Program-made: the position numbers and the translations under genes
Notes under the pieces: model-generated
Seen by the model: the letters and a program-made list of their open reading frames with translations, nothing else
The model's database searches: none
Told to the model about the DNA's origin: nothing
Source of the DNA: Escherichia phage vB_EcoM_PHB05
Length of the DNA stretch: 64,000 bases
Sequence record: NC_052652.1
Strand: one strand, 5' to 3'
Shown: positions 1-64,000 of the stretch, piece by piece
Position numbering within the stretch: position 1 is the stretch's first letter
Layout: each line of letters opens with the position of its first letter

Positions 1-816
1 ACACCAGTGAAATTTTATGCATCCATTGCAATTGGTACAAAATGGAGTGAAATTCCAGTTACGTGTTCAGACGTTGGTTATAATCCAGTAGGTACAGAAA
101 GTATTACAGGTATTTCTTCAACGTTTACAGGCTTTTTAGATACAGGTAACTTCTATCCGTTCTCTCCAGGTACAGATGTTGAAACAGATGCAGAATTCCG
201 TTCTCGTTTCAATGATAATATGGATGAAGCTAATGCTGCTACTCGTGCTGCTATTGTTAAAGCTCTATTACTGACAGATGGTGTGACAAAGGTTAAGATT
301 TATGATAACCCTACACTACACGATCAGGAACATGCTCCAGCTATGACATTCCAGACTATTGTGTATGGTGGTACAGCAGAAGAAGTTGCACAGGTTATTT
401 ATAATACTAAGCCTATTAACACATTAACTTATGGTACGACAGCAATTACTATCGTAACAGAAGATGGTGGTCAAGAAGTAATTCGTTTTTCTCCTGGTGA
501 TAATGCGGAATACTCACTTAAACTGGTATATCAAACTGGTAATGGTAGTGTGTTAAGTACAACAGAAAGAGAAAATATTGTTTCTGCTCTTGCAAACTTA
601 CAGGCTTATTTTGAATTAGGGTCAACAGTAACTAACGACCAGATAAAAGGTGTAATTTATTCTGCACTTGCGTTCGGACGCTTGACTTCTCTCCGTGTTT
701 ATGTTAAACTTAATACTGAGGATGACAGTAAATATAATGAGGGAGATATCACTCCAGCGTACAATGTTGTACCATCCTTTGACCTTGATAATATTTCCTA
801 CGAGTACGGAGTCTAA
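1..816 (+). CDS. Virion structural protein, probable baseplate component; reading frame is open to the window edge so the 5' end may lie outside
   Basis: Track ORF 7..816 (GTG at 7), same frame has no stop back to position 1; sits directly upstream of tail-fibre and fibre-chaperone genes in a P2-like J-I-H-G order. Confidence 0.4.
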   Translation, partial: TPVKFYASIAIGTKWSEIPVTCSDVGYNPVGTESITGISSTFTGFLDTGNFYPFSPGTDVETDAEFRSRFNDNMDEANAATRAAIVKALLLTDGVTKVKIYDNPTLHDQEHAPAMTFQTIVYGGTAEEVAQVIYNTKPINTLTYGTTAITIVTEDGGQEVIRFSPGDNAEYSLKLVYQTGNGSVLSTTERENIVSALANLQAYFELGSTVTNDQIKGVIYSALAFGRLTSLRVYVKLNTEDDSKYNEGDITPAYNVVPSFDLDNISYEYGV

Positions 817-818
817 AA

Positions 819-1448
819 ATGGCAGTGAGTGTTGACCATGTGACAACGTGGGATAGTATCAATGAAGATGTTAAAGACCTACTGATTGAAGATTTTAAAT
901 CTTCTCCGAACATTGTCAAACTACTCTATATCATTTCTAGCGAAAAACAAAAGATAGATCAGGCAATGATCTATCTTGCCAAACACCGCTTAATCTCTAC
1001 TGCAACTGGTAAGTATTTAGATCTTATTGGTGAAGAGATGGGGATGGAGAGAAATGGTGCTACGGATGAAGAGTATCGTACAATATTAAAAATCAGGGCT
1101 TATCGTGTTGCGTCTTCTGGTACGCGAGATGATATCATTGATATGTTCGCTCGTTTTACAGGAACAGAAAAAGAAACGATCAATACATACGTTGGATTAA
1201 ATAAAACATTCGACGTATTCTTTTATAATTTGTGTCTACAATCCGATCAGGCAGTAGCACAGTTACTTAACGTTTTCCCGATCCTAAGTAGTTATCGCTT
1301 AGGTGCGAAAGCGGGTGCAGCCTTTGGTTTCACTTCCTATTATGCCACAAAGCCACCTCATGGTATAGGTGGTTTAGGTTCTCTTTACACAGAGGCTGAA
1401 GGAGATGATACAGGGCGAATGACTATGCTGATAGCTCAAATAGAATAA
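819..1448 (+). CDS. Virion structural protein (baseplate or fibre-proximal), 209 aa
   Basis: Tightly packed between the putative baseplate gene and the tail fibre gene; no catalytic motif recognised. Confidence 0.35.
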   Translation: MAVSVDHVTTWDSINEDVKDLLIEDFKSSPNIVKLLYIISSEKQKIDQAMIYLAKHRLISTATGKYLDLIGEEMGMERNGATDEEYRTILKIRAYRVASSGTRDDIIDMFARFTGTEKETINTYVGLNKTFDVFFYNLCLQSDQAVAQLLNVFPILSSYRLGAKAGAAFGFTSYYATKPPHGIGGLGSLYTEAEGDDTGRMTMLIAQIE

Positions 1449-1461
1449 GGAGTTACTCTTA

Positions 1462-2442
1462 ATGGCAAAGCCACAATACTACCCTGACTGGGCGACACAA
1501 ACAGTAACCCTCCCAGGAACGGGAAACACAAACAAGATTAGACCAAAAGAAACCATCCGTAATGTCGGTATGGACTTTGGTCAGATTATGACTTGTGAAG
1601 AAATGAACTGGATCTTAAACAATATTGGGTCTTGGATTCGCTATATGCAAGATGAATTCTTCCCAACATTGCCTACTACATATCTTCCTATAGTCGGTAC
1701 TAAAATTACAATGGCAGGTGATGCTACAGGTGAAGTTACATGGAACGGTAATGCTGCTGTAACATTGTCTATTCAAGTCGTAGATAACAGCCATAATCAC
1801 TTATCAGCTAACATTACAGACGCAACATCAAACCAAGTTGTAGGGAATGTCCTTGTTAAGCGTGATAATGGTGGTGCTATCTATGCAGGTGATATTTACA
1901 CTTGTGGTACAGGTGCTACAGATCCTGCAACATTATTTTTTAGAAACTATAACGGACAAACAGTAGGCAATATGTCTTCTGAACCAGGTGCAGGTGGTCA
2001 ACTCTATATTTATAGAATAAATCCATCTACTGGAGGAACATCTTGTGGAGTTCGTTTGTATGATGCAGGTTATGTTTTAATAGACAATCCTCGTTCTAAT
2101 TCTGGTCAAGACACTGGCAATGGTAATGCTCTTGTAAGATTAGATTATCTTAACTCAAGACTAAACTCATTGCAAAGTACATTGCAAAATAATATTAACA
2201 ACGTTAATAGCAACTTGCAAGGCCAAATTAATAACATTAACAATAGAGTTTCTTCTGTTGTGTCTTCTATCCGTCTAGGTACACGTATTAAAGCTGGTGT
2301 ATCTGAATCTCCTTTCTATGCTGGTCACGTGATCACAGGCTGGGGTTTTGGTGATAAGAAAGAACTTCGTGGTGCTTGGTATTGGTCTGCTCCGCTACAA
2401 TATTACATTAATGGTAGGTGGATAACAGTAACCAACGTTTAG
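1462..2442 (+). CDS. Tail fibre protein, 326 aa
   Basis: Gly/Asn/Thr-rich, Asn/Gln-rich coiled segment (LNSRLNSLQSTLQNNINNVNSNLQGQINNINN); immediately followed by a tail-fibre assembly chaperone. Confidence 0.5.
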   Translation: MAKPQYYPDWATQTVTLPGTGNTNKIRPKETIRNVGMDFGQIMTCEEMNWILNNIGSWIRYMQDEFFPTLPTTYLPIVGTKITMAGDATGEVTWNGNAAVTLSIQVVDNSHNHLSANITDATSNQVVGNVLVKRDNGGAIYAGDIYTCGTGATDPATLFFRNYNGQTVGNMSSEPGAGGQLYIYRINPSTGGTSCGVRLYDAGYVLIDNPRSNSGQDTGNGNALVRLDYLNSRLNSLQSTLQNNINNVNSNLQGQINNINNRVSSVVSSIRLGTRIKAGVSESPFYAGHVITGWGFGDKKELRGAWYWSAPLQYYINGRWITVTNV

Positions 2443-2454
2443 TAAGGAGAACAC

Positions 2455-3006
2455 ATGAAAAAAGATGTTATTTACACTGGCTTTGAACTATATCAACCAG
2501 AATTGACAGAAGAAAATGTCATGTATCTTTCAATAGGTGCTGGTTTTCTTAAAGATAAAGATGGTAATGATTGGTACGAAATTCAGAAATATTTATCCAA
2601 AAATTACCCTGATGCCTATTTCTTAACTCTAGATCACAACAATGTAGTTGTTGCAGCTACGAAAGATGTTTCTACATATTTTCCCGCTGGTCTTACTGTT
2701 CTTGTAACATACAATGTTCCAGATAAGATAGAAGAAGAAAGCAACCTAGGATCGTGGAGATATGACAATGGTAAGTTTGTTTCTCATAATGGGTTTGCAA
2801 TAGAAGATGCCAACCTTAAAATGGAAAAAGAATTAACTTGGGCCACAAATCAAATATCTGCAATTCAAGATTTAGAGGAATTACAAGGTTTATCTGAAGA
2901 ACAAAAAGATTGGTTAGGAAAAGTTAAACTATATCGTGCAACACTGATTCAAATTAACGTTGAAGATGCACCTAATATAACTTGGCCTACAAGACCTAAG
3001 AAATAG
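2455..3006 (+). CDS. Tail fibre assembly chaperone (Tfa-like)
   Basis: C-terminal signature typical of the phage tail-fibre assembly family: ISAIQDLEELQGLSEEQKDWLGKVKLYRATLIQINVEDAPNITWPTRP; RBS AGGAG upstream. Confidence 0.65.
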   Translation: MKKDVIYTGFELYQPELTEENVMYLSIGAGFLKDKDGNDWYEIQKYLSKNYPDAYFLTLDHNNVVVAATKDVSTYFPAGLTVLVTYNVPDKIEEESNLGSWRYDNGKFVSHNGFAIEDANLKMEKELTWATNQISAIQDLEELQGLSEEQKDWLGKVKLYRATLIQINVEDAPNITWPTRPKK

Positions 3007-3015
3007 GGGTAATGT

Positions 3016-3357
3016 ATGGAGCTAACAGAAGTATGGGATATCGCTAAAGAGGCGATTATCCCTCTTATTGGTGTAATCTGGGTGGTCTTCAAACAGAAGA
3101 TAGATGATATAGCAAGTGATTTGGATAAAATGGAAGACAAATACCGTGAACTAGAAAAGAAGTTGGTGTTTGTTGAATCCACTTATGCTACCAAAGCAGA
3201 ACTTGCTCAAATGCTTAACCAGATCAACTCTACATTAATGGCAAATAATACTGCCTTAGAACAGAAAATTGAAAAAATAATGGATTTAAAAAATGCTCCT
3301 GTTCAATTAATGCTAGAGGAGATTACGAAGCGCACACAAAGTAAGGACAAAAATTAA
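3016..3357 (+). CDS. Hypothetical small protein with N-terminal hydrophobic helix and coiled coil, 113 aa
   Basis: IIPLIGVIWVVF hydrophobic segment then charged helical region; ATG overlaps next gene start (TAATG at 3357). Confidence 0.35.
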   Translation: MELTEVWDIAKEAIIPLIGVIWVVFKQKIDDIASDLDKMEDKYRELEKKLVFVESTYATKAELAQMLNQINSTLMANNTALEQKIEKIMDLKNAPVQLMLEEITKRTQSKDKN

Positions 3358-5771
3358 TGGCGAATTTTCCAACATATCCTGCTACGACACTAGAACAAGG
3401 TGTTGATCTGGTTATATTCTCGTCTAACCAGATGCATGATGTTATTAACGGGGATGCTACAGCAACTGTAGAAACCGAAACAGGTTTAATACCTACACTG
3501 CGTAAAGCACTTGTTGATAACTTCTTCTTTAAGAGTCCTGTTGCTTGGTCAGCAGGATCAACTGAAACTGTATTTAACCAGTTACGTTATTTTGAAAACG
3601 GCATCTTGAGTGGGTACTACTATGCCCCATCTGCCACTACTGCGAACCCTGTACCTATGCAGGGTACACCTGTAGGAGACAGTAACTGGACTCTGTATGC
3701 TCTTAAAACTGAACAGTTAGCTTCAGATGTGTATCCTTGGTATTTTAAAGGTGCTACAGGGTATGAGACAGAAATCAGTCCTCCTTATATCTTTGATAAT
3801 GCTATTGTCACCATTAACGGTGTAATTCAGATTCAGGGTGAAGCATTTACTATCAAAGATAGTAAAATTATTCTGGCAGAACCATTAGGTTTAGATCCGT
3901 CTACTGGTCTACCTAACAAATTGTTTGCTTTTATTGGTAAAACAACAGCCTCTACTTCTTACGTAGAGAAAAACCTTTTGTCATCTACCACTGGTGCAGC
4001 AATGGTTGGTCTTCCATCTGGAGGCAATCTGTTACAAGCTCAATACTTTGTAACGCCTGAGCAGTTTGGTGCAATTGGTGATGGAGTTACCGATGATACT
4101 CAAGCAATTCTAAAAACCATTACTTTCGCTAACACGAATAACATTCAAGTACGTGCAGATAAGAATTATAGATTCACAAGCTCAATTGCTATGTCTGGTA
4201 TTCGTTGGTATGGTGGTACATTCACTGGTAACGGTGGAACAATGATTTCTACTGTGTCCTGTTGGATTGAAAACGTTCGCTTTGAAAAATGTTATGTTAA
4301 GATGTTAGGTGGTGATTGCCGATTCTATCGTAATATCTTCTCCAACGCAACATCTACAGCAGCATTCTTAATGCAAGCAATGACAAGTGAAGGTACGTTG
4401 GACTTCAGTTACAACGAGATGTATGGTTGTAAATATGCGATCCTGCAACAAGGTACTGGAGAAGTAATGACCTATGGGCGTTACTCTAACAACTACATTC
4501 ACGATATCAAAGGTGATGCTATTGAACTTAACGTAGTTCAAAGACACTACACTGAAGGTTTGATCATCGAGAATAACCACATTGCTAACGTAGATGCTTC
4601 TGGACAAGGTGCAAACTGGGGTATTGGTATTGGTGTAGCAGGTAGTGGCCCATATGGTGTTGATGCTCCTGATTCACAATATGTACGTAACTTCAGTATC
4701 GTTGGAAATAGAGTTTACAATTGCCGTCAATGTCTACACGTTGAAATGGGTAAAAACTTCACAATACGTGATAACGAAGTTTATCCTAACACAGCAGTTT
4801 CAACAGGTACAGGTTTAACTACTTGTGGTGTTGCATTATACGGATGCCAAGACTTTGAAGTTGATGGTTTAACTGGTTATCTGCTTAATGATCCGTCTGT
4901 TTCAACACGCATGGTCTTTATTGACTGGGGTGTTAACGGTGGAAGATATGCGGGGCCACCAATTAACTTTACAATTAAGAATTTGGATATTCCAGAATCT
5001 TCGATTGAGATTGCAACGGCTGGATCAGACGCCTGGGAAAACTCTACAATTGTTAGTAACATCAATTGTAATGATTTTAAATGGCGTGGGCTACCATCTA
5101 GCTCTACTTTTAATAATATTCGTTGCCGTAGTATTGACTTTATTGGTCAACACGGAAGCGGAGAAGGAAGTGGTGGCGGTTTCTATGCTCGCAGCCAATT
5201 CACTTATATGAAGTGGGTAGGATGTACAGCACTTAGCGGAGATGAAACAACAGTTTCTTTTGCTAAAATCTACACGGATCGTTGCGATCAGGTTGGAAAT
5301 AACTTTGGTGTTCCAACTGCTGTTGATGGTACAGGTCATCGTGGGCCAGTCTTAACCACTATTTCTGAACAATATTTTACAGATTATGATGAATTCCCAG
5401 GTGGGCGTGACTTCCCTACTGGAACAGTTATTCATTGTGCAAGCGGTAAAAAACACGTTGTTACAGTAGGTGGTGCTTTCTTTAGTAATAAAGAGAAAAT
5501 AAAAGCAACTGTTACAGGTCAAACCTATCTACAGTCTAATGCTTTAAACTGGGCTAGTAATGGCTACGCTAAAGCGGCAGGTACTAAGATTGTTATTCCA
5601 GGTGCAGGAGCAAATGGTGGCGATCTTGTGACAACTATAGCACGTGCTACATATGTGACAAATAGTTTGTACACAATAGATATTGCAGATCCAATTGTAA
5701 CACCTACAGCAGAGAATACACAAATTAAAGCTCTGAACCCTGTTACTTTTGTTACTGTCAATAATGCTTAA
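3357..5771 (+). CDS. Tailspike / receptor-binding protein with pectate-lyase-like right-handed beta-helix (putative polysaccharide depolymerase), 804 aa
   Basis: Motif QFGAIGDGVTDDTQAI characteristic of the pectate-lyase superfamily N-cap; repeated N/G/T-rich strands typical of a beta-helix. Confidence 0.6.
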   Translation: MANFPTYPATTLEQGVDLVIFSSNQMHDVINGDATATVETETGLIPTLRKALVDNFFFKSPVAWSAGSTETVFNQLRYFENGILSGYYYAPSATTANPVPMQGTPVGDSNWTLYALKTEQLASDVYPWYFKGATGYETEISPPYIFDNAIVTINGVIQIQGEAFTIKDSKIILAEPLGLDPSTGLPNKLFAFIGKTTASTSYVEKNLLSSTTGAAMVGLPSGGNLLQAQYFVTPEQFGAIGDGVTDDTQAILKTITFANTNNIQVRADKNYRFTSSIAMSGIRWYGGTFTGNGGTMISTVSCWIENVRFEKCYVKMLGGDCRFYRNIFSNATSTAAFLMQAMTSEGTLDFSYNEMYGCKYAILQQGTGEVMTYGRYSNNYIHDIKGDAIELNVVQRHYTEGLIIENNHIANVDASGQGANWGIGIGVAGSGPYGVDAPDSQYVRNFSIVGNRVYNCRQCLHVEMGKNFTIRDNEVYPNTAVSTGTGLTTCGVALYGCQDFEVDGLTGYLLNDPSVSTRMVFIDWGVNGGRYAGPPINFTIKNLDIPESSIEIATAGSDAWENSTIVSNINCNDFKWRGLPSSSTFNNIRCRSIDFIGQHGSGEGSGGGFYARSQFTYMKWVGCTALSGDETTVSFAKIYTDRCDQVGNNFGVPTAVDGTGHRGPVLTTISEQYFTDYDEFPGGRDFPTGTVIHCASGKKHVVTVGGAFFSNKEKIKATVTGQTYLQSNALNWASNGYAKAAGTKIVIPGAGANGGDLVTTIARATYVTNSLYTIDIADPIVTPTAENTQIKALNPVTFVTVNNA

Positions 5772-5774
5772 TTA

Positions 5775-5796
5775 AAAGGGGCGAAAGCCCCTTTAT
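5775..5796 (+). terminator. Rho-independent terminator hairpin (GGGGCGAAAGCCCC, T-run)
   Basis: GC stem with GAAA-type loop followed by TTTAT directly after the stop of the 804-aa gene. Confidence 0.6.
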
Positions 5797-5811
5797 AAAA
5801 GGAGTAGTAAA

Positions 5812-7782
5812 GTGATTTTAACACGTCCAAATAGTGCCATTGCAGACATGGTAGAGTCTCGCTATAGAAAGCGTAGAAGTTTTGCAAGTGGTTTTACCTT
5901 AAGAGATGCTCGTGAAGCATTGCTCTTTGAAGCTGACGGTAACTACTATCAGTGGAAAGGTTCTCTACCTAAAGTTGTACCTGCTAACTCTACTCCTACA
6001 TCCACTGGAGGGATTTCAGATACAGCTTGGAAAAATGTGGGTAATGCAGATGACATTGCTCAAATAGAATCAGAATTAGATGCTATTGAAGCTGAAATTG
6101 AAGATCTTAGAGAATCCATCCCAGAAGCTGGTAAATCAGCTTACCAGATTGCCGTAGACAATGGTTTCCAAGGTACTGAGACACAGTGGTTGGCTTCTTT
6201 AAAAGGTGATCCAGGTGCTCCATTAAAGCTATTAGGGACACTATCTAATACCAACCAATTACCTACAAGTGGAAACAATGCAGGGGATGCATGGATTGTA
6301 GGCGAGGATATGTATGCTTGGGATGGTACTGCTTGGAGAAAAGTAAACTCACAGGGGCCAGAAGGTAAATCTGCTTATGAAGTATGGCTTGCAGCAGGAA
6401 ATGAAGGTACAGAACTAGATTATCTTGCTTCAATTAAAGGTGATAAAGGGGAGCCTGGCCCAGAGGGGCCACAAGGTGTGCCAGGTAACAATGCTAATGG
6501 TTTTGATTACCAAGGCGCAGCTAATTCCGTTTCAGATCTTCCTTCTGCATCTCATGGAAACACATCTCAAGCATGGAGTGTTGGTACATATCTATACGTG
6601 TCAAACGGTGTAGAATGGATCAATATGGGCGCTATAGTGGGGCCAAAAGGAGATAAAGGCGACAAAGGAGATAAGGGTAACACTGGTGATTCAGCTTATC
6701 AAGTCTGGTTAAATGCTGGTAACGTTGGTACTATTGACGAATATATTGCCTCTCTGAAAGGAGAAAAAGGTGATAAGGGAGACAAGGGTGATCAAGGTGC
6801 ACAGGGTATACAAGGCTTGACGGGGCCAACTGGTGCAGGGTTGACCATTATTGACATTCTGACTAGCACTTCTGAACTGCCACAAACTGGGGAAGATGGT
6901 GATGGTTATCTGATCAATAATGAACTTTGGGTCTGGTTGCAAGGAGCCACAGAGTGGACAAATGTTGGTCGTTTAGCTGGTACTCCAATCACTGCAAAAG
7001 GACACGTTGCGTTTGCAAGTGCGCTTCCTCCTACAGCCAATTACGGTGATGCTTATCTGACGGAAGATACAGGTCATCTTTACATTTACACCTATAATGA
7101 ACAAACTCAAACTGCTGAATATGTAGATATGGGTAGTTTGAAAGGTGATAAGGGTGAAAAAGGTGAGAAAGGTGACGCTGGTACTAACGGTACAGACGGT
7201 GCAACTTGGATTGTTAAAACAACAGATCCAATCTCTAGTGATGGTAAACAAGGTGATTATGCCTTTAATATCTCCACTGGCGAAGTGTTCTTAAAAACAT
7301 CTGCAACTGTCTGGACTTCTCAAGGTACACTACCTAGTATCACAGATGCACCTAGTGATGGTAAGACTTATGCTCGTAAAGATGGGGCATGGGAAGAACT
7401 CACTAATTCTGTAGATGGTCAAGATATAGTTCCAACAAAAGTAACAACTAATTTTATAGAGGTTACAGCATATACCAATAATTCTGTTACAGGGGACTGG
7501 ACACCTCCAGGAACACATAACATGAATGTGTTGAATCTTACTGGTAACGCTACTATAAAAGCATGGCCTGGTGTCGAAGATAGTACAAAACCTAAACCAT
7601 TCTCTGCAATAGTTTATCTTATCCAAGATGCCACTGGAGGTCGTACTGTTACTTTAGATCCATCTTACAAAGTAATTGGTTCCAGTGATATTAATACAGA
7701 TCCTAACGGAGTAACAATACTACAACTAACATATTGTGGTGTTGGCGATTACGTGGATGCTATTGTTGCTAAACGCACATAA
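5812..7782 (+). CDS. Tail fibre protein with collagen-like Gly-X-Y repeats, 656 aa (GTG start)
   Basis: Four collagen-like runs, e.g. GDKGEPGPEGPQGVPG, GPKGDKGDKGDKGNTGD, GEKGDKGDKGDQGAQGIQGLTGPTGAG, GDKGEKGEKGDAGTNGTDG; RBS AAAGGAG 8 nt upstream. Confidence 0.6.
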   Translation: MILTRPNSAIADMVESRYRKRRSFASGFTLRDAREALLFEADGNYYQWKGSLPKVVPANSTPTSTGGISDTAWKNVGNADDIAQIESELDAIEAEIEDLRESIPEAGKSAYQIAVDNGFQGTETQWLASLKGDPGAPLKLLGTLSNTNQLPTSGNNAGDAWIVGEDMYAWDGTAWRKVNSQGPEGKSAYEVWLAAGNEGTELDYLASIKGDKGEPGPEGPQGVPGNNANGFDYQGAANSVSDLPSASHGNTSQAWSVGTYLYVSNGVEWINMGAIVGPKGDKGDKGDKGNTGDSAYQVWLNAGNVGTIDEYIASLKGEKGDKGDKGDQGAQGIQGLTGPTGAGLTIIDILTSTSELPQTGEDGDGYLINNELWVWLQGATEWTNVGRLAGTPITAKGHVAFASALPPTANYGDAYLTEDTGHLYIYTYNEQTQTAEYVDMGSLKGDKGEKGEKGDAGTNGTDGATWIVKTTDPISSDGKQGDYAFNISTGEVFLKTSATVWTSQGTLPSITDAPSDGKTYARKDGAWEELTNSVDGQDIVPTKVTTNFIEVTAYTNNSVTGDWTPPGTHNMNVLNLTGNATIKAWPGVEDSTKPKPFSAIVYLIQDATGGRTVTLDPSYKVIGSSDINTDPNGVTILQLTYCGVGDYVDAIVAKRT

Positions 7783-7785
7783 TCA

Positions 7786-7807
7786 AAGCCCCTTCGGGGG
7801 CTTATTA
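7786..7807 (+). terminator. Rho-independent terminator hairpin (AAAGCCCC TTCG GGGGCTT)
   Basis: UUCG-type tetraloop hairpin plus T-rich tail after the stop at 7782. Confidence 0.6.
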
Positions 7808-7821
7808 TTTAAGGAGATTAA

Positions 7822-10641
7822 ATGTATCCTATTCCTTTATTTATGTCAACAACATCAGCTTCAGTAGTAACAGCTACATCTATAACCACTTCCTCTATTG
7901 GTATTGCAATAGTTGGTAGTAAAAAGCAACTGACATACACAGTTTCACCAGAAGATGGTGCGTTATTTGATATAGCTTTTTCATCTTCAGATAATACCAA
8001 AATGGTTATAGATAATAATGGTATGATGGAGTTTGTTGCTGAAGGCGGTTTTGATGCAATAATGACAGCTAAAAATAATTTAGGTGCTGTCTTAACTGAT
8101 CAATCTGGTGGCTATGCTTCAGAATTAAGTGTGTACACTGAAAGTCTGTCTGCTATGGATGCAGGAACTACTCAACAATTGGTTGCTACAATCAGTCCAG
8201 AAGGTGCTAAAGACCTTCCAGACATGGTGATTACGTACACCACAACAGATCCAGAAGTAGCTACTGTAAGTCCTACAGGGTTAATAACTGCTCTTAAAGA
8301 TGGTAGTTGCCGTATAGGTTGTACTGCAACTTATCAAGGAACAGTGGTGGCCTCTGATAGTTCTTATTTAGGTGTTAATGCTGTTCCTGTTATTTCTAAT
8401 GTAACAGCCGTGGCAAACAGCTATGGAGACATTCGTGTTGCTTGGGATGTAGCTGATCCGCTAGATGGTGATACTTATACTGTAGAAGTATTAGATTTAA
8501 GTAATAACAGTGTCCAGTGGACTACAACAACCACGAATACTCATGCTTACTTTGATATCTCTGACTCTATTCCTCTTTATGGGTTTGCTCCAACATACCT
8601 TAAAATTAGCGTTAAGAGCACCAAAGCAGCACCCGTTATCTTTAATAACTCAATAGCTACAGATGATTCGTTCATTAAAGAAGTTATTGTCTTTGCTGGA
8701 CAAGATAACGTAAATGCACACTTTACAGAACTATCTGGTGCAAATAAAGCAGTAATGAGTAGCACAACAACCCGTAATGCATATGCTACGCAACGTGGTT
8801 TAGCAAATGCTGAAGTTCTTCCGTTAAATGCAGCTTCTGGATCATCAGCAGCAGATAAATATGCAGATGATAAAGCCGGAACAGGTACACCAGACAACTA
8901 CTGGTATGATCTGGATAACGCAGCAGATGGGCCATGCTTAACTAATTTTATCACTAAAGTCACACCTTATGCAAGTAAGGTTAAAGCAATTATTTGGGGA
9001 CAAGGTGAAAATGATGCTGTATCAGCATCTTCGACTGTTGCAGGTAGATACAGTAACACTACACGTTACCATGATGCTACGATAGCTATCTTTGATAAGA
9101 TGCGTACAATAGTTCCTGCTTCTCAAGCAAAAATTGTTTGGCAGATCCTAGGACGTTCTTATCTATATGGTGTAGAAGTTAATGGTGTGGATTGGCAGAA
9201 ATACAGAAATGTACAAAGAACCATCTCTACAGCACGTGACGATGTTATCATTGGTTCTTGGGTGGATGGTGCTGAACGCTACAGTGGTTATGTTTATGAA
9301 GAAGGTATTGATGGTCGTATCCATTATATTTCTTCTGTATACCAAACAGCAGCTACAAAACTTGCTAAATCAGCAGCAGACGGTACAGACTTAACATCAA
9401 CATCACCTGTTTGGGTTGATATGGCTGTTCCAACTGGAGCAACAGCTATTTCCCAAGCTAATCAAGATACAATTTTAGCATGGGATGCTCAAGGTTATAG
9501 TAAACACTACTTCCGTAATATTAACGTCTTAACAGCATCTGTATTAACTGAACAAACGCTTAATACGAACAGTTATACGTTTACCTATGCAGATCAAGTA
9601 GAACAATATGGTTTTGCAGCAGGTACTACGATATTTGATGTTGCATATTATGACGAAGCAAATGATGTGTTATCTCCTTTAGTACGTTTTAATGTTAGCG
9701 TTACAGCAGGAAAAGTAGAAGATAAACCTGTCGTGATGGACTATGATTTGACGCAAGAAACTCTTCCATCAGATGTTAAGGTTAATGGTGGGAACTCTTT
9801 TGCTCGTGCCTCTGGAGATATACTTGTAGCCACTAACACCTTGGTTGCTCCGTTGGAGTATGTTGGTACTACCCCTGTAGGTAGACGTGTAACAGCTAAC
9901 ACAGCTACACAAATTTTTGTCAACAACGCCTTAACAAGTGCAAGCCCGTGGGTAAAGACCAACTTAACTGTTGCAGCTTCATCTGATAAATCTCCGGCTG
10001 GAACTACTGCTAATGTATTCAAATTAACTCCGACTACAACCTCTGGTAGTCATATCTTAACTGCAACATATACTAACGCGTACAACATATCTGCCGGACG
10101 TAACTGGTCTGCCTCTGTTTTCTTGAAAGCGAACGGGATTACTAAGGCCAAACTAAGATTAAAAGCAGGAACTGAAGTTAATGAGGGTACTTTTGATTTA
10201 GCAGCAGGTACATTCACAGGAAGTGAAGCTAATATTATATCTATGGGCAACGGTTGGTATCGTGCTATTCTGCATAAAACAGGGATAGCCAAACAGTCCT
10301 CCATAAGTTTTGAAATAATTGCCTTGGATGCAACTGGTGCGGAGATTTTCGCTGGAGATGGTACTAGTAACCTTGCAGTTTGGTTGCCACAGCTTGAAGG
10401 TGCTTCTACAGGAGAAACATCAAAAGCTGGATCGCCTTATGTCTGCACATATCCTGGAAATTTAGGAGGAGTATCCTTCACTATACCAAGGAACGGACAT
10501 ACTGGTGTGGATGTTTACTATTCCAACGGAGACGTTGTTCGTGATGTATTCTCTGGCACAGCATCTACTTGGACAATAAACTACTCCAGCTTGTACGATT
10601 GGGGATCAGTCTTTATTACAGGTTTGAAATATTACGACTAA
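7822..10641 (+). CDS. Large tail fibre / receptor-binding protein with Ig-like (BIG2-type) segment and SGNH/sialate-O-acetylesterase-like carbohydrate esterase region, 939 aa
   Basis: BIG2-like stretch (ATVSPTGLITALKDGSCRIGCTATYQG); esterase-like blocks VFAGQDNVNAHF and AIIWGQGENDA resembling GQSN and W-QGE blocks of O-acetylesterases. Confidence 0.5.
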   Translation: MYPIPLFMSTTSASVVTATSITTSSIGIAIVGSKKQLTYTVSPEDGALFDIAFSSSDNTKMVIDNNGMMEFVAEGGFDAIMTAKNNLGAVLTDQSGGYASELSVYTESLSAMDAGTTQQLVATISPEGAKDLPDMVITYTTTDPEVATVSPTGLITALKDGSCRIGCTATYQGTVVASDSSYLGVNAVPVISNVTAVANSYGDIRVAWDVADPLDGDTYTVEVLDLSNNSVQWTTTTTNTHAYFDISDSIPLYGFAPTYLKISVKSTKAAPVIFNNSIATDDSFIKEVIVFAGQDNVNAHFTELSGANKAVMSSTTTRNAYATQRGLANAEVLPLNAASGSSAADKYADDKAGTGTPDNYWYDLDNAADGPCLTNFITKVTPYASKVKAIIWGQGENDAVSASSTVAGRYSNTTRYHDATIAIFDKMRTIVPASQAKIVWQILGRSYLYGVEVNGVDWQKYRNVQRTISTARDDVIIGSWVDGAERYSGYVYEEGIDGRIHYISSVYQTAATKLAKSAADGTDLTSTSPVWVDMAVPTGATAISQANQDTILAWDAQGYSKHYFRNINVLTASVLTEQTLNTNSYTFTYADQVEQYGFAAGTTIFDVAYYDEANDVLSPLVRFNVSVTAGKVEDKPVVMDYDLTQETLPSDVKVNGGNSFARASGDILVATNTLVAPLEYVGTTPVGRRVTANTATQIFVNNALTSASPWVKTNLTVAASSDKSPAGTTANVFKLTPTTTSGSHILTATYTNAYNISAGRNWSASVFLKANGITKAKLRLKAGTEVNEGTFDLAAGTFTGSEANIISMGNGWYRAILHKTGIAKQSSISFEIIALDATGAEIFAGDGTSNLAVWLPQLEGASTGETSKAGSPYVCTYPGNLGGVSFTIPRNGHTGVDVYYSNGDVVRDVFSGTASTWTINYSSLYDWGSVFITGLKYYD

Positions 10642-10643
10642 TA

Positions 10644-10676
10644 AAAAAGGAGCCATTAGGCTCCTTTTCTTTTATC
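10644..10676. terminator. Bidirectional terminator between convergent gene blocks (AAAAAAGGAGCC ATT AGGCTCCTTTTCTTTT)
   Basis: Perfect 8-bp stem flanked by A-run upstream and T-run downstream; lies between the + strand stop at 10641 and the - strand stop at 10677. Confidence 0.65.
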
Positions 10677-11108
10677 TTAATCAGTGAAAATTACGCTCAC
10701 ATCTTCTTTAGAGAAGAGTTTATGATCTTCACCTTTTGTCTCAAGAGTTTCATACAGGTTAAGAAGTTCTGAAACATCTTTCTCTACCAGTTTCTTCAAT
10801 GTTGCAATTTTCTGTTTGCGACTCTTAATACGTTCAGCTACGACCTTACGTTGGTATCCAGCAGTACGATAACCTGAGAAAGTTACACCAGTAAGACTTG
10901 CAGTTACAGGATCGTAGTGACGTTCAATCTGAAATTTATTAAAAGGTACAGCGTCATCACGAATAATCTTACCGCCATTACTTACTTGACGAAGACCAGT
11001 AACTTGTTCCAGTCGTGCCATAGAAATCTTTGGAGACAGACCAGAGTCCAGGTTCATACCGTTGTTAATCAGTGCTTTCAGGGTGATTTTGCTGTTCAGT
11101 GTACTCAT
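10677..11108 (-). CDS. Hypothetical protein, 143 aa (start may be the internal Met at 11057)
   Basis: Track ORF; overlaps the upstream methyltransferase stop by 44 nt unless the internal ATG is used. Confidence 0.4.
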   Translation of the reverse strand: MSTLNSKITLKALINNGMNLDSGLSPKISMARLEQVTGLRQVSNGGKIIRDDAVPFNKFQIERHYDPVTASLTGVTFSGYRTAGYQRKVVAERIKSRKQKIATLKKLVEKDVSELLNLYETLETKGEDHKLFSKEDVSVIFTD

Positions 11109-11796
11109 TTAGTCGTTCCTCCGCTTGCTTAAAAATATTTACATCGGCTTCACAGCCTAAGTATTCTCTACCTGTTAAAAGTGCCGCAACTTGTGTTGTT
11201 GCACTTCCAGAGAAGAAGTCTAAGACTACATCTCCTTCGTTGGTATGTATATTAATAAGGTCACAAAACAAAGTCAAGTGTTTTTGTGTTGGATGAAAAC
11301 GATCTGCTCCTTGATAGATAGGATACTCAAACACACCCTTATGGTAGGAAGCATTGAAGGTTGGCTTCGAACCTTTAACACAAACAATAGCCATCTCTTT
11401 AGCGTTACTAAGGTAGTTAACACCACTATTGATGGGTACAGGGTTTGTTTTAATCCATTCAATAGTACGGAACATACGAAAACCAAGCGGTTCAAGGATT
11501 TCACGTAGCTCCTGGATCTTCCAGATATCATACCAAACTATGCAAGTACCACCTTTTCTAAGCACCCTATAGGCTTCTTTGAATACTTCTTTAAAGTAAG
11601 GAATATCTACAACGTCCCAGTCACCAAAGTTGTAAGATACACGGAATCTATCCGTATTTTTTCCAGTAGGCTCTCCAGATTGAAAATTTGTGTCACGAGA
11701 AATAGCATATGGTGGGTCAGTAAGAATCAAATCTACACTATTGCTTTCGAGGGTTTGCAGGTAGTTTAATGCAGTGTTGTTTACAAATTCGCTCAT
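11065..11796 (-). CDS. DNA N6-adenine methyltransferase (amino-methyltransferase, motif IV before motif I), 243 aa
   Basis: Catalytic motif LILTDPPYAI (DPPY) near N-terminus and AdoMet motif VLDFFSGSATT near C-terminus. Confidence 0.7.
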   Translation of the reverse strand: MSEFVNNTALNYLQTLESNSVDLILTDPPYAISRDTNFQSGEPTGKNTDRFRVSYNFGDWDVVDIPYFKEVFKEAYRVLRKGGTCIVWYDIWKIQELREILEPLGFRMFRTIEWIKTNPVPINSGVNYLSNAKEMAIVCVKGSKPTFNASYHKGVFEYPIYQGADRFHPTQKHLTLFCDLINIHTNEGDVVLDFFSGSATTQVAALLTGREYLGCEADVNIFKQAEERLNEYTEQQNHPESTD

Positions 11797-11810
11797 TATA
11801 TCTCCTTCAA

Positions 11811-11835
11811 AGAAAAGGAGCCGTTAGGCTCCTTA
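11811..11835 (-). terminator. Terminator hairpin (AAGGAGCC GTTA GGCTCCTT)
   Basis: 8-bp GC-rich stem; on the - strand it is followed by a T-rich tract after the stop at 11857. Confidence 0.5.
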
Positions 11836-11856
11836 TATTCACACAATATTTAACTA

Positions 11857-12804
11857 TTAGAAACAGTGCAGGAAGTTTCGACCATATTGCAAACCAATAG
11901 GAGCAAACGGGATATCATCATCGAAATCTTGAACAACAGGTTCTGGTTCTTTCGGTGCTGGCTCTTTCTTCTCTACTTTTTTAGTTTCTTTCTTAACTTC
12001 TTGTACTGGGGTAGACATTCCACGGATAGCCGCAGCTACTTTATCAGACAAAGCAAGAACTTCACGAGCAGCTTCAATAATCTCTTCTGCCGTTACAGTT
12101 TTACCTGTATGATCACGACAAGCGTTAAGAATTGCGTGTCCAACTGAAGCACCAAGATCATAGTCAGTCACATCAACACCACGATCTTTAGCAATTTCAG
12201 CTTTCAGAGTAACAGTTGCAGATTGTACCACACCAGCCAAATCGAAAGCATCACCTTTCACACCAGCACGTAGAAGCTCCAGAGCGCCGTTTACAGCGTG
12301 TCCTGTTTCAATCCCTACGGTATCACGTTTTTTGTAGTTAGGCTTGTTACCGTCATTATTAGATGGCTTATTTCCACCTTTTGAAGAGGATTGCGCTTGC
12401 TGAACACCTTCTGTTGAAAGAATAGTGATTTTACCTTTAGAGGAGTTGTAGTATGTTTTGCCATTCCATTCAGAAGGTTTAACATCCATAGTTAGTTCTA
12501 CACCTTTTTCGATAGTAACCCACTTATCACCATCTTTAACTTGCAGGTTTTCATGTTCTGGGTGCAGTTTAACTTCACCTAAGCTAACCCAAACACCTTT
12601 ATCATCAGCACCAGCACCTTTCTCTTTAATAAGCAGAGATGCTTTGTGAGTTGATTCAATTTTCTTATCTGGCTGACCTGCAACCTTAATATAAGAAACT
12701 TTCATTTCATCAAACTTATCTAGTTTGACATATTCGACAATACCTTCAGCCCAGAATGCTTCTTTTTTAGTACGACGGTCGATTTCAGAATTAATTACTG
12801 GCAT
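11857..12804 (-). CDS. Putative DNA-binding / replication accessory protein carrying an SSB-like acidic motif (DFDDDIPF), 315 aa
   Basis: Motif DFDDDIPF matches the bacterial SSB C-terminal tail but here is followed by 15 further residues; Lys/Glu-rich linker; no clear OB-fold seen by eye. Confidence 0.35.
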   Translation of the reverse strand: MPVINSEIDRRTKKEAFWAEGIVEYVKLDKFDEMKVSYIKVAGQPDKKIESTHKASLLIKEKGAGADDKGVWVSLGEVKLHPEHENLQVKDGDKWVTIEKGVELTMDVKPSEWNGKTYYNSSKGKITILSTEGVQQAQSSSKGGNKPSNNDGNKPNYKKRDTVGIETGHAVNGALELLRAGVKGDAFDLAGVVQSATVTLKAEIAKDRGVDVTDYDLGASVGHAILNACRDHTGKTVTAEEIIEAAREVLALSDKVAAAIRGMSTPVQEVKKETKKVEKKEPAPKEPEPVVQDFDDDIPFAPIGLQYGRNFLHCF

Positions 12805-12820
12805 AAATTCTCCTCTATAA

Positions 12821-13219
12821 TTACATTACTTTAACACAAAACTCTCGTAAAAGAGTAGCGTCAGTTTCTTCCAACAGGTATTTACCAAGACCAATACCAA
12901 ATCCTATTTCACCACTTTCAAAATGGAGAATTTGTATCTTTTCTCCACCAAGGTTAATTACTTTTGCTTTTCCAGGATTGTCCAAAACATCTCGTATTGT
13001 GTCCTGTAGTAGCATAAGTTCACGTTTTGTGATAGTGGTTTCAGATATCTCTTTGTCTTCTACCCGCACTGTTAAACGGTTGTATCCACCAAAGAGACAT
13101 AGTATTTGAATAAAAAAGGTATTATCTTGAGGTTCAACATCTTTTTTAGTTAGTTCAAGACGATTAGTTTCTCTACTATAGAACGTCTCGACTAAGATTT
13201 TAGAACGATTGTCTGTCAT
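12821..13219 (-). CDS. Hypothetical protein, 132 aa
   Basis: Track ORF in co-directional packed array; no motif recognised. Confidence 0.4.
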   Translation of the reverse strand: MTDNRSKILVETFYSRETNRLELTKKDVEPQDNTFFIQILCLFGGYNRLTVRVEDKEISETTITKRELMLLQDTIRDVLDNPGKAKVINLGGEKIQILHFESGEIGFGIGLGKYLLEETDATLLREFCVKVM

Positions 13220-13262
13220 TCAAGTTCTCATAATAACACATAATTGTAAGGTTTGTCAACAC

Positions 13263-13877
13263 TTAAATCTTAAATTCTTCGTTGTTAAACGAATCCAGTG
13301 TACGTACTTCTGGTTCTTTGGGAATGAAAACGTCTTTTACAAAGCGGAACATAGGGAAACGTTCTGCCATTTTACGGACGTGTGCTTCTTTACCTGTGTA
13401 TCGGTGATTAATAGTGCAAATATTAGTCTTCAATGCAAAGTCAAAATCTGGATGATATACATAATTTTGACCATCCCAGTAACACAGGCAAATAGCTACG
13501 TCAAAGTTCCATACGATTTCACTGCGTACACCCTCTTCCATGATCATAAAGTTAAACTTAAGATCTTTATAGTATGCTTCAAATACCCATTTCAAATGTG
13601 GTAGTTCGGCATAAGTGTGTTCTGTTTGCTTAGTAAGTTGTTTAACATTACGTGCACCAACACCCAACATCAAAAATTTCTCTACCAGTACGGTTGTATT
13701 GTGGTTAGGCATACGCAAGTAAATGTCAATATCTTGCGCAGGTGTTTCTAATCGCCAGTCGCGTACAGCGCCGCCAGCTACAATTGCAAACGGATCTACC
13801 AGTTGGCACATACGTAATACTTCTAAAGCGCGTACTTTTTGATCTTCAATATTCATATTTTCTCCTATCGTGTCCAC
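13263..13877 (-). CDS. Nucleotidyltransferase (Pol-beta superfamily, CCA-adding / poly(A) polymerase head-domain-like), 204 aa
   Basis: Signature GGAVRD followed by DIDIYL (GGxVRD...DxD) typical of the tRNA nucleotidyltransferase/PAP head domain; protein is much shorter than full-length CCA enzymes. Confidence 0.5.
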   Translation of the reverse strand: MDTIGENMNIEDQKVRALEVLRMCQLVDPFAIVAGGAVRDWRLETPAQDIDIYLRMPNHNTTVLVEKFLMLGVGARNVKQLTKQTEHTYAELPHLKWVFEAYYKDLKFNFMIMEEGVRSEIVWNFDVAICLCYWDGQNYVYHPDFDFALKTNICTINHRYTGKEAHVRKMAERFPMFRFVKDVFIPKEPEVRTLDSFNNEEFKI

Positions 13878-14461
13878 TCTTTATGTTGTTCTACATGCTC
13901 AAGCATTTCATTATACAGTGCTTTAAGATGTGGAACAACTCTTTCATCTTCAGTTTCAAAGAATTTTGTAAGCTGTTCTGCTTTAGCTTTCAACCAGCAA
14001 AGATGCGCTTCAATTTCAGTATTAAAACGCCCCAGCGTTTTCATGCGACCGTCTACTTTTATATTGGCTTTGTATTTATTACGATCTTTTTCGTAACTAC
14101 AGCCTACCATAGTTCCATGAGATCTTTTACTTACTCTATAAGCTAAGAACTTATTAAGATCTCCTGTTACTAAAAGACAGGTATCGGGAGAGTAAACCCT
14201 CCCTCCTATAATATCTTTATCAAGTTCTAAGTTTTCCCAGTTTTCCCAAGTTTGCAACCAGGAGTAGAAATTTGAGAACAGTTTCCATTCTTCACAAACC
14301 GTCACCCCCTTATAACAAGGATCACGTTCTTGTTGGCAAGGGGAGTAACACCTCCCCAACATAGCCATCCATTTCATATAATGCGGCGTTAGTTTCTTAC
14401 TACCAGGTAGCGTACTCTCGCCTTGCAAATCATTAATACCTTCACCATATACGGTAAGCAT
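13865..14461 (-). CDS. AP2-domain DNA-binding protein, likely HNH-family homing-endonuclease-like, 198 aa
   Basis: C-terminal AP2-like pattern KYKANIKVDGRMKTLGRFNTEIEAHLCW; N-terminal W/Y/C-rich motif MKWMAMLGRCYSP...YKGVTVCEEW common in phage AP2/HNH proteins. Confidence 0.45.
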   Translation of the reverse strand: MLTVYGEGINDLQGESTLPGSKKLTPHYMKWMAMLGRCYSPCQQERDPCYKGVTVCEEWKLFSNFYSWLQTWENWENLELDKDIIGGRVYSPDTCLLVTGDLNKFLAYRVSKRSHGTMVGCSYEKDRNKYKANIKVDGRMKTLGRFNTEIEAHLCWLKAKAEQLTKFFETEDERVVPHLKALYNEMLEHVEQHKEWTR

Positions 14462-14488
14462 AAAAACTCCTTTAAAATCAAAGAGATG

Positions 14489-17068
14489 TCAGTGACAACT
14501 GGCCCATGAGTTACCAACATCGTAACCAGCAGTGAGAGGTACATTAAGATTGTAATACTCACCAGCTTTATTAACAGCGATAGATGCTAATTCTCCAGCA
14601 CGACTGTAGGCTGTAAACCAACCACCTTTCGGAGATTCATGTACGTTAGCCCAAATCTTGCCAGTACGTTTCTCTTCCTCTTCTTTCCAGGCGTTAACTT
14701 TATCCAAACATTCTTTATCAATTTTCTTTTGTTCTTCTGGATCATCAACTTGAGTCCAACCTAAAGATTCTTTAGAGAACCATTTAAAATGAACCAGATC
14801 ACGAGTTACTTCAAGCTGTGCTTCATCGTGATATGCAATCATTTGTTGAACGAATGACTTATTTTTCCAGTCATCAACAAAAAAGTCAACAGCTAATCCT
14901 TCTTCTTCGATAAGATCGTCGTAGATAACCATTGCTCTTTTTGCACAAATAACACCACCACTCTGGAACAGAGAGTTAAGTATTGCGTGTGCAGATCGTG
15001 TAGGTACTTTCCTACCATCAATACCCAGAATGTATTTCTTACCTGTTTTAACCCAGAAATCATGCAGACGTTCTTTAAGAAGTGCAAGAGGTTTTGCAGC
15101 TTCCCAGAAAGCATCGTATACAAGCTGTCCTGTATACATATCACTACCAATAGTTTTTGCTACTTTTGCAGCTTGAGCACCATAAGTAATACCATACTTA
15201 ACAGATTTAGCAGGGCTTCGTTCAAACTTACGACCAATAGTATCAGAAATACGTCGAGCCATCATTGTATGAACATCATTAGGTTTTTCCAACAACAGAG
15301 CATTACAATATTCGTGTGGTTCCTGCTCGTACCGCCAACAGTAGTGTGATTCTATTTTTGCCTCAAGAGAATCAAAGTCATAACCAATTTGGAAGTATTT
15401 TGGAACTTCTACACCAAATAAGTTACGCATTTCATATCCGTACAGAGATGTTACACGTGGGATATTTGCTACTAACCTATGTTTCATACGAGACGTAGCT
15501 GCATCACACGTTGCAGCAGGAGTTGGTATACGACCATCAGCCCTTACTGCCGCCAGATAACCTTTATCGTAATCCTCTTCATCTTCTTCCCAATCAGCGC
15601 CACCCCCTAGAATAGAGTTTCTACGATGTTTATACGTAAGATACTGCACAATCTGCGTAGCATAAGGAAACTTTTCACCTAGTGCTTCCAAGTTAGGACA
15701 AATATCCTTCTCTTGCCCTTTTGTAAAGGAAGGGTTAGTAAGCACTTTAACACCACGACCTTTAGCTTTAGCAATACGATCTCTTAGTTTCCATTCCAAA
15801 GTTTCTGGTGTGCACTCCAGATGATCACATCTGTCCTGGCAGAAGTTAGATGCTAATGTTTGATCAACATAGTCACGAATAGCTTTCTCCATTTGTGCTT
15901 CATCTTTCTTAATCTTAGTGCCAGATTTAAGAGTGATATCTTTATCTTTATATTCAGATGGACTCCAACCTAAACCAACTAACCAATTTTTAATATGTGT
16001 AGTGTCGTCTAAAGTAGCAGGCACTGTAGGATCACAAATAGGTTCTTCTGCTGGAATAGGTAGTTTAAACTCTTTACCTAATGCAAATAACCACCAACCA
16101 TCTTCTTTTTGTACAAGTTCACCAGAATGTTTCTCTGCAAACTTTATCATGTTACTTGAAGGCTCACCATTCTTTTTAAACTGGAGTTTAGGTGGAATGA
16201 ATGATTTCAAATAACCTTTAGTAGCAGGTTTAGGAGGTAGCACAGGTTCTGCCTCTAAACGACATGCTTCCATTCGAGCATCCAGATCACGAATATTATC
16301 TTCTGCTTGTTTCATATTGAAAGCAAAGCCACGGTGCTCTTGACGTGTAATAATATCAGCTACACGTTGTTCTAAGTTAAATGGTTCAGACCACTTATTA
16401 TAATCACCCCACTCTTCCATCAAATAACGGAACACTGCGGTGTTAGCTTTGTTATCGTAAATACAGTAATACAGCATATCTGCTGCAAATGTTCTAAATC
16501 TTTCAGTTTCAGGAATGTTTTTTCTAAAATCAATTTTAACATCCCCTCCAGCTTTCTTAGATAACTCTGCCAGACTATGACCACCGAAGCGATCAGGGTT
16601 TAGTGTCTTACTTAAGATCATAGTATCACAAATTTCAATGTTACTATTACCCCAAGTATTGTACTTAATACTGTAGTTGAGTTTAAAAAATAATTTAATT
16701 GCCAGTAAGTCGAAGTTAATGATGTTGTGTCCAACTACTTTGGTAATTTTATAGTTTGAATTACCTTTAAATTTACCTGTTCCATTTACAAAATCAGGAA
16801 AATCTTTAAGAGGGAAATGGGTATATTCTAAATGCTCATATTCCTCCAGTCGGTATTCATACTTTCCGTCAGTCTCAATATACGGACGACCATCGAAAAG
16901 ATATTTATCACCATCATGGAAAGCAATAATCTCTCCAGTATCATGACTTTCACACACAATACAGTGCATTGCAAAACTATCTTTTAAACGATATGGACTT
17001 GCCAAGTAATCTACACTTTCGTCATTAAGCAAGTTGTTACTTTCAATGTCGAAAGTAAAAGCTCCCAT
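14489..17068 (-). CDS. DNA polymerase, family A (T7 gp5-like) with 3'-5' exonuclease domain, 859 aa
   Basis: Exo motif FDIESNNL at N-terminus; block TMILSKTLNPDRFGGHSLAELS parallels T7 gp5 TLVLSRLIHSNL...GSHALEAWG; size and Lys/Tyr-rich palm region consistent with Pol I family. Confidence 0.85.
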   Translation of the reverse strand: MGAFTFDIESNNLLNDESVDYLASPYRLKDSFAMHCIVCESHDTGEIIAFHDGDKYLFDGRPYIETDGKYEYRLEEYEHLEYTHFPLKDFPDFVNGTGKFKGNSNYKITKVVGHNIINFDLLAIKLFFKLNYSIKYNTWGNSNIEICDTMILSKTLNPDRFGGHSLAELSKKAGGDVKIDFRKNIPETERFRTFAADMLYYCIYDNKANTAVFRYLMEEWGDYNKWSEPFNLEQRVADIITRQEHRGFAFNMKQAEDNIRDLDARMEACRLEAEPVLPPKPATKGYLKSFIPPKLQFKKNGEPSSNMIKFAEKHSGELVQKEDGWWLFALGKEFKLPIPAEEPICDPTVPATLDDTTHIKNWLVGLGWSPSEYKDKDITLKSGTKIKKDEAQMEKAIRDYVDQTLASNFCQDRCDHLECTPETLEWKLRDRIAKAKGRGVKVLTNPSFTKGQEKDICPNLEALGEKFPYATQIVQYLTYKHRRNSILGGGADWEEDEEDYDKGYLAAVRADGRIPTPAATCDAATSRMKHRLVANIPRVTSLYGYEMRNLFGVEVPKYFQIGYDFDSLEAKIESHYCWRYEQEPHEYCNALLLEKPNDVHTMMARRISDTIGRKFERSPAKSVKYGITYGAQAAKVAKTIGSDMYTGQLVYDAFWEAAKPLALLKERLHDFWVKTGKKYILGIDGRKVPTRSAHAILNSLFQSGGVICAKRAMVIYDDLIEEEGLAVDFFVDDWKNKSFVQQMIAYHDEAQLEVTRDLVHFKWFSKESLGWTQVDDPEEQKKIDKECLDKVNAWKEEEEKRTGKIWANVHESPKGGWFTAYSRAGELASIAVNKAGEYYNLNVPLTAGYDVGNSWASCH

Positions 17069-17135
17069 TCTCCCTCCTTAAAATATTTCTAAAGTCTTAA
17101 TTTGTTAATACTGTACCATAAATTAATTGTTTTGT

Positions 17136-17155
17136 AAAGGGGCTTTCGCCCCTTC
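17136..17155 (-). terminator. Terminator-like hairpin (AAAGGGGC TTTC GCCCCTT)
   Basis: 7-bp GC stem with tetraloop between the genes at 17159 and 17068. Confidence 0.4.
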
Positions 17156-17158
17156 TTG

Positions 17159-17554
17159 TTATTTATTGTCAGCACTTAATTGTACTTTAATAAGGCAATT
17201 AGGGACACCATTGGTATTTCTCAAGCCTACACGGTCAATTTTAACTGTTCCTGTTAAGCCACTAAAAGTGGAAACAATGTTATTAATGTTTTCATCCTTA
17301 CTAGCGATATCAAGAACAACTTTATCACTAACATTTTTCAGCATGCGATCTACAAGCTCTCCCACAAAACCACTGGTAGTTTGAATGAGAAGGTATAGGC
17401 AACCATCCTCAAACCACAAATGTTCGCCATAAGCATAACCGTATGGTTCTAACTCCGATCCATCTTGAAATTTAAACTTGGCAATAGTTTTCGTATAATC
17501 ATACCCTAACGCAGAAGGGGATACCCCATAGAGGATATTTTCGTTGTCTTTCAT
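17159..17554 (-). CDS. Hypothetical protein, 131 aa (start trimmed to the internal ATG with RBS)
   Basis: Track ORF 17159..17683 overlaps the primase-helicase gene; internal Met (MKDNENILYG) at 17554 has RBS AAGGAGAGAAAT and follows the upstream stop. Confidence 0.4.
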   Translation of the reverse strand: MKDNENILYGVSPSALGYDYTKTIAKFKFQDGSELEPYGYAYGEHLWFEDGCLYLLIQTTSGFVGELVDRMLKNVSDKVVLDIASKDENINNIVSTFSGLTGTVKIDRVGLRNTNGVPNCLIKVQLSADNK

Positions 17555-17564
17555 ATTTCTCTCC

Positions 17565-19337
17565 TTAATAAGAACCATCAGGAATATTCTCTGGGTTACT
17601 TGTGTATTGATCGTAATCGTGAAGTGTCGCTGTTTTAATCTCATAGAAGAAACTACCTGCTGCACCAGTCTCTGAGAACTCACGGTTCTTTAGGATGTAG
17701 CAATATGTGCGGTTACGTTCCATAGGATCTTCAGCTTGTTTATCACGCTCCAGCGCAATTGTGATACCAGCACCTTTAGCAAGGAAGCTACTACCCATTG
17801 CATCATCTTCTACAATATGTTCATTACTATTGTTAGAAGACTTTTTAACGTGTGAAATTACAACAATGGTAATTGCGTACTCTTTCATAATGCGTTTGAG
17901 CCACGTCGCAAGTTCCTCTTGTTGTGACACGTCCATACCAGAAAGCAAGTCAGAATAAGGGTCGATAACAAGAATGGTTACTCCGAAATAAATAATCATT
18001 TCCAGAACCTTCTCTTTAATCACATCTACGTTAGCTCCACGATCATCACAAACATAGAAACGTGGTGTTCCATCTTCTCGTTCGTAAAAATCACGAATCT
18101 TTTCTTCATTATCTTTTAAAATCTTTTCCTTCTCTTCTTTTGTTTTACGGTGAAGAGGGATGTGCAAGAATGAAGACAATAAGTTACGAGAATACTTCTT
18201 ATACGTTGCCTCCAAAGATAAAATACCAAGAGTATGTTCTGGGTGTGCAAGAATAATGTGCTTTGTAATCTCGTTAACCAACAGTGTTTTACCGATACTT
18301 GTTTTTGCAAGTATAACAGTAATTTCTTCTTCTACCAAGCCTCCACCTAACATATTAGAAGCAACACGCATGAATGGAGGAAGGGTGATCATTTTAGCTT
18401 CCAGGCATTCCAAGGCTGCTTCATACAGTACGTTAGAAGCATAAACACCAGCAGGTGTGTACAGTTTAGCTTTGAAAAAACGATCAAGAAAGTGATCAAT
18501 TTTTCCTTCTACTAGTGCCTGGTTAGGATCTTTAACATCCGTTAGTTCCATCACATAAACTTTATTACGTGGTAAGATTTTAACACATTTCTCAACTGCT
18601 GCACGTCCAGCTTCATCATTATCCATACACAGAACAATCTTTTTAAATTGATCTAAAAATTTATAACGATGTTGAAGCTGCTTATGCAGAGATGTTTCGC
18701 CACAAGTACCAGATACTACAGCAGGAACAGGATATTTACCGCCCTTGTTATAATCTTTTAGCATCTGTGTTGCAGCCAGCATATCGTGTTCACCACCAAC
18801 GATTAGAATAGTACCGCTGTGGTTACGATATTTAAACTCCCCAAAAAGATCACAATCCTTTCCTGTTTCACCAATAGGATGTGAAAAATCTTTTGGATCG
18901 ATACGTTGTTTATACCCAGCAATATTGTAATCTTTAGTTGTAGGGTATAATGTTGAAATTACTTCGCCAGTAGCTTCATCGTACATATAGCGTACACCGA
19001 AAGGTTTAGAGATATCTTCACGAATACCGCGATAACCTTTTGGATTAGTTCCAGTGCTGGCTTTTAGCTTATCATGTACTTCTGGATTAAACTCACTACC
19101 CAAGATATCCTCCTCTTCAATTTCTTCGCCGTGTGCATTTAACCATTTTTGATCAGGGATAGTAAAGCCACAAGAAAAACAATGTGCGCCTCGATGGTCT
19201 TCATCGGCATCTAAGCCATATACCATCAAATTGTTTTGTGATCGATCACGCCCTCCTTTCATACAACGAGGACACCCAGTATGTCCTTCTTGACTTAGGT
19301 CAATGTTATACCCATATTTATTTACAACATAAGACAC
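17565..19337 (-). CDS. Bifunctional DNA primase-helicase (T7 gp4-like: zinc-binding domain, TOPRIM, DnaB-family helicase), 590 aa
   Basis: Zinc ribbon CPRC...CFSC; TOPRIM block ILIVGGEHDMLA...CMDNDEAGR; Walker A AKTSIGKT and Walker B-like VIDPYSDL in C-terminal half. Confidence 0.85.
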   Translation of the reverse strand: MSYVVNKYGYNIDLSQEGHTGCPRCMKGGRDRSQNNLMVYGLDADEDHRGAHCFSCGFTIPDQKWLNAHGEEIEEEDILGSEFNPEVHDKLKASTGTNPKGYRGIREDISKPFGVRYMYDEATGEVISTLYPTTKDYNIAGYKQRIDPKDFSHPIGETGKDCDLFGEFKYRNHSGTILIVGGEHDMLAATQMLKDYNKGGKYPVPAVVSGTCGETSLHKQLQHRYKFLDQFKKIVLCMDNDEAGRAAVEKCVKILPRNKVYVMELTDVKDPNQALVEGKIDHFLDRFFKAKLYTPAGVYASNVLYEAALECLEAKMITLPPFMRVASNMLGGGLVEEEITVILAKTSIGKTLLVNEITKHIILAHPEHTLGILSLEATYKKYSRNLLSSFLHIPLHRKTKEEKEKILKDNEEKIRDFYEREDGTPRFYVCDDRGANVDVIKEKVLEMIIYFGVTILVIDPYSDLLSGMDVSQQEELATWLKRIMKEYAITIVVISHVKKSSNNSNEHIVEDDAMGSSFLAKGAGITIALERDKQAEDPMERNRTYCYILKNREFSETGAAGSFFYEIKTATLHDYDQYTSNPENIPDGSY

Positions 19338-19349
19338 ATGATTCTCCTA

Positions 19350-19619
19350 CTAAAATGATTCGTTTGTCTCCATAATATATTGCATTTCCAAATCTTCCAT
19401 ATGTTTCTTAAATTGGTAAACAATTTCCGATGGGGAAATATCTATATCAAAAAGTTCTTTTGTACCAGAATAGAACCTAATACCATCAACAATAAGGCCA
19501 CCATAATAATCCCAATCACTTTCTCGTGAAAAAGGATTAGGTTCTTCATAATAGTAATCTACTTCAACAATAATAGGTTCTTTATTATCTTGTTTATACT
19601 CAAAATCAAAAGTGTTCAT
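19350..19619 (-). CDS. Hypothetical protein, 89 aa
   Basis: Track ORF; acidic/aromatic, no motif recognised. Confidence 0.35.
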   Translation of the reverse strand: MNTFDFEYKQDNKEPIIVEVDYYYEEPNPFSRESDWDYYGGLIVDGIRFYSGTKELFDIDISPSEIVYQFKKHMEDLEMQYIMETNESF

Positions 19620-20563
19620 TATAAATCCTCGATAAGCAGTCTGCGGGTTTCATTTAAATCATCAATATTGTAGTTATCTCTTACATACTTAGCAAGAGCT
19701 AATCCTTTCTCAATACAAACATCAGGAGATTCGATTAAGTATTCTACAATATCTTTCCACTCTTTAACTGAATCAGCAAAGAAGATTAGATCTTTAAATT
19801 CTTCAGTATAGTAGTTCTCTCGTGGAGAACAAACGAGTGGCAAACCTTTAGCACCAGCCTCAAGAATTTTTAAATTACTTTTGGCATTATTAAAATGATT
19901 ATTTACTAATGGAGCTATGGAGATTTGATGACCATCGTATGCTTCCATATAACACTCATAAGGACGAATACCTTCATAAACACAATCTGGTTGAATCTCT
20001 TCTTTAATTTGCAACCATTGAGCACTACTTAACTCTTCGTGATCTCTACGAAATCCACATAACGTTAAATCTTTACCAAAAGTAGGAAGAATTGCTAAAT
20101 CATGTTTATGTGTTTCACTTCCCGCCCAAACCAGTGGGCTTTTAGAATAACGATCTTTAGTAAGAACAAACTGCCCTTCATCAAAAGGTAGTCCGTTAGG
20201 CACAATATGTACATTATCATTGTATTGGCTTAATTCAACCTTTAATGCTGGAGTTGTTGTAGTTACAAGATCGCTTCTTTCAAGGAACCATTTTAGGTCA
20301 TCTCGGATTTGATTTTCAAATAATCCTTCCAACATATGCCCTTCAGGAATAATTAAAGAATCATCCAGATCCATTACCAATTTAAACCCAAGTTGTTTAA
20401 GAGCCAGGAAACCTGGCTTTCCACGAGTTGGTACTCCATTGAACACAAAAATATTATGCTTAGGATTAATGGTCAGTTTGCGTTTATATGGCAAAATGAT
20501 TCTATGAAAATCACATACACTATACCTTTCATGTCCACGTGTGTCAAGAATAATATTAGGCAT
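19619..20563 (-). CDS. Glycosyltransferase-like protein (GT-B fold suspected), paralogue 1, 314 aa
   Basis: Clear paralogy with the adjacent gene (shared blocks DFHRI, DEGQF-LTKDRYS, ISIAPLVNN-FNN-KSNLKILEAGAKGLP); KILEAGAKGLP resembles the GT4 E-x7-E region. Confidence 0.5.
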   Translation of the reverse strand: MPNIILDTRGHERYSVCDFHRIILPYKRKLTINPKHNIFVFNGVPTRGKPGFLALKQLGFKLVMDLDDSLIIPEGHMLEGLFENQIRDDLKWFLERSDLVTTTTPALKVELSQYNDNVHIVPNGLPFDEGQFVLTKDRYSKSPLVWAGSETHKHDLAILPTFGKDLTLCGFRRDHEELSSAQWLQIKEEIQPDCVYEGIRPYECYMEAYDGHQISIAPLVNNHFNNAKSNLKILEAGAKGLPLVCSPRENYYTEEFKDLIFFADSVKEWKDIVEYLIESPDVCIEKGLALAKYVRDNYNIDDLNETRRLLIEDL

Positions 20564-20574
20564 ATGGCTCCTTG

Positions 20575-21549
20575 TTAAAGACTTTCAATAACTTGACGAC
20601 GCAGTTCATTGGCATCTGCAAGATTATAATTAAGACGAACGTGTTCTGCAAGCATCATACCACGATCTTCTGTGTATCTAGGGTTCCTCATTAGCTTGAC
20701 AACTTCATAATGCCAAGATGCTTTAGAATCTGCATAGATAACAGCCTTTGCATCTACCGGATTGAAGTACGGCAGCACAGGAGAACAGATAATAGGAAGA
20801 CCCTTTGCACCTGCTTCCAAAATCTTCAAATTGCTTTTACAGTTGTTGAAGTCATTATCTACCAGAGGAGCAATTGCAATACTGTGACCGTCATACACAG
20901 ACATATACTCACCTAAATTTTTAATAGCTGGTTTATACTGTGCATTTGGAATTTTACGTTTTACTTTAACCCACTCCGCAGTAGTTAGATACTGACTATT
21001 ATTTCCAACAGGTGCAGAAGGATACACTTCATACCCTGCAATTGTCAATAGTGTATCATCAAATGTATTAGCTACAAGAGATAAATCAGGTTCATGGCTT
21101 GCTCCTCCAGCCCAAATAATAGGCGTGTCAGAATAACGGTCTTTTGTCAAAGTAAATTGACCTTCATCGTAAGGTAGTGCGTTTCTAATAACGACAACAT
21201 TACGATTTAAATGACGAATTTTGTAAGCCAGGTATTCTGTTGTTACAGTAACAACATCTGCTAACTTAATCATCTCTACAATAGTCTTTGAGTGATTAGT
21301 AAATACGCCAGCCATATAATGTTCAGGATTAAGCGAATAAAAGTCATCTAAATCAACAATAATCTTAACACCTTGTGCCTTCAGGCGTTTAACTTCGTCT
21401 GATCCACGAGAATACACTCTATTAAAAACTAAAACGTCTTTCTTAGGCTTAAACGTATTTCCCGCAAATGGCATTACAATACGATGGTAATCACAACCAC
21501 TGCCTAACTTATTATCACACTTAAGTACAGGAGTATTAGGATTTACCAT
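20575..21549 (-). CDS. Glycosyltransferase-like protein, paralogue 2 (start at internal ATG with RBS GAGGAGG), 324 aa
   Basis: Paralogue of 19619..20563; track ORF extends to 21588 but the Met at 21549 has a strong RBS and minimises overlap. Confidence 0.5.
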   Translation of the reverse strand: MVNPNTPVLKCDNKLGSGCDYHRIVMPFAGNTFKPKKDVLVFNRVYSRGSDEVKRLKAQGVKIIVDLDDFYSLNPEHYMAGVFTNHSKTIVEMIKLADVVTVTTEYLAYKIRHLNRNVVVIRNALPYDEGQFTLTKDRYSDTPIIWAGGASHEPDLSLVANTFDDTLLTIAGYEVYPSAPVGNNSQYLTTAEWVKVKRKIPNAQYKPAIKNLGEYMSVYDGHSIAIAPLVDNDFNNCKSNLKILEAGAKGLPIICSPVLPYFNPVDAKAVIYADSKASWHYEVVKLMRNPRYTEDRGMMLAEHVRLNYNLADANELRRQVIESL

Positions 21550-22222
21550 ATTTTTGAGCCTCCTCATAAGAGATAAAAGTTTTACCATTGCGAAGATCCT
21601 CCAGTGATTGTTTATATTGTTCCCAGTTTACACCAATCCCCTGTTCTTTCTCTTCTTTTGACAGATTCGCAAAAGGTAAAGGATTATCTCCAAACACATC
21701 GTCAGGATGGATAAACGCCATAATTCGAATAGGACATGGTACGCCGTGAATACCTCGGTTCAAACCTGCCAGTGGAACGCGCTGAATCCACTCTGCATCC
21801 TCATACCCATAGCCGTGGGTGTATGAGCGGAAATAGCCAGCTTTCTCAATAACTGCACGGGAATACATACCAAACTGGCACATGCCTAGTTCCCAAATAA
21901 CCACTTCACCTTCAATACCTTTTACTTTATCTTTAAAGTATTCAGGCATACCAAAGAAATCCCAGCCATTTTCCTTAGCCTGTTTTACAAAATATGTTTC
22001 CCAACCTGTCACAACCGGATAGCAATCATCATCAAAAATAAACCAGTAATCATACCCTTCATCATAAAACTTTTTCATCAGTTCATTACGGGCATATGCA
22101 ACACCTTTTCGTTCCCGATCATACTGTACAACAAAAGTAGCATTAGGATCAGTCACAAGATAATCTTTAAGAGGACGCTTACCTACAGTAATAACACCAA
22201 CACCAATTTTTGTATTTTCCAA
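21536..22222 (-). CDS. Glycosyltransferase, GT-A fold (DxD type), 228 aa
   Basis: DxD motif in YWFIFDDDCYP preceded by hydrophobic strand; GYGYEDAEW downstream; typical small GT-A layout. Confidence 0.5.
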   Translation of the reverse strand: MENTKIGVGVITVGKRPLKDYLVTDPNATFVVQYDRERKGVAYARNELMKKFYDEGYDYWFIFDDDCYPVVTGWETYFVKQAKENGWDFFGMPEYFKDKVKGIEGEVVIWELGMCQFGMYSRAVIEKAGYFRSYTHGYGYEDAEWIQRVPLAGLNRGIHGVPCPIRIMAFIHPDDVFGDNPLPFANLSKEEKEQGIGVNWEQYKQSLEDLRNGKTFISYEEAQKYGKS

Positions 22223-22231
22223 AATAACTCC

Positions 22232-22795
22232 TTAAATAATTTTATTCATGTCTTGACAATGTAAAAGGTGTGAAACAGCTTTTCTAGGATCATCATTACC
22301 TAAACGGTATGTGTGAAATAAATATAACCCACGTAGTAAACCTAGCCTTTTATTGTTAGCGTGTAATGCTTTAGAGAAAATTATATCAAACTGTATTGAT
22401 CTTTCCTCAAAAGGGATTTCATTCCACAGACTCTTACGAAAGAGAAGAAAGAATCCTGCTAAGATAGCATCTGTAGGTACTTCCTCTATTGAGTTTCCCC
22501 ATTCTAGATGTGCTCTTTTTGCAATCTCAATGTGGTGTAATATATTTGGATCTTCACTTCTTTCATTATTAAATAATTGATATGTTGATCCCAATCTATT
22601 ACAAGATGCACCAAGAACATCAAAATCAGGATTTGAACGGACTATTGATTCCAACCAAGCAGGTTGTTCTGGAAGAAGAAACATTGTATCAATGTCTCTT
22701 AGGCAAATCCAACTATCTTCTGGTAAGACACTTATTGTGTCATTGATACCTTTTCCAATATCTCCAGAAAGATAGGGAGTTATGTGAAATATCAT
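22232..22795 (-). CDS. Hypothetical protein, possibly a further glycosyltransferase-like enzyme, 187 aa
   Basis: Track ORF adjacent to the GT cluster; acidic motif ICLRDIDTMF could be a DxD-like site (weak). Confidence 0.3.
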   Translation of the reverse strand: MIFHITPYLSGDIGKGINDTISVLPEDSWICLRDIDTMFLLPEQPAWLESIVRSNPDFDVLGASCNRLGSTYQLFNNERSEDPNILHHIEIAKRAHLEWGNSIEEVPTDAILAGFFLLFRKSLWNEIPFEERSIQFDIIFSKALHANNKRLGLLRGLYLFHTYRLGNDDPRKAVSHLLHCQDMNKII

Positions 22796-22852
22796 ACTCC
22801 CTCCGTATTATTACTTTAGCATTTTTAGACTAAAAAGTCCAAATGGTTTTAC

Positions 22853-23047
22853 CTATTGATTACGTTTTGCGAGTTCCATTTGGATAGCTAAACTGTGATC
22901 TCGTGCTTCCATATACTCTTTATATGTTTCATTAAGATGATCACGACAAACATCACGCAGTTTAATCAGTTTATCTGTAGGGATACCACTAAGATCATCC
23001 CAAGATTTTACAACTTCACCAGTATCATTGATCCCAATGGTTTTCAT
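22853..23047 (-). CDS. Hypothetical small protein, 64 aa
   Basis: Track ORF in packed co-directional array. Confidence 0.3.
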   Translation of the reverse strand: MKTIGINDTGEVVKSWDDLSGIPTDKLIKLRDVCRDHLNETYKEYMEARDHSLAIQMELAKRNQ

Positions 23048-23303
23048 CTACAACCTCCTTAATTGCTACAGCACAGTTTTTGCAGATACACTGCCCTTTA
23101 CCTTTAGAAATCTGGATGTAAGGTTCATTTTCATCTTCGCCCTTACGTGAGTCATATATTACAGAATTAAAGCACACAACGCAAATATTTTTTAAGATTG
23201 TATACTTATCAACTTTCTTTTTTGTTTTAAAGTTAACTTCAATAACATCAGCCATCAGTGTAACACTCCCAGTATGTTGTTTTGTGACATAACCATAGAA
23301 CAT
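23025..23303 (-). CDS. Hypothetical Cys-rich small protein (possible zinc ribbon), 92 aa
   Basis: CVVCFN ... CICKNCAV cysteine pairs. Confidence 0.3.
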   Translation of the reverse strand: MFYGYVTKQHTGSVTLMADVIEVNFKTKKKVDKYTILKNICVVCFNSVIYDSRKGEDENEPYIQISKGKGQCICKNCAVAIKEVVDENHWDQ

Positions 23304-23533
23304 TCAACATTATCGTGACTACGTGAAAAACGTTCCCAAACATCTTCATCGACTCGTAAAGCTATACAAGGATAGACGTTATCATTGATCATTTCAATTG
23401 AATAAACATCCACATTGTCTTCGTCTTCGATGAACATCATTGCAAACTGTTCTAAATGTTTCCTAATGTAATGTACATCCTCTTCTGTAAGACCAATAAC
23501 AAGATAACTTGCAACGATAACGCCATCTTTCAT
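23255..23533 (-). CDS. Hypothetical small protein, 92 aa
   Basis: Track ORF. Confidence 0.3.
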   Translation of the reverse strand: MKDGVIVASYLVIGLTEEDVHYIRKHLEQFAMMFIEDEDNVDVYSIEMINDNVYPCIALRVDEDVWERFSRSHDNVECSMVMSQNNILGVLH

Positions 23534-23543
23534 CTATATCTCC

Positions 23544-24053
23544 TTAGCGATAGAATTGATGTTCTTTGTAGCGGTACACTAGAACCATATCTTTTTCCCA
23601 GTGTGCTCTTATTGTAGATTTTTTAAAGTATAATGCTCCTTTTGTAATATCTAATGCAATTCGTAGTTCTGGAAAATGGTTATCGAGATAAAGTAGACGT
23701 TCTGCTATAGCCTTAGCTTCCTTCCACTTATCGTGTTCCATAACGTTGAATGTCTTCGTGTAAGAGAATTGTCCTTTCTGAAACAAAACTTCTTTTATAG
23801 TATCAGGGAAATATGAATCTCTAGCCCTATTCAATACTACATTACCAACAGCAGACATACCGCGCTTTCCTTGATTACGACTTTCTGCATAGATTGCACA
23901 AGCTAATAGATTTTCTTTACTATCACGCTTTGTACACTTGTGAACTACTTTAGCAGTTTTTACGTTTGCAGCTTCGGCTTGCGCCACAACAGGTGTAAAT
24001 GTAAAAGCAGTTAAGGATAGTAACGCAATTGCGACAAAGGTTTTTATTGACAA
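23544..24053 (-). CDS. Secreted cell-wall hydrolase (SleB/Hydrolase_2-like), candidate endolysin, 169 aa
   Basis: N-terminal signal peptide (MSIKTFVAIALLSLTAFTFTPVVAQA); motif LACAIYAESRNQ...GMSAVGNVVLNR typical of SleB-family cell wall hydrolases. Confidence 0.55.
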   Translation of the reverse strand: MSIKTFVAIALLSLTAFTFTPVVAQAEAANVKTAKVVHKCTKRDSKENLLACAIYAESRNQGKRGMSAVGNVVLNRARDSYFPDTIKEVLFQKGQFSYTKTFNVMEHDKWKEAKAIAERLLYLDNHFPELRIALDITKGALYFKKSTIRAHWEKDMVLVYRYKEHQFYR

Positions 24054-24117
24054 ACTTGCCTCCTATTTTGTTAAACGAACTTTTATTGTAACACAGAAGA
24101 GGCTGTTTTGCAAGTGG

Positions 24118-24138
24118 AGGGGGATAATCCCCCCTCTT
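24118..24138 (-). terminator. Terminator-like hairpin (GAGGGGGG ATAAT CCCCCCTC)
   Basis: 8-bp perfect G/C stem in the 93-nt gap between genes. Confidence 0.45.
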
Positions 24139-24146
24139 AGACTCTG

Positions 24147-24749
24147 TTAGATATTGTAAACCTTTGTATGAGTTACTACACCATCTTCTACAAAATCAAT
24201 ACGTTCTTGATCCGTAACTAGTGCAGACAACACTTTAAATTTAATTTTTACACGCTCAAAAGCTGGTTGACCATCTTTAAGATAATTATGTTCAGTTGTC
24301 ACTGTCTTGTTTACAAAATCAACTTTTGCTTTACCGTTTTCGCGTAAGTGGAATGTTTTTCCTGCTTTATACACAATTTCAACATTACCTTCGAGAGTAA
24401 TTCCTTCAAAAAGTTCACCCTCTTCTTCATTTTCTTCACTTTTGAACAGACGACGAAATTCTTCCATATCAAGATAAACAACACCTTCAGAATAATTATC
24501 AGTAAGATATGTCTTACCACCCATTAGCCCGAAATATTGCCAGATTGCCGAATAAACATCACTAGATGATCCAAGGGTTTCTCTGAGTTTAGTTCCACGA
24601 ATTACTTCATAAACTTCAAAATTGAAACCAGCCTGCAAAGCATCAAACAGCACATCACTAACTTCTAAAGCATAATCTTGATTGTGTTCAATATCTACAA
24701 GAAAATTGCCGCTACGAATAAGTTTTTGACCTTCTAAAGTAATACCCAT
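24147..24749 (-). CDS. Hypothetical protein, 200 aa
   Basis: Track ORF; acidic run EENEEEGELFEG; no motif recognised. Confidence 0.4.
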   Translation of the reverse strand: MGITLEGQKLIRSGNFLVDIEHNQDYALEVSDVLFDALQAGFNFEVYEVIRGTKLRETLGSSSDVYSAIWQYFGLMGGKTYLTDNYSEGVVYLDMEEFRRLFKSEENEEEGELFEGITLEGNVEIVYKAGKTFHLRENGKAKVDFVNKTVTTEHNYLKDGQPAFERVKIKFKVLSALVTDQERIDFVEDGVVTHTKVYNI

Positions 24750-24777
24750 TGTTTTCTCCTCTTTTATTTCAAATATG

Positions 24778-24793
24778 CGCCCCGAAGGGCGCT
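24778..24793 (-). terminator. Terminator-like hairpin (GCGCCC CGAA GGGCGC)
   Basis: 6-bp GC stem with tetraloop immediately downstream (on - strand) of the TerD-like gene. Confidence 0.45.
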
Positions 24794-24813
24794 ATGATTT
24801 ATTACTTGACTTA

Positions 24814-25410
24814 TTACTCGAACCAATCGTCGCCAGCGCCGAACGCTTTAACTACATCGTAAATGTCAAGCCCAGCTTTACCCACACCATACGCTTTCAG
24901 TTTCCATTCACTATCTTCCCGTACCAGGGAGGCAACGTGGCAAATGGTGTTACCTGCAAGTTCTGGAGCCAAGAAGTCAAAGTCCAGCAGTTCAACATTA
25001 CGTTCATCATCGAAGATTTTAAGGAAACCTTCGGTAGCGTGACCAAGGCGTTTCTTACCCGTTTCGTCATCAATAGTAATTACAAATGCAATTTCCTGTG
25101 CTTCAGCAGAGATATTATCCAGTGTAACATCAATCTGCTCCATCTGTCCTACACCGTCACGAACATCTTCACCTGCAAAAGTAGAACGTTCAGGATCAAA
25201 TTTCTGCGCGTAGCACACCAGGTGACGAGGAGACAACAGTTCCGGCAGACCAGATGCATTGTGTCGGCAAATCAGAGCACTAACATCCAGATCCAGTTTT
25301 TCGTTAGATTTCCAAGAGAATTCCAGACGAATGCGTTTCAGTGCTGGTGCAATCTTTTTCAGAGAAACTTTTTCACTAGAACCTTTTTTCAGGGAAATTT
25401 TCTGAGTCAT
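24814..25410 (-). CDS. terD: TerD-domain stress protein (tellurium-resistance TerD family), 198 aa
   Basis: N-terminal ISLKKGSSEKVSLKK strand pair, LDLDVSALICRHN block and acidic Ca-binding-like segment (FAGEDVRDGVGQMEQIDVTLD, ITIDDETG) as in TerD/TerE proteins. Confidence 0.65.
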   Translation of the reverse strand: MTQKISLKKGSSEKVSLKKIAPALKRIRLEFSWKSNEKLDLDVSALICRHNASGLPELLSPRHLVCYAQKFDPERSTFAGEDVRDGVGQMEQIDVTLDNISAEAQEIAFVITIDDETGKKRLGHATEGFLKIFDDERNVELLDFDFLAPELAGNTICHVASLVREDSEWKLKAYGVGKAGLDIYDVVKAFGAGDDWFE

Positions 25411-25482
25411 AATTTATTATCTCCTTTGTTGTTAATTTACGTTGTCTATTTTACTAATCTTTTCTACAAAGTCAAGCGTTTT

Positions 25483-26277
25483 TTACGCTTTTGCTCCGAA
25501 TTTTTTAACCCACTCACCAAACTCTTCGGATAACAGCTTATCGTAAAGTTCTTCATCAGACAAGGACAAATCTGCAATACCGATAAAATCAACATTATCG
25601 TATTCTTTTGCCAAGTCTTTCAGGAATTTAAAGTTTGCATTACCTACACCAACCATAAACCAGTAAACAGGCGTATTGCGGTGTTTGTTCAGTAAGCTAC
25701 GTACTGCTGAAGTATCCATGTTCTCCCCGTCAGTTTGGAAGAAAATCATTGCAGGAGTACGATCAACTTGTGCATCAGTATCTACAACCTGTTCTACAAC
25801 AGTACGTGTTACTTCTACAAGTTCTTTTTTACCAGTTAGTTTAGCAAGGAAACCCTTAGCCGGGACTTCTTCATACTCAACGACTTCGCGTGTAATATTT
25901 TTCATAGGTACACTACCGAAGTATGTATCATAGATCTCTTGCATTACTGGAGCATAAGCAGTACCACCGTTGATGCAAACATTAGACATGCAAGAGCCGA
26001 CATAATCATCATACACACCAGCCGTTGCAGGAGGCAGTTCAAAAGAAGAACTATTGAAAGCCCACATGTCAATCTGTGCATTATCATCAAACTTCATACC
26101 AAACGGCAGCAGTTTACCTACAAAATCACTAACAGTGCCATCACGATACAGCTCACACATACTACCCGAAATATCTAAGGCGCTACCGACACGAAGAACA
26201 ACATCGTTAATCTTTTTCTTACGCAGAGATACAGTAAGAGTTTCTTGACGTTTTTTAAGACTGATTTTATTGGACAT
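25483..26277 (-). CDS. von Willebrand factor A (vWA) domain protein with TerD-like N-terminal strand (TerY/TerF-like), 264 aa
   Basis: MIDAS motif VGSALDISGSM (DxSxS); N-terminus ISLKKRQETLTVSLRK mirrors the TerD N-terminus. Confidence 0.55.
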   Translation of the reverse strand: MSNKISLKKRQETLTVSLRKKKINDVVLRVGSALDISGSMCELYRDGTVSDFVGKLLPFGMKFDDNAQIDMWAFNSSSFELPPATAGVYDDYVGSCMSNVCINGGTAYAPVMQEIYDTYFGSVPMKNITREVVEYEEVPAKGFLAKLTGKKELVEVTRTVVEQVVDTDAQVDRTPAMIFFQTDGENMDTSAVRSLLNKHRNTPVYWFMVGVGNANFKFLKDLAKEYDNVDFIGIADLSLSDEELYDKLLSEEFGEWVKKFGAKA

Positions 26278-26278
26278 A

Positions 26279-26548
26279 TTATTTCTCCTTTCTGAGTGTA
26301 ATGTTAGTAACTTCTAAATCCACTTCTACTACTTCTGTATCATATAAAATACAGTTAAGTTGACCTCTTTGTGAACCGTTCAGACACATTGCTTGGTTTG
26401 TATTAACCTTAATAAACACTAAGTTTCTGAACGTATCTAAACCAGATTCTTGATAGGCAACATAATATACAAATGTATCACCTGCGTCAAGTTCTCCAAA
26501 ACATTTAGGTTCATCTGATTTGTCGTCTTTGATATTAAATTTAAGCAC
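26279..26548 (-). CDS. Hypothetical small protein, 89 aa
   Basis: Track ORF. Confidence 0.3.
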   Translation of the reverse strand: MLKFNIKDDKSDEPKCFGELDAGDTFVYYVAYQESGLDTFRNLVFIKVNTNQAMCLNGSQRGQLNCILYDTEVVEVDLEVTNITLRKEK

Positions 26549-27104
26549 TGTCTTCTCCTTTACCTGCTCTCCAGCCTAAATAGAAAGCCTCTCTGGTGAT
26601 CTTTTGCAACTCGTTTAAAGAGATAGTTACAACTAAATCATCTTCAATTTCTAGCTTTGAGTCTTCTTCTGTCTCAATGCAAGTATTATGCACTTTGTGG
26701 TAAGGATTGTCAACACGTTTAAATTTATTATTTTCAGTGCTGAAGAAGCAATCTGGATCTTCTTCTCCATCACCCCAGCCCTGGTTAGGGTCTTCTTCAG
26801 ATCTTTCTGTTGGGATCTCCCCTGTAAAGTGCTCTTCTAATACCATAGCGATACCATCCCCAGGATCGGAAGAGAACATCAAATTACAAACTTCTTCCCA
26901 AGGCATAGACCACTTGAATCTTTTACGATTGCCATGTTTATCTTCTTCGTTAGAGAAAACACTACCATAGCTATCATAATTGCCATACATCTCTTCAACA
27001 ACTTTACCACCTTTCAAAAGAAATAGGTAGCAAGGAGAGCCATCGAAAGAGGTAGAAAGAGCAGCATTACCAGACTCTTTGCACAAGAAACTAAAACACC
27101 CCAT
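26541..27104 (-). CDS. Hypothetical acidic protein, 187 aa, C-terminal motif shared with the next gene
   Basis: C-terminal LNELQKITREAFYLGWRAGKGEDS resembles N-terminal LTREELQTIMEDAFIDGWKQGQESD of 27104..27304. Confidence 0.35.
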   Translation of the reverse strand: MGCFSFLCKESGNAALSTSFDGSPCYLFLLKGGKVVEEMYGNYDSYGSVFSNEEDKHGNRKRFKWSMPWEEVCNLMFSSDPGDGIAMVLEEHFTGEIPTERSEEDPNQGWGDGEEDPDCFFSTENNKFKRVDNPYHKVHNTCIETEEDSKLEIEDDLVVTISLNELQKITREAFYLGWRAGKGEDSA

Positions 27105-27304
27105 TATACACCAGCCTTAAGATCAACTAAAGCCAAAGTTGTTTCAGAATGTGTTTGCTCGTCTACAGGTGCAGTCATATGATAATACAAAAAGTCTTCG
27201 GCATCATACCAATCTGACTCTTGACCTTGTTTCCAACCATCAATGAAAGCATCTTCCATAATGGTTTGTAATTCTTCACGAGTTAAGTGAATATCTTTAT
27301 TCAT
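27104..27304 (-). CDS. Hypothetical small protein sharing the AF-x-GW motif, 66 aa
   Basis: See previous entry; translationally coupled. Confidence 0.3.
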   Translation of the reverse strand: MNKDIHLTREELQTIMEDAFIDGWKQGQESDWYDAEDFLYYHMTAPVDEQTHSETTLALVDLKAGV

Positions 27305-27537
27305 TACACATTCTCCTCTTTTACCAATTCCATCGTTGAACTATCAAAACCATCTTTAGAAGAATAGGTATAGACAGAACGTAGTTCTCGCAGGACAGTA
27401 AACACATTAGGATCATCTAACCAAGCATCCTGGAGGAGAACATAACGATCTTCATTGTCGTACTGGACAGCGATCATAGAACCAGACAGTTTGTAAATTT
27501 TAATATTCATAATATATTTCTCCTTAAAGTAGACCAC
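27304..27537 (-). CDS. Hypothetical small protein, 77 aa
   Basis: Track ORF. Confidence 0.3.
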   Translation of the reverse strand: MVYFKEKYIMNIKIYKLSGSMIAVQYDNEDRYVLLQDAWLDDPNVFTVLRELRSVYTYSSKDGFDSSTMELVKEENV

Positions 27538-28627
27538 GTTTAACAGTTTGAATCATACCATCTTCAAGAGATTGCACTTCTTGAATGTAATCAATACGAG
27601 CAGCACGGGCTTCAGTGTTGATCCGATTAGTTTCTTCCAACATTTTAACTAAGTTTTCTTGATCGCGACGTAATGTTTCAATATCCAATACTTGACGATT
27701 AGCAAGTTGCGTAGCTTCAATTTGGTTTTGTGCAGCCAGATCACTACCCATTGCAATAGCAGCATTAAACTCATTCAGTACATTGTTCTGTGTATCGGCT
27801 GCTTTCTTCTGGCGTAGACTTTCAATATACATAGAAAAGTTTGCAGAGTAAGCAGGAATAACATTATTCACAATATTACGGGCTGATCGCATCAAACTTG
27901 CAGATACTTTCTGCATACTTTGTACACGTGGCCCCATCTGAACACACAGTAAACGCAAGGCTTTCAGGTCTGCAATACGAATTTCAAGCAGATCCATAGT
28001 ATCACGAGTACGTTGACGCTCTTCTACTTCATTTTCAGGTAGTGTATTAAGGCGAACTTCTTCTTTTTCATAAGTAGCTGTTAGAAGCTCTATATCCCTG
28101 TTTAAGCTAAGAGCATATTTTGCAATAGCCTCTTCTAAACGTTGCAGATATCGTAAAGAATCTTCTTCTTTTTTCAAGTCTGTTTGGAGTGTCTTTACCA
28201 AACCTTCAATACGATTATTGATGGTGTCAAATTCTCCAAACAAATCTTCTTTCATACCTAATACTTTCTTAACTAACTTACCTAAGCCTTTAGATTGTTT
28301 AATAGAGTTAGGATCAAGTTGCTTTGCTTGCTTAATAAGTGCAGTTAAACGTTCACTCATTTCATCTCCCTGAGATGAACGCTGGTGTTTAAGCACTTCA
28401 GCATTAAGGTTACGAAGAGTAAGTCCTGCATCAGCACCAACTTGTTCAATCTCTTCACGAGACATTGGAGGCAGCATTTGTACAGGTCGTGCAACAGCAG
28501 GGGCATATACAGGGCTTGCATCCATAGCACTTGGAGCAAACAAAGACTTACTTTTTTCTGTTGTTGCCGTGAATACACTCATTTCAGACGGTTTGCTTTT
28601 TACGGCACTGATAAAAGGACTGGACAT
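27524..28627 (-). CDS. telA: TelA-like toxic-anion-resistance family protein (coiled-coil), 367 aa
   Basis: Length, predicted all-helical coiled-coil architecture with E/R/L-rich heptads and position next to TerD/TerC genes match TelA/KlaA family; assignment by resemblance, not verified. Confidence 0.5.
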   Translation of the reverse strand: MSSPFISAVKSKPSEMSVFTATTEKSKSLFAPSAMDASPVYAPAVARPVQMLPPMSREEIEQVGADAGLTLRNLNAEVLKHQRSSQGDEMSERLTALIKQAKQLDPNSIKQSKGLGKLVKKVLGMKEDLFGEFDTINNRIEGLVKTLQTDLKKEEDSLRYLQRLEEAIAKYALSLNRDIELLTATYEKEEVRLNTLPENEVEERQRTRDTMDLLEIRIADLKALRLLCVQMGPRVQSMQKVSASLMRSARNIVNNVIPAYSANFSMYIESLRQKKAADTQNNVLNEFNAAIAMGSDLAAQNQIEATQLANRQVLDIETLRRDQENLVKMLEETNRINTEARAARIDYIQEVQSLEDGMIQTVKRGLL

Positions 28628-28695
28628 TCAATTTCCTCCATATTCTTTAGTAGATGGTGATACCTCTGTACCACCATCATAACACAAATTAAGTA

Positions 28696-29547
28696 TTAAA
28701 CAAACATATCTAAATAATTTGTAGTAATAAATGCTCCATCTGCTTCCAGATTAACATAACCAGTAGCATTAGTGGTTAAGAAATCCAGATCGAAGGACTC
28801 TTTAACACCCCGTACCTCAACACGAGAGATATCGAATACAGGTAGTGTAACAGCCTCTTCGTGCAATACCGTACCTTTGTAGGTTGCCTTAATGATAAAC
28901 TTGATATTACCCGTTCCCGCATCATACAAAACACTTTCAAACCCTTTGAGAGTATACTTATCACCAGAAGTGAAGTGCAAAGTTGCTTTGTTTACAGTAC
29001 GTTTTTTACGAGGAGTTCCTTTCACACGTTTATGATCACTACGTTTTTTGTATTTAGGAGTGAATACAAACGATACACTCTCAAGAAAGGTATCAACATC
29101 AAGGATTTCAATATCCTCTGTTGCAGCAAATTTTGAAGTCGTTGCATCAAAATGCTTTCCCCTGCGATCATACATAAAGATATCAAACCGATCTTCTAAA
29201 TCAAACAAATTATGTATCTTAATTTCAGAATGCTTGCACATTGCAGCAACCTTAAACTCTTCAAAACGTGGGTGTTCTACAAGCTCTTCAAGTTTTACAC
29301 CAAAGACAGTATATTGTTTCGAAGTTTTTTCTGGCGTTGGCATTACAGAAGCATAATCACCGATTGCGCTTTTAAAGCAAAATTGTTCTTGACCTGTATT
29401 TTTACCAACGAATTTACAGTATTCGTCATCGTGCATACTTTCTTTGGTAGTACCAACAAACTCAAAACCATCCTTATTCTTCTCAAGAATTTCTTGATTA
29501 AAGATCCAACCTTCCAGGCGATACACTTTACCAACTTCTAGTTTCAT
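28696..29547 (-). CDS. Hypothetical protein, 283 aa
   Basis: Track ORF between TelA-like and lipoprotein genes; basic KR-rich linker; no motif recognised. Confidence 0.4.
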   Translation of the reverse strand: MKLEVGKVYRLEGWIFNQEILEKNKDGFEFVGTTKESMHDDEYCKFVGKNTGQEQFCFKSAIGDYASVMPTPEKTSKQYTVFGVKLEELVEHPRFEEFKVAAMCKHSEIKIHNLFDLEDRFDIFMYDRRGKHFDATTSKFAATEDIEILDVDTFLESVSFVFTPKYKKRSDHKRVKGTPRKKRTVNKATLHFTSGDKYTLKGFESVLYDAGTGNIKFIIKATYKGTVLHEEAVTLPVFDISRVEVRGVKESFDLDFLTTNATGYVNLEADGAFITTNYLDMFV

Positions 29548-29582
29548 CTGTTCCTCCTTCTTATTTAATCTGTATTAAATTA

Positions 29583-30188
29583 TTAACGGCGACGTGAGCT
29601 ACTAAAACTACGTTTCGACGAAGAATAACTTTTCGAAGACTTACTATAAGAGCTAATAGGGCTTGAGTAAGACTTACGAGCAGAGTAATCACTATTCACT
29701 TTTGTTGTTGATGGGCGTGAATACGTTTGTACACTTTGCTGCTTAATTGTGTTTTGTTTAGTTGTTGTATATGTATTCCCTTGTTTATCATAAAAACTAT
29801 GCTTTTGTGTTGTATATGATTTACTGTTAGTTGTAGGAGCAGCGTTGTTATTAATAATTGTTGTATTGCTACCGCCATCTCTATAACCACCACCGCCACT
29901 ATTACCACTCAACATATGACCAAGAAGCATACCTGTAGCAAATTCACCTACACCAGAAGAACCACTACCGCCTCCTTGCACAACAACTGTTGAAGGCTGT
30001 GCAGGTGCTGCTTGAACAACTTGAGGTGCAGGTTGATTTACATATTGTTCATCTACCATCTGATTTGGTGTTTGTTGGTAACGTTGGTTTTGTACATTTT
30101 CAGAATCATCACAACCTACCAGCAATGCACTGCCTAAAACAACTGCAACAATAAAAGATTTAATGTTTTTCATTTGTAACCCTCTCAT
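29583..30188 (-). CDS. Lipoprotein with glycine-zipper segment and S/Y/Q/N-rich low-complexity tail, 201 aa
   Basis: Signal peptide plus lipobox (ALLVGC); GMLLGHMLSG glycine zipper; extreme S/Y/T/K-rich C-terminus. Confidence 0.55.
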   Translation of the reverse strand: MRGLQMKNIKSFIVAVVLGSALLVGCDDSENVQNQRYQQTPNQMVDEQYVNQPAPQVVQAAPAQPSTVVVQGGGSGSSGVGEFATGMLLGHMLSGNSGGGGYRDGGSNTTIINNNAAPTTNSKSYTTQKHSFYDKQGNTYTTTKQNTIKQQSVQTYSRPSTTKVNSDYSARKSYSSPISSYSKSSKSYSSSKRSFSSSRRR

Positions 30189-30366
30189 TTAAAGTCTCAA
30201 CACAATTTTTAAAATCTCTAGAGAAACAATACATCTGTTCTCCGTTCCTGTTGATAGTAATTGTATGGTTATCAATATATGTTGTCAATATAAAAATCAA
30301 ACAAAATAGCCCTAAAGCAAAACAAATATTTTCAAACAGAATCCAAAGAACACGTAAAACCACCAT
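30160..30366 (-). CDS. Small membrane protein, 68 aa
   Basis: Single hydrophobic helix (ICFALGLFCLIFILTTYI). Confidence 0.3.
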   Translation of the reverse strand: MVVLRVLWILFENICFALGLFCLIFILTTYIDNHTITINRNGEQMYCFSRDFKNCVETLNERVTNEKH

Positions 30367-30382
30367 CAGATCACCTCAACAA

Positions 30383-30398
30383 AGCCCCCGAAGGGGCT
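30383..30398 (-). terminator. Terminator-like hairpin (AGCCCC CGAA GGGGCT)
   Basis: GC stem with tetraloop between the TerC-like gene and downstream genes. Confidence 0.4.
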
Positions 30399-30405
30399 TA
30401 ATGAA

Positions 30406-31383
30406 TTAAGCAACAGCCTGGTCTTCTTTTTCAGGGAAGATTAAACTTGCAATAACACCCAGCCCCAGAGTACCTAACACAATATACATACTGATCGTCG
30501 GATCAATGTGTGCTGGCAGGAAACTCACTTTTGCGTGCAGAGTTTCTGCAAATGGGTGATACATCAGTTTTACACCCACAAATACCAGGACTACGATAAC
30601 TGCTTTCTCCAGATGAACCAAATATTTCAGTGCAACACTAAGGACAAAGAACAGAGCACGTAGACCTAAAATTGCACACAGCATTGAAGAAAATACAAGC
30701 AGAGGTTCTTGTGTCACTGCAATTACTGCTGGAACAGAATCTACTGCAAAGATTACGTCAACCATTTCCATTACAAACACACAAACCAATGCAGGAGTTG
30801 CTACACGAACACCATTTTTGATTGTGAAGAACTTCTCACCATCCATCTGATCAGATACAGGGAACAGCTTACGAACAATGCGAGTAGCCCAGTGTTTAGA
30901 GTAATCAACTTCTGCGTCATTATCTCCAGCGAATACCATTTTAGCTGCACAGAAAAGGATGATCGCACCGAAGAAGATATTAACATACCAGCCCAAACTC
31001 AACAAGTAAGTGCCTACTGCTACAAACACACCTCGGAAGACAATCGCACCTGCAATACCCCAAAGTAGAATCTTGTGCTGCAAGTGTGTGCTTTTAATAC
31101 CAAAACTTGCGAATACTGCCACAAATACTACTAAGTTATCTACAGAAAGAGATTTCTCCAACACATACCCACTCAAGAACAAGCTCGCAAAATCAGCACC
31201 GTGTTGGAAGTATACAAAACCATAGTAGGCTAATGATACCCCAATCCAGAAAATTGACCAGCCAATTGCAGATTTAAATGAAATTTCTTTGTTTTCTCTG
31301 TGTCCAAAGAAATCAATACAAATCGACAAGACTAAAATACCCACTAAAACAACCACATCAATAATTGGGAAACCCAGTTGCAT
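30406..31383 (-). CDS. terC: TerC-family integral membrane protein, 325 aa
   Basis: Multiple TM helices and hallmark motif LEKSLSVDNLVVFVAVFASFG of the TerC/Alx family. Confidence 0.7.
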   Translation of the reverse strand: MQLGFPIIDVVVLVGILVLSICIDFFGHRENKEISFKSAIGWSIFWIGVSLAYYGFVYFQHGADFASLFLSGYVLEKSLSVDNLVVFVAVFASFGIKSTHLQHKILLWGIAGAIVFRGVFVAVGTYLLSLGWYVNIFFGAIILFCAAKMVFAGDNDAEVDYSKHWATRIVRKLFPVSDQMDGEKFFTIKNGVRVATPALVCVFVMEMVDVIFAVDSVPAVIAVTQEPLLVFSSMLCAILGLRALFFVLSVALKYLVHLEKAVIVVLVFVGVKLMYHPFAETLHAKVSFLPAHIDPTISMYIVLGTLGLGVIASLIFPEKEDQAVA

Positions 31384-31401
31384 TCTTTTCTCCTCTTTAA
31401 T

Positions 31402-31420
31402 GCGGAGGACAATCCTCCGC
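31402..31420 (-). terminator. Hairpin (GCGGAGGA CAAT CCTCCGC) upstream of the TerC-like gene, possible terminator of the preceding transcript
   Basis: 7-bp stem in the 77-nt intergenic gap. Confidence 0.35.
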
Positions 31421-31460
31421 TCTATGTCGTATACTATAAACTGTTTTTAAAGAAAGTCAA

Positions 31461-31709
31461 CTAGTTCAGTTCTGTAATTTTAAGTTTATCTTCTTTGTTA
31501 ATGATAGGGAAAGCTACAGCATCACCTACATCATCAATAAAGCAAACAGCAAGACCACCTTCCACTTTGCTAACCTGACCATTAAAGGCGTGATACGGGG
31601 CAGGAACAATATCTCCATCTTCAAGGAGAATAGCCTCATAAACCTTACCAACAGTACAATCACGAGTGTTTATAAATTTTTCAAGCACTTCAACATTTAC
31701 TTTACGCAT
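31461..31709 (-). CDS. Hypothetical small protein, 82 aa
   Basis: Track ORF. Confidence 0.35.
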   Translation of the reverse strand: MRKVNVEVLEKFINTRDCTVGKVYEAILLEDGDIVPAPYHAFNGQVSKVEGGLAVCFIDDVGDAVAFPIINKEDKLKITELN

Positions 31710-31724
31710 ATAAAAAATCCTCTC

Positions 31725-31931
31725 TTATTTGTTAGATTGAAAGATACCACGAAGTACCGCAAGAATGAACGTCACACAGACTACACTCCAAAACGTTACA
31801 GGAACATGATGCCAGTCTAAACCGATAATGTCAATCATATAGTTGTATGCTAAAAGCAGTAGCCAACTAGGGATTAACACAATCAAGAACACAACAATAA
31901 AACAACCTAATACTGCTAAAACACCTGCCAT
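31725..31931 (-). CDS. Small membrane protein, 68 aa
   Basis: Two hydrophobic helices (LAVLGCFIVVFLIVLIPSWLLLLAY; VTFWSVVCVTFILAVL). Confidence 0.35.
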   Translation of the reverse strand: MAGVLAVLGCFIVVFLIVLIPSWLLLLAYNYMIDIIGLDWHHVPVTFWSVVCVTFILAVLRGIFQSNK

Positions 31932-31940
31932 ACTTTCTCC

Positions 31941-32657
31941 TTATTTCAGTTTGTAAACAATTACATTTAAACCTTTGTTCACTAGAGTTTCTTCGATCAT
32001 AAGTTTTACAATATTCCAAGAACCTCCAGCCAAACCACAACCAAGCATTGGTAAACCTACAATTTTACCGCCTGAAGATACAACATCGTCTCCCATACTA
32101 TCTAACGCATTGTAGATAGCTTCATAATTCAGGTCACGCTTACCTTCCTCACGACGACTATAACCATATTGTCCATATAAATTATAAATTGTCAAATTGT
32201 TTTCTGTATACTTAGTAAACGTACCTAATTTTTTATAATCACCACGTTTAGTGGCACAATCTGCTTTAAACGCACCAGGCCACTTGCTTTTAATTTTTGG
32301 TGCAATACCACTACCCATAGTGCAAAAACAGTTACAGCAGTGTGCTATAGCGTCTATATCGCCTCTCTCGGCTGCTGCTAAAAGATCACCGTATACCTCA
32401 ATGATACCTGCTGGATAACTTGTTACAATTTCATCTTCCCAATACATTTTCTCTACACCACCGATCAGTGCAAAGTTTTGTGTAATGCGATCATCAATAT
32501 AGTTAAGACCTGAAACATACACAGCATATTCATCCTGTGCTGTAATGCCTTGTACACGAATTCTTAAGACACCATCTTTATCTGTTGCTACGCGCCCAAA
32601 ATCTTTTTCTGTAATATTGGTGATAGGATCTCCGAAAGTCGTCACTTTATTAGACAT
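31941..32657 (-). CDS. Macro-domain protein (Poa1p-like ADP-ribose-derivative processing enzyme), 238 aa from internal start
   Basis: Motif IDAIAHCCNCFCTMGSGIA matches the H-x-CN...MG-GIA signature of Poa1-type macro domains; start set at the Met with RBS AAGGGG, giving an 8-nt overlap with the upstream gene. Confidence 0.5.
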   Translation of the reverse strand: MSNKVTTFGDPITNITEKDFGRVATDKDGVLRIRVQGITAQDEYAVYVSGLNYIDDRITQNFALIGGVEKMYWEDEIVTSYPAGIIEVYGDLLAAAERGDIDAIAHCCNCFCTMGSGIAPKIKSKWPGAFKADCATKRGDYKKLGTFTKYTENNLTIYNLYGQYGYSRREEGKRDLNYEAIYNALDSMGDDVVSSGGKIVGLPMLGCGLAGGSWNIVKLMIEETLVNKGLNVIVYKLK

Positions 32658-33507
32658 AATAATCCCCTTTAACATTAGATTTGTTGATAATGTTGCTTTC
32701 AAAAAATTGACGCAGGAAATCAAAGTTCTCTTTGTATTTTTCAATATTATTGTAACCTTCTGCAAGGCAACCAAAGAACAGTTGTTCTACATAATACAAA
32801 GGAAGTTGTGAAAGTGCAATTTTAAAATCAACTTCGCTTTGACTCATTAGATACTTAATAGGACGAACCAAACATTTAGCATCAGTTTCTTGCTTAATCA
32901 TTTTAATAAAAGCTGCCAAGTTATTGATATAGTTGAAGTTAAGCGCAGCTTCGGTGTTGGCTTCTGTACCTTCATACTTTGCAAAGTACAGGAAAAACGT
33001 ATCGTTTTCAACACCTTCTTTGTCTAAAATTTCAATAAGTTTTTCTTCGTGTGTTCCTGTAATATTAACATCATCAATGAAAATCAGAGTTTTATTACCC
33101 CAGAAATCACGATTGATAGAGAAAGTGTCACCATCAATCAAAGCCTTACGATCTTCTTTGCTAAGAAATCCATAATCATTGATATAACTCACTTTACGAT
33201 GAACGATATCCCACTCTACTGCTTTACCTCCTTTGATAGAGATTAGGTAGTTGAGGTGATCTACAAAATGTTCAGATAACACTGTAGCTGCATTTTTCAC
33301 ATAGTTGTATGGAGATGGAATAACAACAAAACTTTCATTTACTAGTCGTTCTTCATATTTAGAAAAGAAACTTTCAGCCAGAATGCGTCCCATTCTTTTT
33401 GCTGCCTGGTTACTACCAAACTTTAGTTTGGAATAATCTGCAATGTTAAATTTTGCTTCCTTCAGGTTAGTAAAAGTATTAGCAAAATGTTGAATTTGAT
33501 TACGCAT
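32650..33507 (-). CDS. Phosphoribosyltransferase (type I PRTase fold) family protein, 285 aa
   Basis: PRPP-binding motif TLIFIDDVNITGTHEEKL (hydrophobic strand, two acidic residues, TG-T). Confidence 0.55.
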   Translation of the reverse strand: MRNQIQHFANTFTNLKEAKFNIADYSKLKFGSNQAAKRMGRILAESFFSKYEERLVNESFVVIPSPYNYVKNAATVLSEHFVDHLNYLISIKGGKAVEWDIVHRKVSYINDYGFLSKEDRKALIDGDTFSINRDFWGNKTLIFIDDVNITGTHEEKLIEILDKEGVENDTFFLYFAKYEGTEANTEAALNFNYINNLAAFIKMIKQETDAKCLVRPIKYLMSQSEVDFKIALSQLPLYYVEQLFFGCLAEGYNNIEKYKENFDFLRQFFESNIINKSNVKGDYYV

Positions 33508-34156
33508 TAATAAGTTCCTCTTTTTTAAGTTTAGCCAACAAATCTTCTGGATTAATAATATGACAGAACTTCATCCCTATGTCAACAGCTTTTCCATCAT
33601 AGATCAAACTATCTCCAACGTGTAAAATCTCCTCTGGTGCGAGATCAAACGTTACCATTTCATCAAAAGAGAGTTTAAAAAACCTAGGATCTGGTTTACA
33701 CAAGCAAAACTCATCAGAAAAATGCATAAAGTCAAATGGTAATTTTGTTAAGCCAGAATATACAGCTAAGAAACTACCTGGTACAAAATTAGTATTGCTC
33801 TTAATACTCAAAGAATAGGTTGAACTTAGCTCTTCCAACTTCTTGCAAAGCTCATGGTTCAATATTGGAGGATGTTTTATAAACATTGCTAAACAGTCTC
33901 TTTTTAATCCATCCACTTTATCAAGATCAATGTTCAAACGAGTAGAAAGTGTTTCCCAAGCATTCCTAGACGTTCCACAAATGCCTTTTTCTGCTTTTAA
34001 ATCCAGGAGAGTTTTTACCTCTTTATATACGGTAGCTGCTTCTGCCTCAGAACAAGAGGTATACTCGGCAATAACCTTGTTGCGTTCTTCTGCATACAAA
34101 GGATTAGCAGTAATAAGAGTATTCCATACATCAAAAGAAATATGCTTAACAGTCAT
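33500..34156 (-). CDS. HAD-superfamily hydrolase-like protein (phosphatase/nucleotidase-like), 218 aa from internal start
   Basis: N-terminal ISFDVWNTLI (motif I-like, second Asp replaced) and C-terminal HVGDSLIYDGKAVDIG (motif IV-like); start at the Met with RBS GGAGG. Confidence 0.45.
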   Translation of the reverse strand: MTVKHISFDVWNTLITANPLYAEERNKVIAEYTSCSEAEAATVYKEVKTLLDLKAEKGICGTSRNAWETLSTRLNIDLDKVDGLKRDCLAMFIKHPPILNHELCKKLEELSSTYSLSIKSNTNFVPGSFLAVYSGLTKLPFDFMHFSDEFCLCKPDPRFFKLSFDEMVTFDLAPEEILHVGDSLIYDGKAVDIGMKFCHIINPEDLLAKLKKEELINA

Positions 34157-34325
34157 TTTTAATCCTCCGTCCAAAAGAATATCATCTGCTTAATTTTATT
34201 AATCTCTTGACGTAGTAACTTTCCAGCATGTGCTTGATCTTTAAGATTTGCAGCAAGAGTTTCAAGCTCCGTTAGTTTTTCCTGGATAGCTTTATATTCA
34301 TCATCTGTAAGCATTTTCTTCCCCT

Positions 34326-34529
34326 TTAGAATGGTAATCTTTGTATATCACTTATCCCCACACCAAGAAGTCTAGCAATATCCTTATCTAAAAGCAACTC
34401 TTTTTGTTCTAAAATGTTAATCAGATCTCCTAATACTTCTTTAATGTCACGATCATTTTTAGCAACGTGACCACCTGCTGTATCAACTTTATCTTTAAAA
34501 ACAAAATAATGATCCATAATACCCTCCAT
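34326..34529 (-). CDS. Hypothetical small protein, 67 aa
   Basis: Track ORF. Confidence 0.3.
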   Translation of the reverse strand: MEGIMDHYFVFKDKVDTAGGHVAKNDRDIKEVLGDLINILEQKELLLDKDIARLLGVGISDIQRLPF

Positions 34530-34536
34530 ATAAATA

Positions 34537-34560
34537 AAGGAGGCTTTCGCCTCCTTTTAT
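34537..34560. terminator. Terminator hairpin flanked by A- and T-runs (AAAGGAGGC TTTC GCCTCCTTTT)
   Basis: Perfect 7-bp stem, symmetric A/T flanks. Confidence 0.55.
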
Positions 34561-34563
34561 CAC

Positions 34564-35724
34564 TTAGTAAGAACGACCACCAAACACATACTCTGTGTAG
34601 TTTTTACGTTCTTTGTTTTTAATAACAACTTCAATGTTGTTACCTTTATCATCGGTGAACATAAAGTGATAACCGTCACCACCCATTGTACGAATGTGTT
34701 TTTCATCATACGTTAGCAAGATACGGTCTACACCCCAGTAGTAGTCACCTTCTTCATCTTTATCTTCTACGGTAACGATCCCTTCCATTTCAGGAAGATG
34801 CTCTTCTCCTGACTTATGATCTACAGCTACAACATAACGATTACCGCTAAACAAACCTTGTGCTGTCATACCGTCAATATCGGTATCTGACGAAACATCC
34901 CCTGTACGATCTACACCGTTAACTTTCAGAAGTTTAACTTCTTTTGCAGCATAGCGGTGTTCAGTAATACTGATACCCATTAATGCAAGTGCATCAGAGA
35001 ATTTGTCATTAGGGTAACGGTTAAGTTCTTCTACTAATGACTGAACAATATCAAAGTTCAAATCCACGGAGAGATTATAAAGCGTTTCAAAATCTGGTAA
35101 GAAGGCTTTGTTCTCCAGATTTTTAGCCAGATAATCATCCATAGTAGCTTTAGGTAGTTTCTTATAGCTAAAACTGTAGAAAATACGGCTAGGACGATTA
35201 CGCAAAAATTCTGATACATAACCATCATTTTTAGTCAATACAAACAGCTTGTCATAACCACCAACACCATCCAGCAGGGTAAGCAGACCATCTTGTGCAT
35301 CTTTTTCAGCATACAGTTTATCAAATTCATCGATCATAATCATCACAGGTTGTGTGATTTTAGACATAAAATTGATAAAGCCTTCACCATTAAAAGCACT
35401 ACCGATAGAAATAGTAGGAATACCCATTTCACGAAGAGCAGAAGACAGCATTTTAGCTTGCAAAGTTTTACCGCTACCTTTCGTACCCTCAAGGAGAACA
35501 CCTGTGTTTTTACCTTTGCGGCTAAGGAACGTCTTGATAATACGTTCTGATTTATCATCAGTATCACCGTATGTTACTGAAGGGACTTCCATATCGTTTT
35601 TAGGATACAGGAAGAACTCGCCACTTTGAGTAACACCTACACCAAAAGTTCCTGCTGGAATTTCTTCAATATCTGTACCAGACTTCTGACGCAGGAAGAT
35701 TTGATTGCCGAATACTGTAAACAT
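34564..35724 (-). CDS. P-loop AAA+-type ATPase, copy A (RFC/clamp-loader-like motif layout), 386 aa
   Basis: Walker A GTKGSGKT, Walker B MIMIDEFDK, sensor-1-like VLTKNDG, arginine motif NRPSRIFY; paralogue of 50489..51616. Confidence 0.6.
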   Translation of the reverse strand: MFTVFGNQIFLRQKSGTDIEEIPAGTFGVGVTQSGEFFLYPKNDMEVPSVTYGDTDDKSERIIKTFLSRKGKNTGVLLEGTKGSGKTLQAKMLSSALREMGIPTISIGSAFNGEGFINFMSKITQPVMIMIDEFDKLYAEKDAQDGLLTLLDGVGGYDKLFVLTKNDGYVSEFLRNRPSRIFYSFSYKKLPKATMDDYLAKNLENKAFLPDFETLYNLSVDLNFDIVQSLVEELNRYPNDKFSDALALMGISITEHRYAAKEVKLLKVNGVDRTGDVSSDTDIDGMTAQGLFSGNRYVVAVDHKSGEEHLPEMEGIVTVEDKDEEGDYYWGVDRILLTYDEKHIRTMGGDGYHFMFTDDKGNNIEVVIKNKERKNYTEYVFGGRSY

Positions 35725-35744
35725 AGTTTTCTCCTCTATTTAAT

Positions 35745-36215
35745 TTAGTCAGATTCCCAAATGTTGTCTTTCTTAACCCACATTCGTTGATTATCTGAAC
35801 CTCTATAACGTTTCGTTGTTGGTTGATTCATATCATACTTACCATCTATCACTATGTCAACCAGTTTTTTAATTTTCTCTGGAATTTCTTCAAAAAGATA
35901 TCCTGTATATAAGACAATATCTTTTTTGTTTCCAAAACAATCTCTTACCTTCTCAAGAACATACTCTACAGTGTCAATGTTCTCTTTGTCAAGAGGTTCA
36001 CCACCTAAAACTGTTAATCCTTTAATGAAAGGTCGAGATAAATCTTCCAAGATAAGATCTAATGTTTCAGCAGTGAACTCTTGTCCGTAGTTATACGACC
36101 AGGCTTTCTGGTTAAAGCAGCCACGGCAACCGTGGCTACAACCGCTCACCCACAAAGAGCATCTTACACCGTCACCGTTGAGCATGTCAACAGGTTCATA
36201 TCCGGCGTAATTCAA
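35745..36215 (-). CDS. nrdG: Anaerobic ribonucleotide reductase activating protein (radical SAM)
   Basis: Cys cluster CSLWVSGCSHGCRGC near N-terminus; 156 aa; translationally coupled downstream of nrdD. Confidence 0.8.
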   Translation of the reverse strand: MNYAGYEPVDMLNGDGVRCSLWVSGCSHGCRGCFNQKAWSYNYGQEFTAETLDLILEDLSRPFIKGLTVLGGEPLDKENIDTVEYVLEKVRDCFGNKKDIVLYTGYLFEEIPEKIKKLVDIVIDGKYDMNQPTTKRYRGSDNQRMWVKKDNIWESD

Positions 36216-38011
36216 AAATGTTTCTCCCTTTCTAGTACCTCTTGCATTTTACCTTTATTATAAGGGCGAGAGTTAGGAGCAGAAAGGTATCCTGACACTC
36301 TTCTGATCACAGATATGGATTCTTCTTCATGATTACCGCAACTTGGACACTCGAAGCCTTTAGCCGTTGCTTTAAATTCACCATGAAAACCACATTTGAA
36401 ACACTGATCTACAGGTTGGTTCACGCCAAAATAAGGAATTTTATTGTAGGCATAATCTACAAGAGTTTCCAGTGCTTGCAAGTTATTTTTAAGGTTTGGT
36501 GTTTCTACATAACCTATGTTCCCACCATTGCTAATTTGTGCAAAACCTTCCTCATAATCCCACTTTTGGAACGGGGTAGTGTGCATCCATACAGGTTGAT
36601 GGAAAGAGTTTGTCAAGTAGTCACGATCAATAGAGCCAGGATAGCGATCATTTAATGCTTTGGCAAATTTATAGCACAAGGATTCTGCTGGTGTTCCATA
36701 CAAACTAAAAGCTAAACCAGAACGTTCTTTAAATGTGCAACAGATATCCTTCATATATTGAAGGATGTTTTTACCCATTGCTTTTGGATTGGTGTTATTT
36801 GGGTATAAAATCTCCATAGCTTCTGCTAAACCTACATAACCGATACTAATAGAGGCATAACCACCTTCAAATAGTTTACCAATCTCTTCATTAGCTTCTA
36901 GTCGAGCTAAAGCCCCTTCCATAAACAATGTAGGGTTTTGAGATGCTTTGGTATGTCTAATACGGTTAACACGTAGCATATGCGCCTTATACGCCATCTC
37001 CATATGTTGTTCCAACAGTTCAGTAAATAAGATGCCCTTTTCACGGGACTCTGCTGCAATGATAGGTAAATTTAAAGAAACTACGCCTAAGTTGAAACGA
37101 CCATCATATTTTTCACCTTGCTCTGTTGCGTAGTATGACAAGAAACTACGGCAACCCATGCTTGTGACGCGACCATCTGAAGATCCTGTAACTTCTTTGT
37201 TTAAAGGTACAGAAATAAAATCAGGATAAATGCGTTCAGCACAACACTCCATTGCCAGTTGCTTCAAATCATAGTTTGGATCGCCAGCTTTCATGTTAAC
37301 ACCATCTTCCAAGAAGAAGATAACTTTAGGGAACACAGGAGTTACCCTATCTTTTCCTAAGCCTTGTTTGTGCACCATTAGGTAGTTTTTAGCGATCATT
37401 CTACCAAAAGCAGAGGTATCCAAGCCTAAACTAATTGTTATAAAAGGTGACTGACCATTTACACTCATTAGGGTGTTCACCTGGTAGATTAAAGTTTGCA
37501 TTGCATCATAAACCTGTTTATCTACCATACGCATAGCAATATCATAATCACCAACGTCAGCATAGATTTTATTAAAACTTGCTTTAACGTATTGACTAAG
37601 CCCAGTATCAATATGTGCACAAGTTTGTCCACCATATTGGCTAGAAGCTACTGCTTGAATAATTTGAGTTAGAACAGTAGTTGCTACACCGATAGATTTT
37701 GGTTTTTCAATATGTGCATTACCAATACGGAAACCGTTCTCAAGCATATCTTGGTAATTTACCAGGCAACAATTAGTTAAAGGTGAGAGTAAATAATCTA
37801 AATCGTGAATGTGACCATACCCGCTTTTATGCCATTCTGCTAGATCTTCCGGTAAAATATGGGTCATTGCCATGTGCTTGCTCAGGATACCTGCTAGTAA
37901 GTCTCGGTGAGTATTAACAATCATTGCAGGTTTGTTTGCATTTTCACGAGTAAATTCTTCGGATGTTTGTTCGAGGAATCCGATTACATCCTCATATAGT
38001 TTTTGGGTCAT
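36212..38011 (-). CDS. nrdD: Anaerobic ribonucleoside-triphosphate reductase (class III RNR)
   Basis: C-terminal Zn ribbon CFKCG...CPSCG and glycyl-radical motif RVSGYL; 599 aa. Confidence 0.85.
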   Translation of the reverse strand: MTQKLYEDVIGFLEQTSEEFTRENANKPAMIVNTHRDLLAGILSKHMAMTHILPEDLAEWHKSGYGHIHDLDYLLSPLTNCCLVNYQDMLENGFRIGNAHIEKPKSIGVATTVLTQIIQAVASSQYGGQTCAHIDTGLSQYVKASFNKIYADVGDYDIAMRMVDKQVYDAMQTLIYQVNTLMSVNGQSPFITISLGLDTSAFGRMIAKNYLMVHKQGLGKDRVTPVFPKVIFFLEDGVNMKAGDPNYDLKQLAMECCAERIYPDFISVPLNKEVTGSSDGRVTSMGCRSFLSYYATEQGEKYDGRFNLGVVSLNLPIIAAESREKGILFTELLEQHMEMAYKAHMLRVNRIRHTKASQNPTLFMEGALARLEANEEIGKLFEGGYASISIGYVGLAEAMEILYPNNTNPKAMGKNILQYMKDICCTFKERSGLAFSLYGTPAESLCYKFAKALNDRYPGSIDRDYLTNSFHQPVWMHTTPFQKWDYEEGFAQISNGGNIGYVETPNLKNNLQALETLVDYAYNKIPYFGVNQPVDQCFKCGFHGEFKATAKGFECPSCGNHEEESISVIRRVSGYLSAPNSRPYNKGKMQEVLEREKHF

Positions 38012-38038
38012 TAATCCTCCGTGGAAAATAAAAGCCAG

Positions 38039-38063
38039 CTTAATGCTGGCTTTAGGGTGGATC
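38039..38063 (-). terminator. Terminator-like hairpin (AAAGCCAGC TTAAT GCTGGCTTT)
   Basis: 9-bp stem upstream of the nrdD start, downstream of the 38101 gene stop. Confidence 0.45.
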
Positions 38064-38100
38064 TTTATTTTAAATCTTTTTCGTAAGATTGTCCTTGATC

Positions 38101-39051
38101 TTAGTCAAGGTTTTTGGTAATACGTGTACAACCATCAGAAGTCAAACCGTCAACTTGAGTTTCCCAAGTACCATGAATATTTCGGAACAATGTTGTTACA
38201 CCTTTTGGTTCATTAATAATGATTGCCATAACAAGTTTAGGATCGATAACAGACATAATCTTTTCCTCAATACCCTCTGTAATAACATTATTGCGCACAA
38301 TATTAATTGCATCTTCTTGTACAGTAAGAACACTTACGTTCTTAAGAGTATATACCTGCTGTGTAGTGTAAATGATACGAACATAACTTACAGAACGAGT
38401 AGGCACAGGTTTACGCGGTCGGCGAAAACGTGGTTTTGGTGAAGATTCAGTTTTACTTTCATCTTTTGAATAATACTCCTCAAACAGTTTAGTAAATGTT
38501 TTTACATCAACTACAAACCGATCTTTCCGATATGGAGAATTCTTATGTGCACCATTAATACCACTGTTTTCATCGAAGAAAGTAATGTTTTCTTCAGTTG
38601 AATACATTAGATAATGATCTGCATTTTTCCAATGTGGTTGTGGACAACGAGGATTACAAACGGAAAGCAGATAACTAATATCTTCTTCCGTGGCATCAGT
38701 ATCCAGGAAACACGTATTATGCACAGTCAGTTGTACTTTTTCAGCCATATCTTTTTCTTTATCCTCTTTAGCAAGATATTCAGTACGAATAATCTCCAGA
38801 AAATTTTCAGGTGTTACTTCCATAAATGTATATTCAGGATGAAGTTCCATATATTCAAATCCACAACCATCTAACTGCTGTAGAAAGTTAGGGTAGAAGA
38901 ACAAATCATTAACACTGTGAATCAGATCATTGATTTCTGCTTCAGTTGTGTAACCAAAACTCTTGTGAATTGCTTCGTTAAGAATATGCAGGATACCCAT
39001 CTCTTCTGCTGCTTTTTTAACTTCCAGTTTATTAGCGTAAAATGCAATCAT
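38101..39051 (-). CDS. Hypothetical protein, 316 aa
   Basis: Track ORF; no motif recognised. Confidence 0.4.
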   Translation of the reverse strand: MIAFYANKLEVKKAAEEMGILHILNEAIHKSFGYTTEAEINDLIHSVNDLFFYPNFLQQLDGCGFEYMELHPEYTFMEVTPENFLEIIRTEYLAKEDKEKDMAEKVQLTVHNTCFLDTDATEEDISYLLSVCNPRCPQPHWKNADHYLMYSTEENITFFDENSGINGAHKNSPYRKDRFVVDVKTFTKLFEEYYSKDESKTESSPKPRFRRPRKPVPTRSVSYVRIIYTTQQVYTLKNVSVLTVQEDAINIVRNNVITEGIEEKIMSVIDPKLVMAIIINEPKGVTTLFRNIHGTWETQVDGLTSDGCTRITKNLD

Positions 39052-39068
39052 TATGTTCTCCTTCTAAA

Positions 39069-39503
39069 TTAGTTTAAAATTTCTTTTGCAATGGTAGAAG
39101 CAAGTTTTCCATCATATTGATTCGGATACTCTGCTTTAAGGTGTTTCATCATATCTGGCATTTTCTTGCCTGTCAAGGCAAATTCTTCAGCAATAGCGCG
39201 AAGATCATCTTCAGATAGCATTTCTGGTAAATATTTTTCAAGAGTGGTGATATCACGCATAGCTCGCTCACATTTGCTAATAGAGGCATTAACTTTCTTA
39301 AGCGAGTCTAGTTCCTCTTTAGCGTGTGCAATACCAATCTTAACAATGTTAATCATAATATCGTCTTCTGATTTGTTTAGATTTGCCTTTTGAGTACGAG
39401 CAAGGTCAAACTCACCAATAATATTAGTTAACAAAGCAAAAGCACCCTTATCGGTTGTACGTGCTAAGATACGATCTGCTTTCATTTGTGTCACAATAGA
39501 CAT
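39069..39503 (-). CDS. GatB/YqeY-domain protein, 144 aa
   Basis: C-terminal block LEKYLPEMLSEDDLRAIAEEFALTGKK...DGKLASTIAKEILN matches the YqeY family pattern (EEYLP..LSEEE...GK.V...VK..L). Confidence 0.5.
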   Translation of the reverse strand: MSIVTQMKADRILARTTDKGAFALLTNIIGEFDLARTQKANLNKSEDDIMINIVKIGIAHAKEELDSLKKVNASISKCERAMRDITTLEKYLPEMLSEDDLRAIAEEFALTGKKMPDMMKHLKAEYPNQYDGKLASTIAKEILN

Positions 39504-39515
39504 TCTATTCTCCTT

Positions 39516-40088
39516 TTATTTGCTAATGCTTTGAATGTTATTTACAACACGGTTTATTGCCAGTGAAGCCCTAGGCTCTGCAATACCTGTTGCATAGATA
39601 TAAGGATGACCTCTTGGAGACTCCCTCATACCGAATGAACCTAATTCTAAACCATATTCATCCTCTACGTCAACCCCAATATTAGTGGGTACTAAATATG
39701 TTTTAACTCCATAGTAAGTAGAGAAGAAACAGCGCATAGCGTTAGCATACTCTTCAATTGTAGCATCAGGGTAGAACTCAATCAACTCCAATTTCAAGAA
39801 AATATTAAAATGGGTATCATCTAAATTTTCTTCTGTACGGTAACATGGCGTTAGTGCCATATACGGATTACCTGCTGCAAATTCAAAACCATCCTTCTCC
39901 ATTTGCAGGAAAGATTGTTCTGCACTAGCTACATAGTATTTACCGTTAGGATGCCCTAATGGGCGATCCTCTTTATTTTCTGGTAGTGTGTACGCCAGTA
40001 TATCAGCATCCACGAGATATGGAACTTCCAACATTTGTGCAAACCGACCATAGTAATCAATAGCTTGAGCTATTACTGCAACATTCAT
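39516..40088 (-). CDS. Class II aminoacyl-tRNA-synthetase-like catalytic core (stand-alone amino-acid ligase-like), 190 aa
   Basis: Motif-2-like CYRTEE...THFNIFLKLEL and motif-3-like GMRESPRGHPYIYATGIAEPR; no anticodon-binding domain. Confidence 0.4.
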   Translation of the reverse strand: MNVAVIAQAIDYYGRFAQMLEVPYLVDADILAYTLPENKEDRPLGHPNGKYYVASAEQSFLQMEKDGFEFAAGNPYMALTPCYRTEENLDDTHFNIFLKLELIEFYPDATIEEYANAMRCFFSTYYGVKTYLVPTNIGVDVEDEYGLELGSFGMRESPRGHPYIYATGIAEPRASLAINRVVNNIQSISK

Positions 40089-40336
40089 GATCGACCTCCA
40101 TTGCGGAATGCACGTTTAGTAATGTTTGACATAGTGATCAAATCTTGAAGCGTCATATCAGGAAAATGCTGTTCAAGAACACCTTCAACAGCGCCTACAA
40201 TATCTGATAACTCAATAAGTTGCATCAGCTTGCAATCTTGATCAATAGCATCCTGAAGTTCATAAAGCTCTTCTTGAATCTTAGCAACAGAACCATAGTC
40301 CTCTTTGCTAATCTCCTTCAAATGATACCCTGCCAC
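40085..40336 (-). CDS. MazG/HisE-like all-alpha nucleotide pyrophosphohydrolase, 83 aa
   Basis: Acidic helices IQEELYELQDAI and IELSDIVGAVEGVL resemble the E-x2-E...E-x2-D metal-binding pattern of MazG-like NTP-PPases. Confidence 0.4.
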   Translation of the reverse strand: MAGYHLKEISKEDYGSVAKIQEELYELQDAIDQDCKLMQLIELSDIVGAVEGVLEQHFPDMTLQDLITMSNITKRAFRNGGRS

Positions 40337-40346
40337 TTTAACCCCC

Positions 40347-43121
40347 TTAGTTTACCAGTTTATTTATATCTGGTAAAAGATTTATTTCACCTAAGAAATC
40401 ACCTTCACCTTCCTCTAGCCAACTCTCATATGCTTGTGCATGATTATAGTTACCATCAAAAGAATCTGCAACAAATTTTTCTACAGTTTTTCGAGATGTG
40501 CCAGCGCCAAATACACCAAGTTTAATACCATTGATCGGTAAAGTGGTGCTTGTGGGTACTTTCTCTGTTGCAACACGGTTGATATCTATAATCTCCTGTA
40601 CGGTTGTATTCCATTGTAAGCATTTAACACAACGGGTGTGCGCTACATACAGTAGGTTTCGCTCTGCCTCTTCTAGTCCTACCCATTCACCAGTCTTTTT
40701 ATCATAGTTGGAAGGAAAATCATTAGCAACAATAACCTGATCCCACTCCAAACCTTTAGACTTATGTGCTGTAGTCAGTGTGACTTTTGCTGTAGGAGAA
40801 TTTCTATGCGTTCTAAGTGTATGTGCTATAGTGTTTGCCTTACCAGAAACTACAATGTTTAACAAGCGTTTAGCATCTGGATCAGCCTCTGCACACTCAA
40901 CAAATTCATTCCAGTCTGCGTAAGGTAATACAGTTTCATGTTTTACTTTCTCAATATCTCCTCTCCGAAGAGCATTAACACTATCTACCATAGAGATAAA
41001 ATCCCTGGTATCTACGTTAATAATAATTTCTTCCCCATCTGCAATACGATCCATTGCCTCCATAAGCAAGGTTAAATTCTTGCGAAAGATGATAGTGTAA
41101 GGTTTTGTATAGTCTACAACATCTGATTTGTAGCTACCTACTACAGTATCAAAGCCTTTACCAACCAAAGGATGACGCAAAGGTTCTTTATCACTTAAAA
41201 TCATATTCGCAATGTTTGCCACTTTGGGGCCAAAACGGAAGCAAGCAGTTAATGGAAGCTCTGCCCCATACTTAGCTGTTTCAATCATCATATTAGAGCT
41301 ACCTCTAAATTGATAAATGCAGTTATGGCTAAGAATTTCATTGCCAAAGAAGTTAGCAGTATCCTCTACTTCAATATCATAATAGATACCATCACTATCT
41401 ACAATGTCCACAATTTCTTCTGCCGTTACAGTATCACCATCTTTTACCAACACAGACATGCCTTTAAACAAACCCGCTGCCGGAATTAAATTATATTTGG
41501 CAGTGTTCACAGAGGACATGCATTCTTTTAAAGATGCAAACGGAACTATTTCAAGGATCTTTTGTGCAAAACTCAATGCTTCACGATAAGAATTGAAATA
41601 TTTACGTACACGGTAACGACCTTCCAATTTAGCAACACTTACACTTACACCTGCTTCAATGAGTGAAGCATAGATTGGCATTTCACTTTCTGTCCACTCA
41701 AAGCTAACTTGTGTTCCTTTACAACCTTGTGCTCGCAAAGTCACTGTTAACATTTTTCTTGCATCTACTGTACAATTGATGCTGTGCCAATGTGGATAAG
41801 CAAAATGATAATCTTTATCCTCTAAAAGTTTAAAACCATTTTGTCCGAATTGTTCAAAGATATTGTTGATCCTTTCTTGATTAATACCGCGTGAACTTGC
41901 CTCAAATACACAAGTAGGAATGCCATATTGTAAACTGTATGCCATTTCTTTTTCCATAGCAGCTTCACGGTTTTCAACAATATCCAACACCCACAACTTC
42001 TGTGCTTTTTCAGAACGTGTACGTTGCCCCAGTTTAGAAAAACCTTCTTTATCATCGAATTTGTTAGTGATCCCTACTCGGAAACCTAAATCTTTTCTCC
42101 ACATTAGGTATACCACCATCTGATCATCTTTCAGAACATAAGGTGAAGCCCAAATACGATGGTTATGTGTCATATCTAAAGTCTTACCTTTAGCAGTAAT
42201 AATATTCCTACCTTTTGTACGTGTAGATAAAGTTTTATTTGTTACTTTTCTAAATGTAACTTTACCGTTAGAATAAGACTCTACCTTATCACCGATTTGC
42301 AGGTCTTTCATTGTAACCTGACCATTTTCGGTATTAAGTACCGTGTTTTCTGACACACATTGGAATTCATCACCAACTACCACAATTTGTTTGGCAGATT
42401 TAGCATTCCGCAGAATAGACAAGAATGCAGGGTTAACATCCTGGAATTCATCCCCAAAAATAATGTCATAACCAAGATCAGCACCAGACAATTCAAACAA
42501 TTTTACATAGGTGTCATGCGTCATCAAAGTATCTGTGTTAGGGTCAATGCGCTCTCGCCACAATTGTTTTGCATACTTAACTACTTCTGTAATTAGTTTG
42601 TGTTCGTTAATACCTTTTCTTTTAATATCTGCAAGATGTACACTAGGAAAATGTTTACGGCTGATAAAAGGATCATCCGAAAATTCAAACTTACCTACGG
42701 TTTGCTTGATCATTAAACCAATCATAGCACGAGTTAAAAGTGTTTTCCCTCGTTTATCAATAAGATTATTAATCTTAAATTTCTTTGCTATCTCACTACC
42801 TGTACCTGCAACGTTAACATACTGTCCTTCTGGTCGTGACAGTTTTGCACGTAAACGATGATCCAGGAATTGATAGCAAATGGAATGCAATGTACGGCAT
42901 TCTACATTTGGTGGCATCTTACGCCGTGCTTCTTCTGCCATGCTTTTATTGAAAGCTAAGTAAAGAATGCGATCTTCTGTACTGTTAGCCAGCAAATAAA
43001 GTGTTGACGTTTTTCCTGATCCAGATTTAGCTTGGATAGTTAAAAACCGATGATCTGGAAAAGCCTCCTTAATAGCTGTTTGCTCTTCTGTTGGAGTAAA
43101 ACTCAACTCTTTCTTAGCCAT
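40347..43121 (-). CDS. UvrD/PcrA-like SF1 DNA helicase precursor containing an intein in motif III, 924 aa from Met-14
   Basis: Walker A AKSGSGKT, motif II IIFGDEFQD, motif III split as VVVGDEFQ | intein | CIYQFRGSS; start at internal ATG to avoid overlap. Confidence 0.75.
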   Translation of the reverse strand: MAKKELSFTPTEEQTAIKEAFPDHRFLTIQAKSGSGKTSTLYLLANSTEDRILYLAFNKSMAEEARRKMPPNVECRTLHSICYQFLDHRLRAKLSRPEGQYVNVAGTGSEIAKKFKINNLIDKRGKTLLTRAMIGLMIKQTVGKFEFSDDPFISRKHFPSVHLADIKRKGINEHKLITEVVKYAKQLWRERIDPNTDTLMTHDTYVKLFELSGADLGYDIIFGDEFQDVNPAFLSILRNAKSAKQIVVVGDEFQCVSENTVLNTENGQVTMKDLQIGDKVESYSNGKVTFRKVTNKTLSTRTKGRNIITAKGKTLDMTHNHRIWASPYVLKDDQMVVYLMWRKDLGFRVGITNKFDDKEGFSKLGQRTRSEKAQKLWVLDIVENREAAMEKEMAYSLQYGIPTCVFEASSRGINQERINNIFEQFGQNGFKLLEDKDYHFAYPHWHSINCTVDARKMLTVTLRAQGCKGTQVSFEWTESEMPIYASLIEAGVSVSVAKLEGRYRVRKYFNSYREALSFAQKILEIVPFASLKECMSSVNTAKYNLIPAAGLFKGMSVLVKDGDTVTAEEIVDIVDSDGIYYDIEVEDTANFFGNEILSHNCIYQFRGSSNMMIETAKYGAELPLTACFRFGPKVANIANMILSDKEPLRHPLVGKGFDTVVGSYKSDVVDYTKPYTIIFRKNLTLLMEAMDRIADGEEIIINVDTRDFISMVDSVNALRRGDIEKVKHETVLPYADWNEFVECAEADPDAKRLLNIVVSGKANTIAHTLRTHRNSPTAKVTLTTAHKSKGLEWDQVIVANDFPSNYDKKTGEWVGLEEAERNLLYVAHTRCVKCLQWNTTVQEIIDINRVATEKVPTSTTLPINGIKLGVFGAGTSRKTVEKFVADSFDGNYNHAQAYESWLEEGEGDFLGEINLLPDINKLVN
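41322..42359 (-). mobile_element. Intein (about 346 aa) inserted in helicase motif III, with probable endonuclease-sized insert
   Basis: Begins with Cys (CVSENTVL), block B MTHNHRI, C-terminal block GIYYDIEVEDTANFFGNEILSHN followed by +1 Cys; flanking exteins rejoin into a canonical motif III. Confidence 0.7.
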
Positions 43122-43122
43122 T

Positions 43123-43599
43123 TCAACCTCTCTTAATTTGTTTAACAAGCATAGGAACAAAATCTCGTTTTAAAATTTGTTCAATAATATGATCAGGTAG
43201 CTGTTGGAAATTATAATTAAACGCTACTGTCTCACCTTTAGGTGTTTCTACCCGCACATATAGCATGTTACGAAGTTTATCCACTTGTGCTGTATATTCT
43301 AAACCACGTAATTGATGCATTGCAAACATCAAATCCTCAGTTTCAGTTTGGAATCTATCCCTTGTTTGCATCAAGGATAAGGCAAAAGGTAGATTTTCCC
43401 TAAGAGCCACCTTCTTAGGCACTAGTGAAGGGAAATACTCCCCAATAACTTCCTGTGTAAGCTGAATACACTCTTTTTCAAGCTGGTTTTGTTCCTTGAG
43501 TTCACAAACACTTTTTTGTAAAGTGTTAACCTCTTTTTGCAAAGCTGCTAGTTGAGCACTTAACTTTCTTTTTTGATTACGACCGAAACGTTTAGACAT
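43123..43599 (-). CDS. Hypothetical protein, 158 aa
   Basis: Track ORF; coiled-coil N-terminus. Confidence 0.4.
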   Translation of the reverse strand: MSKRFGRNQKRKLSAQLAALQKEVNTLQKSVCELKEQNQLEKECIQLTQEVIGEYFPSLVPKKVALRENLPFALSLMQTRDRFQTETEDLMFAMHQLRGLEYTAQVDKLRNMLYVRVETPKGETVAFNYNFQQLPDHIIEQILKRDFVPMLVKQIKRG

Positions 43600-43607
43600 A
43601 TTTCCCC

Positions 43608-44123
43608 CTAGTAAAACCCCTTAACAATTTGTATTAACTCGGCACAACGGTTGACCAACTTTTCATCGTACAATACACGTTGTGGCATATGTTGTATAAT
43701 ATACTCCATTTGCTCATGCCATGTCCACTTTTCTTTTTTGTCCGGGATAACATCACTAGCACGAGAATTATCTTTTAATGTTTGTATAATCCAATTGCTT
43801 GGAAAGTGCTCTCCACCTTTCTTAAATGGTTTATAGTGGCCTAGAGTGAATTGAGAATCCCCTGTTAGAGCACCCAATTTATTTAGATGGATAATCAAAC
43901 TACGAAACACATAATATTCATAGATGTTATCCACCGTATAGCAAGCATAATATTTCAAGATGCCCTTATCTCGCGGATACTTACCAACATCCAGATTACA
44001 CCAGTTGACATTTTCTGGATCATAGTGGTGTTCCTTAAGCCATATTTCTCTTTCATCAAAGTCTGGATATATTACCGCCCTGCTTACAGAGTCAACAAGT
44101 GGAGATTGAGCATCAAAAAACAT
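43608..44123 (-). CDS. Hypothetical protein, 171 aa
   Basis: Track ORF. Confidence 0.4.
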   Translation of the reverse strand: MFFDAQSPLVDSVSRAVIYPDFDEREIWLKEHHYDPENVNWCNLDVGKYPRDKGILKYYACYTVDNIYEYYVFRSLIIHLNKLGALTGDSQFTLGHYKPFKKGGEHFPSNWIIQTLKDNSRASDVIPDKKEKWTWHEQMEYIIQHMPQRVLYDEKLVNRCAELIQIVKGFY

Positions 44124-44145
44124 TATATTTTTCCTTATTGGTTTA

Positions 44146-44511
44146 TTAAACGTTTTCTAAATCTTTTAAGGCATTACCCAACGTTAGAACAATAACATCG
44201 TTTGCTGCCTCTTCCCCATTGATATTGGTGAAATTTGGTGTGACAAAAGTAACCATATAAAACTCGTCCACCTGGAAGACAGCAATAACACCGTCCATCT
44301 TAACATCTTGACGAAAGGAAAAACCAAGCATCTTCTCTTGCAAAGGCATATCCCCTTCCTTCATTACTGCCAGGGAGTTTTCAGGAATGTTATATTTATC
44401 TGCTCCGATGTAGATGTACGTAATGTTATCTTTATCGTGATGATACAGGGTTGCTTTTTCCATATCTAAACCTGACAGATCAAATACGTTAATTTCTTGT
44501 GTAGTCTTCAT
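44146..44511 (-). CDS. Hypothetical protein, 121 aa (internal start with RBS GGAGG)
   Basis: Track ORF 44146..44586 trimmed to the Met at 44511. Confidence 0.35.
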   Translation of the reverse strand: MKTTQEINVFDLSGLDMEKATLYHHDKDNITYIYIGADKYNIPENSLAVMKEGDMPLQEKMLGFSFRQDVKMDGVIAVFQVDEFYMVTFVTPNFTNINGEEAANDVIVLTLGNALKDLENV

Positions 44512-44875
44512 AAATATCCTCCCAAATCCAATAATCATCTGTGTAAGTAGGATGCCTTTTATCCCACTCTGTTCTAGCCCAAGCAACCGCTGCTACCAAC
44601 ACATCACCATGACAAGGTTGAGGTGCGCAGAAGCAAACTAAGTCTTTCCCTTCTAATTCTAACAAATCCTCAAGAGTGATTTTACCACAACGAATTTGTT
44701 CCCACAACCACTCTTTATATCTTTGTATAGTTGACCCTCGTGGTTCATCATCCTTTAACTTAAAAGGATTTGCAAACTTTGAGGCTTTTAACCCCATATG
44801 AGGCATAGCTTTGCCAATGTACACTGCACCTTCAGGTATTACTTTACCTAAGTGGTAAAAATTTAATACTTTCAT
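44489..44875 (-). CDS. DUF4326-like protein, 128 aa
   Basis: Motif GKDLVCFCAPQPCHGDVL (C-x-C-x-P-x2-CH) preceded by NPF, characteristic of DUF4326; start at MKVLNFYHLGK. Confidence 0.45.
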   Translation of the reverse strand: MKVLNFYHLGKVIPEGAVYIGKAMPHMGLKASKFANPFKLKDDEPRGSTIQRYKEWLWEQIRCGKITLEDLLELEGKDLVCFCAPQPCHGDVLVAAVAWARTEWDKRHPTYTDDYWIWEDIYEDYTRN

Positions 44876-44876
44876 A

Positions 44877-45227
44877 TTAACCCAAACACATCTGTGCAAT
44901 CAAGCCCTGTATAAATTTATTAGCTTCTTTACTGTCGTAGTCAGTCTCTTCTGGATATCCATCTTCATCGTACACAACTGTACCTTCAATATACCCTGCC
45001 TCAATTAAGGCGCGGATCATATCAAATTGCCAGCATGAGTTACCAAATGGACGTTTACCATTAAAACACTCTTCTTCTCTCCATAACGTAGAGAGTAGTT
45101 GTCGGAAATATTCCCGTACAGTGACAGTACCAAGATCTGAATCCTCAAACATAACATCCAAGGCATCAGGATTGCTTTTCTCTACATAAGGAATATATTT
45201 AACACCATTAATAGTTACATCAAGCAT
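44877..45227 (-). CDS. Hypothetical protein, 116 aa
   Basis: Track ORF. Confidence 0.35.
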   Translation of the reverse strand: MLDVTINGVKYIPYVEKSNPDALDVMFEDSDLGTVTVREYFRQLLSTLWREEECFNGKRPFGNSCWQFDMIRALIEAGYIEGTVVYDEDGYPEETDYDSKEANKFIQGLIAQMCLG

Positions 45228-45590
45228 TTATTTCTCCTTATCATCATATTCTAGGAACATATCTGCACGATATGCTTTACGCTCTTCAAACTTAGCAGGA
45301 TCTACAACAATAAGCAATACAAGGTTAACATCTAAATACTTCTTAACAAATAGAAATAAATCTTTTCCACAGTTAAAACCTACACCAGTATAGGCATCCC
45401 CATATTGATCTACTGATTTAATCTTCTTACTAACCGTACACTCTATGCTATTCTTTTCTTCTTGGTATAAGGCTTTCCCACCCCAATATGTAAAGAATTT
45501 AGTACCGTCAGCACCAAGTTTAAAACCCTCTGTTGCATGTCCAGCAAATGAAAGTAAACATAACCAAGTGATCATCAGGTACTTTAGCAT
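45228..45590 (-). CDS. Putative secreted protein, 120 aa
   Basis: Signal-peptide-like N-terminus MLKYLMITWLCLLSFAGHA at the internal start. Confidence 0.35.
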   Translation of the reverse strand: MLKYLMITWLCLLSFAGHATEGFKLGADGTKFFTYWGGKALYQEEKNSIECTVSKKIKSVDQYGDAYTGVGFNCGKDLFLFVKKYLDVNLVLLIVVDPAKFEERKAYRADMFLEYDDKEK

Positions 45591-45591
45591 T

Positions 45592-46074
45592 TTAACCACC
45601 CAATTGCAAATGTTTAGAAAGAACAATATCCCATTGATCACCACAACCGTTATCTATGCGGAACATAATGTACGTATCATCTTCTTCTACAACATATAAC
45701 ACCTCATAGGAATTACAACAGCCTTCCCAATTTTTAACAGCCTCTGGTGTATCATGTGTAAAAATTTCATTACCATCATATGACCAAAACAAAGGGGTGA
45801 GGTTTTCGAACGTCAGTGAAGTAGGGTTCACTTCATCTTTAACTGCTTCCTCATACTCCTTATGCGTTTGTACTGCTTTAGTTAGTGTACTCATGTCTAT
45901 CTCCTTTTCTCCTTCTTGACTATGGAGGATAGCGAACTCTCTAAACTCCACTTCACGCCATGTTTTCAGGTAGTGCTTTATAATTTTATCAACATCTGCC
46001 TGTTCAACATTACTTTTCAAGCAATAGTAATCATGGTCTTCACCCATTCTACCCCATATGCTATACATTGTCAT
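45592..46074 (-). CDS. Hypothetical protein, 160 aa
   Basis: Track ORF. Confidence 0.4.
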   Translation of the reverse strand: MTMYSIWGRMGEDHDYYCLKSNVEQADVDKIIKHYLKTWREVEFREFAILHSQEGEKEIDMSTLTKAVQTHKEYEEAVKDEVNPTSLTFENLTPLFWSYDGNEIFTHDTPEAVKNWEGCCNSYEVLYVVEEDDTYIMFRIDNGCGDQWDIVLSKHLQLGG

Positions 46075-46342
46075 CTGATTGATCCTTTACATTGTTCTTG
46101 GCATACACAGGAATAACATCATTATGATCTTTATTACTTTCATCTGTTAAAGCCCAAAACAACTTACCTGCTGGATGTTTAAAGATGTAAGCAATAGGTT
46201 CCTCTTCCTGGGCTTCTTTGCTACGGATACCATCCCGCCAGGCAAGCCAAGTGTAGATCATCACTTCTTGACGTTCTTCTTCGTTAGGCCACATATGTGG
46301 TGGAAAGTTTTTATCAAACCATTGCTTAAATTCTTCAGTCAT
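46061..46342 (-). CDS. Hypothetical protein, 93 aa
   Basis: Track ORF. Confidence 0.35.
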   Translation of the reverse strand: MTEEFKQWFDKNFPPHMWPNEEERQEVMIYTWLAWRDGIRSKEAQEEEPIAYIFKHPAGKLFWALTDESNKDHNDVIPVYAKNNVKDQSDDNV

Positions 46343-46517
46343 AGTCTACTCCTTGGCGTACAAAGTTAACTTCTGCTTCTTTCAGCTTTGACACTTCTAC
46401 ATAACCACCATGATCATCTTTAATCCATTCTTTTCCTTTACGGATGATAACAGGATACGTAGAGTGAGTAAGTTTAGGTACAGATCTTTTTGTTTTAGTG
46501 ATAGAAATGTTTTGCAT
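46335..46517 (-). CDS. Hypothetical small protein, 60 aa
   Basis: Track ORF. Confidence 0.3.
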   Translation of the reverse strand: MQNISITKTKRSVPKLTHSTYPVIIRKGKEWIKDDHGGYVEVSKLKEAEVNFVRQGVDYD

Positions 46518-46577
46518 AGTAGTCTCCTTAGTAAATTTTACATAGAGTCTAGATTATTTAGTAGGTAAAGTCAATAA

Positions 46578-46844
46578 TTAATTACTGTTAGATCTGTATT
46601 CTGTCTTCCATTCGCAATGGTAAACTTCAACAGGTTCTAACTTCCAGTGTTCAGGAACTAATTCAGGGCAATATCTACAAAAGAGAAATAGATAGATAAT
46701 TAAGACAGGTATTAAATAGTAAAATGGTATACGATCATAACCATACTTACGAGATAACATGTAGACATATAGATAGGGTATAACAATTAAACCTATAACT
46801 ATAAGTAAGAAGAGAAGTATAAACCTCAGTGTAGTAACATCCAT
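46578..46844 (-). CDS. Small membrane protein (two TM helices), 88 aa
   Basis: LRFILLFLLIVIGLIVIPYLYVYML and IPVLIIYLFLFC hydrophobic helices. Confidence 0.35.
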   Translation of the reverse strand: MDVTTLRFILLFLLIVIGLIVIPYLYVYMLSRKYGYDRIPFYYLIPVLIIYLFLFCRYCPELVPEHWKLEPVEVYHCEWKTEYRSNSN

Positions 46845-47008
46845 AGTATTCTCCTATACAGTAATATACTCTGTTCCTGCCCCTCCATGAGTGACAGGAA
46901 CAATATCTATAGAGAATACTAACTCGCTTCGCTCGTCACCTTTCAGGTTTAGGGTAGCATGTTTTTCTGAAAAAGTCAATACTCTCCACAAAACTTTACA
47001 AAATGTTT

Positions 47009-47281
47009 TTACATAGGTACAACAGAGTCTGTTTTGAAGTCGTACATATGATTTACACCTGTGATTTTTGACATAGAGATTGCACGTTTAGCACCTGCAA
47101 TTACCTGGTCTGTCTTCTTAATCTCTTCACGGAACTTACGTACAGTTAGAGAGAAGAAACGATGATCCATCCATTGACGATTCACACGATCACGCTTGAA
47201 GTGACGGAAATCTTCAATCTGTTTATTGCGCAATCGGCGCAGTACATGCAATAATTTATAGTAAGGGTGTTTATTTTTCAT
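47009..47281 (-). CDS. Hypothetical basic protein, 90 aa
   Basis: Arg/Lys-rich (RRLRNKQIEDFRHFKRDRVNRQW). Confidence 0.35.
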   Translation of the reverse strand: MKNKHPYYKLLHVLRRLRNKQIEDFRHFKRDRVNRQWMDHRFFSLTVRKFREEIKKTDQVIAGAKRAISMSKITGVNHMYDFKTDSVVPM

Positions 47282-47284
47282 AAT

Positions 47285-47713
47285 TTATTCTCCAAATCGA
47301 AAATCGTCAATATCATCAAACCATACACAATGGCGAGTCCTTTCTTTTTCTGTTGCAGACATTGTTTCAACAGCTTTAGGACTAAGCACAACAGGAATGT
47401 AACGAACAGGTCGTTCATAATAGTAGCCATACTTTTCTGTATTAGCTGCCTCAAAGACTTTACGGCGTTCTTCAAGATCTTCTATGGTGAATCCTACCAT
47501 ATAACCATCATGTTTGCTACCCCATCCTTCCTCACTTTCAACAATCGGGATATAAAAGCCGTTACGCGTCCCTGACGCTGGTTCTTCTTGAGCCTGAAGG
47601 CAAGCCTCCCATCCTGCTTTAAAGACGTTATAGAGCGATTTACGCACGTTATGAGTGCCGCTTTCGCTTGCTGGATAGAGTTCATTAAATTTGTCTTGGA
47701 TTTGTTGCGTCAT
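47285..47713 (-). CDS. Hypothetical protein, 142 aa
   Basis: Track ORF. Confidence 0.4.
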   Translation of the reverse strand: MTQQIQDKFNELYPASESGTHNVRKSLYNVFKAGWEACLQAQEEPASGTRNGFYIPIVESEEGWGSKHDGYMVGFTIEDLEERRKVFEAANTEKYGYYYERPVRYIPVVLSPKAVETMSATEKERTRHCVWFDDIDDFRFGE

Positions 47714-47856
47714 ACTCGCCCCTTAGTGATTATTTGACCAGCTAAACAAATAGCTTGTAGTACAATAAAGAAGTAGCCTAATTTTACACTACCTAATACC
47801 CAGAATGCAATGTTTGCAAACAAACAGAAAGCAATATTAAGTCTAAAGAATAACAT
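47710..47856 (-). CDS. Small hydrophobic peptide (about 48 aa), not in ORF track
   Basis: ATG at 47856 with RBS AAGGGG; translation MLFFRLNIAFCLFANIAFWVLGSVKLGYFFIVLQAICLAGQIITKGRV; stop overlaps next start (ATGA). Confidence 0.3.
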   Translation of the reverse strand: MLFFRLNIAFCLFANIAFWVLGSVKLGYFFIVLQAICLAGQIITKGRV

Positions 47857-48123
47857 TTAATCCCCTTCATATTTAGGTAAAGGCATATATGCCACAATAG
47901 GAGGGTAATCAAAGTGAAAATGATGGTTCACCACAATAATCTTACCAGACATACTTTTATGCACTTCACAATACCCTTTTCCACCATCTTCCATTACCAC
48001 CACATACTCACCTAGTGGGATATCGTATGGATCTTCTACTTTTACCCATCCTGTCATTTTGTAAACTCCTCGTAGTAAGGTAAAGCCTTGATCAGTTGTT
48101 CTGAAGTGCCATTTTGCACCCAC
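47857..48123 (-). CDS. Hypothetical protein, 88 aa
   Basis: Track ORF. Confidence 0.35.
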   Translation of the reverse strand: MGAKWHFRTTDQGFTLLRGVYKMTGWVKVEDPYDIPLGEYVVVMEDGGKGYCEVHKSMSGKIIVVNHHFHFDYPPIVAYMPLPKYEGD

Positions 48124-48189
48124 GTAACACCATTGTCAACAGAAACATACCCTTTTTTGTCAATAAATTTACGCAGACAGCCAGTGAAC

Positions 48190-48369
48190 TTATTTTTGTA
48201 GATCATTTCTTCTTTCCTTTTTGATTACAGCCCCATCACTCCCTTGCCAAACTTCCGATCTGAATTCCATCTCAAACCACTCACCACCGCAAAAACGGCT
48301 ATGTTCAACACGTCTATCTTCCTTCATTGCTTCTTTAGCTTCGATAGAAGTTAGTTCGATGTTTTGCAT
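48190..48369 (-). CDS. Hypothetical small protein, about 59 aa (first gene of the leftward block)
   Basis: Track ORF 48190..48543 trimmed to internal Met (MQNIELTS) with RBS AAAGGAG. Confidence 0.25.
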   Translation of the reverse strand: MQNIELTSIEAKEAMKEDRRVEHSRFCGGEWFEMEFRSEVWQGSDGAVIKKERRNDLQK

Positions 48370-48487
48370 TTGTTTTTCTCCTTTCATTTGGTGTGCGTTA
48401 ATCTTAACAAAATAAAAATGTATGTCAATACTTGATTTGAAATTAGTTTCTGGTACTCTGTGTGTATCGTAACAAAAGAGGTTAGAT

Positions 48488-48778
48488 ATGAACATCACAC
48501 TAGCAACTAAGAATATTACAGAAACTTTCGATGGTTTTGGCATTATTATTGCTGTTCATGGACATAACGAAAAATGGTTAGCCTCTTTTGAAGAGGACAA
48601 AGAACGCAATGTACGTTTGAATGCACCAATCAAAGTTTTACACCAGGTAGGTGAGAATAAGAAACAATGGAGATCATACAAAGAGTGGAACATTACAAAC
48701 GAATTAATACACAAACTTGACAAAGTGATAAACATGTTCGACAATGCACCAAGCAGTGCAAAACGTGTTTTACTATAA
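48488..48778 (+). CDS. Hypothetical protein, 96 aa
   Basis: Track ORF; first gene of rightward block. Confidence 0.4.
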   Translation: MNITLATKNITETFDGFGIIIAVHGHNEKWLASFEEDKERNVRLNAPIKVLHQVGENKKQWRSYKEWNITNELIHKLDKVINMFDNAPSSAKRVLL

Positions 48779-48789
48779 AGGAGAGTGAT

Positions 48790-49143
48790 ATGAAAATTGT
48801 ACACGATGAAATTCAATTTGAAGAGAGTGATCTTCTTGATCTGGATGTGACACTAAGTAAACTGATCTACAACGCACTTTCTGCATATCGTGCAAAAGTG
48901 ATAGCCACAAACAATGTTAAAATTCCTAGCGGGTTACTTCGTCGGATGTACCCACACGCTAAAGGTGACTATCTACCTTATATGGAAGAACGAGCAGCAA
49001 TACACTGGTTAGAAATTCTTGAAAAAATGGAGTCCTCTTTTAAGGATTCAACTCCACCTGAAGAAGTTAATGAAAAACAACGGCAAGAGCGTTTAGAAGG
49101 TCGTATTTTGTTTGCTAAGTATTTCCATAATTTGTGGAGCTAA
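48790..49143 (+). CDS. Hypothetical protein, 117 aa
   Basis: Track ORF, RBS AAGGAGAG upstream. Confidence 0.4.
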   Translation: MKIVHDEIQFEESDLLDLDVTLSKLIYNALSAYRAKVIATNNVKIPSGLLRRMYPHAKGDYLPYMEERAAIHWLEILEKMESSFKDSTPPEEVNEKQRQERLEGRILFAKYFHNLWS

Positions 49144-49241
49144 ACATATCTGGTAAAATCACTTATATGTTCTTAGTATACTTGTGTAAAGAAGTTATCT
49201 AACAGGTGTTGAGTGGACTATTAAATTAGGAGGGCTTTAAT

Positions 49242-49580
49242 ATGTTTAGTAAAGAAATGAGAGAAGTAATTGCCACTTTGGTAGTTGATCATGGTGTTGA
49301 AGTTGAGCGTCACGTTTGGAACGATGAACCTCCTTTCTTCGATTTGGCATCACGAGCTAAAAGTCATATGCACCTGCTGGAAGACGGTAATGAGTTTGTT
49401 CTCCGTATGCGTTATGATCGAGAGTTTCGAATTCCGCTTGACACTGAACCAGATGGTGTAGTAATGTGGTTGGCAGAACATTTCGCATACGATGCACTAC
49501 ATGGAAGAAGTTTTGGTAATGAGCGTTGGGATGCCATTTGTCGTAAGCATAATATTGAACCAGAGTACGGGAGTATGTAA
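49242..49580 (+). CDS. Hypothetical protein, 112 aa
   Basis: Track ORF. Confidence 0.4.
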   Translation: MFSKEMREVIATLVVDHGVEVERHVWNDEPPFFDLASRAKSHMHLLEDGNEFVLRMRYDREFRIPLDTEPDGVVMWLAEHFAYDALHGRSFGNERWDAICRKHNIEPEYGSM

Positions 49581-49831
49581 TGTTAAGTATCAAACCTAAA
49601 ATGATAACAGAAGACGAAGCAGACTTTATTTTCAAATGTGGGCGTGTATGGAGAGAATTCACAAAAGGGAATGAAGTGGTTGTTGTTGTCGAACACAAGA
49701 TATCTATCCAGGATCTGTTTGGACAATATGTTGATGTTATTAAATTAGGTATTGACAAGGGTTTAGTTGAGGTGTTAACATTAGATCAAGTTGAAGCAGA
49801 GCACCTCGATAAAGTGGTGGTTGAATTTTAA
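49580..49831 (+). CDS. Hypothetical protein, 83 aa
   Basis: Track ORF, start overlaps previous stop. Confidence 0.35.
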   Translation: MLSIKPKMITEDEADFIFKCGRVWREFTKGNEVVVVVEHKISIQDLFGQYVDVIKLGIDKGLVEVLTLDQVEAEHLDKVVVEF

Positions 49832-49851
49832 AATACAGACGGGAGAAAGGT

Positions 49852-50025
49852 ATGAGTTTCTTTGTTACAGTATTTATGGCTATCTGGATTGTAGTCTCAC
49901 TCGTTCTTTTCCTGGTGGGTTGTCTGGAAGAGATTAAGAAAGCGATTATTTGCGGTTTCTTTGGCTTTATTATCTCTCCTGCCTGGATGTGGTTCTTCAT
50001 TATGATTGGTTTCCTTAAAAGGTAA
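49852..50025 (+). CDS. Small membrane peptide (about 57 aa), not in ORF track; coordinates approximate (+/-1)
   Basis: RBS GGGAGAAAGG then ATG; translation MSFFVTVFMAIWIVVSLVLFLVGCLEEIKKAIICGFFGFIISPAWMWFFIMIGFLKR. Confidence 0.3.
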   Translation: MSFFVTVFMAIWIVVSLVLFLVGCLEEIKKAIICGFFGFIISPAWMWFFIMIGFLKR

Positions 50026-50039
50026 GTGAGGAATAAAGA

Positions 50040-50477
50040 ATGAGTAAAACAAACGCAATCGCAGATAAAGCAACGGATGTACTTCTGAACATGGTTAACG
50101 TCACTATTCAAACAATGAGTGATGTTGTAGAGTTTGGAAAACAACAAATTCCAGAAGTAATCCATCAATTACTAGTGTGGAAAGCAGTATCCGCAGGTTT
50201 ATGGCAACTTTTTAGTATTTGCTTTATGTTTATTACTTTTATTGCTGTGCGGAACCTCGTAAAAGCAATTAAAGATAAAGAATGCCTGTGGTCACGAGAT
50301 CGCTATGGTGAAGTATCTGCTTTACCTATTGTTGGTCTTGTTGTCTGTGCTTTCTTTTTCTTTTTAGGATTTGTTATTTTCTTTTCGAATTTTGATTGGC
50401 TAAAAATCATTATTGCACCAAAAGTGTATCTGATTGAATTTGCTGCTGATTTAATTCGTTCATCTCAACAAAAATAA
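50040..50477 (+). CDS. Membrane protein, 145 aa
   Basis: Two long hydrophobic helices (LWQLFSICFMFITFIAV; LPIVGLVVCAFFFFLGFVIFF). Confidence 0.4.
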   Translation: MSKTNAIADKATDVLLNMVNVTIQTMSDVVEFGKQQIPEVIHQLLVWKAVSAGLWQLFSICFMFITFIAVRNLVKAIKDKECLWSRDRYGEVSALPIVGLVVCAFFFFLGFVIFFSNFDWLKIIIAPKVYLIEFAADLIRSSQQK

Positions 50478-50488
50478 AAGGGGTTAAA

Positions 50489-51616
50489 ATGAAATACACG
50501 ATTTATGGTGATATTGTAAGTGTAAATAAAGATATGGGTGTGGAATCTAATTATCTTCCACCTGGATTCTATACTGTTAGTCGTGATCCCCTTGGCAATT
50601 ATTTTTTAAGCCGTGGTAATCTAACAGGTGTACCGGATGTTCTGTATGGTGAAACAGAAAAACGAGCAAATCACGTTATCCGTACATTCCATCGCCGGAG
50701 TGCACAAGGTAAAAATACAGGTTTGCTTCTGACAGGAACTAAGGGCAGTGGTAAAACTATGTTAGCCAAGCTCATTAGTCGTGACCTTGTAGAAGAAGGT
50801 ATTCCAACTATTATGGTTACTCAAGCCTACAGTGATGCTAATTTCATTGAACTTATTAGCAAGATCACCGACAAAGCAGTGATTATTTTTGACGAGTTTG
50901 ATAAAGTATATGAGAAGAAACAAGATCAAGAAGCACTTCTCACTTTGTTAGATGGTACTGGCAGTGGTAATAAACTGTTTATTCTAACTAAAAACAGTGG
51001 CTTTATCTCTGAATTCTTTCTAAATCGTCCTAGTCGTGTGTTTTATAATTTTAATTATGATAAAATCTCACTAGAAACTATGATTGACTATTTAGATAAA
51101 AACCTGGATAACAAAGCACACTTTGATAATTTCCAAAGACTTTGGGATGTAAGTTTAGAGTTGTCCTTTGATGTGATCCAAGGTATAGTAGAAGAACTTA
51201 ATTTCTACCCTGATTTATCCTTTAAAGAATGCATCTCTATGATGGGCGTTTCTTTGGGTGGTGGTAATAAATGGGATATCAGTAGCGTTATTATTAATGG
51301 AAAACTTCAGAAAGTTAGCTGGGTATCTAGTTGGCATAACTTTACACCTGCAATCTTTTTAGGTGGCTCGTGCACACTAGACGTGTACTTGTCATCTCCA
51401 AGTGATGCAGATTCTAAAGAAGCCCTTGCTAATAGCTCTTACGTGGTTTTTGATGATGAAGGCGATGCTCGAATTCCGTTGAATGCGACAAAAATGAAAG
51501 CAGACCTTATCACAGGCGGTAAAATCGTTGTGTTTAGTGATGATCCAGAAGATTCTTTCCGTATTGTTCTGGAACCAACTATCACCAATGGTGCAACTTT
51601 GGCAAGTGTGTTTTAA
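50489..51616 (+). CDS. P-loop AAA+-type ATPase, copy B (paralogue of 34564..35724), 375 aa
   Basis: Walker A GTKGSGKT, Walker B VIIFDEFDK, ILTKNSG, NRPSRVFY; N-terminal 80 aa and ATPase core align with copy A, C-terminal third diverges. Confidence 0.6.
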   Translation: MKYTIYGDIVSVNKDMGVESNYLPPGFYTVSRDPLGNYFLSRGNLTGVPDVLYGETEKRANHVIRTFHRRSAQGKNTGLLLTGTKGSGKTMLAKLISRDLVEEGIPTIMVTQAYSDANFIELISKITDKAVIIFDEFDKVYEKKQDQEALLTLLDGTGSGNKLFILTKNSGFISEFFLNRPSRVFYNFNYDKISLETMIDYLDKNLDNKAHFDNFQRLWDVSLELSFDVIQGIVEELNFYPDLSFKECISMMGVSLGGGNKWDISSVIINGKLQKVSWVSSWHNFTPAIFLGGSCTLDVYLSSPSDADSKEALANSSYVVFDDEGDARIPLNATKMKADLITGGKIVVFSDDPEDSFRIVLEPTITNGATLASVF

Positions 51617-51632
51617 GTAAGCCAGCAAATAA

Positions 51633-51656
51633 AAACCCGCTTCGGCGGGTTTTCTT
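51633..51656 (+). terminator. Rho-independent terminator (AAACCCGC TTCG GCGGGTTTTCTTG)
   Basis: 8-bp stem, UUCG loop, T-run. Confidence 0.65.
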
Positions 51657-51690
51657 GTATTGATGCCAGATTTAATAAAAGGAGTAGTAG

Positions 51691-52863
51691 ATGGTAGCAC
51701 TAAAATCATGGGAACAATATAAAGAAGAATTAATACCCCTTGCTAAAAATCACAATATTCAAATCTTGGGTTATGTTGGTGAATGGAAAGGGAACAAGAC
51801 TAAACTTAAGCTATCTTGCCCTAAACATGGAGAGTGGAACACCACGAACATTAATGATTTTAAGAAGGGACGTGGTTGTCCTATCTGTTCTGGTAAGAAG
51901 CCGTTAACATGGGAAACAGAATTGCCGATCTTGGAAGAGATAGCACAGAAGAGGGGGTATCAGGTGTTAGGGTACGTGGGAGAATGGAAAGGGAATAAAA
52001 CAAAACTTGATTTGTTGTGTCATTGTGGTAATAAATGGGATACTACAAGTATTAACAATTTTAAACGTGGTAGCGGTTGTCCACAATGTAAGAGGGAGAG
52101 ACAAACAATGTCCGACGATCAACATATTGCAGATTTCTTTTCTACAGGGGAATTTAAGGAAGGCACTATCTTCACCAATACAGGGAAACGTAACAAGCGT
52201 GATGCAGTATGGATGGTTGAGTGTCCTGTTTGCTCCCATGATGAATATGTTCAAGCAGGTGTTTGTGATGGTAAATTTTACTCTGCAGGACATAACCTTA
52301 AACAAGGGTATATTCCGTGTCGTTGTGGGAACTATCAGTATACAGAAGACCAGATCACCTATAGGGTAAAAAAGGAAGTAGAAGGGAAAGGGTATGTCTG
52401 GGTAGATTGGATTACCAAACCCTCTTCTATAGGTAAGTTTAAATATCTTTGTCTTGTGCATGGTGAGCAGATAGGGAGTGCTCGTAATTTATTAAGCCTC
52501 GGTCAAGGTTGTCCACAGTGTGCTGGTCATAATCAACAGCAATTATATATTAATATTGTTAAAGATAATGGTATTATAGTTGCTCTTAAGTTTGGTATAT
52601 CTAAAGATAGCGATAGACGATTAAACGGTCAAAATAGCCGTAATCTGTTTTTTATGGAGCGTATTTGTTTATATGATTTTAGCACAGTGAAACAATGTAG
52701 GGCTGCTGAAAGAGCTATAAAGAAAAAATTAAAAACTGGTATTTTAACGGCAAGAGAGTTGAAAGATGGTTATACAGAAACAGTAAGTGTTTCTGATTTG
52801 GAAAATCTTCAAAAAATTATTACACAATATGGTGGCAAATTAGTATACAGTAAGGAGGTGTAA
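51691..52863 (+). CDS. Tandem zinc-ribbon-repeat protein with C-terminal GIY-YIG/T5orf172-like domain (putative nuclease), 390 aa
   Basis: Repeated modules GYVGEWKGNKTKL-L-C-HGEW-TT-IN-FK-G-GCP-C (four copies, paired cysteines); C-terminal IVALKFGISKDSDRRL resembles the T5orf172 signature. Confidence 0.4.
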   Translation: MVALKSWEQYKEELIPLAKNHNIQILGYVGEWKGNKTKLKLSCPKHGEWNTTNINDFKKGRGCPICSGKKPLTWETELPILEEIAQKRGYQVLGYVGEWKGNKTKLDLLCHCGNKWDTTSINNFKRGSGCPQCKRERQTMSDDQHIADFFSTGEFKEGTIFTNTGKRNKRDAVWMVECPVCSHDEYVQAGVCDGKFYSAGHNLKQGYIPCRCGNYQYTEDQITYRVKKEVEGKGYVWVDWITKPSSIGKFKYLCLVHGEQIGSARNLLSLGQGCPQCAGHNQQQLYINIVKDNGIIVALKFGISKDSDRRLNGQNSRNLFFMERICLYDFSTVKQCRAAERAIKKKLKTGILTARELKDGYTETVSVSDLENLQKIITQYGGKLVYSKEV

Positions 52864-53415
52864 ATGCGGATTACTGATAAGTATGTGTTCTTCTTCTCGG
52901 CAAAAGATGAATTTAGCAACTGGTATCTATCATCTTTTATTGAACCTTTAGCACCCAAGTATAATAATTCTATTACAAGTTCTGTTGAATTTACTTGTGT
53001 GGAACAATATATGATGTGGAGAAAAGCATGTTTGTTTTATGATTACAGTATTGCATCTTCTATTTTAACCGGAGATCTAAGATATACAGGAGAAAAAGAA
53101 CAAGCATATTATAAACGACTAGGCAGATTAGTTAAAGATTATGATGAAGATACCTGGGCTTCTTTACGGGAGAAGATTGTCAAGCGTGGTTTGTATCTTA
53201 AATACACACAAAATGAAGATCTCAAAAATAAACTTATCGCTTACGCAGATAAGGAGTTCGTAGAGGCAAGCCCCTATGATTCTATTTATGGTATCAAAAT
53301 GGGGATGTGGGATCGGGACGTGGAAAATAAGGATTGTTGGAAAGGACAAAATCTTTTAGGAAAATGGCATACAGACCTTGCTGTTTATCTAAAATCACAA
53401 TCTGATATTTCCTGA
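52864..53415 (+). CDS. NADAR-domain protein (YbiA-like), 183 aa
   Basis: Motif FFFSAKDEFSNWYLSSF ... FTCVEQYMMWRKACLFYD matches the NADAR/DUF1768 signature (FF..SNW...F.S.EQ.mM..KA..F.D). Confidence 0.6.
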   Translation: MRITDKYVFFFSAKDEFSNWYLSSFIEPLAPKYNNSITSSVEFTCVEQYMMWRKACLFYDYSIASSILTGDLRYTGEKEQAYYKRLGRLVKDYDEDTWASLREKIVKRGLYLKYTQNEDLKNKLIAYADKEFVEASPYDSIYGIKMGMWDRDVENKDCWKGQNLLGKWHTDLAVYLKSQSDIS

Positions 53416-53631
53416 TATTTTGAAAATTTTTATTTTTATAAAAAGGGGTGTGGGTTTCATGTACGGAAATCCACCCTCTGAATAATATATCCAGAGTAAG
53501 TAGTATTCTATACCCTGTTAATAAAGTATTTAATTTGTTTGTTGGACTATGGTATCTGATCTTTAAAAGGCATACTATCTCTTAACTACTACTTATAACA
53601 GAACAGTAAAATCATTTTTATAAAAAGTACA

Positions 53632-53845
53632 AAATTATTTAAAGTTTTTACAGATTTTTGGATACAAATTTTGAAAATGAAAAGTTCAAGTTTGGTCAAA
53701 ATTATTTAAAGTTTTTGTACGTATTTCTATCCAGATTTTGAAAATGAAAACTTCAATTTTTTAAAAATTCCCCAGTTTATTTAAAGTTTTTTTGCCTTTT
53801 TCCGTAGAAAAATCAAAAATGAAAAGTTCAATTTCGTGTTTTTAT
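53632..53845. repeat. Three tandem direct repeats of about 68 bp (core ATTATTTAAAGTTTTT ... ATTTTGAAAATGAAAAGTTCAA)
   Basis: Core strings TATTTAAAGTTTTT and TTTTGAAAATGAAAAGTTCAA each recur three times at about 68-bp spacing. Confidence 0.6.
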
Positions 53846-53857
53846 GGGTATGCGTAT

Positions 53858-53975
53858 GATAATCATTCTCATTTGTAAATGAGAATCATTATCATTTAAT
53901 TATGTAAATGATAAGCATTCTCACTAAGAGAATGAGAATCATTAGCAAATGAGAATTTTTCTCATTTAGAGAATA
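53858..53975. promoter_or_regulatory. Array of Fur-box-like palindromes (AATGAGAAT C ATTCTCATT and GATAATCATT units)
   Basis: TGATAATCATTCTCATTTGTAAATGAGAATCATTATCATTT... contains several overlapping near-matches to the enterobacterial Fur box GATAATGATAATCATTATC. Confidence 0.45.
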
Positions 53976-54228
53976 ACGCGCAGGGGCGGTGTTTGTCTCG
54001 CGCTCCCGTGTCCCCTCGCCATACAATAAGAATAGCATAACCAACAACAAAAGCAAGCGATTATTTTTATCTTTACATTTCTTTACAAATTTATTTTGGA
54101 CGAGCTACCGGCGATCAACCTTCCAACCAGTGCCCCCTGGTATGTTAGCCCCGCCTTTACGCCGTGGGGGTGGCGTTTCCTCTTCTGTATGTAAAACAGT
54201 ATAAGCCCGATCCCTGGGCTTGTCAAGA

Positions 54229-54495
54229 TTATTTTTTGTTTTCTTGCCAGGAAAGGACACCTAACCAAAAATACATATCGCCCCGCGCCCCTGGCGGGAT
54301 CTTGCTTTCCCCGCCGCCACTGCAAGCCCATAAATAACCATTTACGAACGTATCAAAGTGATCTATCTCTTCCACCTTATGATCGCCCAGGTTGAGAACG
54401 GTTTCAACCTTTAAGCCCGTTGCGCTTGCTACCTGGTGCACCGTGCCGCCTTGCCAGCCCAATGAGTGCATGAGATGTAAAGGAGTATTTGTCAT
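54229..54495 (-). CDS. Early-block small protein (leftward gene of divergent promoter pair), 88 aa
   Basis: Track ORF; preceded on the - strand by a TTGCTA-17-TATTAT promoter, a GC stem-loop and AGAAAGGG RBS, the same cassette layout as the + strand early genes. Confidence 0.4.
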   Translation of the reverse strand: MTNTPLHLMHSLGWQGGTVHQVASATGLKVETVLNLGDHKVEEIDHFDTFVNGYLWACSGGGESKIPPGARGDMYFWLGVLSWQENKK

Positions 54496-54516
54496 GGTAT
54501 CGCCCTTTCTTTGATG

Positions 54517-54575
54517 TGCGCCCTGGTTGGCGCGGTAGAAAGATAATAGCCGTTTCCTTTATAGATAGCAAGCAA
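54517..54575 (-). promoter_or_regulatory. Leftward early promoter (TTGCTA -17- TATTAT) plus leader stem-loop (GCGCC AACCAG GGCGC)
   Basis: Read on the - strand; mirrors the + strand cassette architecture. Confidence 0.45.
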
Positions 54576-54605
54576 AAAAGAAATGAAAAAAAGATTAAAA
54601 AAATG

Positions 54606-54658
54606 GTTGACGTTCCTCACCTGGTAGCGTAGTATTCATCTTGTCGAGGGGGCAATAG
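54606..54658 (+). promoter_or_regulatory. Rightward early promoter (TTGACG -17- TAGTAT) plus leader hairpin (GGCA ATAG TGCC)
   Basis: Divergent from the previous promoter; followed by RBS and ATG at 54689. Confidence 0.5.
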
Positions 54659-54688
54659 TGCCGCTCATAACAGAAGAGAGAAATAATC

Positions 54689-54961
54689 ATGGCATCATAT
54701 AGCGCATCAATGATCGTAATGGGTATCACTGGTAAACCTATGCGCGGTGGCGGATCTTTCGCTAATATTAATATTGATGGGCGTTTATCCCTGGATGCAG
54801 CGATCACAGTGGCACGGGAAACATTTAAAAAAGAATGTAATTTCAATAAACAAGATTATCTCGGTTTCGCTATTGAAAAAACCGCGCGCTTTGTGGATTA
54901 TAAAAGCCCGAAAATGATTGATACTACACTAAAAGCGCAAGATGTAGCGTTTTTGCTTTAA
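54689..54961 (+). CDS. Early small protein, 90 aa
   Basis: Track ORF with promoter and RBS. Confidence 0.45.
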   Translation: MASYSASMIVMGITGKPMRGGGSFANINIDGRLSLDAAITVARETFKKECNFNKQDYLGFAIEKTARFVDYKSPKMIDTTLKAQDVAFLL

Positions 54962-54964
54962 GGC

Positions 54965-55025
54965 TTGACACTGAAAAATATTTTGGTAATATATACCACA
55001 TAAGGCGGGGAAATGGTTTCCCGCC
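54965..55025 (+). promoter_or_regulatory. Early promoter (TTGACA -17- TAATAT) followed by conserved leader stem-loop GGCGGGGAAATGGTTTCCCGCC
   Basis: Exact -35 consensus, 17-bp spacer, stem-loop at about 55004..55025, then CAAAGAAAGGG RBS and ATG 55048. Confidence 0.6.
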
Positions 55026-55047
55026 AAATCAAAGAAAGGGTAATGCA

Positions 55048-55410
55048 ATGAGCAAGCAAATCAATACTATCATGTTTAATCTGGTATCTTTCCGCGATGA
55101 CGTGAAAAACCTTTCGCGTGATGCAGTGGATGCACGGATCGAAAGCTATCGCACACAGATCGCAACGTTACCGCTGAAACGTGATCAACATGCCGCTAAT
55201 ATGATGCTTGATGCTATGATTAAAAAGATGATTCAATGTGATCTTACCATGGCTTATGAATATGCTGGCGATCTCTTTGTAACATATAGCAAGCCCGTTC
55301 CAGGTATGAGCACCACGGAAGAATTGCATGCCTTAAATCTGCGACAAGATGCATGGGATAACATGCGCCGTGTTATGGTATGGGTAGAAAGCGGTAAAAT
55401 TTACGAATAA
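55048..55410 (+). CDS. Early small protein, 120 aa
   Basis: Track ORF with cassette upstream. Confidence 0.45.
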   Translation: MSKQINTIMFNLVSFRDDVKNLSRDAVDARIESYRTQIATLPLKRDQHAANMMLDAMIKKMIQCDLTMAYEYAGDLFVTYSKPVPGMSTTEELHALNLRQDAWDNMRRVMVWVESGKIYE

Positions 55411-55416
55411 AAACGG

Positions 55417-55471
55417 TTGACATTGCACTAAAACCTGATAAGCTATCTTAAAGCGGGAATAGTTCCCGCTT
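55417..55471 (+). promoter_or_regulatory. Promoter-like TTGACA plus stem-loop AAGCGGGAATAGTTCCCGCTT
   Basis: -35 exact; -10 weak (TAAGCT); hairpin variant with compensatory changes. Confidence 0.4.
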
Positions 55472-55488
55472 ACATAGGATAAAACTTT

Positions 55489-55635
55489 ATGAAACAATAT
55501 GTAATGAGTATTCACACCAAAAACGGCGCTACTGTTACGACTCCGGCACGGTTTGCACTTGTAAACCGTTGCAAGAGACTAAAACGAGAGTTAAAAAATA
55601 ACCGTGCAACGGGCTTTAAACGCTGGGGAGGATAA
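55489..55635 (+). CDS. Small basic peptide (48 aa), not in ORF track
   Basis: ATG follows the stem-loop and AGGAT RBS; translation MKQYVMSIHTKNGATVTTPARFALVNRCKRLKRELKNNRATGFKRWGG. Confidence 0.3.
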   Translation: MKQYVMSIHTKNGATVTTPARFALVNRCKRLKRELKNNRATGFKRWGG

Positions 55636-55637
55636 TC

Positions 55638-55898
55638 TTGTTTTTTCTAAAAGTTTTTGATAATGTGATCGCTTTTGAACATGCTACAACGTTCGACCTG
55701 GCGAGATACGCTATCAGGTTTAAAGATAATGTTTATCCCCGTGCTGGCGGCGGTTACACTATTTTTAATCATCGCAACGCGCAACTGACTGATATAACTA
55801 ATCCAGGCCCTGGAGTGTATCGCATAGGCTGGCTACCGTCAAAAGACGCTGCAAGCATGTTTAAGGTATGTAAACTACTAACAGAAGAGGCGAACTAG
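55638..55898 (+). CDS. Early small protein, 86 aa (TTG start per ORF track)
   Basis: Track ORF; GGGGAGGA RBS 6 nt upstream of the TTG. Confidence 0.35.
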   Translation: MFFLKVFDNVIAFEHATTFDLARYAIRFKDNVYPRAGGGYTIFNHRNAQLTDITNPGPGVYRIGWLPSKDAASMFKVCKLLTEEAN

Positions 55899-55899
55899 C

Positions 55900-56445
55900 A
55901 TGGGGCGTGAATATGTGATCCAGTCCTGGGTAAAGCATGACGCAAATGATCCGCGCATAATACCAGATGACATGATCGATCACATGGTAGGGTATAGCGG
56001 GGAGCAGATAGGAAATCGAGCGGCAAAGAGCAACGGCAACACCAGGACGAGATCCGTTCGCCCTGGATGGCTGGCGAATGGTAATGCTGACATTGCAAGC
56101 GCCGCAGATCCAAGCGATGACGCTAAAAATAATCCCTTATACAGCATTGATCCGGCTTTTAAGGTGTTGGAAGAGTATCCCGCTAAATTAGCCGCACTAG
56201 ATAAGGCATACGCAGAAAAGCGCATGGCATGGACTGTATACAACACCGCTAAAATGGTGCTAGATGCAAAACTAATTAAAGCCCAGGAGAAGATCAATAA
56301 ACTTGTCACCATAGCGCAAGAGGAAGACCAGGAGGAAGAGGAAGAAATCATGCCTAACCTGGAAGAGGAAGAGATCCAGCCATACACGCCGACAGAAGAG
56401 GAAAAAATACAAGCCTTAAAAAATTATAAAAATTGTATTGTGTAA
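55900..56445 (+). CDS. Early protein with strongly acidic C-terminal tail, 181 aa
   Basis: C-terminus QEEDQEEEEEIMPNLEEEEIQPYTPTEEEKI; coiled-coil middle region. Confidence 0.45.
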   Translation: MGREYVIQSWVKHDANDPRIIPDDMIDHMVGYSGEQIGNRAAKSNGNTRTRSVRPGWLANGNADIASAADPSDDAKNNPLYSIDPAFKVLEEYPAKLAALDKAYAEKRMAWTVYNTAKMVLDAKLIKAQEKINKLVTIAQEEDQEEEEEIMPNLEEEEIQPYTPTEEEKIQALKNYKNCIV

Positions 56446-56448
56446 GGC

Positions 56449-56507
56449 TTGACATATGCAAACAAGCCCCGTAATATGTACCACATAGAGCGGGGCAACC
56501 CCCCTCA
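56449..56507 (+). promoter_or_regulatory. Early promoter (TTGACA -17- TAATAT) plus stem-loop variant (GAGCGGGG CAA CCCCCCTC)
   Basis: Cassette copy immediately upstream of the consensus promoter at 56528. Confidence 0.45.
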
Positions 56508-56527
56508 AAGGTGAAATAAAAAATCAC

Positions 56528-56555
56528 TTGACAACTGAAATCAGTAAGCTATAAT
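56528..56555 (+). promoter_or_regulatory. Consensus sigma70 promoter (TTGACA -16- TATAAT), no leader hairpin
   Basis: Both hexamers are exact consensus; about 37 nt upstream of ATG 56593. Confidence 0.6.
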
Positions 56556-56592
56556 GCTTATATAAATTGAAGCGTTACTAAGGAATAAAATC

Positions 56593-56958
56593 ATGGCTAA
56601 AAATATTAATGTTTCCGCTTATGCTACCATGGCTAACACGGCTAAAATTGAACTGTCCAGCATTGAAGCGGTGCATATTAGCGCCCGTCGCTGGTTTCAA
56701 AAATCTTATGGTAACACTTATTTCTCTTTGATGGTTGACGTTGAGATCGGCGGTAAACTGATTGAAGTCGTTAACGTTCCGTTTCAATATGGTTATGGTG
56801 ATCATTTTGATACCGTTGCCCTAGAAGAGTTTAGCAAGGTTATCAACCTGGAAGGTAAAGACTTTTCAAATTATGCTTACCTTTCCAGTTTTTGCCGTGA
56901 CAATGGGATCGCTGTATACAGCCATGCAAGCGATGTTAAACGTAAAAAAGATCTATAA
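56593..56958 (+). CDS. Early small protein, 121 aa
   Basis: Track ORF with AAGGAAT RBS. Confidence 0.45.
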   Translation: MAKNINVSAYATMANTAKIELSSIEAVHISARRWFQKSYGNTYFSLMVDVEIGGKLIEVVNVPFQYGYGDHFDTVALEEFSKVINLEGKDFSNYAYLSSFCRDNGIAVYSHASDVKRKKDL

Positions 56959-57047
56959 AAAGCATTGACAGCACGAATAAAAAGTGTAAAATGTTTCATA
57001 TCAGGACGGGGAACGGTTTCCCCCTCCTAACAAGGAGAGAAATAAAA

Positions 57048-57230
57048 ATGGCTAAATGCACTATCTGTAAGAAAGAAATAGTATTAGTTCCAAGTGCCCG
57101 TGAACGTGCCGCTAAGTTCGGTGGCAAACCGTCAGACTATACGAAAATGTTTACTACCCATGCAGCTTGCCAGGTAGCAAAACGTTCACAAGAAAGCGTA
57201 GAATTAATGCGTAAACTTTCCAAAAAATAA
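57048..57230 (+). CDS. Early small protein with CxxC...HxxC (possible zinc-binding), 60 aa
   Basis: Start at Met-20 of track ORF 56991..57230, just after stem-loop and AGGAGAG RBS; CTICKK ... HAACQ. Confidence 0.4.
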   Translation: MAKCTICKKEIVLVPSARERAAKFGGKPSDYTKMFTTHAACQVAKRSQESVELMRKLSKK

Positions 57231-57315
57231 TATTGACAAAGTATTTTATTATTATATAATGGTTTACATCGAGAGCGGGAATAGTTCCCGCCTCACTGAA
57301 AAAGAGATTAACATC

Positions 57316-57555
57316 ATGGCTAAATCTAAAATGTACAACGGTCACAAAAATAAAACTCATTGGAATGTAAGCCTTTGGATTAATAACGATCCAGGTTTTT
57401 ATAATATGGCAAAAGAATTTATAGCCGTGAACAACAATAAAGATAACGCCGCGCGTGAAATGATGTCATTACTTAACGAAATGGGCCAAAATACTACGCC
57501 AGATGGCTATAAATTCAGTAAAACCAGTATCCGCGCCGCTATGGTAGGAATGTAA
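57316..57555 (+). CDS. Early small protein, 79 aa
   Basis: Start at Met-20 of track ORF 57259..57555, after the stem-loop; RBS AAAGAGA. Confidence 0.4.
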   Translation: MAKSKMYNGHKNKTHWNVSLWINNDPGFYNMAKEFIAVNNNKDNAAREMMSLLNEMGQNTTPDGYKFSKTSIRAAMVGM

Positions 57556-57564
57556 TAAAAGCAG

Positions 57565-57624
57565 TTGACAACGTTTTTTAATCTGGTATAGTTTATCACA
57601 TAGGGCGGGAAATGGTTTCCCGCC
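57565..57624 (+). promoter_or_regulatory. Early promoter (TTGACA -16- TATAGT) plus stem-loop GGCGGGAAATGGTTTCCCGCC
   Basis: Cassette copy; ATG at 57647. Confidence 0.55.
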
Positions 57625-57646
57625 AAATGAAAGAAAGGTTATCATT

Positions 57647-57874
57647 ATGGCTATCGTTATTGTTCGCGTATCCGGCACGGTTGGAATCTCCCAGGTAGTA
57701 GCAGTTATCACCGAGAAGAAAGGGGATGATCTTCACTCCTCCTTGAATAGCTGGGCGGTCGCTAATTTCGGGCAATGGTCGAGCGTTGAGTATATCGAAT
57801 CCTACCAGGTGCCAACGATTAGCCTAACCGATCTGAATGTTGATCGCTTGTTGTGCCTGGATGGATTAAACTAA
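57647..57874 (+). CDS. Early small protein, 75 aa
   Basis: Track ORF with cassette. Confidence 0.45.
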   Translation: MAIVIVRVSGTVGISQVVAVITEKKGDDLHSSLNSWAVANFGQWSSVEYIESYQVPTISLTDLNVDRLLCLDGLN

Positions 57875-57961
57875 AAATAATCTTGACAAGATAACTAAAA
57901 TCAGTAAAATGTAATGCATAGGGCGGCAATAGTGCCGCTCATAGTAAGAGAGATTATCAAA

Positions 57962-58177
57962 ATGGCTAATATCCGCACACTGTTAAAAAATGCAAGTCAA
58001 GTTTTATTTTCAGATGACGAGTATTTCAACAAAGACATTACAGGCGTGAAAAATTTAAAAGACGTGAAGGATGTTATCGGTATCCGTGGATCTTTACGTA
58101 AAGGTGACATATACGGTAACAAGGTGCAATATAAACTATCAAAAGATTATGATTTTACTTTGACAATTATTTCATAA
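57962..58177 (+). CDS. Early small protein, 71 aa
   Basis: Start at Met-17 of track ORF 57914..58177, after promoter TTGACA (57883) and stem-loop GCGGCA ATAG TGCCGC. Confidence 0.4.
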   Translation: MANIRTLLKNASQVLFSDDEYFNKDITGVKNLKDVKDVIGIRGSLRKGDIYGNKVQYKLSKDYDFTLTIIS

Positions 58178-58266
58178 AACTACTTGCAAACCTGGTAAAA
58201 TAAAGTAAACTATATTCATTAAGGCGGTGGAATAGCCCACCGCCTAACAAAGAGAAGAGGAAACAT

Positions 58267-58437
58267 CATGATCACTTTCGCTACCCGTGAAGCCGCTCGC
58301 AACGTTGCACGTAAAGTTAACGCCGCCAACCTAGGCGCTACGCTTAAAGCCCCGGTGAAAGATGAATCAGGAAAATGGATCTTTCCTGGTCTGCGTCACG
58401 CTGATAAGCTGGGGACATTAACGTTAAAAAATAAATA
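58267..58437 (+). CDS. Early small basic protein (56 aa), not in ORF track
   Basis: Follows stem-loop GGCGGTGG AATAGC CCACCGCC and RBS AGAGGAAAC; frame checked start to stop. Confidence 0.35.
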
Positions 58438-58569
58438 ATATCCGCTTGACAGTAGCATCATTTATAAGTAAAGTAACAACAACGGCGGGAAAATTATTGG
58501 TTATATATTGCAAGCATGATCATAACTTTAGCAAAATATCATAAAGTAGCGTAATTAAGAGGAAGAAAC

Positions 58570-58707
58570 ATGAACGCATCACAGCAGATCGAAAAATTCA
58601 ACCGCAGCAAGGCGCGTAAAGATTGGAACGAAGAGATCACCAAAAAAGGTGACAAGCGGAACAAAACAAAGAGAGATCGCAGCACAAAAAGATACTGGAA
58701 CGAATAA
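58570..58707 (+). CDS. Small highly basic peptide (45 aa), not in ORF track
   Basis: RBS AAGAGGAAG then ATG; K/R-rich translation MNASQQIEKFNRSKARKDWNEEITKKGDKRNKTKRDRSTKRYWNE. Confidence 0.3.
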   Translation: MNASQQIEKFNRSKARKDWNEEITKKGDKRNKTKRDRSTKRYWNE

Positions 58708-58710
58708 CAA

Positions 58711-58737
58711 AAAAAGGGCGCAATAAGCGCCCTTTTA
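58711..58737 (+). terminator. Rho-independent terminator (AAAGGGCGC AATAA GCGCCCTTTT)
   Basis: 9-bp stem plus T-run. Confidence 0.6.
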
Positions 58738-58826
58738 GCTTATATAGAGGCTTGTTACCCATAGGCAATGGTAACGCCAGGGCAAGCCTATAAATCAACG
58801 TTAGACGGCTTTACAGGAGCTTTAAA

Positions 58827-59009
58827 ATGAGATTAGAAGAAATAAGCAAGGCACTAGCCCAGGGGCAAAGGTTAAACGCCCGTTATCGTGATCAATATGG
58901 CTTTATAACTAGCGGCGTGATCCTGGGGATTGAAGACAATAAGATTTTTATTGACACGTTGAAAAACGTTGTATATAGTGACAATATAATCTCAATAAAA
59001 CATATATGA
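58827..59009 (+). CDS. Early small protein, 60 aa
   Basis: Track ORF; RBS ACAGGAG. Confidence 0.4.
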   Translation: MRLEEISKALAQGQRLNARYRDQYGFITSGVILGIEDNKIFIDTLKNVVYSDNIISIKHI

Positions 59010-59017
59010 GGCAAGAA

Positions 59018-59419
59018 ATGAAAAAATTATTGATCGCTGGTTTAATCTCTTTTGGCATGGTTGGAACATCTAGCGCGGCGATATCCTCCACAGTAGCAGA
59101 ATTAAGCGCCGTTGATGCAATGGAAAACGTCATGATCATTAATAATGCGATCCCCGATGAAATCATGGAGGATTCACACATGATCGCTTATGGTGCTGTT
59201 ACACAATTAACGGCAAAAATAGATAAATCTATTGTTAATGGCTTAAATGAAGATGTACCATGTGAAATTATTACCAGTGTGCTAACGACTCAAAATTTTA
59301 CGCCGTGGCTAAAAAGTATTCAAAAGGTACACAGCACCGCCGCAGATCGTAGCAATGAAAAACTAGTGTCAGCACTTGCAACGTATACCCTAGCAAAATG
59401 TACCGAGATAAAAGGTTGA
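59018..59419 (+). CDS. Secreted/periplasmic small protein with signal peptide, 133 aa
   Basis: MKKLLIAGLISFGMVGTSSAA signal peptide; start at Met-5 of the track ORF with GAGG RBS. Confidence 0.45.
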   Translation: MKKLLIAGLISFGMVGTSSAAISSTVAELSAVDAMENVMIINNAIPDEIMEDSHMIAYGAVTQLTAKIDKSIVNGLNEDVPCEIITSVLTTQNFTPWLKSIQKVHSTAADRSNEKLVSALATYTLAKCTEIKG

Positions 59420-59466
59420 CAATATAGAAAGCACGTTATAAGATACACACAACAAAGGAGAACTAC

Positions 59467-59769
59467 ATGAACGGCATAGCTAAAACGTTTTTTCTTTTTT
59501 CTGGTGTAAATGATCCATCAATAAAAGTCGATAGTGTAAAAGAAAACAATACTATCACCGCTAAATTGTTTCAAGATGAAACAAATAACGTGCTAATCAT
59601 TAATCTTAAAGAAATAACGAAAGGTTATTATACTATTGCTTACCATGCGATCTATCATGCGGGTACTAGTGAGGAAGTGCAAACAAGCAACAACGAAAGC
59701 GCGGCGCTACCTGGTGATCTGGTGCTGGGCGTTATCAGTTCAATTGTCAATGATTTTTTTAAGGAGTAA
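59467..59769 (+). CDS. Early small protein, 100 aa
   Basis: Track ORF; promoter TTGACA at 59416 and RBS AAAGGAG. Confidence 0.45.
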   Translation: MNGIAKTFFLFSGVNDPSIKVDSVKENNTITAKLFQDETNNVLIINLKEITKGYYTIAYHAIYHAGTSEEVQTSNNESAALPGDLVLGVISSIVNDFFKE

Positions 59770-59773
59770 AACC

Positions 59774-59869
59774 ATGCCCTATTTACATTTATTTTTCGGT
59801 ATCTTATTGACAGGATCTTTTTTCTTCTGTATGCTTGTTTCTATTGTAAACCACGTTTTAAGACATTAA
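59774..59869 (+). CDS. Small hydrophobic peptide (31 aa)
   Basis: RBS AAGGAG 8 nt upstream; MPYLHLFFGILLTGSFFFCMLVSIVNHVLRH; part of track ORF 59636..59869. Confidence 0.3.
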   Translation: MPYLHLFFGILLTGSFFFCMLVSIVNHVLRH

Positions 59870-60098
59870 GGAAACAGCATGAAAATTATTCCCGTACAGT
59901 ATAGCGTAATAAATCCAGCATATGAGGAAGGAAGGAAAACAAGCATGGCTTTATGTTGTATTACTACTATAGCCATGTTATTATATATTGTGTTTTAATA
60001 GGTTTTATAGTTGTACGCTTTAAAGGCTTGACAATTTTTTGTTATGCTTTAAAATATATCTTGAAAACGGCAAAGGCCGCAAACAAAAGGGTAAAATT

Positions 60099-60422
60099 AT
60101 GAAATCTGTGATCGGTGTTTATTTGGATAACTCTGATTTTTTCTATCATCGTGCGCGTTTCCTTGATGCGATTGAAATGATAGAATCAGGCTTTAAAGAG
60201 TATCGCCTTGCACATGATGACCTGGAAGCATTACAGGGCAATAGTGTTTTTACATTGCAAGCTAAAGCACTATGTAAAAGCCGGATCGACATTGCGAGCA
60301 AAAAGATAGAACGCGGCATGTCCTGGTTACGCACCGCAGAAATTAACATGGGGCAATGGTACGGCGAAAACTTAGAAAATAAACTCACTTTTGTAAATGT
60401 AGAAAATATTAAAGATTATTGA
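60099..60422 (+). CDS. Early small protein, 107 aa
   Basis: Start at Met-21 of track ORF 60039..60422; promoter TTGACA at 60028. Confidence 0.4.
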   Translation: MKSVIGVYLDNSDFFYHRARFLDAIEMIESGFKEYRLAHDDLEALQGNSVFTLQAKALCKSRIDIASKKIERGMSWLRTAEINMGQWYGENLENKLTFVNVENIKDY

Positions 60423-60485
60423 TTGACAGCACACCTGATAAGTAATATATTGTATCTCATAGAGCGGGGAAATGGTTTCCCCGCC
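60423..60485 (+). promoter_or_regulatory. Early promoter (TTGACA -17- TATATT) plus stem-loop GCGGGGAAATGGTTTCCCCGC
   Basis: Cassette copy; ATG at 60505. Confidence 0.55.
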
Positions 60486-60504
60486 TTAACAGAAGAGATA
60501 AGAT

Positions 60505-60789
60505 ATGAAGATCACAAAAGCACTTTCCAACTATGCAGCACGTCGCGGCTTATGCTTATCCGTTGAAAACTTAGAGAAAGAAGATTTTTTGTGCTTTTGG
60601 GAGCTTGAGAATGATAATGAGTGGATCTTCTCTTATTCTATCTGCAAAGATCAAAATGGTTGCTTGTTAACCTGGCGCGGTAATATCTATTTGCCGGAAG
60701 AAATAAAACAAGAATTACCAGGCACGATCATGACTGAGAAACAGCTTAAGGAAGTGATCAATTTTGTAGGGCAAAACATTAAAAAATAA
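60505..60789 (+). CDS. Early small protein, 94 aa
   Basis: Track ORF with cassette. Confidence 0.45.
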   Translation: MKITKALSNYAARRGLCLSVENLEKEDFLCFWELENDNEWIFSYSICKDQNGCLLTWRGNIYLPEEIKQELPGTIMTEKQLKEVINFVGQNIKK

Positions 60790-60873
60790 TTTGACAGTAG
60801 GCAAACAACGTAGTAAAGTTTACCACATAGGGCGGGAAATGGTTTCCCGCTCACAGCAGAAGAGAAACAAATC

Positions 60874-61044
60874 ATGATCCCGACTATGTTTTACGTATCG
60901 CGCAAAGGTCACAATATTTTTTGGTCTGAAGATTTAAATGAAGCCATGACGTTTGCCCGTGATCGTGTTGCTATCGGTGGCGTTAATATTACCGTAACCG
61001 ATGAAAACGGCATTGAATACTATAACGGCGACGATGAAGAGTAA
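60874..61044 (+). CDS. Early small acidic protein (56 aa), not in ORF track
   Basis: Follows promoter TTGACA (60791) and stem-loop GGCGGGAAATGGTTTCCCGC; frame checked. Confidence 0.35.
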   Translation: MIPTMFYVSRKGHNIFWSEDLNEAMTFARDRVAIGGVNITVTDENGIEYYNGDDEE

Positions 61045-61092
61045 TTAATAAGGCGGGGGGAGTATTCCCCGCCATCAATAAAGAGGTAAATC

Positions 61093-61401
61093 ATGAAAAT
61101 ATCTTTGGACGTTGCAATCAAGGCCATCGAATCCGGTTACACCCTGGTAAAAGATGATAAGGCTAAAATAGTGCATCATGTTAACAAGGAAACAGGCGAA
61201 AGCATGATCACATATAAAGCCGCCTATTTTCTCCAATCAGTAGCAGATCCGCGCGTACAACGCCAGGTTACGGCGGCTATTGCTAAAAAATTATGTGCTT
61301 TACAGGGTACAAGTTTTAACGAGATCCCGCCGTGTTTTGACTGGGCGAGCTTGAAAAATAGTTTGACAATATGCGGTTATCTGGTAATATATACCACATA
61401 A
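61093..61401 (+). CDS. Early small protein, 102 aa
   Basis: Track ORF; preceded by stem-loop GGCGGGG GGAGTA TTCCCCGCC and AGAGG RBS. Confidence 0.45.
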   Translation: MKISLDVAIKAIESGYTLVKDDKAKIVHHVNKETGESMITYKAAYFLQSVADPRVQRQVTAAIAKKLCALQGTSFNEIPPCFDWASLKNSLTICGYLVIYTT

Positions 61402-61423
61402 GGCGGGGAAATGGTTTCCCGCC
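61364..61423 (+). promoter_or_regulatory. Early promoter (TTGACA -17- TAATAT) plus stem-loop GGCGGGGAAATGGTTTCCCGCC; promoter lies inside the 3' end of the preceding ORF
   Basis: Cassette copy nearly identical to the one at 54965. Confidence 0.55.
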
Positions 61424-61441
61424 AGAATAGAGAGAACTAAA

Positions 61442-61546
61442 ATGATTATTCTTACCATGATGTGCGCGGCGGTTATTATTCCTTTGATAACGCTTATTGT
61501 TTCTGAGATCGATGATCTTCTCTTTGAAAGAAGTTTAAAAAAGTAA
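61442..61546 (+). CDS. Small hydrophobic peptide (34 aa), not in ORF track
   Basis: MIILTMMCAAVIIPLITLIVSEIDDLLFERSLKK; follows cassette and RBS AGAGAGAA. Confidence 0.3.
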   Translation: MIILTMMCAAVIIPLITLIVSEIDDLLFERSLKK

Positions 61547-61626
61547 TTGACAACGGCTAATAAGCTGATAATATGTATCACATAGGGCGGGGCAATAAGG
61601 CAACGCCCACTAATGAGGGTAGCATC

Positions 61627-61731
61627 ATGTTAGAGAAAATTTTCACGGTTGTAATAGTGGGCCTGGCGTTATCGGTTGGAGTGATTGCAACTATGGCTAA
61701 CATGATCCTATCTTCCCACGGTATCGGCTAA
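61627..61731 (+). CDS. Small hydrophobic peptide (34 aa), not in ORF track
   Basis: MLEKIFTVVIVGLALSVGVIATMANMILSSHGIG; follows promoter TTGACA (61547) and stem-loop. Confidence 0.3.
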   Translation: MLEKIFTVVIVGLALSVGVIATMANMILSSHGIG

Positions 61732-61745
61732 AAGAGAAACACAAC

Positions 61746-62132
61746 ATGAAAACAGAAATCATTATTGAAATCATCAACGGTTATAAAGAAGCCTTTATTT
61801 TTGCTGAATCAGCAAGGGATCATGAAGGTAATTTTATTGATAACTTAGACGATTATGATTTTTCAGATCAAGCCCATCAACGGATCATTAATGACGTAGC
61901 GGCTTATTGTGATGCCAATGATGCTGCTATCTCTGAGGCAATGAGCGACGGCGCAACAGCAAACCAGATCGGGAATGATTTACATTTTACCCGTAACGGT
62001 CACGGCGTAGGTTTTTGGGATCGCCCTGAAATATACACTACTAACACCGCCAACCGCCTAACAAATGCAGCTAGATTAATGCCATCGGTGCATGCTTACA
62101 TTGGTGAAGATAATTTGATTTATATTGAATAA
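61746..62132 (+). CDS. Early small acidic protein, 128 aa
   Basis: Track ORF. Confidence 0.45.
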   Translation: MKTEIIIEIINGYKEAFIFAESARDHEGNFIDNLDDYDFSDQAHQRIINDVAAYCDANDAAISEAMSDGATANQIGNDLHFTRNGHGVGFWDRPEIYTTNTANRLTNAARLMPSVHAYIGEDNLIYIE

Positions 62133-62138
62133 AAAGTG

Positions 62139-62197
62139 TTGACACCGATCCCCAATATGGTATTATTTACCACGTAGGCGGGAAATGGTTTCCCGCC
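62139..62197 (+). promoter_or_regulatory. Early promoter (TTGACA -17- TATTAT) plus stem-loop GGCGGGAAATGGTTTCCCGCC
   Basis: Cassette copy; ATG at 62222. Confidence 0.55.
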
Positions 62198-62221
62198 AGG
62201 TAATCAAAAAAGGTAAACATT

Positions 62222-62611
62222 ATGCGCAACCTGGTTTCTGTTTCTAACGTTGAAAAATTTCAATCCTTGCAGGGTATCATTAACAACGTAGCGCCTTTTT
62301 TAGTCAATGGCTTGATTGCAAAGATGAAAAATAAACATCATGCGGCATGGTCTGCTTATTGCTTTGATAATGATGAAAAAGCGGCTGAAATGATGTTAAA
62401 TATGCTTTTGGATAGTGTAGAATCATCTTTACCGGAAAACATCGCAGAAGAGATCACCTATCGTTATAATATGGCGATCACTTACCAGGAGGTTGCGCAA
62501 TTCAACATGATGGATGATGACGAACAACAGGATCAAGAAATGTTCTGGGAGTATGCTGATCGTCAATCGGCTTTTGATGAAAAGTTAGCGATGTATTATA
62601 ATGAATATTAA
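62222..62611 (+). CDS. Early small acidic protein, 129 aa
   Basis: Track ORF with cassette. Confidence 0.45.
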   Translation: MRNLVSVSNVEKFQSLQGIINNVAPFLVNGLIAKMKNKHHAAWSAYCFDNDEKAAEMMLNMLLDSVESSLPENIAEEITYRYNMAITYQEVAQFNMMDDDEQQDQEMFWEYADRQSAFDEKLAMYYNEY

Positions 62612-62622
62612 TACACGGTAAA

Positions 62623-62653
62623 AGAAAGGGGCGCACTAAGCGCCCTTTTTTGT
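62623..62653 (+). terminator. Rho-independent terminator (AAAGGGGCGC ACTAA GCGCCCTTTTTTG)
   Basis: Perfect GC stem and T6 run closing the early block. Confidence 0.65.
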
Positions 62654-63189
62654 ATTCTTTTTTCACGATGGAAACAACACGTAAAAAATAGGCGTAAAGG
62701 TGGCGTAAAACCATCTAAAACCGACTGTAACCGCTTAAACAGGGTAACAATGAGTAATCACCTTACCAGGATGAAAAAGCTGTTATAAAGCTATTTAGAG
62801 CGTTTAAAGCACACAGGAAATAATTTGCTTTTTATCTTGCCTTTTATTCTGCTTTTGATTATTATTATGGAACGGGCGGCACCTGGGGACAGGGGAAGAT
62901 AATCACCGGAAGATCCCGCTATATATTGATAGCTTCTACCTATTAAACAACAAAACATCAAAGAAATAAACTATCAAATCTTTTTACCTAAATAAAGATG
63001 ATAACTTTTACCTATCAAAAACGTTCACCGAAAAAAGTGAATAGATCGCGGTATTGAGCTAATCAAGGAGCAGATGAATAACCATACCATGAAGATCATA
63101 AGGCGCTTACAGCGTGTTTTAGACCGCTTATTTTTAATTTCTTCATGCAACTATCTGGCAAAAACAGCCTTTTTCTTGTCTTTCCTCTT

Positions 63190-63260
63190 AAATAATAATC
63201 ATTCTCATTTATAGCTGATTATTTATGCAATAAACTGAATAATATAATAATGATAATCAT
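63190..63260. promoter_or_regulatory. Second Fur-box-like element (AATAATAATCATTCTCATTT ... AATGATAATCATTCTT)
   Basis: Same TAATCATTCTCATT core as at 53862; lies on the far side of the early block. Confidence 0.4.
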
Positions 63261-63616
63261 TCTTAACTTAAGGCCATCTAACCTATAAAATAATAAGCTA
63301 TCTAACTAAATTAAAGCTAATTATCTCACCTTTATTTATAACTTACTGTTATTATCTCATTGATAACCTTATATTAAACAACAATAACTAATATAAATCA
63401 TTACCAAACTAAATATAATCTATCTAACCTTTAAAACTATAACTATAATCTATCGAATTGTTGCACAAAGTAACTATTAAATTGTTAGTAACATTACTAA
63501 ATAATTAATATCCTATCTATTTATGATCTAATCTTTACCTTACTATCTATTACCTAAATAATCATTTCATACAATAATTATAACAAGAAATATAATTAGC
63601 AAGCGTATCATTAGCA

Positions 63617-63790
63617 GCCTATGCCGGACACATAGGCGGCTAATAATAACGCAACTACACATCCCACATAATAACCATCACCGATAGTTATTATTTGTGC
63701 TTATGTAGCTTGCAACAACTGCAAGCGCAACAATATACATGGTATATTGTATCCCTTACATTGTTGCGGTGCGTTATTATTAGCTAATGT
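63617..63790. repeat. Nested inverted repeats in AT-rich non-coding DNA
   Basis: Outer 13-bp arms CTAATAATAACGC / GCGTTATTATTAG, inner 9-bp arms CGCAACAAT / ATTGTTGCG, central palindrome CAATATACATGGTATATTG; plus hairpin GCCTATG-N7-CATAGGC. Confidence 0.5.
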
Positions 63791-64000
63791 TTGGAACATT
63801 GGCTATAATATAAGCTATCCAATAATAAACATAGGGAAAATGACACTGATGATCATAATGCGCCACCTTCCAGGGGGCGCTATGTGAACACAAAGAAACC
63901 TTTCTTGTCAAGAAAAATATTACCATTATTGCGCAAAATTATTTATATATGAATAGATGGTTTTTCATACTATTGCCCCCATATAGCTTATCATTTGTTG

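What the first reader, a model, noticed from the sequence alone, without database searches (positions are those of the whole stretch)
54517..62197. Family of repeated early promoter plus 5' stem-loop cassettes with compensatory base changes
At least 15 intergenic sites in the early block share the same architecture: TTGACA, a 16-17 bp spacer, a TAtaaT-like -10, then within about 10-30 nt a GC-rich hairpin (canonical GGCGGGAAATGGTTTCCCGCC, often preceded by CCACATAGG), then a purine-rich RBS and ATG. Variant copies keep the pairing through compensatory changes (GCGGCA..TGCCGC, GGCGGTGG..CCACCGCC, GCGGGAA..TTCCCGC), which argues for a conserved RNA structure rather than plain repetition. The hairpin would sit at the extreme 5' end of each early transcript, consistent with an mRNA-stabilising 5' structure or a binding site for a phage or host regulator. 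Repetition of the whole cassette could also drive recombinational shuffling of early genes, as described for promoter-early stem-loop elements in T4-type phages.
Basis: seen in the sequence. Interest (0 to 1): 0.75.

Follow-up and report, generated by a model that had tools for sequence, protein, structure and literature searches.

The report
Repeated early promoter plus 5'-hairpin cassettes
A phi92-like E. coli phage drives most of its small early genes from copies of one portable unit (strong host-type promoter, a GC hairpin predicted to sit at the very start of the mRNA, ribosome site); related and unrelated coliphages have the same unit, and gene gains and losses join inside it, so it is a variant of the promoter/stem-loop cassettes known from T4-type phages, not a new kind of element.

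Summary
The window comes from a Justusliebigvirus/Phapecoctavirus (phi92-like) coliphage. Between 54.6 and 62.2 kb the + strand carries 17 perfect TTGACA-N16/17-TAnnnT promoters (0.15 expected by chance) and none on the – strand. Fourteen promoters are followed 10-15 nt after the -10 by a GC hairpin. One more hairpin has no promoter and one is cut in its loop, making 16 sites. One further cassette lies on the – strand at 31.4 kb.

From promoter geometry, transcripts should start at a conserved "CA" and leave 0-5 unpaired nt before the hairpin (up to 8 in one copy). The hairpin ends 18-24 nt before the ATG, and the ribosome site is unpaired in the predicted folds. Stems differ between copies by double, pair-preserving changes. 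The hairpins lack T-runs and match no Rfam family.

The same layout with other stems occurs in rV5-like, Citrobacter and jumbo PBECO4 phages. Indel junctions between relatives fall inside the cassettes.

Best reading (inferred, not shown): a portable early-expression cassette whose 5'-terminal hairpin shields the mRNA from RppH/RNase E. The repeats also act as recombination sites.

The closest known kind is the PeSL of T4-type phages. There the stem-loop sits in the promoter and acts as a terminator, so this is a new variant.

The parts
54607..54691 (+). Cassette 1. Weak -35 (TTGACG), degenerate hairpin 54646-54666, RBS, ATG 54689.
   Evidence: The hairpin folds at only about -8 kcal/mol. An indel junction against Paula and ESCO9 lies inside it.
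54965..55050 (+). Cassette 2. TTGACA-N16-TAATAT, hairpin 55004-55025, ATG 55048.
55417..55491 (+). Cassette 3. TTGACA-N16-TAAGCT, hairpin 55451-55471. Here the ACATAGG motif follows the hairpin. ATG 55489.
56449..56527 (+). Cassette 4. Promoter plus bulged hairpin 56488-56506 with no ORF of its own, followed directly by the hairpin-less promoter at 56528.
56965..57050 (+). Cassette 5. Hairpin 57004-57027 (core 57008-57023), ATG 57048. The gene is shared with jumbo phage PBECO4.
57233..57318 (+). Cassette 6. Consensus promoter, hairpin 57271-57294, ATG 57316.
57565..57649 (+). Cassette 7, the canonical copy. CACATAGG plus GGCGGGAAAtggTTTCCCGCC at 57604-57624, ATG 57647.
   Evidence: (41 bits).
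57883..57964 (+). Cassette 8. Hairpin GGGCGGCAatagTGCCGCTC at 57921-57940 with one G.U pair, ATG 57962.
58185..58270 (+). Cassette 9. Weaker promoter (TTGCAA-N16-TAAACT), hairpin AGGCGGTGGaatagcCCACCGCCT at 58222-58245, ATG 58268.
58446..58572 (+). Cassette 10. The hairpin is truncated in its loop (58484-58492, GGCGGGAAA followed by unrelated sequence). A 322-bp deletion relative to five relatives has its junction here. ATG 58570.
   Evidence: Paula has the intact hairpin at L001 5832-5852.
60423..60507 (+). Cassette 11. Hairpin 60464-60484, ATG 60505.
60791..60876 (+). Cassette 12. Hairpin 60830-60852 with one G.U pair, ATG 60874.
61045..61095 (+). Hairpin 61052-61073 with no promoter of its own, 7 nt after the upstream stop codon and 19 nt before ATG 61093.
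61363..61444 (+). Cassette 14. Hairpin 61402-61423, ATG 61442 (34-aa ORF).
   Evidence: Junctions lie at 61369-61371.
61547..61629 (+). Cassette 15. Hairpin 61585-61608 with an internal insertion, ATG 61627. The segment is shared with rV5-like phages.
62139..62224 (+). Cassette 16. Canonical hairpin 62177-62197, ATG 62222.
31381..31460 (-). Cassette outside the block. TTGACT-N16-TATAGT, ACATAGA, hairpin GCGGAGGAttgTCCTCCGC (31402-31420), ATG 31383 of a TerC-family membrane protein.
   Evidence: (E 8e-9).
56528..56595 (+). Consensus promoter without a hairpin; 31-nt leader.
58951..60101 (+). Four promoters (58951, 59416, 59807, 60028) with no hairpin or only a trivial one and 15-36 nt leaders. 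The products look like membrane or secreted proteins.
58712..58736 (.). Canonical two-way intrinsic terminator (A-run, GC stem, T-run) that splits the block in two. Listed for contrast with the cassette hairpins.
62623..62651 (.). Canonical two-way intrinsic terminator at the end of the block.

Best explanation
The block holds about 20 copies of a portable early-gene expression cassette. Each copy has these parts in order:
- an A-rich upstream tract;
- a near-consensus sigma-70 promoter read by unmodified host RNA polymerase;
- a start at a conserved C-A;
- a GC hairpin of 8-10 bp;
- about 20 nt of unstructured A/G-rich leader carrying the ribosome site;
- an ATG, often ATGGCT.

The hairpin lies in the gene's own transcript, a few nucleotides from its triphosphate end. 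The most likely role is that of a 5'-terminal stabiliser. E. coli RppH and the 5'-end-dependent entry of RNase E both need a single-stranded 5' end, so pairing that end should lengthen the life of these short early mRNAs. The hairpin stops just outside the ribosome's footprint, so initiation should be unhindered and insulated from whatever lies upstream. In read-through transcripts the same hairpin becomes internal. There, and at the promoter-less copy, it could block 3' exonucleases or RNase E scanning.

The roughly 100-bp cassettes are also repeated homology, and genes are gained, lost and exchanged through them, even between phage families.

Shown: the repeats, their geometry, the pair-preserving variation, the lack of terminator features, the junction positions, and the occurrence in other phage families. 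Inferred: the start sites, RNA folding in vivo, the stabilising effect, and the recombination mechanism.
For: Enrichment and polarity. There are 17 strong promoters on the + strand against 0.15 expected, and none on the - strand.

Geometry. The hairpin starts 10-15 nt after the -10. The predicted leader is 44-48 nt with 0-5 unpaired 5' nt (8 in one copy), and the hairpin ends 18-24 nt before the ATG. The ribosome site and AUG are unpaired in 13 of the 14 minimum-energy folds (in the 57004-27 copy a second small hairpin covers the ribosome site). Promoters without a hairpin have shorter leaders of 15-36 nt.

Structure is kept while sequence varies. 7 of 9 pairs change on both sides, 94-96% of cells pair, no shuffle of 500 reaches the observed covariation score, and slid registers collapse.

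The same architecture occurs with unrelated stems at the same distance from the -10:
- FV3 (rV5-like): GGGGCAA/TTGCCCC, GGGGAG/CTCCCC;
- PBECO4 (jumbo): GGGGAGAA/TTCTCCCC;
- Citrobacter Tr1.

Sense-strand G.U pairs are the commonest non-Watson-Crick position (11, against 3 A.C-type).

Not terminators. There is no T-run, and the tool's terminator scan flags only 58712-36 and 62623-51 as canonical on the + strand.

Established knowledge. [quoted passage not shown]

Recombination. 14 of 20 distinct indel endpoints against five relatives fall inside cassettes, which cover 22% of the block (p about 6e-6), with 6-18 nt junction overlaps. One hairpin is cut exactly in its loop. A gene about 96% identical to one in PBECO4 is bounded by the divergent hairpins.
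Against: - No start site, RNA half-life or in vivo structure has been measured for this phage or any relative that I could find.
- The hairpin is optional. Five promoters in this block lack it, as do most early promoters of Pectobacterium phage PcCB7V.
- Hairpins without a promoter exist: 61052-73 here and several in FV3. The 5' end therefore cannot be the only site of action.
- With 3-5 unpaired nt, some copies sit at the edge of what, from my recollection of Emory 1992, still protects.
- The covariation counts rest on paralogous, related copies and on alignments chosen for, or fitted to, the hairpin, so the shuffle results overstate significance.
- Uncompensated C.A mismatches also occur (ESCO13 8390 and 12454).
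- The junction enrichment is partly forced. Indels that respect genes must end in intergenic DNA, and most intergenic DNA here is cassette.
Confidence: 0.5

Rival explanations
1. The hairpins are attenuators or terminators for transcription arriving from upstream cassettes. This is the role proposed and reporter-tested for PeSL stem-loops in RB49/phi1. It would limit the pile-up of read-through from some 20 tandem strong promoters.
For: The PeSL paper reports that a GC stem-loop without an obvious T-run cut lacZ expression as strongly as rrnB T1 (PMC2839356). The RB49 stem-loops I read also lack T-runs. The block has only two canonical terminators for about 25 genes. Promoter-less hairpins sit just after stop codons (61052-73 here; FV3). 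Depositors of Paula and ASO2A annotated some of these hairpins as terminators.
Against: Here the hairpin lies downstream of its own start, so an efficient terminator would also kill its own gene. In RB49 it lies inside the promoter, upstream of the start. No T-run follows on the + strand. The Paula annotations are on the strand opposite the genes. The tight distance to the -10 in three phage groups has no explanation under this model.
Confidence: 0.15
2. The hairpin, with its AAUAG/AAUGG apex and CAUAG flank, is the binding or cleavage site of a protein that switches the whole early class on or off together. Candidates are a phage translational repressor, an endoribonuclease, an antiterminator, a host factor, or a dimeric DNA repressor using the palindrome at +4 to +27 as an operator.
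For: The apical AAT(A/G)G and the 5' CATAG are more conserved than the stem within Stephanstirmvirinae (A17 and A18 nearly invariant). ATAG recurs in the flank, the loop and the 3' flank of some copies. Position +4 to +27 is typical of an operator. A shared tag on about 15 early mRNAs would allow coordinated shut-off.
Against: The stems vary freely, and the loops differ in FV3 and PBECO4 (ACA, AAAG, ACGTC, ACATC). One protein is unlikely to read them all. G.U pairs break the DNA symmetry. CATAG persists in PcCB7V promoters that have no hairpin, so it belongs to the start region and not to a hairpin-recognition motif. No Rfam family matches, boxB/nut-type elements included, even at E up to 1. 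Every block protein tested falls in a family of unknown function, which neither helps nor excludes this model.
Confidence: 0.15
3. The hairpin has no role in expression. It is a palindromic part of a repeat that spreads and persists because it promotes recombination (for example hairpin or cruciform-prone DNA as a break or strand-exchange site), or simply hitch-hikes with a successful promoter cassette.
For: Junctions lie in hairpin loops (58485-92, 54647-53, 57015), as was mapped for RB49 mini-circles. The cassettes are clearly homologous copies. The hairpin is dispensable at several promoters.
Against: Neutral palindromes decay, yet pairing is kept through double changes and stems are re-invented with other sequences at the same position in other families. 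The spacing to both the -10 and the ATG is held within a few nt. This points to selection on the transcript.
Confidence: 0.1

Closest known systems
PeSL (promoter-early stem-loop) cassettes of T4-type phages RB49/phi1, PST/T4 and nt-1/KVP40 (Arbiol et al. 2010, PMC2839356; Comeau et al. 2014, PMC4122927)
   Same: Both are repeated units of about 100 bp made of an AT-rich tract, a near-consensus sigma-70 early promoter, a G-run/C-run stem-loop, and a Shine-Dalgarno site with ATG. Both are concentrated in blocks of small ORFs of unknown function. In both, indel junctions between close relatives fall inside the motif, including inside the loop.
   Different: In RB49 the stem-loop sits in the promoter spacer, over the -10 or -35, upstream of the -35, or just before the start. 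There it acts only on transcripts from upstream, and it is described as a terminator. Here it is always 10-15 nt after the -10, inside the gene's own leader. The host phages are Stephanstirmvirinae, Vequintavirinae and Asteriusvirus, not T4-like. Mini-circles were not tested.
5'-terminal stabiliser stem-loops of E. coli mRNAs (ompA and papA 5' UTRs; Emory, Bouvet & Belasco 1992; reviewed in PMC3997798)
   Same: A stable hairpin lies within a few nucleotides of the 5' end, followed by an accessible ribosome site. The mechanism is denial of a single-stranded 5' end to RppH and RNase E.
   Different: Those are single, experimentally tested leaders of cellular genes. This is a multi-copy phage cassette with a much shorter leader, and no half-life data exist.
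5' stem-loop of T7 class III (phi10) transcripts retained in pET vectors (from my own knowledge, not checked here)
   Same: A phage mRNA begins with a G-rich arm that pairs with a downstream C-rich arm (GGGAGA...UCUCCC-like), just ahead of a strong ribosome site.
   Different: That transcript is made by T7 RNA polymerase from late promoters. There is no sigma-70 promoter and it is not a dispersed recombination substrate.
Intrinsic (rho-independent) terminators
   Same: A GC-rich stem of 7-10 bp with a short loop, located between genes.
   Different: No T-run follows the cassette hairpins. The phage's real terminators (58712-36, 62623-51, and several in 1-54 kb) have flanking A- and T-runs.

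Membership tests
PeSL (Arbiol 2010) | Near-consensus sigma-70 promoter with an AT-rich upstream tract, repeated many times | tested here: met
   17 perfect TTGACA promoters against 0.15 expected. A-rich tracts lie upstream of the -35.
PeSL (Arbiol 2010) | Adjacent G-run/C-run stem-loop as part of the same repeat | tested here: met
PeSL (Arbiol 2010) | Stem-loop placed within or around the promoter: upstream of the -35, over the -35, in the spacer, over the -10, or just before the start | tested here: not met
   Here the stem begins 10-15 nt after the -10, i.e. at about +1 to +9 of the gene's own transcript. The RB49 copies I read lie in the spacer or over the -10. The definition was read.
PeSL (Arbiol 2010) | Stem-loop works as a transcription terminator or attenuator | not testable with these tools
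   There is no T-run and the terminator scan does not flag these hairpins on the + strand. The RB49 stem-loops also lack T-runs, so sequence alone cannot settle this.
PeSL (Arbiol 2010) | Located in variable regions next to ORFans, with indel junctions between close relatives inside the motif | tested here: met
   All ten block proteins tested fall in PHROG families of unknown function. 14 of 20 endpoints lie inside cassettes.
PeSL (Arbiol 2010) | Formation of encapsidated mini-circles by recombination between flanking motifs | not testable with these tools
   This needs inverse PCR on phage DNA.
5'-terminal mRNA stabiliser hairpin (ompA type) | Hairpin within a few unpaired nucleotides of the transcript's 5' end | tested here: inconclusive
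   0-5 unpaired nt (8 in one copy) if the start is the conserved purine 7-8 nt after the -10. The start sites are predicted, not mapped.
5'-terminal mRNA stabiliser hairpin (ompA type) | Lengthens mRNA half-life in an RppH/RNase E-dependent way | not testable with these tools
   This needs rifampicin-chase experiments in wild-type and mutant hosts.
Intrinsic terminator | GC stem-loop followed at once by a T-run | tested here: not met
   On the + strand only 58712-36 and 62623-51 qualify as canonical terminators. One cassette hairpin (61073-61052) qualifies weakly on the - strand.
Any curated RNA family (Rfam 15), including nut/boxB-type and leader elements | Match to a covariance model | tested here: not met
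   No match at the gathering threshold in the whole window. At E up to 1 in 53.9-64 kb the only match overlaps the terminator at 58695-58741 and is far below its gathering score.

The most novel reading that the evidence does not exclude
The 5'-hairpin cassette is a horizontally mobile module shared by unrelated coliphage families (phi92-like, rV5-like, jumbo PBECO4-like). It marks phage early mRNAs as 'self'. By hiding the 5' end it exempts them from the accelerated RppH/RNase E decay that these phages may themselves impose on host mRNAs. As background, rV5 encodes a homologue of Srd, and T4 Srd is, from my recollection, an RNase E activator. On this reading a small RNA structure serves both as an mRNA-level immunity tag and as the crossover point for inter-family gene exchange.
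Probability: 0.15. Interest if true: 0.75.

Novelty: new variant of a known kind. Interest (0 to 1): 0.45.

Why it matters
If the inferred mechanism holds, it explains how large virulent coliphages obtain quick, strong expression of dozens of tiny early genes using only host machinery. It extends the PeSL idea of modular shuffling beyond T4-type phages, and here it operates between phage families: one gene about 96% identical to a jumbo-phage gene is bounded by the hairpins. It also supplies a compact natural part about 100 bp long (promoter, 5' stabiliser, ribosome site) with many sequence-diverse, structure-equivalent variants, which could be useful for phage engineering and synthetic biology. 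For annotation, it shows that these hairpins are being mislabelled as terminators, on the wrong strand, in deposited genomes.

Tried and rejected
- Rfam at the gathering threshold (whole window) and at E up to 1 (53.9-64 kb): nothing relevant.
- Terminator reading: rejected on sequence grounds, as there is no T-run and the hairpin lies downstream of its own start.
- Host origin or mimicry: no similar sequence in 5,426 complete E. coli genomes.
- DNA operator for one dimeric repressor: unlikely because the half-sites vary and G.T pairs break the symmetry.
- The MAFFT alignment of 67 leaders (A1) put the two arms in inconsistent registers and was not used for pair counts. A covariance model (R1) was built from 20 ungapped copies instead.
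- The G.U versus A.C strand test goes the expected way, but most G.U cases share one ancestral motif (GGGCGG/CCGCUC), so I treat it as weak support.
- 'G-rich arm first' as a strand marker: rejected, because a palindrome reads the same on both strands.
- Literature: no held paper prints the hairpin sequence or describes it in rV5, O177 phages or the jumbo phage CBB. The phi92 genome paper is not held, so prior description there cannot be excluded. Two broad paper searches returned only irrelevant hits.
- PHROGs on ten block proteins gave only families of unknown function, so no candidate partner protein emerged.
- The conserved - strand promoter at 54226 and its GC-rich downstream region fold no better than shuffles (z = +0.6).

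Full report
**Source of the window.** The 7.7-kb region is 95-97% identical to Escherichia phages EC.P2, Paula, ESCO9 and about 20 others. It has partial matches in 240 phage records, almost all Stephanstirmvirinae (Justusliebigvirus or Phapecoctavirus, the phi92/phAPEC8 group). The block consists of about 25 small + strand ORFs. Ten were tested against PHROGs and all fall in families of unknown function.

- The + strand of 54.5-62.3 kb holds 17 sites with a perfect TTGACA, a 16-17 nt spacer and a TAnnnT -10, several with a TG extension. Dinucleotide shuffles give a mean of 0.15 (maximum 3), and the - strand has none. Three weaker promoters lie at 54607, 55417 and 58185.
- Fourteen of these 20 promoters are followed by a GC hairpin that begins 10-15 nt after the -10.
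- One further hairpin (61052-73) has no promoter, and one (58484-92) is cut in its loop.
- The canonical 21-mer with up to 3 mismatches occurs five times on the + strand against none in shuffles.
- The intact hairpins fold at -13 to -19 kcal/mol with z-scores of -2 to -4.8. In 13 of the 14 minimum-energy folds the ribosome site and AUG are unpaired; in the 57004-27 copy a second small hairpin covers the ribosome site.
- A covariance model built from 20 copies finds 11 + strand copies in the block at E up to 0.01 and a twelfth at E 0.08. Outside the block it finds only two sites: a genuine cassette on the - strand at 31393-31429, and a different hairpin at 24108-24144.
- Five promoters (56528, 58951, 59416, 59807, 60028) have no hairpin or a trivial one, and their leaders are shorter.

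**Anatomy.** The parts, in order, are:
- an A-rich tract;
- the -35, the spacer and the -10;
- seven mostly A/T bases ending in C;
- a purine, almost always A, at the position where a sigma-70 promoter is expected to start (the 8th base after the -10), read as CA(+1)TAG;
- the hairpin;
- an A/G-rich stretch (AGAAGAGA or AAAGAAAGG);
- the ATG, five times as ATGGCT.

With that predicted start the leaders are 44-48 nt. The unpaired 5' end is 0-5 nt; one copy has 8, or 4 if its outer GGA/TCC pairs form. The hairpin ends 18-24 nt before the ATG. The start sites are inferred from promoter geometry only.

**Structure or mere repetition?**
- Copies differ by changes that keep the pairing: GGCGGGAAA/TTTCCCGCC, GCGGGGAAA/TTTCCCCGC, GGGCGGCA/TGCCGCTC, GGCGGTGG/CCACCGCC, GCGGAGGA/TCCTCCGC and GGGGAA/TTCCCC.
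- On the 20-sequence seed, 7 of 9 pairs change on both sides and 96% of cells pair. No shuffle of 500 reaches the observed covariation score, and slid registers fall to 41-64% paired.
- On the model-derived alignment of 113 distinct copies from eight sources, 94% of cells pair. 178 cells carry double changes against 64 in shuffles, and slid registers give 50-69%.
- These numbers overstate the case. The seed was picked for hairpins, the large alignment is fitted to the model and includes antisense matches, and the copies are related paralogues and orthologues.
- The stronger argument is comparative. rV5-like FV3 (GGGGCAA/TTGCCCC, GGGGAG/CTCCCC, GGGCA/TGCCC), jumbo phage PBECO4 (GGGGAGAA/TTCTCCCC, GGGGAA/TTCCCC) and Citrobacter phage Tr1 place hairpins with quite different stems at the same distance from equally strong promoters.
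- Uncompensated mismatches also exist, for example the C.A mismatches in ESCO13 8390 and 12454.
- G.U pairs in the sense orientation are the commonest non-Watson-Crick position (11, against 3 A.C-type). Most of them trace to one motif, so this is only mild support for a sense-strand RNA.

**What the hairpins are not.**
- They are not canonical terminators. None is followed by a T-run on the + strand. The scan flags only 58712-36 and 62623-51, which have the A-run/T-run form of this phage's real two-way terminators.
- The Paula record labels the hairpins 'terminator', but on the strand opposite the genes, which is most likely an artefact of automatic prediction.
- They match no Rfam family at the gathering threshold or at E up to 1.
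- They have no counterpart in 5,426 complete E. coli genomes.

**Most likely mechanism.**
- The hairpin is transcribed from its own promoter and lies within a few nucleotides of the predicted 5' end. Its spacing to both the -10 and the ATG is held within a few nucleotides in several phage groups.
- The best-supported reading is therefore a 5'-terminal stabiliser joined to an insulated ribosome site. RppH and the 5'-end-dependent route of RNase E both require a single-stranded 5' terminus, which is the accepted explanation for the protective effect of 5' stem-loops (review PMC3997798).
- The hairpin stops about 20 nt before the ATG, which from general knowledge is roughly the edge of the 30S footprint, so initiation should not be hindered.
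- Only two terminators serve about 25 genes. Many transcripts must therefore read through, and the hairpins then become internal. There, and at promoter-less copies such as 61052-73, they could act as barriers to exonucleases or to RNase E scanning.
- None of this has been measured. I put it at about 0.5.

**Rivals.**
- Attenuator of upstream transcription, the PeSL function (0.15). It is weakened because a terminator downstream of its own start would silence its own gene, and because there is no T-run. The PeSL authors did see strong reporter reduction from a T-run-less stem-loop, so it is not excluded.
- Protein-binding site (0.15). In its favour are the conserved apical AAT(A/G)G and the CATAG flank within Stephanstirmvirinae. 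Against it are the loop diversity in other families and the persistence of CATAG at hairpin-less PcCB7V promoters.
- Recombination-only or hitch-hiking repeat (0.1). Against it are the maintained pairing and the fixed spacing.

**Recombination.** Alignment of the block with Paula, ESCO9, PD06, muut and EC.P2 gives 13 distinct insertion, deletion or replacement events.
- Of 20 distinct endpoints, 14 lie inside cassettes (from the -35 to ATG+8). Cassettes cover 22% of the block, giving a binomial p of about 6e-6. With 20 nt of upstream A-tract added, 18 of 20 lie inside.
- Adjacent alignment pieces overlap by 6-18 nt at the junctions, as expected for exchange within shared sequence.
- Examples: a 322-bp deletion in this phage whose junction is the hairpin loop at 58485-92, where Paula keeps the intact hairpin; promoter-to-promoter deletions in muut (54614 to 55409, and 57908 to 58196); and a gene (57048-57230) present here but absent from Paula.
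- That gene is about 96% identical to PBECO4 gp245. The high-identity segment runs from the ribosome site through the next promoter to its start, and the hairpins on either side are divergent.
- Caveat: indels that spare genes must end between genes, and most intergenic DNA here is cassette. The enrichment is expected in part without any special mechanism.

**Comparison with what is known.**
- The closest known kind is the PeSL of T4-type phages (PMC2839356, PMC4122927). Shared features are the repeated promoter plus G/C stem-loop plus SD unit, enrichment next to ORFans, and junctions within the motif.
- The difference is position, and hence logic. I read the RB49 copies directly: the stem-loop lies in the -35/-10 spacer or over the -10. 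The paper's five classes all place it at or before the start, so it acts on upstream transcripts. Here it is in the gene's own leader.
- PeSLs are described only in T4-like myoviruses. I found no description of the present arrangement in the rV5, O177-phage or jumbo-phage CBB papers, and no held paper prints the sequence. The phi92 genome paper could not be read.
- I therefore rate this as a new variant of a known kind, of moderate interest.

Noticed in passing
window 62700-64000: After the block's terminator lies an AT-rich stretch of about 1.3 kb with no convincing ORF. It is full of short direct repeats (ATCTAACCTATAAAATAATAA in 3 copies, TAAATATAATCTATCTAA in 2) and inverted repeats, including a perfect 15-nt pair at 63639-53 / 63770-84. 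The rV5 paper shows a comparable 'non-coding' box. It could be an origin or a packaging region.
   Followed up: partly
window 24116-24137 (- strand): A GC hairpin without a T-run (GAGGGGGGAttaTCCCCCTCC) sits just after a stop codon and immediately upstream of a TTGCAA-N17-TACAAT promoter. This is the classic PeSL order (stem-loop before the promoter) and differs from the early-block cassettes.
   Followed up: partly
window 31460-30406 (- strand): The only cassette outside the early block drives a 325-aa TerC-family integral membrane protein (Pfam PF03741, E 7.5e-39) set among genes of another module. It looks like an independently expressed add-on gene.
   Followed up: partly
window 54198-54226 (- strand) and downstream to about 54050: A strong leftward promoter (TTGACA-N17-TATACT) is conserved in Paula, ESCO13, iGC_PHA_EC001 and WPEC4. 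It is followed by a GC-rich region with no obvious gene start. The region folds no better than shuffles (z = +0.6) and has no Rfam or tRNA match.
   Followed up: partly
window 56593, 57048, 57316, 57647, 57962: Five early genes start with ATGGCT (Met-Ala), three of them with ATGGCTAAA, and so do PBECO4 genes behind the same kind of cassette. Several indel junctions lie exactly there. The repeat therefore extends into the first codons.
   Followed up: partly
L006 (Escherichia phage WPEC4) 12631-14961, - strand: A different repeated promoter cassette occurs five times ahead of tiny ORFs: TTGACA-N17-TACAAT followed by GGGTGCTAGATAGAATTCAGGATTATGAAGGA, with no GC hairpin.
   Followed up: no
GenBank MG065639, MG065656, MG065689 and similar ('Campylobacter phage A150, C3, A110a'); MT119359 ('Enterococcus phage heks') 545-609: Records labelled as Campylobacter phages are about 96% identical to this E. 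coli phage block. A 39.7-kb Enterococcus phage record carries a 65-nt match to the cassette. These are probably host mislabelling or contamination.
   Followed up: no
window 51691-53415: Just upstream of the block are a CapR-homology/T5orf172 protein (390 aa) and a NADAR-domain protein (183 aa).
   Followed up: no
L008 (Pectobacterium phage PcCB7V) 700-8000: The early promoters of this Certrevirus keep the start-region motif GGCATAGACAAAC after a TTGACG-N18-TATAAT promoter, but only 2 of 14 carry the hairpin. The hairpin is therefore an optional add-on to an older promoter/leader design.
   Followed up: partly

What the first reader, a model, noticed from the sequence alone, without database searches (positions are those of the whole stretch)
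62650..64000. 1.35-kb AT-rich non-coding region with iteron-like CTATCTA repeats and nested inverted repeats
After the last early-gene terminator there is no convincing ORF. The region carries five or more copies of a CTATCTA(A/T) motif (around 63296, 63416, 63447, 63512, 63542), a hairpin GCCTATG-N7-CATAGGC, a nested inverted-repeat structure (13-bp outer arms, 9-bp inner arms, central palindrome CAATATACATGGTATATTG) and a second Fur-box-like site. This looks like an origin of replication, a genome terminus or packaging region, or a long structured ncRNA locus.
Basis: seen in the sequence. Interest (0 to 1): 0.55.

Follow-up and report, generated by a model that had tools for sequence, protein, structure and literature searches.

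The report
Gene-free control region beside phage genome end
This gene-free stretch is the DNA just before the terminal repeat of a phi92-like coliphage genome, and it holds a previously undescribed folded element of about 175 bases, conserved across the subfamily, that probably helps copy or package the genome end.

Summary
In detail: there is no conserved gene, the DNA is very AT-rich, and the repeats and hairpins exceed chance.

The window is a phi92-like myovirus, 99% identical to ECGD1. The interval is the unique DNA just left of the ~343-bp direct terminal repeat (DTR). That repeat is mapped in phi92 and BME3 and is exact in the Schickermooser record. By homology it starts about 70 bp past the window's end, so no terminus lies inside the interval.

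CTATCTA repeats are real but occur only in this genus, so they are not conserved iterons. Three things are conserved family-wide:
- A very unstable, G-poor AT tract, the least stable DNA in the 64 kb.
- ATTAGC repeats.
- The nested inverted repeats (63611–63784), a ~175-nt multi-helix element: 99.4% of cells paired, 13 compensatory pairs, and wobble pairs tolerated only on the − strand. It has no Rfam, plasmid or bacterial match.

Fur-box-like operators are over-represented and positionally conserved.

Best reading (about 0.45): a T7-like cis-acting module at the concatemer junction, in which the − strand folds as single-stranded DNA. The main rival is a − strand non-coding RNA (about 0.3).

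The parts
62623..62651 (.). Bidirectional intrinsic terminator that closes the upstream + strand early-gene cluster. In most relatives a copy of it directly abuts the conserved terminal region.
   Evidence: Terminator scan on both strands. The same sequence is repeated after the extra gene cassette in arall, Paula and phAPEC8.
62652..62978 (+). Variable cassette junction. It is an orphan promoter-like site (TTGCCT-17-TATTAT at 62837-62865) plus leader, whose downstream gene(s) are missing in this phage and in ECGD1. These genes (phi92 gp247/gp248-like, arall_112, Paula_0069/0070) are present in relatives.
   Evidence: EF1-1 lacks the whole segment. A 58-124 nt piece is shared with rV5-type phages.
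62979..63232 (.). Conserved block A, about 68% identical to Phapecoctavirus and Klebsiella phages. It ends in a Fur-box-like operator (63188-63206; 5 mismatches here, 4 in phAPEC8-type phages) and an invariant TATGCAA (63224-63230). On the - strand this gives a promoter-like TTGCAT-N18-GAGAAT that overlaps the operator.
   Evidence: There is no conserved secondary structure on either strand.
63246..63264 (.). Fur-box-like site AATAATGATAATCATTCTT, with 3 mismatches to GATAATGATAATCATTATC.
63240..63600 (.). Extremely AT-rich, G-poor tract. It is the least thermodynamically stable DNA and has the most negative GC skew in the whole 64-kb window, which makes it a candidate DNA-unwinding region.
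   Evidence: 22 G in the 421 nt of 63190-63610. It holds the three least stable 100-bp windows. The 300-bp mean is -1.046 against a window mean of -1.272 (sd 0.043), and the skew is -0.645. The compositional asymmetry, but not the sequence, is conserved in other genera.
63274..63549 (+). CTATCTA repeats. Exact copies start at 63298, 63420, 63513 and 63543, with variants at 63274 and 63450. They are specific to this genus.
63611..63784 (-). Conserved structured element of about 175 nt. It comprises hairpin 1 (63611-63643); a 15-bp outer stem (63639-63653 / 63770-63784); a 5-bp helix (63656-63660 / 63703-63707) enclosing hairpin 2 (63668-63694); hairpin 3 (63708-63726); and a genus-specific extra hairpin (63726-63768) that contains the palindrome 63731-63749.
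   Evidence: 25 distinct sequences from several clades. 99.4% of cells are paired on the - strand, 13 pairs have double changes, 0 of 500 shuffles reach this, and slid controls give 26-53%. There are 39 A.C cells on the + strand (G.U on the - strand) against 0 G.T. Consensus energy is -57.5 (-) versus -50.7 (+) kcal/mol. The covariance model scores 170 bits on the - strand and 33 on the + strand, with a single copy in the window.
63058..63788 (.). ATTAGC/GCTAAT repeats, seven copies starting at 63058, 63316, 63595, 63610, 63639, 63779 and 63783. This is the repeat conserved across the whole subfamily. Several copies form the arms of the structured element.
   Evidence: 7 copies against 0.62 expected (maximum 4 in 1000 shuffles). 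Nine relatives have 5-13 copies against about 1 expected.
63860..63915 (.). A GC-rich hairpin, GCGCCACC-N6-GGGGGCGC (63860-63881), and a near-palindrome, TTTCTTGTCAAGAAA (63901-63915). The palindrome gives TTGTCA on the + strand and TTGACA on the - strand. Both are conserved only within the genus.
63991..64000 (+). The first copy (TCATTTGTTG) of the boundary repeat array. In ECGD1 four CTATTTGTTG copies lie 22-23 bp apart, and the last ends exactly at the left edge of the terminal repeat (...TTGTTG|AGCC...).
   Evidence: The same cut-site context...TGTTG|AGC, occurs in Schickermooser.

Best explanation
The interval is the right-terminal, gene-free control region of a phi92-like (Justusliebigvirus) genome. 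In a replicating concatemer it lies immediately upstream of the short direct terminal repeat (DTR).

Shown: its position next to the DTR, its modular anatomy, and selection for base pairing in a ~175-nt multi-helix element, with wobble pairs tolerated only on the - strand.

Inferred: it works like the right-end (concatemer-junction) region of T7-type short-DTR phages. The exceptionally unstable AT tract opens, by breathing, transcription or a passing fork. The - strand of the adjacent nested palindromes then folds into hairpins as single-stranded DNA. This folded DNA, together with the ATTAGC repeats as protein-binding sites, serves as the priming, nicking or loading site for the replication that duplicates the terminal repeat, and for terminase to cut at the conserved GTT(G/A)|AGC boundaries about 285 bp downstream. 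The Fur-box-like operators would tie promoter activity around and inside the repeat to host iron status.
For: Position:
- The phi92 record annotates 343-bp DTRs, and they map to ECGD1 L002 6470-6811, about 70 bp past the window's end.
- BME3's record ends exactly at the phi92 right boundary, and its paper reports a 342-bp DTR with PhageTerm used for packaging analysis (PMC12210895).
- The Schickermooser record (Phapecoctavirus) has an exact 329-bp repeat with the same boundary motifs.
- PMC12695924 states that Stephanstirmvirinae genomes end in DTRs.

Conservation: every relative examined keeps a 1.5-2.1 kb stretch here with no conserved gene.

Structure:
- Covariation statistics, and strand asymmetry at 8 pair positions against 0.
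- The - strand is more stable both as RNA (-82.5 vs -67.4 kcal/mol) and as DNA (-47.6 vs -42.5).

Favouring DNA over RNA:
- The helices are long and nearly perfect (15, 12 and 8 bp), and two hairpins have 3-nt loops.
- No consistently placed sigma-70 promoter lies upstream and no intrinsic terminator lies downstream in any clade.
- ATTAGC repeats occur both inside and outside the stems.
- The element sits next to the least stable DNA in the window.

Precedent: T7-type phages must duplicate the repeat before packaging, a hairpin DNA species containing the repeat is seen in T7 infection, and a replication origin plus the concatemer junction suffices for packaging (summarised in PMC4281155, citing Chung & Hinkle 1990).
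Against: - There is no experimental datum for this phage family. No RNA-seq or origin-mapping study was found.
- Termini are inferred by homology, because the window stops before the repeat.
- G.U tolerance is the classic signature of RNA and is weaker evidence for DNA.
- The strand asymmetry is partly confounded by a C/T-biased substitution spectrum on the + strand: 9 C/T-only columns against 1 A/G-only column among unpaired columns. Allowing for this, my estimate of the probability rises from about 0.008 to about 0.02.
- The element lies 210-285 bp from the cut site, not at it.
- No DnaA or IHF consensus sites occur in the interval.
- The cumulative GC-skew minimum is at about 48-49 kb.
- This phage has no T7-type RNA polymerase, so the T7 mechanism cannot transfer literally.
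Confidence: 0.45

Rival explanations
1. The element is a - strand non-coding RNA of about 180-200 nt, transcribed antisense to all flanking genes. It could act as a regulator or as a replication primer or packaging RNA, or it could be processed from a longer leftward transcript.
For: Every non-Watson-Crick cell is G.U on the - strand: 39 cells at 8 positions, against none on the + strand. An invariant U.G pair and a helix that requires G.U appear only on the - strand. The RNA fold is -82.5 kcal/mol with z = -8.1. Unpaired columns are C-poor on the - strand. Multi-branch covarying structures are usually RNAs (general knowledge).
Against: No consistently placed promoter or terminator is found in any clade. 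TATAAATA is not enriched. No Rfam family matches, even at E = 10 or below. The helices are long and perfect, with triloops, which is atypical for ncRNAs. The flanks are not conserved between genera.
Confidence: 0.3
2. The region is the primary origin of replication. The AT tract would be the unwinding element, the ATTAGC (or CTATCTA) repeats would be initiator sites, and the hairpins would be a lagging-strand priming signal, all independent of packaging.
For: This is the least stable DNA in 64 kb, with an extreme strand skew. Repeats are enriched. Hairpins on the - strand would be exposed by a leftward-moving fork (inference).
Against: CTATCTA is not conserved beyond the genus and is irregularly spaced. 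No DnaA or IHF consensus sites occur, and no initiator gene is adjacent. The cumulative GC-skew minimum lies at about 48-49 kb. The tight positional link to the terminal repeat in two genera suggests end-related function.
Confidence: 0.12
3. It is a purely double-stranded regulatory region. The palindromes and repeats would be binding sites for Fur and phage dimeric proteins that control early promoters, with no folded single strand involved.
For: Fur-consensus sites are over-represented and positionally conserved. Promoter-like hexamers overlap them. The ATTAGCTAAT palindrome is present.
Against: Protein-binding palindromes conserve sequence, whereas hairpin 2 changes almost all of its sequence while staying a hairpin. 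The mismatch asymmetry between strands is not expected for duplex recognition. The 15-bp outer arms are 116 nt apart.
Confidence: 0.08
4. It is non-functional spacer or recombination scar DNA left between mobile early-gene cassettes.
For: The left third (62652-62978) is a cassette remnant, with gene gain and loss among relatives and duplicated terminators.
Against: Blocks at 62979-63232 and 63566-63790 are conserved out to Klebsiella and Citrobacter phages and metagenomic relatives. They show compensatory substitutions.
Confidence: 0.03

Closest known systems
Right-end / concatemer-junction region of T7-type short-DTR phages (origin, hairpin-forming inverted repeat and short flanking repeats next to the terminal repeat)
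   Same: There is a short direct terminal repeat (about 330-343 bp here). Unique DNA just left of it carries an AT-rich tract, inverted repeats able to form hairpins, and an array of short direct repeats that abuts the cut site. The repeat must be duplicated from concatemers (PMC4281155).
   Different: There is no sequence similarity, and no T7-type RNA polymerase or phi-OR promoter. The structure is a branched ~175-nt element rather than one simple palindrome. It lies 210-285 bp from the cut. Its function is untested. My memory of T7 details beyond the cited summary is a lead, not a test.
Single-strand initiation / complementary-strand origins (G4- or M13-type origins, plasmid ssi/sso signals) and terminal hairpins of parvoviruses
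   Same: These are multi-hairpin structures of 100-200 nt that function on one specific DNA strand. They have near-perfect stems and very short loops, and an outer stem encloses small palindromes (general knowledge).
   Different: No homologue was found in plasmids or bacterial genomes. This phage is a dsDNA myovirus, and priming activity is not shown.
Structured phage RNAs acting at genome ends or origins (phi29 pRNA, ColE1 RNA II-type primers)
   Same: The size is similar (about 175 nt), the fold is multi-helix, the element lies near a genome end, and pairing is strand-specific.
   Different: No Rfam match, including pRNA, at E = 10 or below. No promoter or terminator was found. No evidence of transcription exists.
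E. coli Fur operators
   Same: Sites match the 19-bp palindromic consensus with 2-4 mismatches. They occur in tandem arrays and overlap promoter-like hexamers.
   Different: They lie in a virulent phage, in and around its terminal repeat. Fur binding is untested, and no prior description was found in the library searched.

Membership tests
Direct terminal repeat (DTR) of phi92-like phages | The sequence is homologous to the mapped 343-bp repeat and is present at both genome ends. | tested here: not met
   The phi92 DTR aligns to ECGD1 L002 6470-6811, beyond the window. Within the window it matches only a 24-nt Fur-box stretch at 53871. The interval is adjacent to the DTR, not part of it.
Terminal non-coding region adjoining the DTR in Stephanstirmvirinae | A syntenic stretch with no conserved gene between the last right-end early gene/terminator and the DTR, with conserved blocks. 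| tested here: met
Iteron-type replication origin | Three or more direct repeats of about 17-22 bp, regularly spaced and conserved among relatives. | tested here: not met
   CTATCTA is 7 bp, spaced 24, 122, 30, 63 and 30 bp, and is absent from other genera. ATTAGC is conserved but is 6 bp and occurs in mixed orientation.
Iteron-type replication origin | An adjacent AT-rich DNA-unwinding element. | tested here: met
   The tract is the least stable DNA in the window.
Iteron-type replication origin | Host-factor boxes (DnaA, IHF) or an adjacent initiator gene. | tested here: not met
   No DnaA sites (1 mismatch or fewer) or IHF consensus sites occur in 62650-64000. The neighbours are small hypothetical early genes.
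Iteron-type replication origin | Origin activity in vivo. | not testable with these tools
   This needs marker-frequency analysis or 2D gels.
Rfam RNA families (including phi29 pRNA, tmRNA, tRNA-like and known phage RNAs) | A covariance-model score at or above the gathering threshold. | tested here: not met
   There are no hits at gathering thresholds in the window. At E = 10 or below only chance-level hits appear. No tRNA or tmRNA was found.
Independent sRNA gene | Its own promoter and terminator at conserved distances from the structure. | tested here: not met
Conserved structured nucleic-acid element (generic) | Base pairs maintained by compensatory substitutions, above shuffled and slid controls. 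| tested here: met
   13 pairs with double changes, 99.4% of cells paired, 0 of 500 shuffles, slid controls 26-53%.
Fur operator | A match to the 19-bp consensus GATAATGATAATCATTATC, beyond chance. | tested here: met
   There are 4 sites at 3 mismatches or fewer against 0.08 expected, and 6 sites at 4 or fewer against 0.79. Positions are conserved across genera.
Fur operator | Fur binding and iron-dependent regulation. | not testable with these tools
   This needs EMSA or ChIP, and infection of a fur mutant or of iron-limited cells.
T7-type concatemer-junction module | A short DTR with an inverted repeat and short direct repeats in the flanking unique DNA. | tested here: met
   Only the first boundary repeat lies in the window.
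T7-type concatemer-junction module | A phage-RNA-polymerase promoter or origin next to the junction, and a hairpin DNA intermediate in vivo. | not testable with these tools
   No T7-type signals are known for this family. The intermediate requires analysis of replicating DNA.

The most novel reading that the evidence does not exclude
The - strand element is transcribed and is a new phage RNA class: a ~175-nt branched RNA encoded beside the genome terminus of a large myovirus. It would act as a replication primer or as a packaging or terminus-processing cofactor, functionally analogous to ColE1 RNA II or phi29 pRNA. Its neighbourhood, including promoters inside the terminal repeat, would be gated by host Fur, so that genome-end processing and early transcription sense host iron status.
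Probability: 0.15. Interest if true: 0.8.

Novelty: new variant of a known kind. Interest (0 to 1): 0.55.

Why it matters
Phi92- and phAPEC8-like phages are broad-host-range coliphages. They are used in therapy cocktails and in reference collections such as BASEL.

Their terminal gene-free region is currently either left blank or filled with up to 8-11 short 'hypothetical proteins' in deposited records; the ORFs in the window's own copy have no family match.

Showing that part of it is under strong structural selection has three consequences:
- It warns engineers against using this region as a neutral insertion or deletion site.
- It gives a concrete candidate for the still unmapped pac and origin functions of the subfamily.
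- It offers a clean test case for telling single-stranded DNA structure from RNA structure using strand-asymmetric wobble pairs.

The conserved Fur-box-like operators, including two inside the terminal repeat, suggest that a virulent phage may read host iron status. I found no prior description of this.

Tried and rejected
- CTATCTA as conserved iterons: rejected, because the motif is genus-specific and irregularly spaced.
- The 46-aa ORF at 63074-63214 as a missed gene: rejected. The start codon and Shine-Dalgarno are absent outside the genus and there is no PHROG hit.
- Block A (62979-63232) as a structured, Fur-controlled - strand sRNA: there is promoter-like and terminator-like anatomy but no conserved fold on either strand. 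It is kept only as a weak lead.
- The PHIRE 'phage promoter' annotated in phAPEC8 as a clue to - strand transcription: it is just the leader hairpin that follows early sigma-70 promoters.
- T4-type late promoter TATAAATA upstream of the element: not enriched, 6 against 7.4 expected.
- A homologue in rV5-type phages: none in the one locus tested.
- Homologues in bacterial genomes or plasmids: the 76 pattern hits were all chance matches, with no model hits, and plasmids gave no BLAST hit.
- DnaA or IHF boxes and A-tract phasing in the AT tract: none.
- The arall 'repeat_region' annotation: a local 16-bp tandem duplication, not a shared feature.
- Weak Rfam PrrF hits over the Fur boxes (E = 2.4-9.8): chance level.
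- The phi92 genome paper could not be read because it is not held.
Full report
IDENTITY AND CONTEXT

The window is a phi92-like myovirus (Stephanstirmvirinae, Justusliebigvirus). Positions 62600-64000 are 99% identical to phage ECGD1 and 92-96% identical to about 60 other records. No tRNA and no Rfam family is present in the window.

Upstream of the interval, 49-62.6 kb carries small + strand early genes. Each has a sigma-70-like promoter and a leader hairpin. The last of these genes ends at 62611 and is followed by a bidirectional terminator at 62623-62651.

CHECK OF THE OBSERVATION

- No ORF of 60 aa or more follows the terminator. The 30-56 aa ORFs have no PHROG match.
- The one ORF with a good Shine-Dalgarno (63074-63214) is confined to this genus, while the surrounding DNA is conserved more widely.
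- GC is 0.299 in the last kilobase.
- CTATCTA occurs exactly four times (starting at 63298, 63420, 63513 and 63543), with two one-off variants. All are on the + strand. This is 4 copies against 0.33 expected, reached by 0 of 1000 local dinucleotide shuffles.
- The hairpin and the nested inverted repeats are present. The outer arms are 15 bp, not 13.
- The Fur-box-like site at 63246-63264 has 3 mismatches to the consensus. Such sites number 4 in the window against 0.08 expected.

WHERE THE INTERVAL SITS IN THE GENOME

- The phi92 record annotates 343-bp left and right direct terminal repeats, and the two copies are identical.
- Aligned to ECGD1, the repeat occupies L002 6470-6811. The window corresponds to L002 plus about 57,599, so the repeat would begin near window coordinate 64069, about 70 bp beyond the window. 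The phi92 repeat has no counterpart inside the window.
- BME3's record ends exactly at the phi92 right boundary. Its paper reports a 342-bp repeat and states that PhageTerm was used to determine DNA packaging (PMC12210895).
- Schickermooser belongs to another genus, Phapecoctavirus. Its record has an exact 329-bp repeat with the same boundary contexts...TGTTG|AGC... on the left and ...CGCGTTA|AGCAC... on the right.
- A 2025 paper states that Stephanstirmvirinae genomes end in direct terminal repeats (PMC12695924).
- In ECGD1, four CTATTTGTTG copies spaced 22-23 bp apart end exactly at the left boundary. The last ten bases of the window are the first copy of that array.

So the interval is the unique DNA at the right end of the genome, and in a concatemer it lies directly upstream of the repeat. 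It does not contain a terminus.

MODULAR ANATOMY FROM COMPARISON WITH RELATIVES

Every relative examined, out to Klebsiella and Citrobacter phages, keeps 1.5-2.1 kb with no conserved gene here. Some depositors fill it with short 'hypothetical' ORFs.

- **62652-62978, cassette junction.** Relatives carry one or two extra genes (phi92 gp247/gp248-like) plus a duplicate terminator at this point. EF1-1 lacks the segment altogether. In this phage only a promoter-like site and a leader remain.
- **62979-63232, block A.** It is about 68% identical across genera. It ends in a Fur-box-like operator and an invariant TATGCAA. It has no conserved fold on either strand.
- **63240-63600, AT tract.** It does not align outside the genus, and other genera have no CTATCTA there. 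They have an A/C-rich, G-poor low-complexity stretch instead. Composition is therefore conserved and the motif is not. In this window the tract holds the three least stable 100-bp windows of all 64 kb. Its 300-bp mean stacking energy is more than 5 sd from the window mean, and it has the most negative GC skew, -0.645. No DnaA or IHF consensus sites occur in the interval, and the tract shows no A-tract phasing.
- **About 63566-63790, the inverted repeats.** This is the best-conserved block in distant relatives.

THE STRUCTURED ELEMENT

I assembled 25 distinct copies from annotated phages, IMG/VR contigs and metagenome contigs.

Covariation:
- RNAalifold recovers hairpin 1, the 15-bp outer stem, hairpin 2 and hairpin 3. 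Thirteen pairs show double substitutions.
- Hairpin 2 changes nearly all of its sequence yet remains a 9-12 bp hairpin with a 3-nt loop.
- On the - strand alignment, 99.4% of 1125 cells form standard pairs. No measure is reached by any of 500 column shuffles. Sliding the partners by 1-3 columns drops pairing to 26-53%.

Strand asymmetry:
- On a fixed 44-pair structure there are 1057 Watson-Crick cells. A further 39 are A.C on the + strand, which is G.U on the - strand. There are no G.T cells on the + strand and no other mismatches.
- This occurs at eight pair positions, in different lineages.
- The - strand also gains a 5-bp helix that needs G.U pairs and has the better consensus energy, -57.5 against -50.7 kcal/mol.
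- The window's own copy folds better on the - strand as RNA (-82.5 vs -67.4 kcal/mol) and as DNA (-47.6 vs -42.5).

Caveat: unpaired columns show a C/T-biased substitution spectrum on the + strand, with 9 C/T-only columns against 1 A/G-only column. The naive binomial probability of about 0.008 is therefore better put at about 0.02, by my estimate from the T:C content of the stems. The asymmetry is suggestive, not conclusive.

Distribution:
- A covariance model built on the - strand finds one copy in the window: 170 bits, against 33 bits for its + strand mirror.
- It finds copies only in Stephanstirmvirinae-like contigs.
- It finds nothing in an rV5-type locus, in 76 bacterial-genome loci that share the seed pattern, or in plasmids.
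- No Rfam family matches, even at E = 10 or below.

REPEATS CONSERVED FAMILY-WIDE

ATTAGC/GCTAAT occurs seven times in 62980-64000 against 0.62 expected (maximum 4 in 1000 shuffles). Nine relatives have 5-13 copies against about 1 expected. The copies lie in the stems of the element and in its flanks. This motif, not CTATCTA, is the candidate protein-binding repeat.

FUR-BOX-LIKE OPERATORS

- At 4 mismatches or fewer, the window has six sites against 0.79 expected. Four form a tandem array at 53852-53946 and one lies at 63246.
- ECGD1 and phi92 have two more inside the terminal repeat, one with only 2 mismatches. Both sit just downstream of promoter-like hexamers.
- Equivalent sites occur at the same relative positions in Phapecoctavirus and in Klebsiella phages.
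- I found no description of this in the papers searched. The one 'fur box' hit concerns sitABCD in lambdoid prophages.

RNA OR DNA?

For RNA:
- Wobble pairs are tolerated only on the - strand.
- The fold is branched and covarying.

Against an autonomous RNA gene:
- No promoter scoring above 9 of 12, and none at a consistent distance, lies upstream on the - strand in 17 sequences. No intrinsic terminator follows.
- The flanks are not conserved between genera.
- TATAAATA is not enriched.

For single-stranded DNA:
- The helices are long and almost perfect, and two hairpins have triloops.
- Repeats lie both inside and outside the stems.
- The element sits next to the most easily melted DNA in the window.
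- Its position relative to the terminal repeat is similar in the two genera where the repeat is known: about 285 bp upstream here and about 210 bp in Schickermooser.

The known biology of short-repeat phages also requires repeat duplication through nicked or hairpin intermediates near the junction (PMC4281155).

I therefore favour a cis-acting DNA module at about 0.45 and an RNA at about 0.3. A stand-alone origin, duplex-only regulation and junk DNA are the lesser rivals.

COMPARISON WITH KNOWN SYSTEMS

Functionally the closest analogue is the T7-type concatemer-junction (right-end) region. Structurally it resembles strand-specific initiation signals and terminal hairpins. It is not a member of any of these by sequence. 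It is not the terminal repeat itself, it fails the definition of an iteron origin, and it matches no Rfam family (see the membership table).

VERDICT

The conserved, strand-specific ~175-nt element and the Fur operators appear to be undescribed. I rate the finding a new variant of a known kind, with moderate interest (0.55).

Noticed in passing
window 53400-54300: This is a second AT-rich gene-free region (GC 0.304). It has a 67-bp tandem repeat (53630-53760, 2 copies) followed by four tandem Fur-box-like sites at 53852, 53875, 53904 and 53928. A GC-rich stretch with no obvious gene follows (about 53975-54300).
   Followed up: partly
ECGD1 L002 6470-6811 (just beyond the window); phi92 L005 1-343; Schickermooser L137 1-329: Both boundaries of the terminal repeat share the context GTT(G/A)|AGC in two genera. 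The repeat itself carries two promoter-like sites, each followed by or overlapping a Fur-box-like operator.
   Followed up: partly
ECGD1 L002 6393-6469; window 63991-64000: Four CTATTTGTTG repeats lie 22-23 bp apart (two helical turns) and end exactly at the left cut site. They are a better candidate terminase-binding array than CTATCTA. Only the first copy lies in the window.
   Followed up: partly
window 62139-62197, and similar sites through 58-62 kb: Early genes each have a TTGACA-N16/17-TATTAT-type promoter followed by a conserved leader hairpin (for example GGCGGGAAATGGTTTCCCGCC at 62177-62197). The 'PHIRE phage promoter' annotated in phAPEC8 is this hairpin.
   Followed up: partly
window 62652-62978 versus L001, L003, L004, L006: Early-gene cassettes are gained and lost here. 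This phage and ECGD1 lack the gp247/gp248-like genes found in phi92, Paula and arall, and keep only the upstream promoter and leader. A 58-124 nt piece of that leader is shared with rV5-type phages, which suggests cassette exchange between subfamilies.
   Followed up: partly
window 63074-63214 (+): A 46-aa ORF with an AAGGAG Shine-Dalgarno is conserved only within the phi92-like genus. It could be a genus-specific micro-protein or could be spurious.
   Followed up: partly
window 63194-63232 (- strand): A promoter-like TTGCAT-N18-GAGAAT has its -10 inside the conserved Fur-box-like operator. In most relatives it faces a bidirectional terminator about 215 nt away, which is the anatomy of a possible Fur-controlled leftward transcript. 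No conserved fold was found.
   Followed up: partly
phage records MG065639, MG065656, MG065689 and others: Several records labelled 'Campylobacter phage' (host C. jejuni) are 93-99% identical to these E. coli phages in this region. The host labels look doubtful.
   Followed up: no
window about 48000-49500: The cumulative GC-skew minimum and the switch from - strand to + strand genes fall here. This is an alternative place to look for an origin or a divergent promoter region.
   Followed up: no
window 41801-41819: An isolated Fur-consensus match (3 mismatches) lies in the - strand gene block (about 11-49 kb). Whether it is inside a gene was not checked.
   Followed up: no
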